NCBI GenBank assembly: GCA_964016885.1
Contig: OZ024747.1
Span: forward strand, 24,800,001 to 24,864,000
From: Eledone cirrhosa
Lineage: Eukaryota
Length of the DNA stretch: 64,000 nt
Direction: 5' to 3'
Positions 1-64,000 of this stretch are shown one piece after another (position 1 is the stretch's first letter; every line of letters starts with the position of its first letter). Both the position numbers and the translations under genes were made by a program. The notes beneath the pieces were generated by a model. The model searched no databases. It was not told where the DNA came from and saw only the letters and a program-made list of their open reading frames with translations.

Positions 1-34
<34 letters not shown>

Positions 35-75
35 GTATATATATATATGTATATATATGTATATATATGTATATA

Positions 76-659
76 TAATATAAGATCAAAAGATGGTTAA
101 AGGAGTTCCATATATTTTATTATGCGCATTTCAAAAACAAACATCATCAAACAATAATATTTGTGTTTTCATCAGATAAAACAGGAGAACATGATATGAA
201 GGCTTTTTTTCATCCTCTCCACCCCCCCCCCTCCCTAAATAAAATATTTTTTCCTCGCACATATCCTCCCTTCGTTAATTTTCAAAATTTTTAATTTATA
301 CAGTATCTTCCAACGGTTTTCAACCCCTCTATATAAAATATATCTCCTCTCAGTTATAAAAACTATCTCTTTCTCTCTATCACCCATCTCTCCCTCTCAT
401 CTCCTTCCCTTTTCATCCTTTTCTATCCCCCCCCCCTCTCTAAATAAAATATTTTTCCCAATATCACACATCAATCTAAAACCACTTTTCATATGTTGAT
501 TTAAAACTGCACTATCAACAAGTGTTTTTTAGCCTTCATATCATGTTCTCCTGTTTTATCTGATGAAAACACAAATATTATTGTTTGATGATGTTTGTTT
601 TTGAAATGCGCATAATAAAATATATGGAACTCCTTTAACCATCTTTTGATCTTATATTA
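76..659 (+). mobile_element. PLE 3' UTR/pseudo-LTR fragment (family A) with inverted upstream copy
   Basis: 76-204 is the reverse complement of ~531-659. 205-659 resembles the reverse complement of 42610-43050, the 3' UTR of the GIY-YIG fragment at 43604-44625. Confidence 0.8.
554..620 (+). ncRNA. Type I hammerhead ribozyme, family A (other copies 115-181 -, 42650-42716 -, 51795-51861 +)
   Basis: Stem I ttttat/ataaaa; core CTGATGA; long stem II (caaatattatt/gatgatgtttg); GAAA; palindromic stem III tgcgca; AUA cleavage triplet. Confidence 0.85.
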
Positions 660-746
660 TGCATACTCCAGTCCCACAAACTGTAGAGTGCTTCTTATCC
701 GATATCTGCATTGCTTTATTGTACTACAATAAAACTCACCTCCTAC

Positions 747-937
747 ATATGTATATATATATATATGTATATATATGTATATATATATATATGTATATAT
801 ATATATGTATATATATGTATATATATGTATATGTATATATATATGTATATATATATGTATATATATCTATATGTATATATATATATGTATATATATGTAT
901 ATATATATATGTATATATATATATATGTATATATATG

Positions 938-996
<59 letters not shown>

Positions 997-1160
997 GTAT
1001 ATGTATATATATGTATATGTATATGTATGTATATATATATATATGTATATGTATGTATATATATATATATATATGTATATGTATATATATGTATATATAT
1101 ATGTATATGTATGTATGTATATATATGTATATGTATGTATATATATATATGTATGTATAT

Positions 1161-1191
<31 letters not shown>

Positions 1192-1434
1192 TGTATATAT
1201 ATATATATATGTATGTAAATATATATATATATATGTATGTATATATATATATGTATATATATATATGTATGTATATATATATATATATATATGTATGTAT
1301 ATATATATATATATGTATGTATATATATATATATGTATATATATATATGTATGTATATATATATATATATATATGTATGTATATATATATATATATGTAT
1401 GTATATATATATATATGTATGTATATATATATAT
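747..1434. repeat. Interrupted (AT)n/(ATGT)n microsatellite
   Basis: Direct inspection. Confidence 0.97.
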
Positions 1435-1435
1435 G

Positions 1436-1556
1436 TGAAGGCGTGTGGCTGAGTGGTTAGGCAATTGGTTTCGCAATCGTAAGGTTGTGAGTTCGATTCC
1501 TGGACGAGGTGATGCGTTATGTCCTTGAGCAAGACACTTTATTTCACGTTGCTCCT
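1436..1556 (+). mobile_element. tRNA-derived SINE head with CORE-like segment
   Basis: Pol III A box tggctgagtgg and B box gttcgattcc, then CORE-like tgtccttgagcaagacacttt. Confidence 0.75.
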
Positions 1557-1674
1557 TCTACCTGGAGTTGCGACCGATAGATAGTATTAGCAATTGGATA
1601 GATAGTATTAGCAATTGGAAAGACCAACGGAAACATTGTTCCCTCGGTCCGATTTGACGAAAGTCGATCGTTCC

Positions 1675-1675
1675 T

Positions 1676-1707
<32 letters not shown>

Positions 1708-1730
1708 GTATATATATATATATATGTATG

Positions 1731-1817
<87 letters not shown>

Positions 1818-2088
1818 ATATATATATGTATGTATATATATATATGTATGTATATATATATATGTATGTATATATATGTATATATATATGTATGTATATA
1901 TATGTATATATATATATATGTATGTATATATATGTATATATATATATGTATGTATATATATGTATATATATATATGTATGTATATATATGTATATATATA
2001 TATGTATGTATATATATGTATATATATATATGTATGTATATATATGTATATATATATATATATATATACATACATACATATATATATA
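1675..2088. repeat. Interrupted (AT)n microsatellite
   Basis: Direct inspection. Confidence 0.97.
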
Positions 2089-2462
2089 TTCAAAACAACA
2101 AACAGTGGAGGACGCGTTTCGCACCTGTCCGACAGACAGGTGCGAAACGCGCCCTCCCCGGAAAAAAACCCAGTTGATGGATGTGAATCTGAAATATATA
2201 GGGACTATTAAATCTCTCCCAAGGTAACTCTCTCTTGTGTTGTTATTTTTATTTATCCTTTATACTCTTCCCTTCTTTTTTCTACACATTTACACATCTT
2301 ATACACACCACGCATCTCAACGTACACCCACTTACATCTCTCTCTCCACCACCGGATCTTGTTACCCGGAGATTTACCCATTTGCATTGTCGAGGCTTCC
2401 AAACGACTTAAAGATATTTATTTATTATTCCACAATGCTTCAAACAAACTTCAATACTCTCT

Positions 2463-2494
<32 letters not shown>

Positions 2495-2500
2495 TGTATC

Positions 2501-2531
<31 letters not shown>

Positions 2532-2773
2532 GTATATATATATATATGTAAATATATATGTATGTATATATATATATATATGTAAATATATATGTATGTA
2601 TGTATATATATATGTAAATATATATATGTATATATATATATATACATATGTAAATATATATGTATATATGTATGTATGTATATATATATATATAACTTTG
2701 AATAACTTTGAAATGTTTTGGCCAGTATTGGCCATGTCTAACTTAATAGCACCACCTGGCGAAGTCTTTCAAT

Positions 2774-5700
2774 TCAGGATTTGGGCACCATGGCCCATTC
2801 GAGAAGAGAATTACTGTTTGCGGAGACATATCCGGGTGTGGGTGGTTTGTCCGGGATTACTTGGAGGAATTTGTTCAAAGACTTCTTGAATTTTGTGTGG
2901 TCAGTTTCTGTTTTGACGTGTCCTGGTGTGATGTTGAAGAGAGCAGGGCCGATTGAGGTGAAATAATTGTGCCGTATTGTTGTTATGAGTTGCGATTTAG
3001 ATTTTTGAATGGGACGGATAGCACGGGGCCCAAGCCTTGGGTGTATCTTGAAGGCGATGCCAACATCATTTGGGCAGTGATGATGGAACATTTTCCACAT
3101 CATGCAGATAATATAACGCTCACGGCGACGTTGGAGTGAGTAAAGTTTCAGGTTTTCTAATCGACCCCAGTAGTCAAGGTCTGACATGCCATCTATCCTT
3201 TTCGTGATTGCCCTTTGAGGAGCTTCAAGTTTCATGATACTTTGTTTCGTGTGGGGAGACCACAGTGGACAACAGTATTCAAGGTGTGGTCGGGCGAAAG
3301 TAGAGAAGAGAAGGATAATGGTGCGGGAATCTCTCGACTGGAAGGTTCTGAGGATCCAGGAACACATTCTGCGGGCCATGTCAACTTTGCTGCTTATATG
3401 CGTGGTCCAGCTTATGTTGCTGTCCACGGTTACTCCCAAGTCTCTGATGTTGTTAGATGCCACGAGAGTTTCCCCGGAGGGAAGGGAGTACGGGAATTTC
3501 AGAGCATCCTCTTTTCCAAAGTGGATCAGTTCGAATTTGTCTTCGTTCAGTAACATGTTGTTCTTTTCTGCCCATTGGGTAACAGCCAGTAGGTCTGACT
3601 GAAGGCTTATCCGGTCATCCACGCCATTGATGACCTTTTGGAGCTTGGAATCATCAGCGAAAATTTTAATGTTGCTGTGTTTGATGATGTCAGTGATGTC
3701 ATTAATATAGATGATGAAGAGAAGTGGGCCCAACACAGTGCCTTGTGGGACCCCACTACTGACTTTGGCTGGGCTTGATTTGACTCCCTCAACTACAACA
3801 TGTTGGGTTCTGTTTGACAGGAAGCTCTTGATCCACTGCAGCAGCTTTCCAGTGACACCAATATTGGACAGCTTTCTCAGTAGAATGTTATGATCAACCC
3901 TGTCAAAGGCCTTGCTGAAATCAAGGTAGATAACATCAGTGTTGGAACCCTCTCCCAAGGCTCTCAAAATGTCATCAAAGTGATGCAGTAGCTGCGTCAG
4001 GCAATCCCTTCCATTACGGAATCCATGCTGGTTGGAGTTCAGCATATTGTTACTCTCAAGGAAGTGGGTCATTCGCGATCTCACCACTCGCTCAAATACC
4101 TTAATGATATGAGAGGTGAGTGAGATTGGACGGTAATTCACGGCAAGGGATTTATTTCCCTTTTTGAAAACTGGGACAACAGACTGGGATAGAAGGTTTT
4201 CTGGCACATATCCAGCATCCAGTGAGTTCCGCCACAGATTGGCAAGAGGAGATGCAAGTTGGTGTTGACACGCCTTCAAGACACAAGCAGGGAACCTATC
4301 GGGACCTACTGCTGAATTATGCTTGATTTCCTTTATTGCCGCCAAGACATCAGGGGCGCCAAACGTTATGTCCGATAAGGTGTAATGGGGAGTAACATCG
4401 CCGATACAGCCCAGATCGGCCATATCAGGATTGCTGAAAACAGAGCAGTATTGTTTCTGCAGTATCTCACCCATGGTTTTAGCATTGTCTTGAAGAGTGC
4501 CATTTTCATCAATTAGAGGGCCAACAGTAGAGCCAGTGATTTTGTGTTTTTTTGCAAATGAAAAGAACACTTTGGGATTGAGTTTGATCTTCTCAATGGC
4601 CCAGGCCTCTTCAGCTCTTCTCTGATTGTTGATGAGGGACATTATGTTGTTTTGGAGGTTATGTTTTTTAATCTCTAGTGATGAAATGGCAGTCAAGTTG
4701 ATGTGTTGCTGCTGACAGTATTTCAGCTTGTTGATTTTTTTGTTCGTTCTCTTAATTTTTCTGATGAGCGTTTTTCTATTTCTAGGGATTCTGCTCTTAG
4801 ATTTGTTTATAGTTCTTAATGGGGTGTGTTTAGCACATATGTTTGTAACAGTGTCCACAAATGTCTGCCAGGACTTTTTGATGTTAGTGGGTGTATGAGT
4901 GTGCGTGAAGGACCAGTCGACATGTGCAAGATCATGACTGATCGCTTCCCAGTTTGCATTGTGGAAATCCATAGCGTCAAACGGATGGACAGGAGAAATG
5001 ACATTGGGTTTGTATATTGGACGGTGGAATCTCAGATCACAGAGAACCATGTCATGATCAGAGAGTAGAGTTTTCTCCACTGCAATATTGTGGATATTGT
5101 CAGTGTGATTGCTGAAAATTAAGTCTAGGACGTTTTTGTGGCACCTCGTTGGTTCGAGCACTAGTTGGGATAGGAAGAAATCATCCATGAAGTCAAGAAG
5201 CGATTCCACAGCTTCCCTGTCAGAGGTTGAGGCAGAAGAACCTGGTGGCAGGCTGTTTGTGGACCAGTCAACTCCGGGGAGGTTGAAGTCCCCCATCATT
5301 AAGATGTTGTCAGGGTGACACTCTTGGATGAAACACTTCATGCTGTTGAGGCATTCCTTGAAGCATGGTACAGGCGTTTGGGGTGGCCTATAGAGCCCAA
5401 CTACTAATAGGTTGTTGGTTTGACTGAATACAGTGACTGCCTCACAGTATCCATTAGTGAATATGTTCATAGCCTCTGTTGAGAAAGAATTATGGACATA
5501 AATGGCAGTTCCGCCCTTTCTTCTGCCAGCGCGATCAGCACGGATGGCTTTGAAATTTTTCACTTTCACCTCGGCTTCCAAGTGGAGGTTACTGAGATGG
5601 GTTTCAGTGAGGACGAAGAAAGGGATGTGGTTTGGATGGACATCAATCCAGTCCTCCAGGAATTTGATCTTCCATTTTTGAGTATTGGTGGAAGGGCTGA

Positions 5701-5794
5701 TGCCTTGGGCGTTAAGCAAAAATATAGAGGCGAGAGTGGATGGTTTTAATTGTTTTGGTGTGTTGTTAATTTGTTTGTTTGTTAATGGCAGCAA
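2774..5794 (-). CDS. LINE ORF2: apurinic-like endonuclease + reverse transcriptase (intact ~1006 aa, no AUG before the endonuclease)
   Basis: EN motifs LLNAQG, LTETHL, MGDFN, SDHD; RT motifs [34 protein letters not shown]; C-terminal [10 protein letters not shown] and SNSL. Confidence 0.95.
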
Positions 5795-5884
5795 CGGGAG
5801 TTTGTGCAGTGGGGTGATAGTGGAGGGTGGTGCTGGGTGATAGCTCGAATGTTTTTTCCAGTTCTTTTGCCAGATTCATTATGG

Positions 5885-6928
5885 CTAAAAAAGAGGAAGA
5901 AGTTTCCTGTTTAGAAGACTGTTGGTGACTGTGGTAGTGGTTATTTTTATGTAGGTTATGGTTTTTGTTTTGCTTTTATTTTTAATTTTATTTTCATTTG
6001 TCCGACGGGTCCCCGGGAGATGGGTAAAGGGACAATCCCGGTCTAAACACAATCTGTCTCGCAGGGAAAAACGGCAGATTTGTGGATTCCTTGTTTGAGT
6101 TATTGGTGGTTGTGTTGGTGTTAAATTAGAGTATGTATTATGGTGGTGGCTGTTTGTGGGGATAGATCGTTTTGTCCTAGGTAAATGGGTGAATTTGCAG
6201 CCACTATCCGTACATATTCTATAGCGTAGAGAGTAGCGGCAAATGATGGGGTTTCGAGTGGGTGGGTATGTGGGTGTGTGTGTTGTGAGAGGTGTAGATG
6301 ATGGTTTGGGTAGGATTTGACGACCTTTGTGGACTGTGGGAGGGAGAGTTCTTGTTCTGGTATTAGAAGGTAAATTCCTTGACATAGCAGTAGACAAAAA
6401 TGTTGTAGTAGTAGTAGTAGTAGTAGGCAGAGATGTTGGCAGTGGTGATGATTGGACTGCTGGGCCAGAGAAAGGATGTGGCGTTTCATGCTGTGAGACA
6501 GAGGCTACTGGGGGGTCAATAGTTTCATTTAGTAGATCGGCCATTGTTGATGAATCAAGGAGTGGTTCACACTGTTGTTGTCGTTGTTGTTGTTGTTGCT
6601 GTTGTTGATGTTGTTGTTGTAGCTGTTGTTGTTGTTGCTGTTGTAGCTGCTGTTGTTGTTGCTGCTGCTGGACAGCATTCGAAGAGAAAACACACCGTAG
6701 TTTATCCAAATGTTTATTGATTAATTTAAAAGCAATTTCGATTTGCTTTAATTTATTTTGAATCTGTTGTTCAGATCGAGTTTTCAAAAATTGAACTGTA
6801 CGTTTAGCAATGTCGTTCAGAGATGAAGCATCTATATCTTCTGTTTGGGAAAGGCAATGCCATGTGTTTATTAGAATGTCGATTTCATTATCAGACCAGT
6901 TCTGTTTGGATTTTTGCTGGTTAGCCAT
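5885..6928 (-). CDS. LINE ORF1: Myb/SANT-like N-terminus, polyQ, two CCCH-type zinc fingers
   Basis: WSDNEIDILINTW...RSEQQIQNKLKQI; CAG/CAA tract; CRYSLRYRICTDSGCKFTH and CRFSLRDRLCLDRDCPFTH; lies upstream of ORF2. Confidence 0.8.
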   Translation of the reverse strand: MANQQKSKQNWSDNEIDILINTWHCLSQTEDIDASSLNDIAKRTVQFLKTRSEQQIQNKLKQIEIAFKLINKHLDKLRCVFSSNAVQQQQQQQQLQQQQQQQLQQQHQQQQQQQQRQQQCEPLLDSSTMADLLNETIDPPVASVSQHETPHPFSGPAVQSSPLPTSLPTTTTTTTTFLSTAMSRNLPSNTRTRTLPPTVHKGRQILPKPSSTPLTTHTPTYPPTRNPIICRYSLRYRICTDSGCKFTHLPRTKRSIPTNSHHHNTYSNLTPTQPPITQTRNPQICRFSLRDRLCLDRDCPFTHLPGTRRTNENKIKNKSKTKTITYIKITTTTVTNSLLNRKLLPLF

Positions 6929-7351
6929 TCTAGTTTTGAGTGTGTGTGTGTTTTAGTTAAGTATTTCAATATATATATATTTTTTTAAAAATTTATTTTT
7001 GATTTATTTTTGTTTTTTGTTTTTCTTGTGTGTGAGTGAGAAGAGTATATATATAAATATGAGTATATATATATATATATATATGTATATTCTGGTTATT
7101 TGAAATTAATTAAGTTAATGAAAAGACGAAAGTATATAATAATAATTTGTAGTTAAAGGAAAATGTACTCACAAGTTCGAAAACACGTGGTTTCAAATAT
7201 ATAATAATATAGATGTATGTAAATGTATTAACCGGTCAATTTTTGTTTGTTTGGTTTTGTCTTGTGGTTTTGTTTTGTGGCTGTGTGACTTGCTGCTTAC
7301 TCGGGGAGAGAAGTAAAAACACGTCCTTATACTTCAACTGCTCAACTGCTC

Positions 7352-7540
7352 TTGTCATAAATCTTTCGTTGCACATCTGCAACATCGTCAGTGGTGTTAT
7401 CGTTTCCTCCTGTTGTATTATATGTCTACGCCATTTTTATTCAGTCTGTCTATATATTTATATATGTAAATATATATATATATGTATATATGTATGTATA
7501 TATATATATATATATATGTAAATATATATATGTATATATG

Positions 7541-7600
<60 letters not shown>

Positions 7601-7666
7601 AATATATATATATATGTATATATGTATGTATATATATATATATATGTAAATATATATGTATATATG

Positions 7667-7704
<38 letters not shown>

Positions 7705-7774
7705 AATATATATATATATGTATATATGTATGTATATATATATATATATATATATATGTAAATATATATGTATG

Positions 7775-7805
<31 letters not shown>

Positions 7806-7900
7806 GTAAATATATATATATATGTATATATGTATGTATATATATATATATATGTAAATATATATGTATATATGTATGTATGTATATATATATATATGTG

Positions 7901-7932
<32 letters not shown>

Positions 7933-7972
7933 TGTATATATATATATATGTAAATATATGTATATATGTATG

Positions 7973-8020
<48 letters not shown>

Positions 8021-8066
8021 AATATATATACATATGTATATATGTATGTATATATATATATATATA

Positions 8067-8119
<53 letters not shown>

Positions 8120-8124
8120 GTATG

Positions 8125-8160
<36 letters not shown>

Positions 8161-8162
8161 TG

Positions 8163-8232
<70 letters not shown>

Positions 8233-8280
8233 AATATATATATATATGTATATATGTATGTATATATATATATATATATG

Positions 8281-8316
<36 letters not shown>

Positions 8317-8800
8317 CATATATAGCGGCGATGAATTAGTTTTGCGAGGTTTTTTATATGAAATCGTGTGTCGAAACAAATATTGTTATACTTGGGGAGG
8401 GTCATATTTGTGTAATATTGCCAGAATTAATAACAGAACACACTCACTGTTTGGTTGGTTTTCGCTTCTCGCTTCTGTGTCTTTTATATCGGCAATCTAA
8501 CTTACTCGGTCCTCAATGTTGCCATTGACTGACCGACGGTCAAAAATAATACAGATACAATATAGACATAAACACATATATATAGTTTGTCATAAATCTT
8601 TCGTTGCACATCTGCAACATCGTCAGTGGTGTTATCGTTTCCTCCTGTTGTATTATATGTCTACGCCATTTTTATTCAGTCTGTCTATATATTTATTTAT
8701 TTATTTGCTTGTTTGTTTATTTTATTTTGTCTTCTTTGCGCATGCGCTTGCGTGTGTGTAGTGTTTTGTTTGCTGTGTGATGGGTGACTAGTGTGTGTAA
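7352..8800 (-). mobile_element. Partial tandem PLE pseudo-LTR copies (family B) split by an (AT)n array (7451-8323)
   Basis: 7352-7460 matches 8588-8695. 8325-8790 matches the reverse complement of 63010-63430, the 3' end of the PLE at 60790. Confidence 0.8.
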
Positions 8801-8807
8801 ATCCTAC

Positions 8808-9285
8808 AAACACACGATATCATAAAGAGCAAAAGACAATCTAAGTCAATGAAAAACATCCTGATACATGCCAAAGTACTGCCAACCACAACAACGAAAC
8901 CCACAGTAAAAAAAAATGCGATAGACCCAACTGTGGCATTTGCATCAACCTAATAGAGGGTTCGGAATTCTATTTCAAAGAAGGACAACGTTTTATAGTA
9001 AAACACAATTTCACATGTGCATCGGAAAATATAATATATGTATTAACTTGCTCAGGTTGTCGAGAACAATACATAGGCCAGACCAAAAACAGCCTCCGCC
9101 AACGCATGACTGTCCATAGATCCCAAATTAAAATACGGGAATACAGGAAAATACATTGATACCTGTGCCGCCCAAAATCATCCCAACTTCAGAATCTTTC
9201 CCCTCTACAACTTTAAAGATAATGCCACCCACACCCAGCGCATCAGCAAGGAATCTTACTTTATTAACAAATACGGACCCTCTAA
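8808..9285 (+). pseudogene. Decayed Neptune-type PLE GIY-YIG endonuclease fragment
   Basis: Manual translation gives CDRPNCGIC...FTCASENIIYVLTCSGCREQYIGQTKNSLRQRMTVHRSQI, with frameshifts. Confidence 0.8.
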
Positions 9286-9509
9286 ACACTTCTCCCTAAG
9301 ACGAACCCACAACATACACACGTCAACATACATACCTACATCAGCACACATCTCTACCCACATATAAACACAATGACATACGTAAACACACATGTTCTAT
9401 GGTGCAACACAAATATACACAAATTTGCATACCTTTTGATGTCTATAGATATAAACGTGCCAACACACACACATACATAAACGCACAGATGCATTGCACA
9501 CTGATGGGC

Positions 9510-9805
9510 ACATACATTTTTGTGCACAGGTATTCCAATACGGCAAAGCTTAATGAATTCCCCTTGGAGTACGTGCAATCTGGACACACTCCAGATACAT
9601 ATTTGTACACAGGTATACAATTTCTGGACACACTCCAGATGCATGTGTGCAATTTGTGCACAGGTGTACAGTTTGTGCACAGGTGTACAGTTTGTGCACA
9701 GGTATACAATTTCTGGACACACTCCAGATACATATTTGTGCACAGGTATTCCAATACGACAAGGCCTAAGGAATCCCCTTTCAGTACGTACAATCTGGAC
9801 ACACA
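9510..9805. repeat. Complex minisatellite built from ctggacacactccagat and tttgtgcacaggt modules
   Basis: Repeated modules with palindromic tgtgcaca/tgtaca cores. Confidence 0.8.
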
Positions 9806-10313
9806 CACACACTCACACACGCCTTGGTATTATGCCAATACTATATATCATTTCACACCTTTTATTATTAAGGTTTCTGATGTTCTATTGAGAGAATCGT
9901 TTTTACTGAAAATATCGAATAATGTACACCATTTTACCATGAAAAAAATACTGGTCCACCCACACACACACACACACACATTCTCACACACACACACACA
10001 CACATATATACACACACACATACACACGCGTACATTAACATACAAAGCGACATATACACACACACACACACAGACACTTCTCCGTATAAGACAAGAGCTG
10101 AAAAATATCTTTTAACATGTTAAAATATTCCCCAATCACTTACAGACACATTCCTACTGACCATCCCTCTACCACGAATTACTCTGCTACACACACACAC
10201 ACACACACACACACTTGTCTTAATAGGCATTTGAACTGTCAACAGGCTGCGGTTCGCACACACAACCCTGCTGACCATTATCACAACAACGAACACTTTA
10301 CTACTACTACACA

Positions 10314-10398
<85 letters not shown>

Positions 10399-10807
10399 TT
10401 GTTGTGAAAGAGTCATTTCTCAGTCAGCCGACACAAACCTACATTTGGCGCAAAATCAATTTTTTACATTTACATGACCTCTACCGACCAATCAAAATTG
10501 TTTTGACCACAAGAATTTTTGCAACACGAATTGGCGCAAAATTTATTTTAATACCGCTGGAGCCACTTTTTTAACATAAAAACAGGTAGAATTCCCAAAA
10601 CTTATCAGATCAGAGCAAACATCACGGACGCTCTATCTCAAAATTATTTTTGAAAAGCATTAGAAATGCGCAACCGGTAAAACTTAAAACCAAAACTGAA
10701 TACTAACCAATACAATTACTAATTCTCACATATTCCTAATTAAACTAATTTTCACTGTGAACAATTTGTCAGCATTTTCTATTCCGTTTACCAATATATA
10801 ATAATTT

Positions 10808-12172
10808 GTGTGTTACACCTCTATTCTTTTAAATATCATATCCTCACACGAGATACAGAAAATGCCAACAAAAACGGATACAACCCTCATCAACACAAAT
10901 GAAGAGATTCTACAGGAACTCAAGAAAATTAACACCAACCTATCTTTGCTGGTCGACAAACTTGACTCCACAAATAAGGAAACCGCCACCGGATACAAAC
11001 CCTCCGAAATCGGCGATAAACTCCAAAACCTTTACGATACTATCCAAACTATGTTCACTACTACCAACCCAGGAAAAACCAACGAAGAACCATGTGAGAT
11101 TGATTCATACAAAATGAAAATTCGAACAATTCCAAAATGGAACAAATCCCTCAGAGACAGAAAGTTCTCATTCTGGAAGATGATACAAAATCACAACAAA
11201 GCGGAGATATATGAAAAATGGCTTAACTCAACCCCTCTAACTCTCCCCCGTAAAATACAAATAAAGTCCATTCCAAATGAACCCGAACCTCAAAGACACC
11301 TTAGGGAAAGAATGGCATTGGAAAAAATGAAGACAGAAATTGAACTTCTTAAACTGAGGGCCCAGACAAATGAGGAAAAAATCAAAACCATCGATGAAGA
11401 GATCCTCCTGGAAATCAACAATAAAACTGAAGGCCCCAAGGTAGAGAAGATCTCCAAATTATGGAAAGGGGACTGCAACAGAGAAGAACTGAAATCCCTC
11501 CAACGCTGGGAAAGAAGTGCCGCTTGGTTCCTACACTATGAATCGACTTTTCAAACGGATTACACCTCCAATAACCCGTTCATAAAAATAGGAAAACCCA
11601 TAACTGAACCGCACAACAACTACGCAAACCCCCAAGCCACTAACAAACGAAGAAGGAAGCACCACACCGAAGATGAACTTCCCAACCTCGCAACCATAAG
11701 AAGGAACAAAAACCCTAGAAATCATCTCCCCCAGAATGACATTTACAACTTTCCCCCTTCAAGGAGACACCATACCAAATCACTCAACTACTACGCGGAT
11801 GCCTCATCGTCAAACACAGGGAAAAGATACCACCACCATGATAGATGTAACAACTTCCCCGCTTCAAGGGGACAGCAAGGTAATTTCCATTTTCTCAACT
11901 CTCGCTTCCGCAATACACAACAAACCCACACCACACGATACAACCAACAACGTAGGCCACCTATAACACCACAATCCAACATGACACATAGAAACACACA
12001 CCCATACTCGCAGTACAGGAACACTCCATTCAATCTACAATCACCAACCCGAACCACATTTTACAACAACAAGGAATATAACAAACACAGGGGACCACTT
12101 AACATCAGCAGACAACCCCTCTACCCCAACCATTTTTTAGACACAGCACACAGATACAGGCAAACAAAATAA
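10808..12172 (+). CDS. Putative PLE ORF1: coiled-coil N-half, basic/low-complexity C-half
   Basis: 454-aa open frame with normal complexity (likely start ATG 10862), ending HFL... just over the start of the RT frame. Confidence 0.7.
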   Translation: MCYTSILLNIISSHEIQKMPTKTDTTLINTNEEILQELKKINTNLSLLVDKLDSTNKETATGYKPSEIGDKLQNLYDTIQTMFTTTNPGKTNEEPCEIDSYKMKIRTIPKWNKSLRDRKFSFWKMIQNHNKAEIYEKWLNSTPLTLPRKIQIKSIPNEPEPQRHLRERMALEKMKTEIELLKLRAQTNEEKIKTIDEEILLEINNKTEGPKVEKISKLWKGDCNREELKSLQRWERSAAWFLHYESTFQTDYTSNNPFIKIGKPITEPHNNYANPQATNKRRRKHHTEDELPNLATIRRNKNPRNHLPQNDIYNFPPSRRHHTKSLNYYADASSSNTGKRYHHHDRCNNFPASRGQQGNFHFLNSRFRNTQQTHTTRYNQQRRPPITPQSNMTHRNTHPYSQYRNTPFNLQSPTRTTFYNNKEYNKHRGPLNISRQPLYPNHFLDTAHRYRQTK

Positions 12173-14276
12173 TACAAGACAGGGAGGAGAAACCGATAGT
12201 AATAAAAATTATCAATCTTACTAGTGCAGAACCAACACCCAACCTTATCAACTTACTCTCCAAAGGTCTTAAATTCACACGACCCCACTACGTCCTAACT
12301 ACTATGAAATGAAGGAAGACATCACAGACTTCTGTAGAAAGTTACGACTCAGTGAACAACTATTCGACCAGTACAATGAGGATGAATCATTAGCCAGAAA
12401 TAGAAGCAATTACACCCCATCAAAAGGTAAAAATAAAATCCTGGACGAATTCTGTGAACACATCACAAACTTCCCTTACCAACACTTGCACAGACAAAAA
12501 CACAAGCCAAAGCTCAACAAGAAAGATTGGGAAGAATTAAATAGATTAAAAACCGACAGAACCATTACAATTAAAGAGGCTGATAAAGGGAGTACAGTAG
12601 TCCTAATGGAGACAGAATTCTATGTCAACTTAGCGCTCTCCACTTTGGAAAACGAAACATACTACGAAAAGGCTGAACACTACAATCAACAGAAAATTAT
12701 GAGAAACCTAAAAACTCTGATCAACCAATACAAAGAAGGACTCACTAACAAGGAATTCAGCTTCATCACAGACTTCACAAGTAAATCCAGCCTTTTCTTC
12801 GGTATCCCTAAAGTACATAAAAGCGAATTAATAAGTAAGGCATGCAAGGAAGCCACAGACATAGTCATCAATGTCCCCTCACCCAATGATCTCAAATTAA
12901 GACCTATAATAGCAGGCCCCGCTTGCGAAACCCACCGCCTTAGCAACTTCATTGATACCCTCCTCAAGCCTTTTCTCAAACACATCAAAAGCTATATAAG
13001 GGACGACCTAGATATGCTCAATCACCTCCCTAATATGCCACTTTCTGAACAAACCCTACTAGTGACGTTCGATGTAGTCAACCTATACTCCAACATCCCC
13101 CACAACCTAGGAATAGAAGCTATCCAATTCTGGCTGGATAATTACCACAATGAACTCCCACAACGCATCAAAAAAGAATTCGTGATAGAGGGACTCAAAT
13201 TTATCTTGGAGAACAATTACTTCGTTTTCAATAACAAACCCTACAGGCAGAAATCTGGGACCGCTATGGGAACGAAAACAGCCCCCACTTATGCCAACCT
13301 AGTCATGGGATACCTGGAAATCACCCTCTACACTAAAGTCCTAAACAAATTTGGAAACACTCTCCACTTACACATAGAAAGGAACTGGAAGCGATATCTA
13401 GATGACTGCTTCATCCTTTGGCACGAAAGCATCGAGAAACTTAAAGAATTTCACACCCTTATAAATGGGCTCAACACGAATATTAACTTCACGATGGAAT
13501 ACAGCCATCAACAACTCCCCTTCCTCGACATCCTCATTAAGATCCATAACAAAAAAATAGAAACAGACATATACTACAAGCCCACAGACTCCAAGCAATA
13601 TCTTCCTTTCAACTCTTGCCACCCTAGACACGTTAAAATTAATATTCCCTACAACTTAGCCAAGAGAATCTGTACTATAGTCTCCAATAAAAACACCTGC
13701 TACTTACGGCTACAAGAACTAAAGGACACACTCATAGGCAGGGACTACCCTGCATCACTAATTGACAATGGAATCCAACGTGCCCTAAAACTACCTAGCC
13801 GTAGGAACACGTGCAACCCAGTAGTTAGTACTAACTGTAATTGTAGGAATCGGGCTGATTGCCCCCTATCCGGGAAATGCCTCTCTAGTAACATTGTCTA
13901 CAAATGTAAGGTTGTAACACCCACGTCCCGTAGGGCCTACATAGGGTTAACCGCCAATAGTTTCAAGCAGCGTCTTTACATGCATACCCATTCTTTTCGC
14001 TACCCTCTAAGAAGGAATATGACGTCACTTTCAGCTTATATCTGGAGTCTAAAAGACAACCACACCCAATATAAGTTACACTGGGAGATCCTAGCTAGGG
14101 CTAGATCGTATAACGGAAATAAAAGACCATGTGACCTCTGTGCCGCTGAGGCCCGGGAAATACTCTACGCCACAGACCACATCTTAAACAAAAAATCTGA
14201 GGCAATTTCGGCTTGTAAACATAAATTGCACAAAACTTTCCTGTATTACAGCCCCACATTATACCCTAACGGATAG
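12133..14276 (+). CDS. PLE reverse transcriptase + GIY-YIG endonuclease (655-aa ORF from 12309; N-terminal motif in an adjacent frame)
   Basis: IINLTS...LLSKGLKF in the frame starting 12133; KEADKGSTVV, FGIPKVHK, LRPIIAG, FDVVNLYSNI, GTAMGT, RYLDD, YYKPTD; then CNC..CPL..CL..VY...YIG. Confidence 0.9.
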
Positions 14277-14757
14277 TACGATCTATACGTGGATATTTTA
14301 CGTCTTGATGTGGGAGCTAAGCATATGTTTTGTTTATACCATTACTTATTTGCATAGCGAACGTTTCCACGAACCAAAGTATCGTCTTCCTGTCTTCCTC
14401 CGGTTACAACGTTTTTTTGAAATATCCAGTTCTGCGTTTACAGATTGACTTTGTTAGTTTCAGAAGATCCCGTTAAGGGTGAAAGCATCGATTCTTTCCT
14501 TAAGTTTAATCTGTTATTTTAATAAATATTTTCTCTACGGTTCTTATATATTTGATATATATTTATCCTTATCGAGCCCTCTTTGGATTTTAGTCTTCAA
14601 ATTTATTATTATTACTATGTATAAATATATATATGTATAAATATATATATGTATATATATGTATAAATATATATATGTATAAATATATATATGTATATAT
14701 ATGTATATATATGTATAAATATATATATGTATAAATATATATATGTATATATATGTA

Positions 14758-15475
14758 TACAAGTTAATATAAATTAATATATATGATAAACACTAATACA
14801 ATCATATAAGTGTTTGTATTGTAAATGACCAAGTTAGCTAGATTGAAAAATACGAATTAGATTAATATAGTTTGCCTGTCTCGATTTAAAATAATAAATC
14901 AATAAAAACAAACCCATATTGGCAATAGCCGTGATACTTGGACAAATTTAAATTTCAAAATCCAAACCTGTTCCGTAGATAAGTTTAAACTTCAAAACCC
15001 AAATAAGTTTCGATAATTAAAAAGGTGAAAAATTCCATCTTCTGTTCTCATCAGCAAGTACCCAGAAAATTGGTATATTTCACCTCAGAATATTTAAGAG
15101 GACTGATCAACGCACATGGTTTTTCAGCGTCTAGCTACCCCATACTCGTGCTGCTAGAAATAACAGCCGTTTATATGGGACTAAAATTAGCTCAACAAAA
15201 GGAGCCGTTATACTATATATATAGAGTTATAAACTCAAACAGTCTTTTACAATTAAATAGCTCAAAGAAAGAAGTATTTCTGAGCCGTGAAATACAAGTT
15301 AATATAAATTAATATATATGATAAACACTAATACAATCATATAAGTGTAGATTGAAAAATACTAATTAGATTAATACAAACTGTATTAATCTAATTAGTA
15401 TTTTTCAATCTAGCTAACTTGGTCATTTACAATACAAACACTTATATGATTGTATTAGTGTTTATCATATATATA
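14758..15475 (-). mobile_element. Non-coding PLE pseudo-LTR-like unit (~535 bp period, partial tandem plus inverted end)
   Basis: 14758-14815 recurs at 15293-15348; 15380-15475 is an inverted copy; the unit contains HHR D. Confidence 0.7.
14933..15062 (-). ncRNA. Type I hammerhead with very long stem III (family D)
   Basis: Minus strand: ggtacttg CTGATGA ga...tc GAAA c[24-bp GU-rich stem]g TC caagtatc; 8-bp stem I; GUC site. Confidence 0.85.
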
Positions 15476-15547
15476 GTATATATATGCATAAATATATATA
15501 TGTATAAATATATATATGTATATATATGTATAAATATATATATGTAT

Positions 15548-16872
15548 AGACAAACATAGAATATTCGAAAATATTCTGTATGTTTATAATAAACATTTCG
15601 AAGACCCAATCGCTATAGAATAGAATACATCATGTATTACAATTTGAGATTCTCGATAAAAGCAAGGGAAGTAACCTACGCGTTTCATTCTTATTAGAAA
15701 TCATCAGGATTACATATCCAGTGCTTTTATCGAGAATGACACAGCTAGAGACTTATAGAATACTTAGCTGTGTACAGGAACTGGTTTGAAAGAGCGGTTG
15801 CCGGTCCGGCAGAAATTAGAATTTGGATATAGCGATTGGGTCTTCGAAATGTTTATTATAAACATACAGAATATTTTCGAATATTCTATGTTTGTCTTCA
15901 CATATATATCGCTATTTCAGAGCATTATATCCAAATTCTAATTTCTGCCGGACCGGCAACCGCTCTTTCAAACCAGTTCCTGTACACAGCTAAGTATTCT
16001 ATAAGTCTCTAGCTGTGTCATTCTCGATAAAAGCACTGGATAAGTAATCCTGATGATTTCTAATAAGAATGAAACGCGTAGGTTACTTCCCTTGCTTTTA
16101 TCGAGAATCTCAAATTGTAATACGTGACGTATTCTATTCTATAGCGATTGGGTCTTCGAAATGTTTATTATAAACATACAGAATATTTTCGAATATTCTA
16201 TGTTTGTCTTCACATATATATCGCTATTTCAGAGCATTATATCCAAATTCTAATTTCTGCCGGACCGGCAACCGCTCTTTCAAACCAGTTCCTGTACACA
16301 GCTAAGTATTCTATAAGTCTCTAGCTGTGTCATTCTCGATAAAAGCACTGGATATGTAATCCTGATGATTTCTAATAAGAATGAAACGCGTAGGATACTT
16401 CCCTTGCTTTTATCGAGAATCTCAAATTGTAATACGTGACGTATTCTATTCTATAGCGATTGGGTCTTCGAAATGTTTATTATAAACATACAGAATATTT
16501 TCGAATATTCTATGTTTGTCTTCACATATATATCGCTATTTCAGAGCATTATATCCAAATTCTAATTTCTGCCGGACCGGCAACCGCTCTTTCAAACCAG
16601 TTCCTGTACACAGCTAAGTATTCTATAAGTCTCTAGCTGTGTCATTCTCGATAAAAGCACTGGATATGTAATCCTGATGATTTCTAATAAGAATGAAACG
16701 CGTAGGTTACTTCCCTTGCTTTTATCGAGAATCTCAAATTGTAATACGTGACGTATTCTATTCTATAGCGATTGGGTCTTCGAAATGTTTATTATAAACA
16801 TACAGAATATTTTCGAATATTCTATGTTTGTCTTCACATATATATCGCTATTTCAGAGCATTATATCCAAAT
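15548..16872 (+). repeat. 312-bp tandem repeat x3.3 (15829, 16141, 16453, 16765) preceded by an inverted copy (15548-15829); retrozyme-like
   Basis: Exact 312-bp spacing of atagcgattgggtcttcg; one HHR per unit; no ORF. Confidence 0.92.
16042..16088 (+). ncRNA. Minimal type I hammerhead, family E (copies 16354-16400, 16666-16712, and ~15669-15713 on minus)
   Basis: aagtaatc CTGATGA t-ttct aata agaa-t GAAA cgcg TA ggttactt, enclosed by a perfect 16-bp stem attctcgataaaagca/tgcttttatcgagaat. Confidence 0.88.
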
Positions 16873-16941
16873 ATATATGTATGTATATATATATATGTAT
16901 AAATATATATATATGTATAAATATATATATGTATAAATATA

Positions 16942-17012
<71 letters not shown>

Positions 17013-17067
17013 AAATATATATATGTATATATATATGTATAAATATATATTTGTATATATATATATG

Positions 17068-17113
<46 letters not shown>

Positions 17114-17225
17114 AAGTATATACTTTCCTTATGCATATTAACGGCTGATACAAATTAGGCTGCTCAGCCGTTAATATGCATAAGGAAAGTATATACTTTC
17201 AGACGTTCAACCATCTGGCAGGAAG

Positions 17226-17344
<119 letters not shown>

Positions 17345-17479
17345 ATATATATATATATACATATACATACATATATATATACATACGTATATATATACAT
17401 GGCAGCGATAATGAGGGACAGAGACCGCTTGACGGAACTCGTCCATGGATCTCGGGAATTTTACCTGCCTTAGAATAGA

Positions 17480-17513
<34 letters not shown>

Positions 17514-18018
17514 GCATATATAAATATGTATATATATATATGTATATATATATATGTATATATGTATATATATATATACACATATATATATGTATATATA
17601 TATGTATATATGTATATATATACACATATATATATATATATATGTATATATGTATATATATATATATGTATATATGTATATATATATATACACATATATA
17701 TATATATGTATATATATGTATATATGTATATATGTATATATATATATATATGTATGTATATATATGTATATATATATATGTATATATATATATGTATATA
17801 TGTAAATATACATGTATATATATATGTATATATGTATATATGTATATATGTATATATATATATGTATATATATATATATGTATATATGTATATATATATA
17901 TATGTATATATGTATATATATATGTAGATATATGTATATATATATGTAGATATATGTATGTATATATATATGTAGATGTATGTATATATATAGATATATG
18001 TATATATATATATGTAGA

Positions 18019-18106
<88 letters not shown>

Positions 18107-18111
18107 TCTAC

Positions 18112-18158
<47 letters not shown>

Positions 18159-18222
18159 TATATATATATATGTATATATATATGTATATGTATATATATA
18201 TATGTATATATATATGTATATA

Positions 18223-18261
<39 letters not shown>

Positions 18262-18312
18262 ATATATATGTTTATGTATGTATATATATGTATATGTATA
18301 TATATATGTATT

Positions 18313-18361
<49 letters not shown>

Positions 18362-18454
18362 ATATATGTATATGTATATATATATGTATATGTATATATA
18401 TATGTATGTATATGTATATATATATGTATATATATGTATATGTGTATGTATATA

Positions 18455-18525
<71 letters not shown>

Positions 18526-18645
18526 ATATATGTAAATGTATATATATGTATATATATGTATATGTATATATATGTATATATATGTATATGTATATATATA
18601 TGTATATATATGTATATATATATGTATATATACATATATATATAA

Positions 18646-18678
<33 letters not shown>

Positions 18679-19101
18679 CATATATATATACATATATATA
18701 TACATATATATATACATATATATATATACATATATCTACATATATATATACATATCTATATACATATATATCTACATATATATATACATATATCTACATA
18801 TATATATACATATATCTACATATATATATACATATATACATATATATATATATACATATATACATATATATATATTATTATACTTGTGGAGGGTCATATT
18901 TGTGTAATATTGCTAGAATTAATAATTCTGGCAATATTACACAAATATGACCCTCCCCAAGTATAACAATATTTGTTTCGACACACGATTTAATATAAAA
19001 AACCTCGCAAAACTAATTGATATATATATATATTTACATATATACATATATATATATACATATATACATATAAATATATACATATACATATATACATATA
19101 A

Positions 19102-19146
<45 letters not shown>

Positions 19147-19203
19147 TGTATATACATATATATATATATACATATATATACATATATATATATATATACA
19201 TAT

Positions 19204-19275
<72 letters not shown>

Positions 19276-19386
19276 ATATATATATAGACATATATACATA
19301 TATCTATGTGTATATATATATATACATATATATATATATGTATATATGTATATGTGTATATACATATATACATATATATATATGTG

Positions 19387-19423
<37 letters not shown>

Positions 19424-19715
19424 GTATATATATATATACATACATATATATGTGTATATATATATATATATACATATATACATATATATATGTGTATATA
19501 TATATATACATATATACATATATATATATGTGTATATATATATATACATATATACATATATATATATGTGTATATATATATATATACATATATACATATA
19601 CATATATATATATACATATATACATATATATATACATATATATATATACATATATATATATACATATATATATATACATATATATATATACATATATATA
19701 TACATATATATATAC

Positions 19716-19748
<33 letters not shown>

Positions 19749-19749
19749 C

Positions 19750-19832
<83 letters not shown>

Positions 19833-19862
19833 CATATACATATATACATATATATATATATA
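17480..19862. repeat. Large interrupted (AT)n arrays with a family-B terminal fragment and palindrome at 18878-19020
   Basis: Direct inspection. Confidence 0.93.
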
Positions 19863-19864
19863 AA

Positions 19865-20650
19865 AGACCCTCATGTATAGATAAGAAATGTATAACCTGT
19901 AAAATAAGCCCCCATATTAACTGTAAAACTAGAAATGTAGTGTATAGCATAAGATGTACTGAAGGACAATGTAGAGACAAAAATATAGTGTACATAGGTG
20001 AGACAGCTCGTAGTGTAGGGGAACGGATAAATGAACACTGGCGAGACCTTCAAGATAGTAAAGAATCATCTGTACTCTACCAACATGCTAAAATAGAACA
20101 CAAGGGTAAATTAGAGAACATAGAAATAAAAATAGAATCTACACACAGAAAAGACGCAATGTTTAGACAAATTACAGAGGCAATAAACATAAAAGAATTA
20201 CAACCAAAATTAAACAGAAAATATGAGTGGAACAGCAACATCACAACTTACAATTAAGGACAAAATGAAAACACACACACACATAGAACAAACAACCAAC
20301 CAGTAACATGGAAATAAACAAATAAATAAATGAACATAAACACACACAAACACCCGGATATGGCGCATGCGCAGACTGGGCACACAACACACACACAGAA
20401 ACAAAATGGCGTAAGACAGAACAAAGGAGAGGTACAGAAACAAAGAAAGGAATCCCCAGTCACTGAAGTGGTCACAGAGTGTGTGACGAGAGAACTATGA
20501 CAATATATAAACACCTATCTGGTTGTGGAACCAACCAACCAACCAGAAATTTATAAATTTATAAATTTATTATAATAATAAATTGAAGTGAAAGCAACTG
20601 GTGCGTGTGTTTCTTATTAGCAACATGACCCTCCCAAAGTATAACAATAT
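19865..20650 (+). mobile_element. 5'-truncated PLE (Nematis-like): GIY-YIG C-terminus (to 20257) plus pseudo-LTR family F with mutated HHR (20458-20501)
   Basis: CITCK...[13 protein letters not shown]...[16 protein letters not shown]...LNRKYEW; closely related to 61447-62913. Confidence 0.88.
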
Positions 20651-20686
20651 ACATATATATATACATATATACATATATATATATAC

Positions 20687-20753
<67 letters not shown>

Positions 20754-20765
20754 CATATATATATA

Positions 20766-20833
<68 letters not shown>

Positions 20834-21182
20834 TATACATATATATACATATATATATATATATACATATATACATATATATACATATATATATATGTAT
20901 ATATATATATATACATATATACATATATATACATATATATATGTGTATATATATATATATACATATATACATATATATACATATATATATATGTGTATAT
21001 ATATATATATACATATATACATATATATACATATATATATATGTGCATATATATATATACATATATACATATATATATACATATATATACATATTTATAT
21101 ATACATATATATATATACATATATATATACATATTTATATATACATATATACATATATATATATACATATATATATATATAC

Positions 21183-21227
<45 letters not shown>

Positions 21228-21856
21228 TATATACATATATATATACATATATATATACATATATATATACATATATATATACATATATATATACATATAT
21301 ATATACATATATATATATACATATATATATATATACATATACATATATATATACATATATATATATATATACATATATATATACATATATATATACATAT
21401 ATATATACATATATATATGTACATATATATATACATATATATATACATATATATATATACATACATATATATATACATATACATATATATATAAATATAT
21501 ATATATACATATATATATATATACATATACATATATATATACATATATATATACATATATATATACATAAATATATATACATATATATATATACATATAT
21601 TCTATTCTAAGGCGGGTAAAATTCCCGAGATCCATGGACGAGTTCTCTCTCTGTCCCTCATTATCGCTGCCATGTATATATATGTATGTATATATATATG
21701 TATGTATATGTATATATATATATATGTATATATATGTATGTATATATGTATATATATATATGTATATATGTATGTATATATGTATGTATACATATGTATG
21801 TATATATGTATGTATATATATGTATATATATGTATATATATGTATATATATATATG

Positions 21857-22463
21857 TCAGGTCACCAGTTGGTGCTACTGGTAACATGTATCCCAGTACA
21901 ACCTGTCTCATGGTCGGGTCGTTGGCGACTAAACTGGCAACCCCACCAAGGTTTCTTGGTGAGGAGGGTGACTTTGGACATCCTGCAGGACTAAAAACAA
22001 AACCTGTCAAAGGGCAAAGGAGCTCTTAAAAGTCAATGGCCATCCAAAATCACCGGGAGAGATGACCCCTTAGCCTTTGTCAAGGCAGAATTCTAGGAGA
22101 AGGAAAACTCTGATATAACACCTGCAACCCTGATGGTATCCAATGATGTTGACTTGTTCTTCTTTTTGGTAAATATCATCTTGGTTAAGAAAGTGGGACT
22201 GGCTTTGTGCAGTGCCTTTGCTCACTATAAAAGCTTCACGGCACAGGCATTGCTTTGTATCTGGAGATCTCTCTGCACTTGTCCTCACATGGTACCATGG
22301 GCCCAGCACTATGTGTCAATAATTGTCACAGGTGTAGTGTTTGTACCAGAGTTTTCAAGTCGCTGGCTGGACTAAAAAGTCACACTCGTTCAGCGCTTCG
22401 GTAGGGGTTCTCCTACATGGATATAAGGTAGTGGCCGTACTCGAAAACGAGTTGGCAGCCACC
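21857..22463 (+). mobile_element. Non-autonomous RTE-related element/SINE (5'-truncated second copy at 44625-44927)
   Basis: RTE-5'UTR-like motif ctaggagaaggaaaactctgat (22093-22114); both copies end in the same hairpin ...ggcagccacc followed by (AT)n. Confidence 0.6.
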
Positions 22464-22504
22464 ATATATATATGTATATGTATATATATATATGTATATA
22501 TATG

Positions 22505-22549
<45 letters not shown>

Positions 22550-22550
22550 G

Positions 22551-22616
<66 letters not shown>

Positions 22617-22750
22617 AGAAAATAAATTTGTTGAAAGCACAAGTGAAGCCATTTTTTCTTCCCCACTGTCTTAATATACATATATATATATATATACATA
22701 TATATATATCTATATATATGTATATATATATATGTATATATATGTATATA

Positions 22751-22890
<140 letters not shown>

Positions 22891-22896
22891 CATATG

Positions 22897-22933
<37 letters not shown>

Positions 22934-22936
22934 GTA

Positions 22937-24241
22937 TATTAAGACAGTGGGGAAGAAAAAATGGCTTCACTTGTGCTTTCAACAAATTTATTTTTTTCAC
23001 AAAATCCCAAAAGAATTTTTTCCGGATTAGAAAAAATTTTTTTCTTTTTCTTAAAAAAAAATTATTTTATAAATTAAGTTAGGTCTTAGGAGTTCTTGGT
23101 TAACGTAGGAGGTATTGTTTCGTTTTTAGAACGACATATCCTCATCATTAAAAAGGGGAAAATATCATAACGGACCTATTTTGCAAACCCACTGACACAC
23201 ACCAATACTTAAATTTCCGTCAGCACACCCCTCACATACGAAAAGGAACATTCCCTTCAACATGGCAAGGCGCATCTGCACTATAGCAACACACCCCGTA
23301 CTACAAGAAAAAAGATTATGTGACCTGAAAAAATTCCTTAAAAAACAAGAATACCCGATGAAACTCATCAACGCAGCCATCTCCAAGGCTAAGAACATCC
23401 CAATAACAACACTGAGAAAACCAAACCCACAACATAAAAAAGAAAACCCTGCTATCTCTTTTGTCATCACTCACAATCCAGGGAACATCAACATTGTGAA
23501 AACTGCTCAGCAGTATCTCCCGATTCTACAGCAATCTACCAAAATGAATGCACTCTTAAAAAACACAGATAATTGATAGCAGACGCCAAGCACCCAACCT
23601 TAAAAAACTAATTACCAAGGCAAAATTTACGACCAACATGGAATCAATGCAAGTGACGAAATGCGGGGACCCTAGATGTGGAACCTGTGAACTCATCGAA
23701 GAGGGCAAACAGTTGTCCTTCAAAAACCATGATAATTTCAAGGTCAATGCAAACATGAACTGCAAAACGAAAAACCTAATATATTGCGCAACATGTCCAC
23801 AGTGTAAAGAGTATTACATTGGGGAAACCGGAACGGGATTACATGATAGAGTCCGGGTACATAAACAACAAATTAAAGACCCCACAGTCAGAAATACCAC
23901 ATATAGCACACATTTTGCATAATGCGGGAAGTGAAAATTCACAATCTTCCCTTTCTTCAAGATATGGTCGGATAACGAACATTTCCGCAGATATAAAGAA
24001 GAATTCTTCATTGAAAAATTTAAACCACTACTGAACACGAAAAAATGAATTAACACTCGGAGGTAAAATTCCATTTCACTACCCCCACCCCTCTTCTTAT
24101 GTGTACACATGAATATCTGAGTGAACGGTGAGACACACACATATATGTGTGTAGGTATGTATGGATGTATGTACGTGTGGGTATATATGTATGTGGGTGT
24201 GTGTATGTGTATGTGTGTATATATATGTATGGATGTGTGTA

Positions 24242-24286
<45 letters not shown>

Positions 24287-24339
24287 ATGTGTGTATATAT
24301 ATGTATATATATATATATGTATGTATGTGTATGTTTGTG

Positions 24340-24387
<48 letters not shown>

Positions 24388-24552
24388 TATATAGATATAT
24401 GTTTAAATGTGTGTGTGTATGTATATGTATGTCTCTATATATATGTGTGTGTTTGTATGTATGTGCATATATGTATATATGTGTGTATATATATATGTAT
24501 ATATATATATATATATATGTATGTATATATGTGTCTTTATGTGCTTGTGTGT

Positions 24553-24598
<46 letters not shown>

Positions 24599-24619
24599 AT
24601 GTATGTGTGTGTATGTATA

Positions 24620-24660
<41 letters not shown>

Positions 24661-24727
24661 ATGTATATGTATGTGTGTATATATGTATGTGTGTATGTAT
24701 GTACTTGTATGTGTATGTGTATGTATG

Positions 24728-24766
<39 letters not shown>

Positions 24767-24863
24767 ATATATATATGGATATATGTATATGTGTATATGT
24801 ATGTATATGTGTGTATGTGTCTGTATGTGTTTATGTGTACATATATGTATGTATATATGTATG

Positions 24864-24954
<91 letters not shown>

Positions 24955-25923
24955 ATGCCTCTCTCTCTATATATATATGTATATATATGTATGTGTGTGT
25001 GTGTGTATGCATGTATGTGTGAACGGAGGTATATATACGGACATATGTATATGTGTGTGTGTGTGTGTACACGTGTGTGTGTGTGTGTGTGTGTATGTGT
25101 GCGTGTATGGGTATATATGTATATTTAGTTATGTATCTTTATTTATGTATATGTATGTATGTATATATATATATACCCATGTGGAGGTATGAGTACATAT
25201 TCGTGTGTGTACGTATGTGTATATGTGTTTTTATATGCGTTTTTATATGTTTTTGTGTATGTATGTGGATGTATATGTACATGGGTGTGTGATTGATGGT
25301 ATGTGCCTATATATTCCTACATATACCCGTGTGTGTATGTACGTATATACGCACATATATGTGTGTGTTGAACAAAGGACTAATTTTGGGATGGATGTAG
25401 AAAAATTCTTCAGAAAAAAATAATTGTTTACAAACTTGGCAGGTGCGATTTGCCTGTGACCATTCTTAACACAAAGGAATCTCCTGAATAAAGGAATTTT
25501 TCGAGAATGACCGGGGCAGGCCGCACTTGCTACATTTCTCCCCACCTAACCCTACTAACCGTTTCAACTCATTACTGCTATTAACACTTTTTCAACACAC
25601 CTACACCCATACACTTATTAAAAGGGGGGAAAAAAACCCACCACACCACAGACATGTTAAATCCCTATATATAGAACAACACACCACATACACATCAGTT
25701 TGACAAGCGCACCTCAGCGTGAAAGGTCGTTCTAAAAACGAAACAATACCTCCTACGTTAACCAAGAACTCCTAAGACCTAACTAAATTTATAAAATAAT
25801 TTTTTTTTAAGAAAAAAAGAATTTTTTTCTAATCCGGAAAAAAATTCTTTTGGGATTTTGTGAAGAAAATAAATTTGTTGAAAGCACAAGTGAAGCCATT
25901 TTTTCTTCCCCCCTGTCTTAATA
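22937..25923 (+). mobile_element. 5'-truncated Neptune-type PLE: inverted pseudo-LTR piece (22937-23136), decayed RT thumb + GIY-YIG (23160-24048), microsatellite-rich 3' UTR, pseudo-LTR
   Basis: KPTDTHQYL..SAHP..NIPFNMARRICTI; CGDPRCGTC..NCKTKNLIYCATCPQC..YIGETG; 22937-23136 is the reverse complement of 25725-25923. Confidence 0.85.
25697..25784 (+). ncRNA. Variant type I hammerhead, family G (UUGACAA core, extended stem III)
   Basis: agt TTGACAA gcgc acctca gcgt GAAA ggtc[gttct..aacg..cgtt..agaac]gacc TA act; stem I is only 3 bp. Confidence 0.65.
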
Positions 25924-25957
25924 TACCTAACTGTACCAAGGATTACACACATTTTCC

Positions 25958-25969
25958 AATATATATAAG

Positions 25970-26004
<35 letters not shown>

Positions 26005-26005
26005 G

Positions 26006-26037
<32 letters not shown>

Positions 26038-26055
26038 TATGTGTATATATATATG

Positions 26056-26134
<79 letters not shown>

Positions 26135-26135
26135 G

Positions 26136-26184
<49 letters not shown>

Positions 26185-26185
26185 G

Positions 26186-26240
<55 letters not shown>

Positions 26241-26259
26241 GTATATATATATGTATATG

Positions 26260-26304
<45 letters not shown>

Positions 26305-26305
26305 G

Positions 26306-26352
<47 letters not shown>

Positions 26353-26383
26353 GTATATATATATGTACATATATATATATATG

Positions 26384-26417
<34 letters not shown>

Positions 26418-26801
26418 TATGTATGTATATATGTATGTGTATATATATATATGTATATATATATATGTATATATATATATGTATATATATATATGTATAT
26501 ATATATGTATATATATATGTATATATATATATGTATATATATATGTATATATATATATGTATATATATATGTATATATATATATGTATATATATATGTAT
26601 ATATATATGTATATATATATATGTATATATATATATATGTATATATATATGTATATATATATATATGTATATATATATGTATATATACATGTATATATAT
26701 ATATGTATATATATATGTATATATATATATGTATATGTATGTATATATATATGTATATATATATATGTATATATATATATATGTATATGTATATATATAT
26801 G

Positions 26802-26834
<33 letters not shown>

Positions 26835-26937
26835 CTATGTATATATATATGTATATATATGTATATATATATATATCTATGTATATATATATGTATATAT
26901 ATGTATATATATGTATATATATATATGTATATATATG

Positions 26938-26972
<35 letters not shown>

Positions 26973-27061
26973 GTATATATGTATATACATATATATATGT
27001 ATATATATGTATATATATATATCTATATATATGTATATATATATATGTATATATATATATG

Positions 27062-27092
<31 letters not shown>

Positions 27093-27137
27093 GTATATAT
27101 ATATATGAATATATATATATGTATATATATGTATATG

Positions 27138-27169
<32 letters not shown>

Positions 27170-27180
27170 TATGTATATAT
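25958..27180. repeat. Interrupted (AT)n microsatellite
   Basis: Direct inspection. Confidence 0.97.
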
Positions 27181-28061
27181 AAGTTGAAAAAAATGAAAAC
27201 GAAATTTCATTTCTCACTCTAAGGAAAGTATATACTTTCGAACGTTCAACTATCTGGCAGATGGGTAAACGGTGCTGATGATAGCTAACAAGCTTGAAAC
27301 TAGTACATCGTTCCTGTGTCAGTGTTGAACAAAAAGGTGATGTGGTTGCCTTAACACCGTATGGCATAAATTCAGGCTGTTCGGTTTGTTGACAAACAAA
27401 CGAACAAAGCGGCGTTGTAATAAACGTCCGCTAAACTGATGCGTGCATATATGTATGTGTACCTGTATGTATATATGTATATATGTATGTATATATATAT
27501 ATGTATATATATGCATGCTACTGTACGTCTGTATACATATATGTATGTACGTATACATACATACTTACATTTAAGTAAGTGCCATACTAAGAGTGAGAAA
27601 TGAAATTTCGTTTTCATTTTTTTCAACTTATCGTTTTCGGTATGCCTGACCGATTTAACTCACTCAATATGCAAATTTGGCTGCTCAGCCGTTAATTTTC
27701 ATAAGGAAAGTATATACTTTCGAACGTTCAACTATCTGGCAGATGGGTAAACGGTGCTGATGATAGCTAACAAGCTTGAAACTAGTACATCGTTCCTGTG
27801 TCAGTGTTGAACAAAAAGGTGACGTGGTTGCCTTAACACCGTATGGCATAAATTCAGGCTGTTCGGTTTGTTGACAAACAAACGAACAAATCGGCGTTGT
27901 AATAAACGTCCGCTAAACTGATGCGTGCATATATGTATGTGTACCTGTATGTATATATGTATATATGCATATATATATATATATATATGTATGTATATAT
28001 ATGCATGCTACTGTACGTCTGTATACATATATGTATGTACGTATACATACATACTTACATT

Positions 28062-28062
<1 letters not shown>
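27179..28062 (+). repeat. 482-bp HHR-bearing tandem unit x1.75 with a 42-bp inverted leader (family H; relatives at 35411-35960 and 17113-17225)
   Basis: aaggaaagtatatactttcg at 27221 and 27703; 27179-27220 is the reverse complement of 27590-27631. Confidence 0.9.
27268..27312 (+). ncRNA. Minimal type I hammerhead, family H (second copy 27750-27794)
   Basis: aacggtg CTGATGA t-agct aaca agct-t GAAA ctag TA catcgtt; stem I extended by ctggca/tgtcag and gttcaac/gttgaac. Confidence 0.9.
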
Positions 28063-31147
<3,085 letters not shown>

Positions 31148-32306
31148 AGCTGCTGCAGTGGATCAAGAGCTTCCTGTCAAATAGAACCCAACATGTTGTA
31201 GTTGAAGGAGTCAAATCCAGCCCAGCCAAAGTCAGTAGTGGGGTCCCACAAGGCACTGTGTTGGGCCCACTTCTCTTCATCGTCTATATTAATGACATCA
31301 CTGACATCATCAAACACAGCAACATTAAAATTTTCGCTGATGATTCCAAGCTCCAAAAGGTCATCAATGGCGTGGATGACCGGATACGCCTTCAGTCAGA
31401 CCTACTGGCCGTTACCCAATGGGCGGAAAAGAACAACATGTTACTGAACGAAGACAAATTCGAACTGATCCACTTTGGAAAAGAGGATGCTCTGAAACTT
31501 CCGTACTCCCTTCCCTCCGGGGAAACTCTCGTGGCATCTAACAACATCAGAGACTTGGGAGTAACCGTGGACAGCAACATAAGCTGGGCCACGCATATAA
31601 GCAGCAAAGTTGACATGGCCCGCAGAATGTGTTCCTGGATCCTCAGAACCTTCCAGTCGAGAGATTCCCACACCATTATCCTTCTCTTCTCTACTTTTGC
31701 CCGACCACACCTTGAATACTGTTGTCCACTGTGGTCTCCCCACACGAAACAAAGTATCATGAAACTTGAAGCTCCTCAAAAGGGCAATCACGAAAAAGAT
31801 AGATGGCATGTCAGACCTTGACTACTGGGGTCGACTAGAAAACCTGAAATTTTACTCACTCCAACGTCGCCGTGAGCGTTATATTATCTGCATGATGTGG
31901 AAAATGTTCCATCATCACTGCCCAAATGATGTTGGCATCGCCTTCAAGATACACCCAAGGCTTGGGCCCCGTGCTATCCGTCCCATTCAAAAATCTAAAT
32001 CGCAACTCATAACAACAATACGGCACAATTATTTCACCTCAATCGGCCCTGCTCTCTTCAACATCACACCAGGACACGTCAAAACAGAAACTGACCACAC
32101 AAAATTCAAGAAGTCTTTGGACAAATTCCTCCAAGTAATCCCGGACAAACCACCCACACCCGGATATGTCTCCGCAAACAGTAATTCTCTTCTCGAATGG
32201 GCCATGGTGCCCAAATCCTGAATTGAAAGACTTCGCCAGGTGGTGCTATTAAGTTAGACATGGCCTGGGCCAATACTGGCCAAAACATTTCAAAGTTATT
32301 CAAAGT

Positions 32307-32310
<4 letters not shown>
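31148..32310 (+). mobile_element. 5'-truncated copy of LINE family LA (RT C-terminus, frameshift near 31780)
   Basis: Near-identical to the reverse complement of 2695-3846; same (TTCAAAGTTA)2 tail. Confidence 0.95.
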
Positions 32311-32388
<78 letters not shown>

Positions 32389-32436
32389 TTTACATATATA
32401 TACATATATATATATATACATATATATACATATATG

Positions 32437-32471
<35 letters not shown>

Positions 32472-32494
32472 GTATATATATGTATATATATATG

Positions 32495-32525
<31 letters not shown>

Positions 32526-32536
32526 GTATATATATA

Positions 32537-32615
<79 letters not shown>

Positions 32616-32849
32616 ATATGTATATATGTATATATATATATATGTAGATATATATGTATATATGTATATATATATATATGTAGATATATATATATATGTA
32701 GATATATATGTATATATGTATATATATATATGTAGGTATATATATACATGTATATATATATTTATGTATATATATATGCATATATATATATATGTATATA
32801 TATATATGTATTTTATATATATATGTATATATATATGTATATATATACG

Positions 32850-33328
32850 ATATTAAATAAATGGAAACTATATTTATAAAACCATATTTATTTCATTATA
32901 TATATTTCAGGGATATCATATTAAAAATATGGTATGCCTTCTTCAGACAAAATACAATATAAACAGTCTTATAAATAGATAGATTTGACATACCTTACAA
33001 CTTCAACTTCCATTTAAAAAGTTGATTTGGTAGTGAAAAATGTTAGGGACAGTTATAAAAAGAAAGAAAGAAAAAAAGCGAAGAAAAAGAAGAAATGCAT
33101 GCAACTAAATAGAGAGAGATAGATATAGAGAGATAGATAGAGAGAAGAAATTCATGTAAAGAACCAGAGAGAGATAGATAGAGAGAGAAAAAACACAGAG
33201 GGAGATAGATAGAGAGAGAGAGAGAAGAGAGAGAGAGAGAAAAAATAGAGAGAGATAAATATAGATAGAGATAGAGAGAAAGAAAATAGGTAGTTGGGCA
33301 CCAGTTGAATGACGTATCAATGATATAT

Positions 33329-33359
<31 letters not shown>

Positions 33360-35339
33360 GTTCTAGTATTAAGGTAGAGAGAGATATATGTGGTTAGGAG
33401 AGAAAACAGCCGTTACATAGAGAGAAAAGAAAAATATCCAGATATAAAACGAGGCAGATTTAAAACATTATGTTTCATCAATGTAAAAATATCAATTCGT
33501 ATGAATTAGGTATTATAATGTAAATATCAGTATTCATGAATGAGACACGTATGAATAATGTGTGAAAAATAATGATCATATGTCTAGTTTAAAATTCCTA
33601 GGTTTATATCAGAGTTGAGTTAAAAAACTGAGATAAAAAAAACTGAGATAAAAAACTGAGATAAAAAACTTCAAAAAAAAAATTGAAATACATAAGTATA
33701 TATGCACTTTCATGAAAAAAGAAAAAGAAAAAGAAAATAGAAGGTTATCCCAGATTCGATACTATAGACTTCCATGTGAATTTACGTGATCAACTCTGCA
33801 AATTCCTATTTCACATGAAAACATTCTCTTGTGCTATAAAAATTCTAGTATACATATATGTGTACATACACACAAATATATATAGAATCTACATTAATTT
33901 TAACAATACTATTCTTGTCTTTACTCTACATGATTATCGTTCAAGCATAAATAGACAACAGATATCAATATATCAATAAAAATATCAAAAAATAAAAAAA
34001 TATTAAAAATAAAAAATATTAAAAATAAAACACAGTATGCCCCGCAAATCAACCACAGAGATCAACCCTTCAAAATTAATTGACAATATATTGCCAAGTT
34101 CATTATAAGCATCAGAATCAAAAGCAAACAAAACCAAAATTATTTACCAAATCCTGTCTAGCAGAAATCATTCCAAAAGTTTAGGATACCCATTTGATCT
34201 ACAGATGGTCTTATATTTATTATAGAAGTTTATCTAGTGTAAAATTTATTCGATATATTTGGAGCATCGGCTTTTAGGGTAGTTTAATTATTCATGAAGA
34301 ATGTTTAAAAAAAAGAAATCGAAAGATTTATCGGCGAGTTTCATAAATAATTATAAATCAAAGTAAATATACTACATTTTAAATTTATATTTATATTTAA
34401 AAGTTGAGTTCAATCTATGTCTGCAGCAACTGAATAAATTTGTCCGTAAATTAAGGGAATTTTTAGATTTTAGTATAAAGAATATCTCCTCCGCGCAGAG
34501 GTCACATGTCTCAGAGGATGAATTAAAAGGAATCCCTCTTGAGACTATATTCCAAGCCGTCGAATATCCAACGTTATCATGCTTAAGTTGCCAGAGTAAG
34601 CCTGATAGTGATGTTGAAGATTTTTTGCTTGGATCTGTGAAAGAATTCTTGTGGTTATTATAGCGAAGTTTAAATTCTGTCGAGGTGGAACCAACATAGT
34701 TAAAAGAATTTAAGTCCGTTTTAACATTACAGTTGTATATTATATTTTTAACTAAGCAATTGTTATTTAACGGACATTTAGATCTATCTCTACAGTTACA
34801 TTTGTTTACTTGGATATTATTTATGCTATTATCGGTATTTTGGCTAGGTTTTAAATTCCTATTATTTATTCTATTAATATTTTGTGCTAAATTTTTGGTG
34901 GATGAGTAAGTTAATTTTATAGTATGTCTATTGAAAATTGAGTGATACCTATGTGTTCTAGGGAAGCGATTATCAAGAGCATTAAAAAATAGTTTAGCGA
35001 TGTGGGTTTTAATGTTTAGTGAGAAAGGGGGGGGGGGGGCAAACCATATTATATTCCTAGTTCTATTTCTTTTTTGGCTTTTGGAATTATTGTAATGCTT
35101 TCTATTATAGTTGTTAAAGTTGTTGCCGTAATTAAAATTGTTGTTATTTTGGTTAGTTTGTCTATTATTATCTATGTGCATAATTTTATCACTATATCCT
35201 GCTCTAGCTAACGCTTCATTGTAATACTGGGCTTTTTCGTCGAAAATCTTTTTATTAGATGAGATTCTAGAGATACGTTTTTGAACAGAGTTCACTATGC
35301 ACATAGATAATAATAGACAAACTAACCAAAATAACAACA

Positions 35340-35343
<4 letters not shown>
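32850..35343 (-). mobile_element. 5'-truncated PLE (CNC-CPL endonuclease type): thumb + GIY-YIG ORF 34372-35295, long 3' UTR with HHR I, 48-bp 5' inversion
   Basis: YYNEALARAGY, IIWFAPP, CNCRDRSKCPL..CL..IIY..YVGST..FKLRYNNH; 35296-35343 is the reverse complement of 35135-35182. Confidence 0.85.
32889..32954 (-). ncRNA. Type I hammerhead, family I
   Basis: Minus: tattttgt CTGAAGA agg..catatt ttt aatatg..cct GAAA tatata TA atgaaata. Confidence 0.85.
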
Positions 35344-35413
<70 letters not shown>

Positions 35414-35968
35414 GCTACTGTACGTCTGTATACATATATGTATGTACGTGTACATACATACTTACATTTAAGTAAGTGCCGTACTAAGAGTGAGAAATGA
35501 AATTTCGTTTAATTATATTACAACTTATCGTTTTCGGTACGCCTGGCCGACTGAACTCACTCGATATGCAAATTAGGCTGCTCAGCCGTTAATTTTCATA
35601 AGGAAAGTATATACTTTCGAACGTTCAACTATCTGGCAGAAGGGTCAACGGTGGTGATGATACATCGTTCCTGTGTCAGTGTTGAACAAAAAGGTGACGT
35701 GGTTGCCTTAACACCGTACGGCATAAATCAGGCTGTCCGCTTGTTTACAAACGGACAAAGCGGGCGTTAAAATAAGCGTCCGCTAAACTGATACGTACAT
35801 ATATATATGTGTACCTGTATGTATATATATATATATATATATGCATGCTACTGTACGTCTGTATACATATATGTATGTACGTGTACATACATACTTACAT
35901 TTAAGTAAGTGCCGTACTAAGAGTGAGAAATGAAATTTCGTTTCATTATATTACAACTTATATATATG

Positions 35969-35999
<31 letters not shown>

Positions 36000-36028
36000 G
36001 TATGTATATATATATATATGTATATATG

Positions 36029-36095
<67 letters not shown>

Positions 36096-36096
36096 G

Positions 36097-36129
<33 letters not shown>

Positions 36130-36130
36130 G

Positions 36131-36171
<41 letters not shown>

Positions 36172-36186
36172 ATATATATATGTGTG

Positions 36187-36275
<89 letters not shown>

Positions 36276-36328
36276 GTATATGTATATATATATGTATATA
36301 TATATATGTATATGTATATATATATATG

Positions 36329-36407
<79 letters not shown>

Positions 36408-36418
36408 GTATATATATG

Positions 36419-36463
<45 letters not shown>

Positions 36464-36465
36464 GT

Positions 36466-38435
36466 AACTAAGGATTACCGTAAAACTAATCGGCGCGTCA
36501 TCAATGAAATCAACGATGCTGGGTTTAAAATCACATCTGATCTCAACATCCTGGACCGGACCGAACCTCTGGACCCTATCTCTCCCCACTTTACCCTGAA
36601 GGATCACAAATCCAATTTTCCGAACAACCCCTCTATTCGGCTTATTAACCCTACGAAGTCCGATTTAGGTAGACTTAGTAAAACGATTCTTGATAGAATT
36701 ATACCTGAAATTAGAAGTTTGGCCTCTCTCGCACTGTGGAACAATTCTTTCGCGGTGATTGATTGGTTCAACGGCATATGTAACAAGGAACATTGCCGTT
36801 TTATCCAATTCGACATCAACAATTACTACTCCTCCATCACTTTACCACTTCTCCTTAGAGCTATCAATTTCGCTAAAACATTCACAGTGGTTAAGGATTT
36901 TGAAGTTGATGTCATCCTTAATGCCCGAAAGTCGGTGATTAATTTCGACGACTCTATTTGGATTAAAAATCCAATAGTACCCCATTCGACGTGAGTATGG
37001 GCGCCAGTGACTCTGCGGAGGTTACTGATCTTATTGGCCTTTTCCTTCTTTTCTCTATCAAGGACGAATTCCCCAACGCGGGCGGTGGTTTGTACCGTGA
37101 CGATGGTCTTTTGACCATGACTAAGTGCGGACCTCGTGCTTGCGACAGGTTCAGAAAAGAACTCACAGCCTTCTTTAAAAGCTTCAACCTCTCTATACAG
37201 GTTGAGGCCAATCTCTCGGTCGTTAATTACCTCGACGTTACCCTCAATTTATGGAATGGGTTGTATTACCCGTATAGAAAGCCGAATGATACGCTTAATT
37301 ACATAAGTAAGCATTCCAACCATCCTGCCAGCATAACCAAGAACCTGATAAGAAACGTTTCGTTGAGGCTTTCCCGTCTTTCCACCAACGAGCGCATCTT
37401 CAACGACCATTCCACTTATTACAATGAAGCTCTTGCTCGAAGTGGATTTGTCGATAAGGTAGCATATACAGAGTACGAAAATAGACCTAGAAGAAATAGA
37501 TCCCGTCGCATTTGTTGGTTTAACCCACCATATAATATGGAGGTGGCCACACCATTAGCTAAGATCTTTCTTTCCCTTATTACGAAGCATTTTCCCCCTA
37601 CACATAAATATAGTAAAATTTTTAATAGAAATACTATTAAAATTTCTTAATCTACGACTCCTAACCTTGCACATAACATCACAGCTTCAAATTTAGCTAA
37701 ACTACCTAGCCGTAGGAACACGTGCAACCCTGTAGTTAGTACTAACTGTAATTGTAGGAACCGGGCTGATTGCCCCCTATCCGGGAAATGCCTCTCTAGT
37801 AACATTGTCTACAAATGTAAGGTTGTAACACCCACGTCCCGTAGGGCCTACATAGTGTTAACCGCCAATAGTTTCAAGCAGCGTCTTTACATGCATACCC
37901 ATTCTTTTCGTTACCCTCTAAGAAGGAATATGAAGTCACTTTCAGCTTATATCTGGAGTCTAAAAGACAACCACACCCAATATAAGTTACACTGGGAGAT
38001 CCTAGCTAGGGCTAGATCGTATAACGGAAATAAAAGACCATGTGACCTCTGCGCCGCTGAGGCCCTGGAAATACTCTACGCTACAGACCACATCTTAAAC
38101 AAAAAATCTGAGGCAATTTCGGCTTGTAAACATAAATTGCACAAAACTTTCCTGTATTACAGCCCCACGTTATACCCTAACGGATAGCACGATCTATACG
38201 TGGATATTTTACGTCTTGATGTGGAAGCTGAGTATATGTTTTGTTTATTCCTTTACTTATTTGCATAGCGAACGTTACCACGAACCAAAGTATCGTCTTC
38301 CTGTCTTCCTCCGGTTGCAAGGTTTTTTGAAATATCCAGTTCTGCGTTTACAGATTGACTTTGTTAGTTTCAGAAGATCCCGTTAAGGGTGAAAGCAGCG
38401 ATTCTTTGCTTAAACTTTAATCTGTTATTTTAATA
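36466..38435 (+). mobile_element. 5'-truncated PLE (CNC-CPL type): RT + GIY-YIG with frameshift (~36970) and stop (37650), plus 3' UTR
   Basis: [66 protein letters not shown]. Confidence 0.9.
38366..38416 (+). ncRNA. Hammerhead-like motif with CAGAAGA core, family C (more decayed copy 14456-14506)
   Basis: agttt CAGAAGA t-ccc gttaa ggg-t GAAA gca...tgc TT aaact; U4 replaced by A. Confidence 0.55.
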
Positions 38436-38487
38436 GATATATATATGTATATATATATATGTATATATATATATGTATATATATGTA

Positions 38488-38548
<61 letters not shown>

Positions 38549-38652
38549 GTATATATATATACGTATATATATATATTACTCTTTTACTCTTTTACCTGTT
38601 TCAGCCATCCGGCTGAGGCCATGCTGGGGCACCGCCCTTGTTGCTACACATT

Positions 38653-41600
38653 TTATTTCCAGCCTGTATAGATTGGCCACTGGTGTAGGAGGGAGTTTGT
38701 TGCTGCTGCCCTTAGGTTTCCCTCGTGTCTTGCTGTGGGCTCATCCGGGATCCTGGATAACAAGGTGTCGAGATGTTTCTTAAAGACATCCACCTCCACG
38801 TCATGCAAGTCTCTCAGATGCCTCGGCAGCCTGTTGAAGAGTTGAGGGCCCTTGAATCCCAGGCTATTGCAATACCTGCTCCTTATTCTAGATGTGGAAG
38901 ACGGGACCTTTGGCACCACACAGTGACGTCCTGTTCGACGGTTGGTCCAGCTCCCAATGCCAAAGTTTGGTGCTAGTCCCTCCAGGATTTTCCACATGTA
39001 GATCACTGCGTATCTCTCCCGTCTTCGATCCAAGGAGTAGAGGTTCTGTTCCTTCAGACTCTCCCAGTAGCTTGTCTCCCTCATCTTGGCAATCCTCTTG
39101 GTGTAGCTTCGCTGGATTGCCTCAAGCTCCGTGGTTAGTTTGACACTATGGGGTGACCACAGCTGGGAGCAGTAGTCCAGGCGGCTTAGGACAAAAGTCC
39201 TCCACAGTGTCAACATGGTGTCTCGATCTCTTGTAAGGAAAGTCCTCAAGATCCAGCCAGCGAATCGTCTACATGTTGTCGCCACCTTCATGATGTGTGA
39301 AGAAAAAGATGCATCATCGCTCATGTCTATGCCCAGGTCTCGTATCGATTTTGACACGGGGATATCGGTCCCTCCTGGTCCTGTGTAGCTGTGTTCCACT
39401 ATATTTGTGTTTGCAGGTTTGTATTGTAGGGTTTGGAATTTGCCAGCATTAAACTGCATGTTGTTTTCTTCCGCCCATCTGTATATGGCATCCAGATCCT
39501 GCTGTAAAAGGGCAGCGTCAGCCGGGTTTTTGATTGCCTGTGCTACCTTAGTGTCATCAGCATAGCTAGTGAGGGATGTTGTTGCATGCACCACAGAGGG
39601 CATGTCCGAGAGAGCCACCAAAAACAGTAGTGGTCTCAGGACTGTCCCCTGGGGCACCCCACTTGTTATTGGTGTTTCCTTTGAGAGGGTCCCATTTGCT
39701 GCGACTGCCTGTCTTCTGTCCCTTAGGAAGCCATGCAGCCACTCACCTACTTTTCCAGTTATGCCGAGTCCGTGTAGTTTGTGACATATCATTCCGTGGT
39801 CGACCTTGTCAAAGGCCTTCGCAAAGTCAAGATATATCACGTCTACATGTGAGCTGTCTAGTAGTTGTCTCAGTACCCAGTCGTAGTGATGTAGCAGCTG
39901 TGTAAGGCAGCTTCTTCCTGGGCGGAAGCCATGTTGCGTGCTAGTCAGGCGGTCATTTTCTTCGAGGAAAGTGATTAGTTTCTTTCTGACGACTCGCTCC
40001 ATGACCTTACTGATATGCGACGTCAGGGAGACTGGCCTATAGTTCTTGGCCTCCGCTCTACTACCTCCTTTATGGATAGGGCATATTGTGCCTTCTTTCA
40101 GCTCCCTGGGTAGTACACCGCTAGCCAAGGAGCTTCTGAAGAGCATCTTCAGTGGAGTTGCTAAGGCCGCTTACATATTTTTAGGAGAACTGCTGGGAAT
40201 CCATCAGGTCCAGCAGCCGAGTCTGTTCTAATTTCATCAATGGCGTACACTACATCCTCCTCCGTTATGTCTATGTGGTTGATGGTTGCCATTTCTTGAT
40301 GTAGTGTTGTGGCATCAAAGAACTCCTCTGGCTTCGTTATTTGCATGTGCCTCAGTGGACATGTGAAGACACTTTTGTACTGTTCGTTCAGTATTTCACA
40401 TATCTCTTGGGGATTTTCGGTTAATGAACCGTCCGTGTGGAAGAGTGGTCCAATCTTGCAGTGTACTGAGGCAGTTTCTTTTGCAAATTTAAAGAAGGCC
40501 TTAGGGTTTGTTTTAATGTTTTCTATGGCCCTGTTCTCTTTCTTTGCCCTCTCATTCTCATGTGAAAGTTTGAGTGCAATCTCGGTGTCAAGTAGTGCAC
40601 GTTTCAAATGGGATTCCTTCTTGTTTTTGTTTTGTTGACTATTCAACTGGTTTGAGAGTTTAGTTCTACGTCTCATAAGGATTTTCCTATCTCTGGGAAT
40701 AAGATTTTTGTGTCTGTTTGCCTCTTTCTCCGGGACACACTTTTTGCATATGGTGTGTATCGTTGTCATGAAGTGTTGAAATTGTGTGTTAGTGTCTTGT
40801 GTGGCAATGTTTTCACTCCATGTTTGCTTCCGGATTTCACTCTTAATCTTTTTCCAGTTAGCCTTGTAGAAGTTAAGGTTGGATAGCGTCCCGGAGCTTC
40901 TTGGTGGTGTTGTCTCTGTTGGTTCTCTTGGACCACATATCATTAGCTCTACTAAATTATGATCCGAGAGAATTGTTGGTGTCACCTTTACATTGTGGAT
41001 GAGCACTTCGTTGTTTGTAAAACAGAGGTCCAGGACATTTTCGCCTCTTGTTGGGAGGAGTATTGCTTGCTCCATGAACAGCCTGTGTGTGAGGGCCAGC
41101 AGGGATTCCGTCTGTCTCTGTTCTATTGACGTCATTCCAGGGAGGAGATGGCCCTCAGGCCATTTGACCTTTGGTAGGTTGAAGTCTCCCAGCAGTAGGA
41201 TGTTGAGACCCTGGTCCAGTTTGTCAAGGACCTCTTCTATCCTACTTAGGCTATGCTCAAATTTACCCTCATGACTGGGGGCATCGGGCGGCCGATATGT
41301 GACACATATTACCGTCTGTAGTTGCTTCATATGTATTATCAGTGTGTCACAGACTGAGTTTGAATGTGTCAACAGTACAATTGGTGTGACATCTTCACGG
41401 ATATACAGAGCAACCCCACCATGAGTTCTCTCCTTCCTGTCCGAACGAAATACAGTATATTTCGGTATATGTATTTCTGCATCTGCTATACTGCTTGTCA
41501 GGTGCGTTTCGGTTAGTGCCATGCATAGTGCTTGATTGCTTATGGCTAAGTCTCCCAGGTAGGAAATTTTACTCATGTTGCTGAGTTTCACCAGGCCCCT

Positions 41601-41798
41601 GACATTCAGCAACAGCACTGGTGTGACTTTTGGGGTGCCAGTAATGGCTGTCGGTATGACACCTGGTCTGGTGTCAGCGGCGGCCACTCTGGGTCCCTTA
41701 ACTGCGGTAGTCTCGAGTGCTGGTGTGGATGACCCTGGCTCTGGAGACGATGCAGCCAGGTCAGCTGTCCCACAATCTTCTCTGCCATCACTAAAAAA
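38653..41798 (-). pseudogene. LINE ORF2 (APE + RT) broken by one frameshift near 40160
   Basis: LLNVRG, LTETHL, GDFN, SDHN in 40161-41687; NYRPVSLTS, YLDFAKAFDKV, GVPQG, YADD, YSLDRRRERY in 38653-40146. Confidence 0.92.
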
Positions 41799-42250
41799 TG
41801 TTTCTGATCTGCTGCTGCCATCTGTATCTCGTCGGCATGTGCGTGCCTTCTCCTTGTTGGTGCAGCACGCGCGACATCAGCATACTTCTGGAGCGGCTTA
41901 TTTCGGCTTTGGCTGGGGCATGTTGCGCGAGTATGATGGGCATAGTTCGTTTGAGACCTAGGGTGGGCGAATCTGCATCCCATCCCTGTCTCTCCATGCC
42001 AGCATGTCCCGTTCTTGAAAAACTTGCACATTACTTGGGGTTTTTTGCTCCCAGTGTCTCGGTGCTTTCTGTTCTTTCTTTGAACAGTTGTCCACTGGTC
42101 CCTCTGCGCTTGGTTCTCCTTCGGAAGGTGATTTCGTTTTTCACCTTTGCCCTTAGCTTGTTGGTTGCCCGGCCTGCCCTCCCTGCCTGTGGCGGAGGGT
42201 ATATCATTTTCTTTCAGGTCCGTGCTTGTGCTCTCCTCCTTTTCTTTTTC
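41606..42250 (-). CDS. LINE ORF1 C-terminal remnant with CCCH zinc finger
   Basis: [32 protein letters not shown]; the frame stays open upstream to the (AT)n array. Confidence 0.75.
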
Positions 42251-42398
42251 TTTTATGTATATATATATATATGTATATATTTATATATGTATATATATAT
42301 ATGTATATATATATGTATATATATATATATCTATATGTATATATGTATATGTATATATGTATATGTATATATGTATATGTATATAATATATATATATG

Positions 42399-42430
<32 letters not shown>

Positions 42431-42510
42431 TGTATATGTATATATGTATATGTATATGTATATATGTATATGTATATATATATATGTATATATATGTTTA
42501 TTTATATATG

Positions 42511-42541
<31 letters not shown>

Positions 42542-42609
42542 GTATATACATATATGTATATATATATATGTATGTATATATATATATATATGTATATATG
42601 TATATGTAT

Positions 42610-44624
42610 AATATATAAGATCAAAAGATGGTTAAATGAGTTCCATGTATTTTATTATGCGCATTTCAAAAACAAATATCATCATGCAATAACATTTGTG
42701 TTTTCATCAGATAAAATAGGAAGACATGATATGAAGGTTAAAAACACTTGTGGATAGTGCAGTTTTAAATCAACATATGAAAAGTAGTTTTAGATTGATG
42801 TGTGATATTGGGGAAAAAAAATGTTTATGGGGGGGGATGAAAAAGAGGAGGAGATGAGAGTAAAAAGTGGAGGGGGAGGAGTATAATGAGGAAGGATGAG
42901 ATAGGAGGAGAGATGGCTGATAGAGAGAGAGAGATAGCTTTTATAACTGAGAAAAATATATTGTTTTACATAGAGAGGCTGAAAAACCGTTGGAAGATAA
43001 TGTATAAATTAAAAGAATTTGAAAATTAACGAAGAGAAAAATAATGTAAATTTAAGGTTTGTATATTGAAGGGTTTAATAATATGTGCGATGAAAAGAAA
43101 TTGTTAATATGTATTAAGAATAATATTTAAGGGTTTAGTAATATGTGCGATGGAAAGAAAATGTTGATATGTATTATTAAAAAAAAACACAGAAGCAATG
43201 TAAGTAAGGATATATTCTGAGATGAGCATGAATAAGTTAGATGAAAGTGAGAAAAAGTGAGAAAAAATAATGAATAGAGGATGAATAATCTAACGTCAAA
43301 AAAATGTTTATGTTTACGAAGGATTTTTTTCAAGGTGATATAAAGTAACAATATAGTGTATGTGTAATAATTGTTTCTATGTTAGGCACAGTGAGAAAAG
43401 GTACAGATTAGGGGTTAGAAATTAAAAGAAAAAGCAAAGGAAAAGAGCAGGAAAAGGAAGAAAGAGAAGTGATGAATAGGAATGATATAGAATGTGATAA
43501 ATAACTTTGAAATAAGGTAGAAAGATGGGTTTATTTTTAAAGAAGTATATATATATATATGTGCCTTTGAGAAAAGGATTCTGAATTGATAAAGTTTAGG
43601 ATATTAGCTGTATACTTTATGGAAAGTTCTGTGGAATTTATGCAAGCAGATAGAAAGCAAGTCAGTGCGTCTATTTATTATAGAATCTAAATTAGATATA
43701 ATGGTAAATTTTTCATTCAGACAGAGATTGCAAGTCTTGGATAGAGAACTGTTCAAGTATGGGGAAGCAGAGGAAACCTTCTTCCAAGAGATGTTATAGT
43801 TAATATTTTTGTCTTTCAAGGACCATATGAGTTCTGAGAGAGCCGTGTTGGTTCTTTTAAGTTTATATTTAAAAGACGAATGATGAATATAAAGACGAGC
43901 TTTAAAGGAGGTGGAAGTGGGACCAAAATAGGTGAAGGAATTGGTGTCAGTTATAACTTTACATTCGTAAATTAAGTTTTTATCAAGACAATGGTTGTTG
44001 AGAGGACATTTATTTTTAGCAGGGCAATTGCAATTGCAATTAGAGAGATTATTAACGAGTGACCTAGTGTTATCTATAGAAGGAATTGGATTGGAGAAGT
44101 TATTTGCGATAGGAATAATAGTTTCTTGATTTAGAATGGGATTAAGAACATTTAGCGAAGTTGTGTTTGACGTTGTATTAGGGTTTGCAGAAATTAGCCT
44201 AGGGTTTACAATGACGTCGGGAGTGCTATTACTATTATTATGATATTCAGTGTTGGAAGGAAGAGATTTAGTATTTAGTATTTTATTGTTGTGTTTAGAG
44301 ATAATGTTGGAAATGTTGGAGGATGTAGAATAGGAAAATGTTATAGTGTGTTTGTTAAATATTTTACTATAGATATGTGAGGGAGAGAAGCATTTATTTA
44401 AGGCACTAAAGAATAATTTAGGAATATTATTATTAATAGAGATAGAGAAAGGAGCATTATACCAGATTATGTTTTTGTATCTAGGTCTTTTATTACAGTT
44501 ATTGGAATGATCATGATTAATTATTCTACTGTAAGATTTTCTCGAATTTGTTTCTTTATTATATTTGATTTTATCAGGATAGCTGGCTTTAGAAAGCGCG
44601 TTATTATAGTAATTGGCGTTAGCA
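42610..44624 (-). mobile_element. 5'-truncated PLE (CNC-CPL type): GIY-YIG ORF 43604-44624, 3' UTR ending in HHR family A
   Basis: YYNNALSKASY, IIWYNAPF, CNCPAKNKCPL..CL..LIY..YFG..FKARL..H. Confidence 0.85.
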
Positions 44625-44927
44625 TCTTTTTGGTAAATATCATCTTGGTTAAGAGAGTGGGACTGGCTTTGTGCAGTGCCTTTGCTCACTATAAAAGCTT
44701 CACGGCACAGGCATTGCTTTATATCTGGAGATCTCTCTGCACTTGTCGTCACATGGTACCATGGGCCCAGCACTATGTGTCAGTAATTGTCACAAGTGTA
44801 GTGTTTGTACCAGTGTTTTCAAGTCGCTGGCTGGACTAAAAAGTCACACTCGTTCAGCGCATCGGTAGGGGTTCTCCTACATGGATATACAGTATTGGCC
44901 GTACTCGAAAACGAGTTGGCAGCCACC

Positions 44928-44961
<34 letters not shown>

Positions 44962-44974
44962 GTATATATGTATA

Positions 44975-45018
<44 letters not shown>

Positions 45019-45110
45019 AATATGTATATATATATATATATGTATATATGTATATATATGTATATATGTATATATATGTATATGTATATATATGTATATA
45101 TGTATATATG

Positions 45111-45159
<49 letters not shown>

Positions 45160-45168
45160 GTATATATG

Positions 45169-45199
<31 letters not shown>

Positions 45200-45482
45200 G
45201 CATATATGTATATATGTATATATGTATATATGTATATATGTATATATATATATATGTATATATGTATATATGTATATATGTATATATATATATGTATATA
45301 TGTATATATGTATATATATATATATGTATATATATATATGTATATATATATATGTATATATATATGTATATATGTATATATATATATATGTATATATATA
45401 TGTATATATGTATATATATATGTATATATATATGTATATATGTATATATATATGTATATATGTATATATATATGTATATATG

Positions 45483-45515
<33 letters not shown>

Positions 45516-45547
45516 GTATATATGTATATATATATATGTATATATGT

Positions 45548-45579
<32 letters not shown>

Positions 45580-45694
45580 GTGTATATATATATATATGTG
45601 TATATATATATGTGTGTATATATATATATATGTGTATATATATATATATGTATATATATATGTATATATATATATGTATGTATATATATATATG

Positions 45695-45725
<31 letters not shown>

Positions 45726-45744
45726 GTATATATGTATATATATG

Positions 45745-45801
<57 letters not shown>

Positions 45802-45912
45802 GTATATAAGCAAGATGTATAGTAGGTCGTATGTGAATCGCGATGATCACGTCTGACCTACCAAATATGTGACGGTAGCTAGTTAAGCTCTATGCGTATA
45901 AGCAGAGCAGAA

Positions 45913-46632
45913 ATATTAGTGAAAAAGAACAAAGGAACTATTATGACATTATAACAAGTTTATTGCCGACAGCCGTTTCGTCCGACCATATAGTGGGACT
46001 TTTCAAGGCATATAACATGTGATTGTAAGATCATTATTTACATCAACGTATCACTCAAGACTAGCAGTTTGAGATTGTGGTATACATCCGCAGCTCCGCT
46101 TGTATAGTTGGGGTCTATATTCTAAGGGGGCTCTTTTATATTAGTTGTCGGGGGTCAGGGATTTAAGGTTAAAAATTAGATAATATATAATTTACGCATT
46201 AAAATTAAAAATTAAAAATTAAAAATTAAAAATTAAAAATTAAAAATTAAAAATTAAAAGACTTGGGATCTCGTAGAAGCACCTTAAAAAATCCCTCAAT
46301 AAGTGCATAAAGCTTACATGCCCCAATAAACTAACAATCTAGAAGAGATTAAGAGGCTAATAAAATAAAAAAATAAAAATATAAAGTTTCCCTAAAAAAT
46401 ATAAAGTTTCCTAAGAAATTCCTTCGAGAGAAAAAATTTTTTTTTTTTTTCCCCGAAAGGTTCCTATTAAAAATATTAAAGGGGCCTTTTCTGAGAGATT
46501 TATTGAAGGCTCTCTGAACTAACCTTTAATTGATTAGTTTCTTTCAACTTAGTAGGGAATATCAAATCTTCGTAAATTTTCTGAAATTTTTTAACGTGAT
46601 ATCGGGGGAAGAAAGTTTTTTTCTTTCGGGGG

Positions 46633-46663
<31 letters not shown>

Positions 46664-47193
46664 AAGAAAAAAAAAGAAAAAAAAAATTTTCTCTCGAAGG
46701 AATTTCTTAGGAAACTATATTTTTTAGGGAAACTTTATATTTTTATTTTTTTATTTTATTAGCCTCTTAATCTCTTCTAGTTTGTTAGGTTTATTGGGGC
46801 CTGTAAGCTTTATGCACTTATTGAGGGATTTTTTAAGGTGCTTCTACGAGATCCCAAGTCTTTTAATTTTTAATTTTTAATTTTTAATTTTTAATTTTTA
46901 CTTTTAATGCGTAAATTATATATTATCTAATTTTTAACCTTAAATCCCTGACCCCCGACAACTAATATAAAAGAGCCCCCTTAGAATATAGACCCCAACT
47001 ATACAAGCGGAGCTGCGGATGTATACCACAATCTCAAACTGCTAGTCTTGAGTGATACATTGATGTAAATAATGATCTTACAATCACATGTTATATGCCT
47101 TGAAAAGTCCCACTATATGGTCGGACGAAACGGCTGTCGGCAATAAACTTGTTATAATGTCATAATAGTTCCTTTGTTCTTTTTCACTAATAT
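45913..47193. repeat. Long inverted repeat (arms ~45913-46459 and ~46623-47193), non-coding, HHR in each arm
   Basis: Arms are near-perfect reverse complements, including the (TTAAAAA)n block. Confidence 0.92.
47096..47142 (+). ncRNA. Variant type I hammerhead, family J (UUGAAAA core; minus copy 45964-46010)
   Basis: tgcc TTGAAAA gtcc...ggac GAAA cggctg TC ggca. Confidence 0.85.
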
Positions 47194-47224
47194 ATGTATA
47201 TATATATATATATATAGACATATA

Positions 47225-47256
<32 letters not shown>

Positions 47257-47288
47257 CATGTATATATGTATATATATATGTATATATG

Positions 47289-47404
<116 letters not shown>

Positions 47405-47468
47405 CATATATATATGTATATATGTATATATATGTATATATGTATATATATATATATATGTATATATG

Positions 47469-47517
<49 letters not shown>

Positions 47518-47555
47518 ATATATATGTATATATATATATATATGTGTATATATAC

Positions 47556-47652
<97 letters not shown>

Positions 47653-47837
47653 CATATATATATACATGTATATATGTATATATATATATATATGTATATA
47701 TGTATATATATATATATGTATATATGTATATATAGTATACTATTTACACTACTATTTTACACTACTCCGGTTACTCCGGAGTAGTGTAAAATAAAGTTAA
47801 ATAAAAGTCAAATGATTAAAATTTAGCTTCGTTTATT

Positions 47838-47892
47838 ACTGCTATATATATTTCAATGACAGTCATCTTTGGCTGTGACCTCTTCAGGCAGT
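47838..47892 (-). ncRNA. Type I hammerhead, family K
   Basis: Minus: actgc CTGAAGA ggt.acag.ca aaga tg.ctgt.att GAAA tatata TA gcagt. Confidence 0.82.
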
Positions 47893-48044
47893 TTGAATTA
47901 GTATGGTATAGACAAGTACATATGTTGTTTAGGTGTATGATATTGTCAATACTCTGATATGCCCAGTTCCTTGTTGGGTTGTTAATTCACTGGGGAACTG
48001 GAGTCATATATATATGTATATATATATATATGTATGTATATATG

Positions 48045-48172
<128 letters not shown>

Positions 48173-48176
48173 TATG

Positions 48177-48241
<65 letters not shown>

Positions 48242-48248
<7 letters not shown>

Positions 48249-49635
48249 TTAGAAACACACAGATACATGCGGACACACACATATATACATGAATGCATCC
48301 GCACCCAACTGTGAGTTAAGGGTGCCAACTTCACCGATGTTGCTCAATGAATGACTGGGACAGACCAATTCAGTTGAACTAGACTGAACCAGTATCAGAG
48401 TTAAAAATACATTATGAAGAGAGAAGAAACATTTAGATATAATTAGTAATAAAAAGTATCATACCTAAGCTGCTCCTAAATTCCTCGACTACGTAGTTTC
48501 GTGGCATAAACAAAAACAATATATCAAAGATATAGAGTCCTTGCGAGGTCTGCCGACTTATCAAGAGGATACCTCATTTTACTAGTCTCAAGAACGCGTC
48601 TACACGACGTGAGAAAGAATCCCAAAAGGCGGAGGGGGAGATAGTCACGCGATATAACGGTCGAGAAACAGAGCTAAGCCTCTTATAACCACGAAGAAAA
48701 TACCACGGAGGCGGAGGGGGTATTCATATCGAGGCCGTAGAAGAGGTGGTGAAGAAGGCGAAAAGTATGAGTAATGGAAGCTTTCCAGTTGTCCCCACAC
48801 TTCAAAGATTGCTCGACCAGAGGGAGTTATTAACAATATATTTAGAAACACACAGATACATGCGGACACACACATATATACATGAATGCATCCGCACCCA
48901 ACTGTGAGTTAAGGGTGCCAACTTCACCGATGTTGCTCAATGAATGACTGGGACAGACCAATTCAGTTGAACTAGACTGAACCAGTATCAGAGTTAAAAA
49001 TACATTATGAAGAGAGAAGAAACATTTAGATATAATTAGTAATAAAAAGTATCATACCTAAGCTGCTCCTAAATTCCTCGACTACGTAGTTTCGTGGCAT
49101 AAACAAAAACAATATATCAAAGATATAGAGTCCTTGCGAGGTCTGCCGACTTATCAAGAGGATACCTCATTTTACTAGTCTCAAGAACGCGTCTACACGA
49201 CGTGAGAAAGAATCCCAAAAGGCGGAGGGGGAGATAGTCACGCGATATAACGGTCGAGAAACAGAGCTAAGCCTCTTATAACCACGAAGAAAATACCACG
49301 GAGGCGGAGGGGGTATTCATATCGAGGCCGTAGAAGAGGTGGTGAAGAAGGCGAAAAGTATAAGTAATGGAAGCTTTCCAGTTGTCCCCACACTTCAAAG
49401 ATTGCTCGACCAGAGGGAGTTATTGGGATTCTTTCTCACGTCGTGTAGACGCGTTCTTGAGACTAGTAAAATGAGGTATCCTCTTGATAAGTCGGCAGAC
49501 CTCGCAAGGACTCTATATCTTTGATATATTGTTTTTGTTTATGCCACGAAACTACGTAGTCGAGGAATTTAGGAGCAGCTTAGGTATGATACTTTTTATT
49601 ACTAATTATATCTAAATGTTTCTTCTCTCTTCATA

Positions 49636-49637
<2 letters not shown>
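48242..49637 (-). repeat. 593-bp tandem repeat x2 plus inverted partial copy (49423-49637); HHR-bearing, non-coding
   Basis: tttagaaacacacagatac at 48248 and 48841; the inverted segment is the reverse complement of the unit centre. Confidence 0.92.
49479..49566 (+). ncRNA. Variant hammerhead, family L (UUGAUAA core, branched stem II; minus copies 48482-48569, 49075-49162)
   Basis: tcctc TTGATAA gtcggca[two hairpins]tgccac GAAA ctacgtag TC gagga. Confidence 0.8.
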
Positions 49638-49668
<31 letters not shown>

Positions 49669-50109
49669 TTAAAAAATAATGAATAAACAAAGAAACAGTT
49701 CCTTATATTAAACAAAAAAAGTTCATTATTTTACGATCGTTTCTAGGACATATATGTGTTAATATTGGTATGCATATTCAAAAGATCTATGTACAAAATT
49801 ATACAAACTATCAAAGAGAATATACATACCTTCACATATATATGCTGTCTTCAGAAATAATGATGCATATTTACTGATAATAACAACAATTCAAAATTAC
49901 AGGTCTGTTTGGGAACAGATTTTAAATAGACCAATGAAATACATAAAAATTCATCAAAAAAATACAGTTAGGTGTGTGTATATATGTATGTAAATCCGTT
50001 CACAGATATGCATAAAAATGTATGTTCATATGCATACGCATGTTGAAAAAGTGTATGTAAATATAAAAATTTAGGGCTAATGTATCTGTATGTTTACAAT
50101 CTACAGACA

Positions 50110-50210
<101 letters not shown>

Positions 50211-50753
50211 TACATGCATACACATACACATACATACACATATACATACACATACATACAAACACACGTATACACACACACACACACATACGTATATATT
50301 ATTATTATAACTATATGGATATTGAGGCGCTCACATAAACACGCCCACACACACTTACATTTAGATGCAGAAGTAAAGGAGGTAGGGGAGTAATTAAAGG
50401 AAAGTGTCAAACTCGACATATTTATAAAAATGTATCCATAAAGTTAGAAATAAAAAAAAAATTTTATAGAAGGAAAAAACTCAAAAACGGGGGAACAAAA
50501 AATAAGGGGGGGGGGGGGTACGTACATACACAGACGCGAATGTCTCACAAAAGAAATATAAAAAAACATAAAAAACATAAAAGAGAGACATAAAATATAC
50601 ATGCTTATATACATACGCACATTTACACATCCATACGTTCGATACATACATACGTACACGCACACATACACATACTTAACCTCACGCATATTAACCTGTT
50701 TGTATGCATATACATAAAAATAAGTAAAACATATACCCATACATATAAATACA

Positions 50754-50823
<70 letters not shown>

Positions 50824-51145
50824 AATGAAGTAATTCCATCGGAAAGGTCCAGGAAAAAAGAGTGCTCTATGTATGCAACAGAGCTTAATTATTATTATTA
50901 TGTAATAAACAACATAAGGCAATTATTCCATTTACCAGTGGTTTCTTAAAAGCAAAAGGTTTTGCTTTCAATCCTCAGAACGGGAAAAAGCTGGTTTGTT
51001 TATTGAATTTGGATTACAAACCAAAAAATGCAATCTATATGAAAGTGAGGCTGGGGAAGGGAGAAGGAAAGGAAAAATAAAATAAAATAAAACGACGCAT
51101 GCAAACACACACAAAAAAAAAAAACCCAAAAGCATACTTACACAC

Positions 51146-51191
<46 letters not shown>

Positions 51192-51301
51192 ACGCATACA
51201 CACATACACATACACACATATATATAAAAAACGTACACTTACCTACACAAACACATATATACACACATATACACATACATACATTAATACATATACACAC
51301 A

Positions 51302-51365
<64 letters not shown>

Positions 51366-51609
51366 CACACACACACATATCCACACACATATATATATAT
51401 ATGTACATATATATACATATACACACATACACATACACACACATACACATGTGTGTGTACAAGCATACACATACACAAACATAGCCATACACACACACAT
51501 ATATATACACACATACATACATTCACACAAACATACAAAACGTACATACATACGCATACATGAATGCTCTCCTCTACATATTCGCACACGCAAATAAAAA
51601 TAAGAAAAA

Positions 51610-51641
<32 letters not shown>

Positions 51642-52135
51642 GAGGTGAGTTTTATTGTAGTACAATAAAGCAATGCAGATATCGGATAAGAAGCACTCTA
51701 CAGTTTGTAGGACTGGAGTATACATAATATAATATGTTGATTTAAAACTGCACTATCCACAAGTGTTTTTTAGCCTTCATATCATGTTCTCCTGTTTTAT
51801 CTGATGAAAACACAAATATTATTGCATGATGATGTTTGTTTTTGAAATGCGCATAATAAAATACATGGAACTCCTTTAACCATCTTTTGATCTTATATTA
51901 TATATATATATATATATTTTTAAAATTTTTGACAGCGATACATGACCCAGCTAACAGGACAGACACGCGTAGTAATACACACAAAAAAGCACGCACACAT
52001 ACGTACGAAACAGTAAACACATACACACACTCTCACACATAAATATACATAAACAAACACAAAAACACATACATACACAAACACGCACACGTATACATAT
52101 TAAACACACACACATATGTATATGTAATTATATAC

Positions 52136-52186
<51 letters not shown>

Positions 52187-52207
52187 CACATATATACACA
52201 TACATAC

Positions 52208-52238
<31 letters not shown>

Positions 52239-52470
52239 CACAAAATATATAAACGCACACACACACACACACACACGCATATACGTAAACACACATATAC
52301 ATACATAGCTAAACAATTATACACATGCAAATACGTATATATCAAAAACACGCACAACCAAAAACAAATACACACACACATACACACACACAACCACACA
52401 CACACACATATACATAAAAAAATAATAAAATAATAAACACACACACACATATACATACATACATACATAC

Positions 52471-52523
<53 letters not shown>

Positions 52524-52659
52524 CACACACATATACACACATACGTACATATACACATGTGCATACACATACACACACACATATACATGTGTGTATGTGT
52601 AAAACTCAGTATTAGCAAAGACAAATGAACCTTACATAAACGTATATATAGTAGTAAGG

Positions 52660-52883
52660 TAATAAAGCAACATAAGGCAATTATTCCATTCACCAGAGGT
52701 TTCTTAAAAGCAAAAAATGTTTCCTTCAGTCTTCAGAATGAAAAAAAGTGAAAAAAACCTGGTTTATCCACATATACAAACATATACATACACAAATATA
52801 CATATATATACACATACACAAACACACACATACATATATATATATACATATATACATATATACATACACACCCATATATACAT

Positions 52884-52932
<49 letters not shown>

Positions 52933-53985
52933 TATACACACAAAAATAAATACACATACACATAGGTATGTGGAGGGCAAAACAAAAATAATATATGGGG
53001 GGGGGCTAAGAGGAGGTAAAAATATAAGGGGAGGTAAGAGAGAAAAAATGTTAAATATACAAGAGTACAGAAGGTAGAATCAGCAAAATAAAAACCGTAG
53101 CAGAAGTAAAGAGCAGAGAAGGAGTTCAAGGCGGTTGATTTATCGTAGGAGTGTCAATCCAGTTACAGATCAGATGCGATTTCAGATGAGGACAGCATCT
53201 GAAGATCTCAGTCTTTGAATTAAGGCAAGCGGAAGTGGCTCTCAAGTTTAGCAAAATCCTATACTTTTCTGTGGTACACAAAGAACAATTCTTTGTGCCC
53301 CTTTGGTACTCCCTCGAATGGTCTAATATAGACCAATCAATAGAGTACGGGATATTACTATCCTTGAGATCCCATACCTTACTTGCGAGGGCCGTTGATG
53401 TTCGTTTATCTGAGTGTTTAAAAGAAGCGACATGTGAGTAAAATCTGGTTTTAAACCTGTCCTGGGTCATACCGACATATCGCTCACTTCTGGCTGGCTG
53501 GTTGTTGATAACTGGCGTTATCTTAGCCTCATAAACGACAGATTTTGTGTTACATTTACCCTGCAATGGGCATTCATCCGGCTTCCTGCAACTGCATCCT
53601 GGATTTATCCTCGTACGGTTTGAACTGGTGATTTTGGACTTCATGGATGGGCAACAAGAGTAGCTGATCTTAACTACATTCCTATTAAAAATCTTATAAT
53701 ATCTATGAATAGGAGGAAAATGTTTGTCTAATAGTTCAAGGAATTTCCTTCCTACATTAGTTTTGACATTTAGAGAGAAGGGGTGTGTGAACCAAATAAT
53801 CTTCCTTTTCCTGTTATTATGGTTAGTTTTAGGGGGGGGGAGTAGGTAAATAAGAAATATTTTCTGTAAAACCGCTGTTCTTAAGGGCTTTATTATAATA
53901 AGGGGCAGCTTTATTAAAAATGTCTATAGACGAAGATAAAGTAGAAATCCTACGGCTAATGTTAGGAATAACATTATTAAAAACT
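52660..53985 (-). mobile_element. 5'-truncated PLE (CNC-CPL type): thumb + GIY-YIG (ORF 53126-53644, extending upstream) and 3' UTR
   Basis: CSCRKPDECPLQGKC..VVYEAKI..YVGMT..FKTRFYSH..CSLCTTEK..LN. Confidence 0.85.
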
Positions 53986-54275
53986 ATTTTTTTTGTGTGT
54001 GTGTTTGCATGCGTCGTTTTATTTTATTTTATTTTTCCTTTCCTTCTCCCTTCTCCAGCCTCACTTTCATATAGATTGCATTTTTTGGTTTGTAATCCAA
54101 ATTCAATAAACAAACCAGCTTTTTCCCGTTCTGAGGATTGAAAGCAAAACCTTTTGCTTTTAAGAAACCACTGGTAAATGGAATAATTGCCTTATGTTGT
54201 TTATTACATAATAATAATATATATATATATATACATACACACACACACACATATATACATATATATACACACACA

Positions 54276-54311
<36 letters not shown>

Positions 54312-54485
54312 CATATACATACATATATATATATATACATACACACACACATACCCATGTATATATACACAACCACACACACACACTCAATATATAAATA
54401 CACACAGTCAGACACATATGCACATATATACACATACATACACACATCTCTACAAATACATATACATACACATACATACATACAC

Positions 54486-54539
<54 letters not shown>

Positions 54540-54719
54540 TCATACACACACATTTACATGCGCACATATGTATTTTTATACTCACATACAAACACACAAA
54601 CATACATACACACTTACATACAGATACATACATCCACGCTTACAAATACAAATAATTATTGGGGGGGGGGGGGGTTAAAATTATTAGTGGGAAATAGTAA
54701 ATATATAGGTTTCAAGGAA

Positions 54720-56820
54720 CATAGAATATTAATCTGCAGTTAAATCATAATATGTGTTTACATAGTTGTATCAGCTTTAGGAAATGGTATTTGTAAGAAA
54801 GAAGGCTAAATTATGTATTTTAATATAAGTAGAATATTAATTATAGGTTAATTAAAGTAAAAATAGTTAATATATTAATTTCTAAGGTGTATACTACTTA
54901 GGTTTATAATATTTAAAGCGGAATTTTGAAGTTAAACAGTAGTAGAGTATTAATTATAGCATAACTAAATTAAAAATAATTACATATATTAACATGATGG
55001 TATCAATTTTAGGAAATGAATTTTGTAATAGGGAAAGCCAAATTAAGTATTTCATCGGTAGTAGAATATTAATTATAGGTTAACTAAATTAAAAATTATA
55101 TATTAATTTCTATAGTATATGTTAATTAGGTTTATAATAATTAAAGCAAAATTTTGTATTTTATCTATAGTAGAATTAGGTTAACTAAATTAGGTTAACT
55201 AAATTAAAATTAATCTATATATTAATTTGTAAAGAGTATATTAATTAGGTATATATTTAAAAGTTTTTCTCAGTTTATGATTACACGATATTCTGCAATC
55301 CATCTGTATTAGAATTTTAATTATAAGCTAACTAAATTAAAATTATAGGTTAACTAAATTAAAATTAATTTATATATTAATTTCTAAATTGTATATTAAT
55401 TAGGTTTATAATATTAAAAAGTATTTCTCCGTTATTAATTACACGATATTTTGTTGTATTTCATCTGTAAAAGAATTTTAATAAAAGGTTAAATAAACTA
55501 AAATTAATCTATATATTAATTTCCAAAGTATATATTAATTATGTTAATAATATTTAAATGTTTTTCACAGTTTATGATTATACGATATTTTTTAATTTCA
55601 TCTGTTGTAGAATTTTAATTAAATTAAAATTATAGGTTAACTACATTAAAATTAATTTATATATTAATTTCTAAAATATATATTATTAATTAGGTTTATA
55701 ATATTTAAATGTTTTTCTCAGTTTATGATTACACGATATAATTAATTCCTGTCGCTTATTTAATTGGATATCCTTAGATTTCATTATTTCAAATAGTTCT
55801 TGGGAACACAATCTACATTCATTTCTATTATTTTGATAAGGGGTGGCTCTTTTGAGCACACTCCAGGTCATATCATATTCTATATTCTTATTTCTATAAC
55901 TATTAATTTTTTCTGCTAGAGATGTTGTATTAGCTAGTGCGGCATTTTTAAAACTATGTTTGTGGGTATTAAACCTTACCTTAAAATTGTTAGAAGTAGC
56001 TCCTATATATGAGCAAATAGAATCTTTAGTTTTAACTTTACATTTATAAACTATGTTGTTAACAAGACAATTTCCTTTTAATGGGCAGTTTGCTTTGTTT
56101 CTACAGTTACAACCTTTCGTTAATTCTGTATTTGAGGAGATATTATGGTTAGTTTGATGTATTGGTGGTATACTTATGGTTTTTTTACATTTATATGCAT
56201 TATAGGCACTTATATTTTGTTTTATGATTTTGGTTGTTGAGTATGAGAATTTAACTGTTGATCTATTTAAGATTTGATGGTATTTGTGGTTTGGCGGGAA
56301 GTTTTTCTCTAGGATATTAAAAAATTTTTTAGGTATATTATCCTTAATTTGTAAATTAAATGGAGCATTATACCAAGTAACTCGTCTATTACGGTTTCTA
56401 TGTTGTTTATTGTTTTTATAGGATGCATCCTGATGTTTACTAGGAGGATTAATGTTAATGACCTCACCACGCACATTTTTAGTTAGATTTATTGATTTAG
56501 GTGTTTTAGCTTGTTTATTAGGAGTTTTATTATTAACATTTATTAGAGTTGTATGATGAGTAGTTTTTTGAGAGTTACTATACTTTATATTAGAGGAGTT
56601 AGAGAAATTTGGTTTTATGTTGGTATTTTGGGGTATAGTGTGAGTGGCATTTAGGTGTGTACTTTTCATTTGGTGTTTGTTGGTAATATTAAGTTGTATG
56701 TTTATAGTTTTATTAGTAGAAGGTATATATTCCAATCTATTTTTGTGGCCACTTCTATCTAGAGCTTCGTTATAGAAGGTCGCATTTTTATCAAATACAT
56801 CTTGGTTAGACGAAAGGTTA
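54720..56820 (-). mobile_element. 5'-truncated PLE (CNC-CPL type): GIY-YIG ORF 55686-56735 and repeat-rich 3' UTR
   Basis: WYNAPF, CNCRNKANCPL..CL..IVY..YIGAT..FKVRFNTH. Confidence 0.85.
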
Positions 56821-56926
56821 GAAATTAGAAATTAGAAATTTTTTATGTATTTCATTGGTCTATTTAAAATCTGTTCCCAAACAGACCTGTAATTTTGAAT
56901 TGTTGTTATTATCAATAAATATGCAT

Positions 56927-57065
56927 CATTATTTCTGAAGACAGCATATATATGTGAAGGTATGTATATTCTCTTTGATAGTTTGTATAATTTTGTACAT
57001 AGATCTTTTGAATATGCATACCAATTCTAACACATATATGTCCTAGAAACGATCGTAAAATAATG
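56927..57065 (+). ncRNA. Type I hammerhead with ~104-nt stem II, family M (minus copy 49724-49862)
   Basis: cattattt CTGAAGA [atatatatgtg/cacatatatgt; ggtatgtatattc/gaatatgcatacc] GAAA cgatcg TA aaataatg. Confidence 0.85.
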
Positions 57066-57265
57066 AACTTTTTTTGTTTAATATAAGGAACTGTTTCTTT
57101 GTTTATTCATTATTTTTTTAATATTTTATCTTGACTCTGTATTCCGTTTATCTTTCACCGAAAGTGATTTTTGAATGCATCTCTTCTTTTCATGATATCC
57201 GGATTACATTGAGTTCTTCATACGGATTGGACACTACCTTAAACTTTTGGTAGATTTATCTACAT

Positions 57266-57788
57266 ATATTGTTATACTTTGGGAGGGTCATGTTGCCAAT
57301 AAGAAACACACGCACCAGTTGCTTTCACTTCAATTTAATTTAATATATATTTATAAATTTACAAATTTATAAATTTCTGGTTGGTTGGTTGGTTCCACAA
57401 CCAGATAGTTGTTTATATATATATAGTCATAGTTCTTTCGTCACACACTCTGTGACCTCTTCAGTGACTGGGGATTTCTTTCTTCGTTTCTGTGCCTTTC
57501 CTTTCTTCTATCCTACGCCATTTTTCAGAAAAATGGCGTAGGATAGAAGAAAGGAAAGGCACAGAAACGAAGAAAGAAATCCCCAGTCACTGAAGAGGTC
57601 ACAGAGTGTGTGACGAAAGAACTATGACTATATATATATAAACAACTATCTGGTTGTGGAACCAACCAACCAACCAGAAATTTATAAATTTGTAAATTTA
57701 TAAATATATATTAAATTAAATTGAAGTGAAAGCAACTGGTGCGTGTGTTTCTTATTGGCAACATGACCCTCCCAAAGTATAACAATAT
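57266..57788. repeat. 523-bp palindrome of PLE pseudo-LTR family F (centre 57527)
   Basis: Two 261-bp arms around a single A. Confidence 0.93.
57585..57629 (+). ncRNA. Minimal type I hammerhead, family F (minus copy 57425-57469)
   Basis: agtca CTGAAGA g gtcaca gagtg tgtgac GAAA gaac TA tgact. Confidence 0.87.
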
Positions 57789-57849
57789 CGGTTTCAACAC
57801 ACGATTTCAGATAAAGAATCTTGCTAAACAAATTCAGAAACGAAATATC

Positions 57850-57927
<78 letters not shown>

Positions 57928-57943
57928 TAAATATATATGTATG

Positions 57944-57974
<31 letters not shown>

Positions 57975-57989
57975 GTATATATATGTATG

Positions 57990-58020
<31 letters not shown>

Positions 58021-58275
58021 GTATATATATATGTATATATATATATATGTATGTATATATATATGTATATATATATATATGTATATATATGTATATATAT
58101 ATGTATGTATATATATATGTATGTATATATATATATATGTATATATATATATGTATGTATATATATGTATATATATATATATGTATGTATATATGTATAT
58201 ATATATATGTATATATATATATGTATATATATATGTATATATATATATGTATATATATATGTATATATATATGTA

Positions 58276-58369
<94 letters not shown>

Positions 58370-59040
58370 TATGCAACGACTATTGTTTGTTTATTTATAT
58401 CTTCACATCTTTATTTGCTGTATTAATGCCTTTCCACGTACTCTACCTCTATACATCCATGTACTTTTTACTTCCTTTATTCGGACTTTTACTCGCGTAC
58501 ACCCTTAGCACACGACACAGGATTGTCTCTCCCCCCCCCCCCCGGAACATAAACACTGCAACCTGAACTATATTGTAATTCTCCTATGTCTTGATTTCTC
58601 CATCTTACTCCAACACCACTCTTGTTGTTTTATTTACATATTTATACCCATATATTGATATGTTTATATATTTATACCTTTGCTGTACCAATGTGCTCTT
58701 CCACGTATTCCACTTCTATGTATCCATGTATTTCTACTCCTCACATTGGGACCTGTACCCATTAGCACACGACACTAGAATGTCTCCTCCTGAGAACAAA
58801 AATAAATATTACACGACTATATCCCGTACTCTACATCCCACTAGGGTAAATTACAGATCTACATAATACAATTAACGTTTCTTCCTAATAGACTCTATTT
58901 AATTAAACCCCGCAACCCAAAACCTCATAGAAGTTATTTGAATGTGTAATCTCCAATTTTCTGTTTGTTCAATTCTCAATCTTCTTACTCTTTAGTTTTA
59001 TAATGTTATTCTGAATTCTTTCAACTTCATCAGATAAAGT

Positions 59041-60065
59041 TAAGCAATATTTTAGAGTTCCAACTTTCTGTCGGACTGTTGGGTGGGTTTTAATGGCGGC
59101 GCGACCGGCTCCCTGGCGCACGAGCGTACCTGGAGTGCTTGGAAAAATAAATTTTCCCTCCTTTCGGTAAATTAAAATACTCGGCGTAGCTTAATTCGCC
59201 ATGGGGCCCGGGGCGCGGCCGCTGTTTTAACCGCCACATAGTACCTTTAAATTACAGAACAAATCGGAACTATTTGATATATCAACCTGAAAATGTTAAA
59301 CTGTTGAACTTTAAATTTTCTAACCTCTTTAATATTGAATATTGATTATTAATTTTTTAACTTCATCCTATAAATATAAACATTGTAACACACTGACTCC
59401 CAATATATTCACCTCTGCTAAGATGCGGGTCCCTGTGAAAATTTTCTCGCGCCACTCCTGGCCTGACTGTGGTGTGACATTAATATCGACCTTCCTTCCT
59501 CTCTCTTTCTATCTTCCTTCTTGTAGCCATCAACCCTTACTTTTCTACTTCTATAAGCAAAATTTTAAAGTTCCAACTTTCTGTCGGACTGGTGGGTGGT
59601 TTTTGATGGCGGCGCGACCAGCTCCCTGGCGCACGAGCTTACCTGGAGTGCTTGGAAAAATAAATTTCCCCTTCTTTCGGTAAATGAAAATACTTGGCGT
59701 AGCTTAATTCGCTATGGGGCCCGGGGCGCGGCCGGTATTTTAACCGCCACATAGTACCTTTAAATTACAGAACAAATCGGAACTATTAGATATATCAACC
59801 TGAAAATGTTAAACTGTTGAACTTTAAATTTTCTAACCTCTTTAATATTGAATATTGATTATTAATTTTTTAACTTCATCCTAGAAGTCTAAACATTGTA
59901 ACACAATGACTCCCAATATATTCACCTCCGCTAAGATGCGGGTCCCTGCGAAAATTTTCTAGCGCCAGTCCTGGCCTGACTGTGGTCTGACATTAATATC
60001 GACCTTTCTTCCTCTTTCTTTCTATCTTCCTTCTTGTAGCCATCAACCCTTACTTTTCTACTTCT
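59041..60065. repeat. ~513-bp diverged tandem duplication containing a GC-rich fold-back
   Basis: taagcaa..gttccaactttctgtcggact at 59041 and 59554. Confidence 0.9.
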
Positions 60066-60456
60066 CTCTTCTCTTCCTTCTCTTCTCCCCTCTTCCTGTC
60101 TTCCTCTCGCAGACTTATCTTCCTTCCCCCTCTTGCTTGCCTATATCTGACCGGTAGTAGTTGCCTTTCTTCTTTTAGCTGACATTAACCCTGGCTTCTC
60201 TTCTTCTTTCTTCCCCCTTCTTCTCTCTCCTTCCTTTCTTCCTTTCTTTTACCTTGTGTCATGAGATTGACGCTAACTTATATTCCCATCCCTTTCTGTT
60301 TTCGTTTATCTGACCGGTAGTAGCATACTATAAACTTTAGCCACGTCACTTGAGGGCGACCGGCTGAGGTTGAAGGAACAGAATAGCGGGCGCCCTCGAG
60401 TCTTCGATTTTCAGCCCCATGGATTTTATCTATTACATTCACGTATTATATTTTGA

Positions 60457-60514
60457 ATATCTGATGATATCACCGGATTCATACGGAACCCGGTCATTGA
60501 AATGATCATAGTAT
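60457..60514 (+). ncRNA. Type I hammerhead, family N
   Basis: atat CTGATGA t-at.accgg...ccggt.at-t GAAA tgatca TA gtat. Confidence 0.8.
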
Positions 60515-60708
60515 AATAATCCTTTCAAGGATTTACACAAATCCAGCCTCCTGCCATTTCATTATAATATTAAACTCCGTAATAGCACCACCAACTACAA
60601 AAACAAAGACGGATGAACTGCCTTACGTTGAGTACTCTCTATATTATTGCATTACGATTGACCATACGGAATAGACCAGCTCTATACAGTGGTGAACCTC
60701 AAACCTGA

Positions 60709-60789
<81 letters not shown>

Positions 60790-60791
<2 letters not shown>

Positions 60792-63430
60792 TGTTGTGGT
60801 AGGATGTCAATAGATAGCATGCCGAACTACATCGAGGCAATGCAACCCCACATCACCAACACGAGCGAAGTTGCACAACTAACACACGATGGGAGAGAAA
60901 AAATCCTCAACGCTCACATGATGATGTGGACTGACATCCTAAAGCCAAGCAGACGCACTGCCAACAACTTCCAGGCGTCTAACAATGGCATACCACCCTT
61001 GTATGGGCTCCGCAAAGACCACAAGACAGTCGACGACCCGACAATAGGACCACCAACAAGACCTGTATGCGGAGCTAATATAGCTAGCAACTACAGGATC
61101 TCCTACTTCCTCTCAATGGTTATACGCCCCATAATCAAGATGTCCCCAGATGTATGTGAAAGTACAGAGGACCTCCTCAGCAGAATCAGTGAGTGCAACA
61201 AAAACAGGAGCCTATCCAACTGCATAATAGGCAGCATGGATGTGGTGTCACTGTACCCATCCATTAACATTGATTTTGCTGTGAAAAGATGTGTGGAGAT
61301 GATCATTGAGAGTGAGGTGGAGTTCTGCGACGTAACTGGGCCTCCTACTTAGACTTACCTACGACACTGACTACCTAGACAGCCATGACCTTAGATGTTT
61401 CTGCCCTAGTAGACCTATAAGAGGTAGACCCCCCACCATAACCTCAATGGCTAAAAAGACTCCCATAGGAAGGTGGATTGGGTGGACCAAAGCTATACGG
61501 ACCCCCCAAAACACTGATCAGGTAAGAAAAATGGTCGCACATGCAATAGGGGCTAGTATCAAAACTACCCTAAAGGGCCACATATTTAAGTTCAATGAGA
61601 AAATCTACACCCAAAATGAGGGAGCAGCCATCGGCGTCAGCATAGCTGGCGATGTTGCCAACCTTTTCATGGTATGGTGGGAAAGGAGACTTAAAGATCT
61701 CCTTAATGAAAGCTCCATAGACCTCATCATGTACTCTCGTTATGTAGACGATATCAATATAGTTATAAGAACACCCCCACTAGAGAGCACTAACAAGTTT
61801 GATTTAGAACGTAGCACGATGGAAAGCATCCAGCAGATAGCTAATTCCATACACCAGAGTATAACTGTAACTATAGACTTCCCTTCCAAACACCCTAACA
61901 ATAGACTACCTGTATTAGACACAGAACTCTGGATTAACACTATAGACGAGAGAGCCCAAATTCTCCACTCACACTATGCTAAACCCATGGCCTCCAAATA
62001 CCTGATACTCAAAAACTCAGCAATGTCCAGTAGTGCTAAGTTTAATATTCTGATCGCAGATTTGGTACGAGTGATGAAGAATGTGTCCAGCATGTGCGAC
62101 CCAACAGAAATGGAAGGACACATCCAACACTTCATCAACCGCATGCAGTTCTCTGGCTACAACCAAAGAGACAGAGTCAGAGTATACGAAGGAGCCATGG
62201 AAAAGTATAAGACCCTCATAGAACTGGACATGAAAGGAATTTGCCCACTATACAGGAGCAAATCATGGAATAGCTTAGATAGGGCTAGACATAAGATAGG
62301 GAAGGCCACATCATGGTACGACAACCAGAGATATCAGAGTGTCATGTTTGTGGACGCCACCCCTGGAGGGAAATTAGCTAACCAGTGTAGAAAGGCCCTG
62401 AGAAAGACCCACTTAAAAATAAAGGTGGTAGAAAAGCCAGGAACCACCATAAAATCCCTGATCAGCAAAACCTACCCTTTTAAGAAAACCCACTGTACCA
62501 ATAGGAAATGTATCATATGTAAGGTGAACCCCCGGATAAACTGTAAAACTAGAAACGTAGTCTATAGCATAAGATGTACAGAGGGTACTTGCAGAAACAC
62601 GACAACAACATACATAGGTGAGACAGCTCGTAGCATAGGTGAAAGGATAGACCAACACTGGGGGGAACTAAAAGGACGAAAAAACGGGTCAGTACTATAC
62701 GAACATGCTAGACAACATCATGACGGTAACATAGACAACATAGAAATTAGAATAATATCTAAACATAGGAATGACCCAGCAGATAGGCAAATCAGAGAGG
62801 GGCAAATCAGAGAGGCCAGTGAAATAGAAATTAGAAGACCAAAGCTAAACAGAAAGAATGAGTGGAACAACAACAACACCCAAACAAACAACACTGACCT
62901 AAGAGAAGTATAAATAAATAAGTAAATTAAATTAAATAAAATAAGATAAATAAATACATACACAAGCACATAAACACACACTAGTCACCCAGCAGACACA
63001 ACACTATACACACTAGTCACACATCACACATAACACTATACACACACGCAAACGCATGCGCAAAGAAGACAAAATAAAATAAGATAAACAAACAAGCAAA
63101 TAAATAAATAAATAAATATATAGACAGACTGAACAAAAAAAATGGCGTAGACATACAACACAACAGGAGGAACAATGAATATAACACCACTGACGATGTT
63201 GCAGATGTGCAACGAAAGATTTATGTAAACTATATATATATGTGTTTGTCTATATTGTATCTGTATTATTTTTGACCGCCGGTCAGTCAATGGCAACATT
63301 GAGGACCGAGTAAGTTAGATCGCAGATATATATATATAAAAGACAGCGAGAAGCGAAAACCAACCAAACAGTGAGTGTGTTCTGTTATTAATTCTGGCAA
63401 TATTACGCAAATATGACCCTCCCCAAATAT
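60790..63430 (+). mobile_element. 5'-truncated PLE (Nematis-like): RT + GIY-YIG (60804-61352 / 61447-62913, one frameshift) and pseudo-LTR family B
   Basis: [69 protein letters not shown]. Confidence 0.92.
63184..63226 (+). ncRNA. Hammerhead-like motif, family B (minus copies 7354-7397, 8589-8632), weak stem I
   Basis: ca CTGACGA t gttgca gatg tgcaac GAAA gatt TA tg; positionally homologous to family F. Confidence 0.55.
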
Positions 63431-63676
63431 AACTATATATATATGTATATATATATATGTATATATGTATATATATATATGTATATATATATATGTATAT
63501 ATATATATGTTTATATATGTATATATATATATGTATATATATATATGTTTATATATGTATATATATATATATGTATATATATATATACATATATAAACAT
63601 ATATATATATACATATATATACATATATATATATACATATACATATATATATATATATATAGATATATATATATAC

Positions 63677-63713
<37 letters not shown>

Positions 63714-63736
63714 CATATATATATACATATATATAT

Positions 63737-63819
<83 letters not shown>

Positions 63820-63908
63820 TACATATATATATATACATATATATATATGCATATATATATATACATATATATACATATATATATATACATATACATATAT
63901 ACATATAC

Positions 63909-63977
<69 letters not shown>

Positions 63978-64000
63978 CTGATTAATGAAAAACTCAGAGC

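What the first reader, a model, noticed from the sequence alone, without database searches (positions are those of the whole stretch)
12309..14524. In-frame chimera: Neptune-type RT fused to the endonuclease and 3' end of a different PLE lineage
Seen: 13788-14524 is near-identical to 37699-38434, but upstream of the shared aaactacc junction the two RTs are very different (RYLDD/YYKPTD type versus LYRDDGL/WFNPPY type). The 655-aa frame is unbroken across the junction. Inference: template switch or microhomology-guided nested insertion, creating an RT with a swapped GIY-YIG and terminal ribozyme, a possible route for PLE module shuffling.
Basis: partly seen in the sequence, partly recalled or inferred. 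Interest (0 to 1): 0.72.

Follow-up and report, generated by a model that had tools for sequence, protein, structure and literature searches.

The report
One-off hybrid of two Penelope retrotransposons
Two unrelated jumping-gene families are joined in frame at this spot, but the join occurs once in the genome and the hybrid gene is damaged, so it is likely a dead copying accident that shows how such families could swap parts, not a swap that took hold.

Summary
The chimera is real in the assembly. A Neptune-type Penelope-like element (family A) runs to 13792 and continues in frame into the endonuclease and 3' end of a Hydra-clade element (family B). Only AAACT (13788-13792) is shared by both parents. 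The 655-aa frame is not a clean swap: a private 1-nt loss near 12281 cuts it off from family A's N-terminus, and the join removes a ~75-aa connector kept by both clades. No remainder of A lies downstream, so it is not a plain nested insertion. The B part is a spliced, 5'-truncated cDNA ending in (TA)n. Best reading: reverse transcription began on B RNA and jumped at 5-nt microhomology onto A (about 0.5); joining to a resident A copy with deletion is the close rival (0.35). Ten of 80 long A copies are broken by other sequence, so such joins are routine here. Read support was not obtained. The scan's notes held no earlier finding of this fusion.

The parts
8380..8798 (-). 3' end of a third PLE family (C, the family at 61336-63430), inverted, abutting family A head-to-head with no shared letters
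   Evidence: 88% over 440 nt to 63005-63438 in reverse; junction letters
8799..10841 (+). Family A 3' part (endonuclease remnant + 3' UTR) in direct partial tandem, i.e. a 2.0-kb pLTR; starts about 150 nt past the junction position of the unit
   Evidence: second longest upstream tandem of 81 copies; two private deletions at 9153 and 9281
10862..12172 (+). Family A ORF1, intact
   Evidence: 455-aa stop-to-stop frame 10805-12172; no Pfam match
12133..12139 (+). TTTTTTA heptamer where ORF1 and ORF2 overlap; likely -1 frameshift site (inferred)
   Evidence: AACCATTTTTTA in 53 of about 70 aligned long copies; frames
12280..12281 (+). Private 1-nt loss that takes ORF2's N-terminus (LSKGLKF...) out of frame with the RT; that frame stops at 12312
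   Evidence: 7 of 7 aligned siblings hold the base; 49 of 54 readable long copies have the 7-nt form, none the window's form, 19 unreadable
12309..13792 (+). Family A (Neptune-type) RT, from an internal Met to the end of the thumb helices
   Evidence: RVT_1 E 3e-7; 93.5% to family A
13788..13792 (+). Junction: 5-nt microhomology AAACT
   Evidence: unique in genome
13788..14276 (+). Family B (Hydra clade) CxCx5C linker and GIY-YIG endonuclease, one private change (L616R)
14357..14358 (+). Exon junction: family B's 750-nt GT..AG 3'-UTR intron is spliced out
   Evidence: intron at L118 3304-4053; 145 spliced versus 2308 unspliced exact junction matches
14443..14512 (+). Hammerhead-like motif of family B (core CAGAAGA...GAAA), with private changes at 14488, 14498 and 14502-14504
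   Evidence: no Rfam match and no significant fold
14513..14617 (+). Family B tail to its canonical 3' end, followed by (TA)n
36464..38434 (+). Separate 5'-truncated, spliced family B copy; not the donor of the chimera's 3' half
   Evidence: 95.5% over 779 nt, below the best other copies (97.8%), different diagnostic alleles

Best explanation
This is a single-copy join of a Neptune-type element's 5' part to a Hydra-clade element's spliced 3' end at five shared bases, likely made when a reverse transcriptase jumped from one RNA to the other, and likely dead since. Shown: the join, its uniqueness, the spliced and 5'-truncated B part ending in (TA)n, the upstream frameshift, the lost connector. 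Inferred: priming at (TA)n on a spliced B RNA, about 830 nt of synthesis, a jump at AAACT onto a tandem or circular A RNA, about 5.0 kb more (97% of one unit, through ORF2, ORF1 and into the previous unit's 3' end), and closure on the left against a cDNA of family C primed from the other DNA end. The frame survived by a one-in-three chance.
For: Unique junction (the 4 other A copies followed by A are ordinary A). Spliced B part with canonical 3' end. Microhomology is usual at this family's 5' joins: 3 or more overlapping letters at 14 of 34 self-inverted junctions by BLAST overlap, which overcounts. Jumps along A RNA are common: 6 of 80 long A copies skip internally to A's own 3' end (5 by script, L211 by eye). 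The B half is not younger than the A half: 11 of 826 versus 21 of 2946 private changes, p 0.09, and both are among the least changed copies of their families, which fits one event. The upstream tandem is the second longest of 81 copies and total A length is close to one unit. No A remainder within the window, 30 kb beyond it or 10 kb before it. Two-transcript insertions of both orientations are described for L1 (PMC11702581, section 7 read).
Against: Nothing here separates a jump between RNAs from joining to resident DNA. The predicted link between long upstream tandems and broken 3' halves is weak: 5 of 16 versus 6 of 64 at 900 nt, p 0.04 at one of four thresholds tried, and the rank test points the other way, p 0.12. 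Only one other broken copy (L200) is near unit length. Several broken A copies continue into (TA)n or into elements of opposite orientation, which needs DNA-level loss, not a template jump. The three-RNA reading of the left end has no test behind it.
Confidence: 0.5

Rival explanations
1. Family A was already inserted here. Family B primed at A's 3' (TA)n and its truncated 5' end was joined to A about 2.2 kb upstream at AAACT, deleting A's 3' half; or an adjacent A and B were later fused by a microhomology-mediated deletion.
For: A ends in (TA)n, the target at B 3' ends. 10 of 80 long A copies lose their coding 3' part to other sequence with no remainder found in 2.4-5.1 kb plus about 8 kb more. 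A Penelope 5' junction made by microhomology into another retrotransposon without target duplication is described (PMC3846280, passages); 1-10 kb deletions at L1 insertion sites are cited in PMC11702581 (passages).
Against: B carries no fewer private changes than A. It needs a 7.2-kb A copy; 2 of 64 complete copies have an upstream tandem of 1500 nt or more, none 2000.
Confidence: 0.35
2. The junction is an assembly artefact (chimeric read or mis-join).
For: It is single-copy in a repeat-rich assembly.
Against: The join sits on a 5-nt microhomology (chance 0.006), too short for an overlap mis-join (own knowledge of assemblers). The B half has a proper 3' end and matches none of 79 other copies above 97.8%; similar A breaks occur at 10 other loci.
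Confidence: 0.1
3. It is the founder or a member of an active family with Neptune RT and Hydra endonuclease.
For: In-frame join at the end of the thumb helices; endonuclease residues intact; both domains fold in the model, mean pLDDT 83, pTM 0.72.
Against: One copy. Upstream frameshift. Connector lost: 28 residues between thumb and Zn-finger versus 77-106 in 76 of 86 measured homologs and 96-211 in 7 Hydra-type proteins. Of the 120 best homologs listed (of 632), 104 carry an A-type endonuclease, 16 none, 0 a B-type. Its 5' repeat is A's and its 3' end is B's, so it cannot rebuild matching pLTRs.
Confidence: 0.03

Closest known systems
Neptune-type PLEs (Craig et al. 2021, PMC8557442; read: abstract, sections 3, 11, 15, passages)
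   Same: Family A has GxKF and DKG motifs, a CX2-5CxxC linker, a CCHH GIY-YIG endonuclease, partial tandem and inverted pLTRs and (TA)n ends.
   Different: This copy has lost the connector, the Zn-finger linker and the endonuclease of family A. Neptune versus Nematis was not settled by a reference tree; the label rests on motifs and recall.
Hydra-clade PLEs (same paper, section 11)
   Same: Family B has RWR (for RWK), DKT, CxCx5C, no CCHH, CxxC and CxH around the catalytic E and N, and (TA)n insertion.
   Different: Only the last 162 residues and the 3' UTR are present here; the hammerhead-like core reads CAGAAGA in 121 of 128 copies, not the canonical core.
Chimeric retrotransposon insertions from two transcripts, and microhomology-joined 5' truncations (L1: PMC11702581, section 7 and passages; Penelope Pen2_Av: PMC3846280, passages)
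   Same: Same-orientation join of two templates at short microhomology; opposite-orientation join at the other end; no target duplication.
   Different: Here the partners are two deeply diverged PLE clades and the join happens to fuse RT to endonuclease in frame.
Endonuclease exchange between PLE clades, proposed by Craig et al. 2021 (section 17, passages)
   Same: The product has the architecture such an exchange would start from.
   Different: The proposed exchanges are ancient and fixed; this is one damaged copy that also drops a domain both clades keep.

Membership tests
Neptune-type PLE (family A) | RT with N-terminal GxKF and DKG motifs | tested here: met
   KGLKF and EADKG in family A ORF2; in this copy KGLKF is out of frame with the RT
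Neptune-type PLE (family A) | CX2-5CxxC linker and CCHH GIY-YIG endonuclease at the C-terminus | tested here: met
   CDRPNCGIC and TCSGC..YIG..H..H in sibling L033; absent from the chimera's frame
Neptune-type PLE (family A) | Placement with reference Neptune rather than Nematis RTs | not tested
   No named reference sequences were at hand; the tree uses unnamed homologs
Hydra-clade PLE (family B) | RWK-type motif and DKT in place of GxKF and DKG | tested here: met
   RLRWRAF and HSDKTG in L118, L142
Hydra-clade PLE (family B) | CxCx5C linker, no CCHH, CxxC and CxH flanking E and N | tested here: met
   CNCRNRADC, CDLC, CKH
Hydra-clade PLE (family B) | Insertion into (TA)n | tested here: met
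   3' ends printed for 30 spliced copies, most running into (TA)n
Hydra-clade PLE (family B) | Canonical hammerhead near the 3' end | tested here: inconclusive
   Hammerhead layout with a CAGAAGA core; Rfam gives no match at 14443-14512; fold z about -1
Active chimeric PLE family | More than one copy of the junction | tested here: not met
   1 match with up to 2 mismatches in 2.996 Gb
Active chimeric PLE family | Complete polyprotein reachable from the element's own start | tested here: not met
   1-nt loss near 12281; connector deleted
Active chimeric PLE family | Transcription and enzymatic activity | not testable with these tools
   Needs RNA data of this individual and an assay
Plain nested insertion | Remainder of the host element downstream, with target duplication | tested here: not met
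   No family A sequence downstream in the window or 30 kb beyond

The most novel reading that the evidence does not exclude
One insertion was built from RNAs of three PLE clades: primed on Hydra RNA at the right end, jumped onto a circular or tandem Neptune RNA and read almost exactly one turn, and closed at the left end on a cDNA of a third family. With same-strand Neptune-to-Hydra joins at 2 more of 80 long copies (L220, L242), PLE enzymes would be trading templates across clades all the time, supplying the raw material for the RT/endonuclease exchanges that have so far only been inferred from trees.
Probability: 0.3. Interest if true: 0.5.

Novelty: new member of a known kind. Interest (0 to 1): 0.25.

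Why it matters
Exchange of endonucleases between PLE clades has been proposed from trees (PMC8557442) without a caught intermediate that my searches found. This locus shows that an in-frame inter-clade RT-endonuclease fusion can arise from a 5-nt match, and that cross-family joins are common in a PLE-rich genome. It also shows why most go nowhere: the join is not homologous, removes a domain, and did not spread. As a single dead copy it changes no model by itself.

Tried and rejected
Read support: no RNA holder was listed. Logan contigs of five runs (X1, X2, X3 of one sample, X4, X5) were laid; no listed contig bridges 13788-13792, and X4 and X5 show only the parental continuations. Lists are cut and filtered and the samples may be other individuals, so this is no evidence either way. 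The 37.7-kb copy as local donor: rejected, it is less alike than other copies. Hidden sister chimeras: the 4 other A copies followed by A are point variants; among 604 ORFs with a 75% hit to a 20-protein family panel in 1.85 Mb of fetched loci, only this fusion joined two families (panel limited). P0010, a high scorer with low coverage, is a duplicated RT, not a chimera. An endonuclease-only search gave 3 proteins, all Hydra-type throughout. First classification of broken A copies miscounted microsatellite-rich UTRs and was replaced. Long-pLTR test: weak. No solved structure by sequence; fold search returns telomerases and other polymerases and does not name the connector. Rfam: no hammerhead call for family B. 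A paper on octopus repeats (PMC13282606, passages) had nothing on chimeras. Supplements of PMC8557442 (consensus and hammerhead lists) were not read and may bear on the clade labels and on the CAGAAGA core.

Full report
Setting. The window is G000:C7:24,800,001-24,864,000 of a 3.0-Gb animal assembly, dense in (TA)n and Penelope-like elements (PLEs). Named homologs come from molluscs, octopus among them.

Observation. 13788-14516 matches 37699-38427 at 96.8% and the frame 12273-14276 is open across the junction. The N-terminal 493 residues from the ATG at 12309 are 93.5% identical to family A; the last 162 are 98.1% identical to family B; the two RTs share about 20%. Separate trees put the chimera with A for RT and with B for the endonuclease (Nem61k is a long branch, and rows without a cuttable RT were left out of the RT tree). 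Family A reads ...CCCTAAAACT|CAGTACCC and family B ...TTAGCTAAACT|ACCTAGCC, so only AAACT is shared; chance 0.006 for a random join.

Copy number. A 31-nt junction pattern with up to 2 mismatches has 1 match in the assembly. The A side has 1230 exact 22-mer matches, 1225 followed by C, G or T; the 4 others followed by A are ordinary A copies. A B endonuclease 30-mer has 2487 exact matches. In a 301-nt BLAST, 39 of the 40 scored matches stop at the junction (2175 candidates).

Anatomy. From left: (TA)n; an inverted 3' end of a third family C (8380-8798); family A's own endonuclease and 3' UTR as a 2.0-kb direct tandem (8799-10841); ORF1; an overlap at TTTTTTA, likely a -1 frameshift site (inferred; PMC8557442 Fig. 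1 legend notes frameshifted ORF1s in some PLEs); ORF2 to the end of the thumb; AAACT; family B's linker, endonuclease and 3' UTR to 14617; (TA)n. Family B has a 750-nt GT..AG intron in its 3' UTR that most copies keep (2308 versus 145 exact junction matches; 66 kept of 71 readable among 92 copies). This copy lacks it, so its 3' half passed through a spliced RNA. No A remainder lies downstream, which excludes a plain nested insertion.

The hybrid protein is unlikely to work. (1) A private 1-nt loss near 12281 ends ORF2's N-terminal frame at 12312; the 655-aa ORF starts at an internal Met and lacks LSKGLKF. That loss may be later than the join. (2) Profile comparison aligns A's segment LKALPYISTHNP...KNILTHAK with B's RRICWFNPPY...NLAHNITASN (probability 95%, E 4e-8 over thumb plus connector). 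The join leaves A before this connector and enters B after it: 28 residues separate thumb and Zn-finger against 77-106 (median 101) in 76 of 86 measured homologs. In a model of a full-length homolog the connector is a confident strand-helix-helix-helix-strand unit (residues 554-608); in the chimera's model the junction is disordered (499-507 under 50). (3) The hammerhead-like motif has private changes in stems I and III. (4) None of the 120 best listed homologs (of 632) pairs this RT with a Hydra-type endonuclease.

How common. Of 80 other A copies that hold the pLTR-ORF1 junction (80 of 169 pattern matches fetched), 64 have a complete coding region, 6 skip internally to A's own 3' end and 10 are broken by other sequence (L211 reclassed by eye). 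Two continue on the same strand into other Hydra families (L220; L242 after a short inverted piece), one into a non-coding repeat (L230), two into inverted elements (L212, L216), two into (TA)n (L200, L237), three into unidentified sequence. Among 83 B copies with a resolvable 5' flank, 39 abut an inverted piece of B, 14 a microsatellite, and at least two an inverted end of another family. Joins across families are therefore part of the ordinary debris; an in-frame RT-endonuclease fusion was seen once in 604 family-assigned ORFs.

Mechanism. Shown: B primed at (TA)n from a spliced RNA and was 5'-truncated at a 5-nt match to A. Inferred: the match was found on A RNA. For: equal or greater load of private changes in B (11 of 826) than in A (21 of 2946; the script missed the 12281 loss), p 0.09, both halves young for their families; an unusually long tandem and a total A length of 4994 nt, about 97% of a unit; frequent internal jumps in A. 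Against: the long-tandem association is weak and threshold-dependent, and DNA-level losses of A's 3' half plainly occur. PLEs are transcribed as tandem RNAs and start reverse transcription at internal sites on AT-rich nicks (PMC11167929, main text read), which makes the first route available; microhomology 5' joins without target duplication (PMC3846280, passages) and deletions at insertion sites (PMC11702581, passages) make the second available. I put them at 0.5 and 0.35, artefact at 0.1, active family at 0.03.

Novelty. Chimeric retrocopies are a known kind. An in-frame Neptune-Hydra fusion was not found in print by my searches (library limited to open papers) or in the scan's notes. It illustrates a route for the endonuclease exchanges proposed in PMC8557442 but is not evidence that the route succeeded. 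Clade names rest on the motifs given in that paper; Neptune versus Nematis for family A was not tested with references.

Noticed in passing
window 15536-16870: Tandem and inverted array of a 312-nt unit with a CTGATGA...GAAAC hammerhead core at 16050, 16362, 16674 (+) and 15707 (-), ending in (TA)n; looks like a retrozyme.
   Followed up: partly
window 14461-14467 and family B: Hammerhead-like core reads CAGAAGA in 121 of 128 family copies, a fixed change at the second core position; activity unknown.
   Followed up: partly
window 12133-12139: Family A ORF1 and ORF2 overlap at a conserved TTTTTTA heptamer, likely a -1 frameshift; no stable hairpin follows directly.
   Followed up: partly
L200 (G000:C1:150259241-150269170): Family A copy permuted to about one unit plus 200 nt, ending in (TA)n 25 nt past the chimera's junction position.
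   Followed up: partly
L229 and L231: Two independent family A copies break at the same base, just before TATAAAT inside the RT, each followed by different sequence; possibly a cleavage hotspot.
   Followed up: no
L220 and L242: Family A continuing on the same strand into two other Hydra families; further cross-clade joins, not RT-endonuclease fusions.
   Followed up: partly
window 34375-35301, 43607-44779, 53129-53923, 55689-56831 (-): Four more Hydra-type families, three with Asn-rich stretches in the linker region.
   Followed up: no
window 2702-3836 and 31158-32299: Two 98% identical copies of a LINE in opposite orientation; the first has a 1033-aa open frame.
   Followed up: no
window 36464-38434: Both family B copies in this window are of the rare spliced form (about 6% genome-wide) yet carry different alleles.
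   Followed up: partly

What the first reader, a model, noticed from the sequence alone, without database searches (positions are those of the whole stretch)
15548..16872. 312-bp protein-free tandem HHR repeat: candidate retrozyme producing a 312-nt (circular) RNA
Seen: three near-identical units with predicted GUA cleavage after 16080, 16392 and 16704, an inverted upstream copy, and a highly self-complementary unit (16-bp clamp around the HHR; aaacatacagaatatt/aatattctatgttt; tgccgg/ccggca; acacagcta/tagctgtgt). Established: non-LTR retrozymes are tandem units of a few hundred bp with type I HHRs that yield circular RNAs and are thought to use PLE RT. Inference: a viroid-like non-autonomous element copied by rolling reverse transcription.
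Basis: partly seen in the sequence, partly recalled or inferred. Interest (0 to 1): 0.85.

Follow-up and report, generated by a model that had tools for sequence, protein, structure and literature searches.

The report
Retrozyme pasted with Penelope two-start footprint
This is one copy of a protein-free 312-base jumping repeat with a conserved hammerhead ribozyme fold, and its copies land in TA repeats as two back-to-back arms ending at two fixed points, which suggests a Penelope-type enzyme likely copies one small, probably circular, RNA into both ends of a DNA cut.

Summary
Confirmed: 3.3 tandem 312-bp units at 99% identity (15828-16872), an inverted arm (15548-15831), four type I hammerheads and no ORF. 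It belongs to a dispersed family (513 exact ribozyme-core matches; about 10,000 with a 310-bp sister; about 21,000 in the wider group). No Penelope ORF runs into it at 59 loci. Of 51 two-armed loci, 49 have one arm ending near unit base 131 and the other near 168, and none has two like ends. This is the 'tail' footprint of Penelope-like retrotransposons (two internal RT starts). Units and both arms of a locus nearly always share one haplotype. 113 of 120 arms cross the cleavage site, with no pile-up of 5' ends there. The helices and the C3-G8/U3-A8 pair covary across subfamilies. One RNA-behaving run holds the repeat, mostly as the 310 type. Self-cleavage, a unit-length circle and the partner enzyme are not shown. 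Verdict: new member of the animal non-LTR retrozymes, likely Penelope-mobilised; circular template about 60%. This scan has already noted the same architecture on other DNA, including the 310-bp sister in this genome.

The parts
15548..15831 (-). Inverted arm: unit positions 158-312 plus 1-129, ending at the short (tail-less) end and running into the TA tract
15671..15713 (-). Hammerhead of the inverted arm; predicted cleavage after 15677
15828..15831 (.). Head-to-head junction of the two arms, 4-nt TATA overlap
15828..16872 (+). Direct arm: unit positions 60-312, two full units (16081-16392, 16393-16704), then 1-168
16020..16108 (+). Hammerhead domain 1 with 16-bp clamp (16020-16035 pairs with 16093-16108); hammerhead 16044-16086, predicted cleavage after 16080
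16356..16398 (+). Hammerhead 2, predicted cleavage after 16392; A-A mismatch in helix I (base 16395)
16668..16710 (+). Hammerhead 3, predicted cleavage after 16704
16764..16851 (+). Stem-loop domain (unit 60-147) around the short end; holds motifs kept across subfamilies; inferred RT recognition region
   Evidence: function is inference
16834..16872 (+). 35-40-nt 'tail' (unit about 130-168), present on this end and absent from the inverted arm's end
15467..15547 (.). Left TA-rich target tract
16873..17110 (.). Right TA-rich target tract

Best explanation
This is one insertion of a dispersed, protein-free hammerhead repeat (a non-LTR retrozyme) that is likely pasted in by a Penelope-like retrotransposon enzyme, probably by copying one circular monomer RNA round and round from both ends of a cut TA repeat. 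Steps: (1) arrays are transcribed (supported by one RNA-behaving run, mainly for the 310-bp sister); (2) hammerheads would cut the multimer to monomers, probably as dimers through the palindromic helix III (predicted); (3) a host ligase would close a 312-nt circle (inferred from other retrozymes); (4) a Penelope RT/GIY-YIG protein, probably a dimer, would nick both strands of (TA)n and start cDNA at two fixed internal sites, about +131 and +168 from the cleavage site, one per DNA end (the two end positions are shown; the enzyme is inferred); (5) both cDNAs would run through the cleavage junction for up to 10 rounds and be joined head-to-head by microhomology (arm structure shown; rolling inferred).
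For: Ends: 39 of 41 two-armed 312-type loci and 10 of 10 two-armed 310-type loci have one short and one tailed end, none has two like ends, and the 2 exceptions have one broken end. This matches the Penelope structure (inverted 5'-truncated copy, 30-40-bp tail at one end; PMC8557442 passages) and the two internal RT starts, both-strand extension and AT-rich target shown in vitro (PMC11167929). A coding Penelope-type family in this genome also ends in (TA)n, and in 5 of 20 loci a second, mostly inverted copy stops about 50 nt short. 3' ends run into TA tracts in 83 of 100 and 20 of 22 cases by a crude test; L097 shows a 14-bp target duplication at a non-TA site. One template per insertion: at five diagnostic sites 3 of 258 locus-site tests are mixed and the arms agree in 164 of 167; rare variants are fixed in every covering unit of a locus (L044 127C 4/4, L046 205T 4/4, L059 21C 7/7, L042 159T 6/6; L097 20G 10/10, L099 92G 4/4); single-unit variants are shared between loci no more than chance (6 against a null mean of 6.5). 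Template continuous across the cleavage site: 113 of 120 arms cross it, 77 cross it at least twice, and 1 of 120 5' ends lies within 3 nt of it (that one is explained by a mismatch). Selection on the RNA fold: 15 of 25 pairs change on both sides, including C3-G8 to U3-A8; 95.9% of cells pair, 0 of 500 shuffles reach this, slid controls 35-47%. Younger arrays are longer (median 8.5 against 4.0 units). RNA: X6 behaves as RNA of this species (spliced ribosomal-protein contig, 0 differences) and lays 238 contigs on the repeat.
Against: No circle, unit-length RNA or cleavage was observed; contigs cannot show them. In vitro, the one Penelope studied did not need hammerhead cleavage and used uncleaved RNA, and 8 of 9 Xenopus retrozyme dimers did not cleave. 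23 variants sit in some but not all units of a locus, several with period 2-4 (L038, L059, L083, L087) and one in both arms (L037 39C), which needs multimeric templates or later local duplication. Site 190 is mixed in 6 of 16 loci that carry the T. The partner enzyme was not found: the 312 unit had no BLAST match to 100 GIY-YIG 3' ends in 1.02 Mb of held DNA. X6 carries nearly only 310-type alleles, in line with copy number, so it may be read-through of host transcripts; it is one run from one study. The covariation set is 13 hand-picked, related sequences and the structure was drawn from them. 40 of the 59 loci were the best-scoring ones, so they lean to intact copies.
Confidence: 0.62

Rival explanations
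1. Same Penelope mobilisation, but the template is an uncleaved linear multimer transcribed from a homogeneous source array. The hammerhead acts at another stage or not at all.
For: Uncleaved RNA was the dominant in vitro substrate for the anole Penelope. Periodic and cross-arm shared variants. The lack of 5' ends at the cleavage site fits this too. Very young arrays are nearly identical, so a multimer from them would look like one haplotype.
Against: New variants reach fixation across whole arrays and mixed haplotypes are rare (3 of 258), which needs a monomer bottleneck. Single-unit variants are not passed between loci above chance, although power is modest. The hammerhead is kept by compensatory change.
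Confidence: 0.25
2. Penelope-type insertion of one or two units, followed by local growth through unequal crossing-over (the minisatellite model in the Li et al. preprint).
For: 23 partly shared variants, some in adjacent or periodic units; the model is proposed in 10.64898/2026.07.22.740005.
Against: The youngest arrays are the longest: up to 17.5 units with 0-4 single-unit differences and no partly shared variant in 12 loci. Both inverted arms are multimeric. Single-unit variants (238) far outnumber partly shared ones (23).
Confidence: 0.08
3. The unit is only the terminal repeat (pLTR) of a coding Penelope element, and these loci are truncated copies.
For: Same end architecture as Penelope elements; a coding Penelope lies 0.9 kb upstream; only a small part of the roughly 21,000 units was inspected.
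Against: No Penelope ORF is contiguous with the array at 59 loci (the nearest fragments are antisense at L061 or end in their own TA tract at L067). The 5' flanks of 20 one-armed loci share no upstream element apart from two pairs of other repeats. None of 10 single tail-motif loci led into an ORF. Arms hold up to 10 head-to-tail units with no ORF between. The neighbouring Penelope has an unrelated terminus.
Confidence: 0.04
4. Ordinary satellite DNA with a chance hammerhead motif.
For: No Rfam hit at gathering score.
Against: Dispersed short arrays with fixed ends; complete hammerhead with compensatory changes in helices I and II, the clamp and the 3-8 pair.
Confidence: 0.01

Closest known systems
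Animal non-LTR retrozymes (Cervera and de la Pena 2020, PMC7229834: parts 3-4 of 6 read plus term search; Li, Clavereau and Pollet 2026, bioRxiv 10.64898/2026.07.22.740005: parts 1-3 of 5 read plus term search)
   Same: About 300-bp, low-GC (35%), non-coding tandem units, one type I hammerhead each, dispersed, self-paired. The U-U at the base of helix II recalls axolotl HHR_Amex2.
   Different: Those papers link retrozymes to Penelope by co-occurrence, ribozyme type and pLTR homology. 'Inverted' occurs 0 times in the 2020 main text; in the 2026 text 'tail' occurs 0 times and 'inverted' once, in a reference. Here the insertions show a two-armed tail footprint and one haplotype per locus, but no pLTR homology was found, and circles and cleavage are untested. 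Supplements were not seen and may show insertion structures.
EN+ Penelope-like elements (Craig et al. 2021, PMC8557442, passages; Frangieh et al. 2024, PMC11167929, parts 1-3 of 4; Arkhipova et al. 2013, PMC3846280, passages; Cervera and de la Pena 2014, PMC4209133, part 1 of 4)
   Same: Head-to-head inverted 5'-truncated arm, 30-40-nt tail on one end, (TA)n or AT-rich targets, RT starts downstream of the hammerhead cut site, palindromic helix III, U3-A8 core variant in older subfamilies.
   Different: No RT or GIY-YIG ORF; arms are long runs of the short unit; non-autonomous.
Non-autonomous Chlamys/MRC1-type Penelope derivatives (passage in PMC8557442)
   Same: Non-autonomous, multicopy head-to-tail insertions made by Penelope machinery.
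   Different: Those generally resemble their autonomous partner at the 3' end, and the clade lacks canonical hammerheads; here a full hammerhead is conserved and no partner homology was found.
Hammerhead viroids and viroid-like satellite RNAs (PMC7761336 passages; otherwise recalled)
   Same: Similar size, self-paired fold, hammerhead.
   Different: Genome-encoded, hammerhead on one strand only, spreads through DNA insertion; no evidence of RNA-to-RNA replication or infectivity.

Membership tests
Animal non-LTR retrozyme | Short tandem units (about 150-1000 nt), each with a type I hammerhead | tested here: met
Animal non-LTR retrozyme | No protein coding; low GC | tested here: met
   longest ATG ORF 34 aa, GC 0.35
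Animal non-LTR retrozyme | Dispersed, stand-alone copies, not the terminus of a coding element | tested here: met
   a sample of loci, not all
Animal non-LTR retrozyme | Highly self-paired monomer with the hammerhead free to fold | tested here: met
   (prediction); covariation
Animal non-LTR retrozyme | Transcribed | tested here: inconclusive
   X6 behaves as RNA and holds the repeat, nearly all 310-type; may be read-through
Animal non-LTR retrozyme | Self-cleavage, and accumulation of unit-length circular RNA | not testable with these tools
   only contigs were available; a tandem and a circle give the same contig
Penelope-mobilised insertion | Inverted 5'-truncated arm with a 30-40-nt tail on one end only | tested here: met
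   49 of 51 two-armed loci
Penelope-mobilised insertion | AT-rich or (TA)n target, with target duplication where readable | tested here: met
   103 of 122 3' ends by a crude TA test; one clear 14-bp duplication at L097, others unreadable in TA
Penelope-mobilised insertion | Sequence shared with the pLTR of an autonomous partner | tested here: inconclusive
   no match among 100 GIY-YIG 3' ends in 1.02 Mb; the genome was not searched exhaustively
Autonomous Penelope-like element | RT plus GIY-YIG ORF between pLTRs | tested here: not met
Viroid or viroid-like replicon | RNA-to-RNA replication without a DNA phase, often ribozymes on both strands | tested here: not met
   genomic insertions throughout; no minus-strand hammerhead core

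The most novel reading that the evidence does not exclude
Each two-armed locus is a genomic record of twin-primed rolling-circle reverse transcription: a Penelope RT dimer starts at two fixed sites 35-40 nt apart on one self-cleaved, ligated RNA circle, writes multi-unit cDNA onto both ends of a cut TA repeat, and the two strands are joined head-to-head. This would identify the mobilising enzyme class of animal retrozymes, explain the Penelope tail and inversion, and give a roughly 310-nt natural template for reconstituting the reaction.
Probability: 0.55. Interest if true: 0.72.

Novelty: new member of a known kind. Interest (0 to 1): 0.48.

Why it matters
Two questions are left open in the papers read: which enzyme moves animal retrozymes, and whether circles are the templates. 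PMC7761336 states that the repeats show no conserved motif pointing to a partner, and the one in vitro Penelope study found hammerhead cleavage dispensable. This family gives exact predicted RT start sites, a strict one-short-one-tailed rule, a conserved stem-loop and tail motif, and thousands of young insertions, so both questions become directly testable. The element itself is an ordinary member of a known class, and the scan has met the same pattern repeatedly in this genome.

Tried and rejected
Rfam at gathering score: 0 hits in the window. Run search: no RNA holder listed; this blank is not used as evidence. X4 holds one 342-nt contig (312+30, closing on itself) and X5 one 267-nt contig, but neither covers the ribosomal-protein exon, so they may be trace material; a closed contig cannot tell a circle from a tandem, and neither is used. 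No joints and no start or end pile-ups (contigs cannot show them). Partner search: the neighbouring Penelope family has the same architecture but an unrelated terminus, a tail of about 50 nt and about 96% identity among copies, so it is not assigned. The diverged match in L061 turned out to be an older 318-320-bp retrozyme subfamily next to another repeat, not a pLTR. Patterns on the tail and stem-loop motifs returned 21,282 and 18,934 matches, of which only the first 100 were listed; 18 loci were fetched and none led to a partner. Target duplications at L089, L090, L092, L098 and the window cannot be read because the flanks are TA repeats or minisatellites. One search failed on a script error and was rerun. 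Rows left out: L101 from the 310 set (it is 312-type); hits under 90% identity or 30 nt in the end and variant counts; place 16512 from the editing-like count (a genomic variant). Literature searches for a prior description of the footprint in retrozymes found none in the passages read; the library lacks most subscription papers and no supplements were opened. The look-ups by sequence and by nearby place returned no earlier finding.

Full report
Observation. The window holds a 312-bp tandem of 3.3 copies at 99% identity (15828-16872) and an inverted arm (15548-15831). The two meet head-to-head through a 4-nt TATA overlap and are flanked by TA tracts. Each unit has a complete type I hammerhead: a 6-bp helix I, the CUGAUGA core, helix II closed by U-U, GAAAC, a 2-bp helix III with the palindrome ACGCGT, and GUA. 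Predicted cleavage follows 16080, 16392, 16704 (+) and 15677 (-). The helix III strand self-pairs at -9.5 kcal/mol, as expected for hammerheads that work as dimers (PMC4209133, part 1). The middle ribozyme has an A-A mismatch in helix I. The unit folds better than shuffles (z -4.5; circular z -5.2), has no ORF over 34 aa, and has no hammerhead core on the minus strand. Rfam gives nothing at gathering score and weak HH9 matches at all four sites.

Family. The genome is 3.0 Gb and has a spliced ribosomal-protein gene. An octopus-like host is my guess from recalled genome features and from earlier scan notes; it was not tested. The exact ribozyme core occurs 513 times, a looser core 10,046 times, mostly a 310-311-bp sister about 96% identical, and the tail motif 21,282 times, including older 318-320-bp subfamilies. 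I examined 59 loci of the 312 type (the 40 best-scoring, window included, plus 19 from the first 100 exact matches), 12 of the 310 type, and 33 further loci for older subfamilies and single copies.

Not a Penelope terminus. tblastn with the window's Penelope protein hit 20 of 59 loci, never contiguous with the array. The nearest fragments are antisense (L061) or end in their own TA tract (L067). The 5' flanks of 20 one-armed loci share no upstream element apart from two pairs of other repeats. Two abut fragments that look like other LINEs (L035, L059; names recalled, not tested). The coding Penelope at 10805-14617 (RVT_1 hit) is 0.9 kb away, separated by TA tracts and other inserts, and has an unrelated terminus.

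Penelope footprint. 41 of 59 loci are two-armed and head-to-head. In 39, one arm ends at unit position 129-149 (the true end is near 131; TA homology blurs it) and the other at 162-174. The 2 exceptions have one broken end. All 10 two-armed 310-type loci follow the rule, and no locus has two like ends (contig C1 subset 23 of 24). One-armed loci end at either site (13 short, 7 tailed). An inverted 5'-truncated copy with a 30-40-bp tail on one end is the described Penelope structure (PMC8557442 passages; PMC3846280 passages). Frangieh et al. showed that the tail lies between two internal RT start sites downstream of the hammerhead, and that the enzyme cuts and extends both strands of AT-rich DNA and is predicted to be a dimer. 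A coding Penelope family here also ends in (TA)n, with a shortened second copy, mostly inverted, in 5 of 20 loci. 103 of 122 3' ends pass a crude TA test, and L097, at a non-TA site, shows a 14-bp target duplication. That a Penelope enzyme made these insertions is inference from this match; I put it at about 0.9.

Nature of the template. Because the inferred starts lie 131 and 168 nt downstream of the cleavage site, a cleaved linear monomer could give only that much cDNA. 113 of 120 arms cross the site, 77 at least twice and 20 at least five times. 5' ends scatter over the unit, with 1 of 120 within 3 nt of the site, and that one is explained by a mismatch. The template is therefore a circle or an uncleaved multimer. 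Among variants covered by two or more segments, 112 are fixed in the locus, 238 are in one segment and 23 are in between. Five diagnostic sites are mixed in 3 of 258 tests, and the arms agree in 164 of 167. Rare variants are fixed across all units of single loci, and single-unit variants are shared between loci at chance level (6 against 6.5). The family thus evolves through single-unit bottlenecks and both arms come from one haplotype, as a circle predicts. Against a pure circle model, several of the 23 partly shared variants are periodic or present in both arms. Site 190 is mixed in 6 of 16 loci; it lies in a near-palindrome, so repeated palindrome correction is a likely cause (inference). 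The younger 310 arrays are longer (median 8.5 units, maximum 17.5, with 0-4 single-unit differences) than the 312 arrays (median 4.0; 0.29% single-unit divergence), the reverse of slow local growth.

Selection on the RNA. In 13 chosen sequences from the subfamilies (alignment A1), 15 of 25 named pairs change on both sides: 8 in the clamp, 3 in helix I, 3 in helix II, and the catalytic 3-8 pair (C-G in 8, U-A in 5). 95.9% of cells pair, 0 of 500 shuffles reach this, and slid controls give 35-47%. Relatedness and the way the structure was drawn inflate these figures. The U3-A8 variant is known from Penelope hammerheads.

RNA. Laid on a ribosomal-protein exon, run X6 gives one contig at depth 3072 with no difference, covering the exon only and continuing into the next exon, so it behaves as RNA of this species. 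X1 behaves as DNA (depth about 5, intron covered) and may be the window's source. X6 lays 238 contigs on the repeat, nearly all with 310-type alleles, so expression of the 312 type itself is not shown. At 7 of the 26 listed places X6 has a change at 10% or more that X1 lacks; all 7 are A>G or T>C, and these letters occur in 0-1 of about 195-270 genomic segments. This looks like A-to-I editing of the long hairpin that two-armed loci would form, but the runs carry different sample codes, so it is unproven. It is one run of one study and may be read-through. Nothing here shows unit-length or circular RNA.

Comparison and verdict. All DNA-level features of animal non-LTR retrozymes are met; cleavage and circles are untestable here. 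The papers read link retrozymes to Penelope elements by co-occurrence, ribozyme type and pLTR homology, and their main texts do not describe inverted, tailed insertions (searches; supplements not seen). My reading was recorded before I saw earlier scan notes. Those notes report the same architecture for the 310-bp sister and other families; they are unchecked and not independent support. New member of a known kind, with an informative mechanistic footprint. Interest 0.48.

Noticed in passing
window:27180-28050: A second, unrelated hammerhead tandem family (unit about 482-496 bp; cores at 27275 and 27757; U-U closing helix II, palindromic helix III). 712 candidates in the genome, many as two-armed arrays.
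   Followed up: partly
window:10805-14617: Coding Penelope-type element (455-aa and 667-aa frames, RT plus GIY-YIG-like end). The family targets (TA)n and has a variant hammerhead-like core with A in place of U4 in all 23 listed matches.
   Followed up: partly
L116:1457-1551, L131:5380-5473, L093:5490-5581, L132:5352-5446: Older 318-320-bp subfamilies of the same group with longer self-complementary helix III, and U3-A8 or C3-G8 cores.
   Followed up: yes
window:15920-16560 laid with run X6: Seven A>G or T>C changes absent from the DNA-behaving run; editing-like, unproven because the samples differ.
   Followed up: partly
L040, L053, L064: The cleavage triplet reads GUG in all listed hammerheads of L040 (5) and L053 (3), a form expected not to cleave, and GUU once in L064. 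If fixed at insertion, a non-cleavable unit was copied, which fits either an error fixed in a circle or uncleaved templates.
   Followed up: no
window:47094, 54125, 57464-57590, 63190, 8626, 7391: Further hammerhead-like motifs beside TA tracts, one with a U3-A8 core; probably ends of other Penelope-type or retrozyme families.
   Followed up: no
L068 and L080: Two loci far apart on contig C1 share the same short-end junction and the same flank beyond the TA tract, suggesting insertion into a common repeat or joint movement.
   Followed up: no
window:14765-14870 and 15297-15470: Direct and inverted copies of a short AT-rich element between TA tracts, just left of the array.
   Followed up: no
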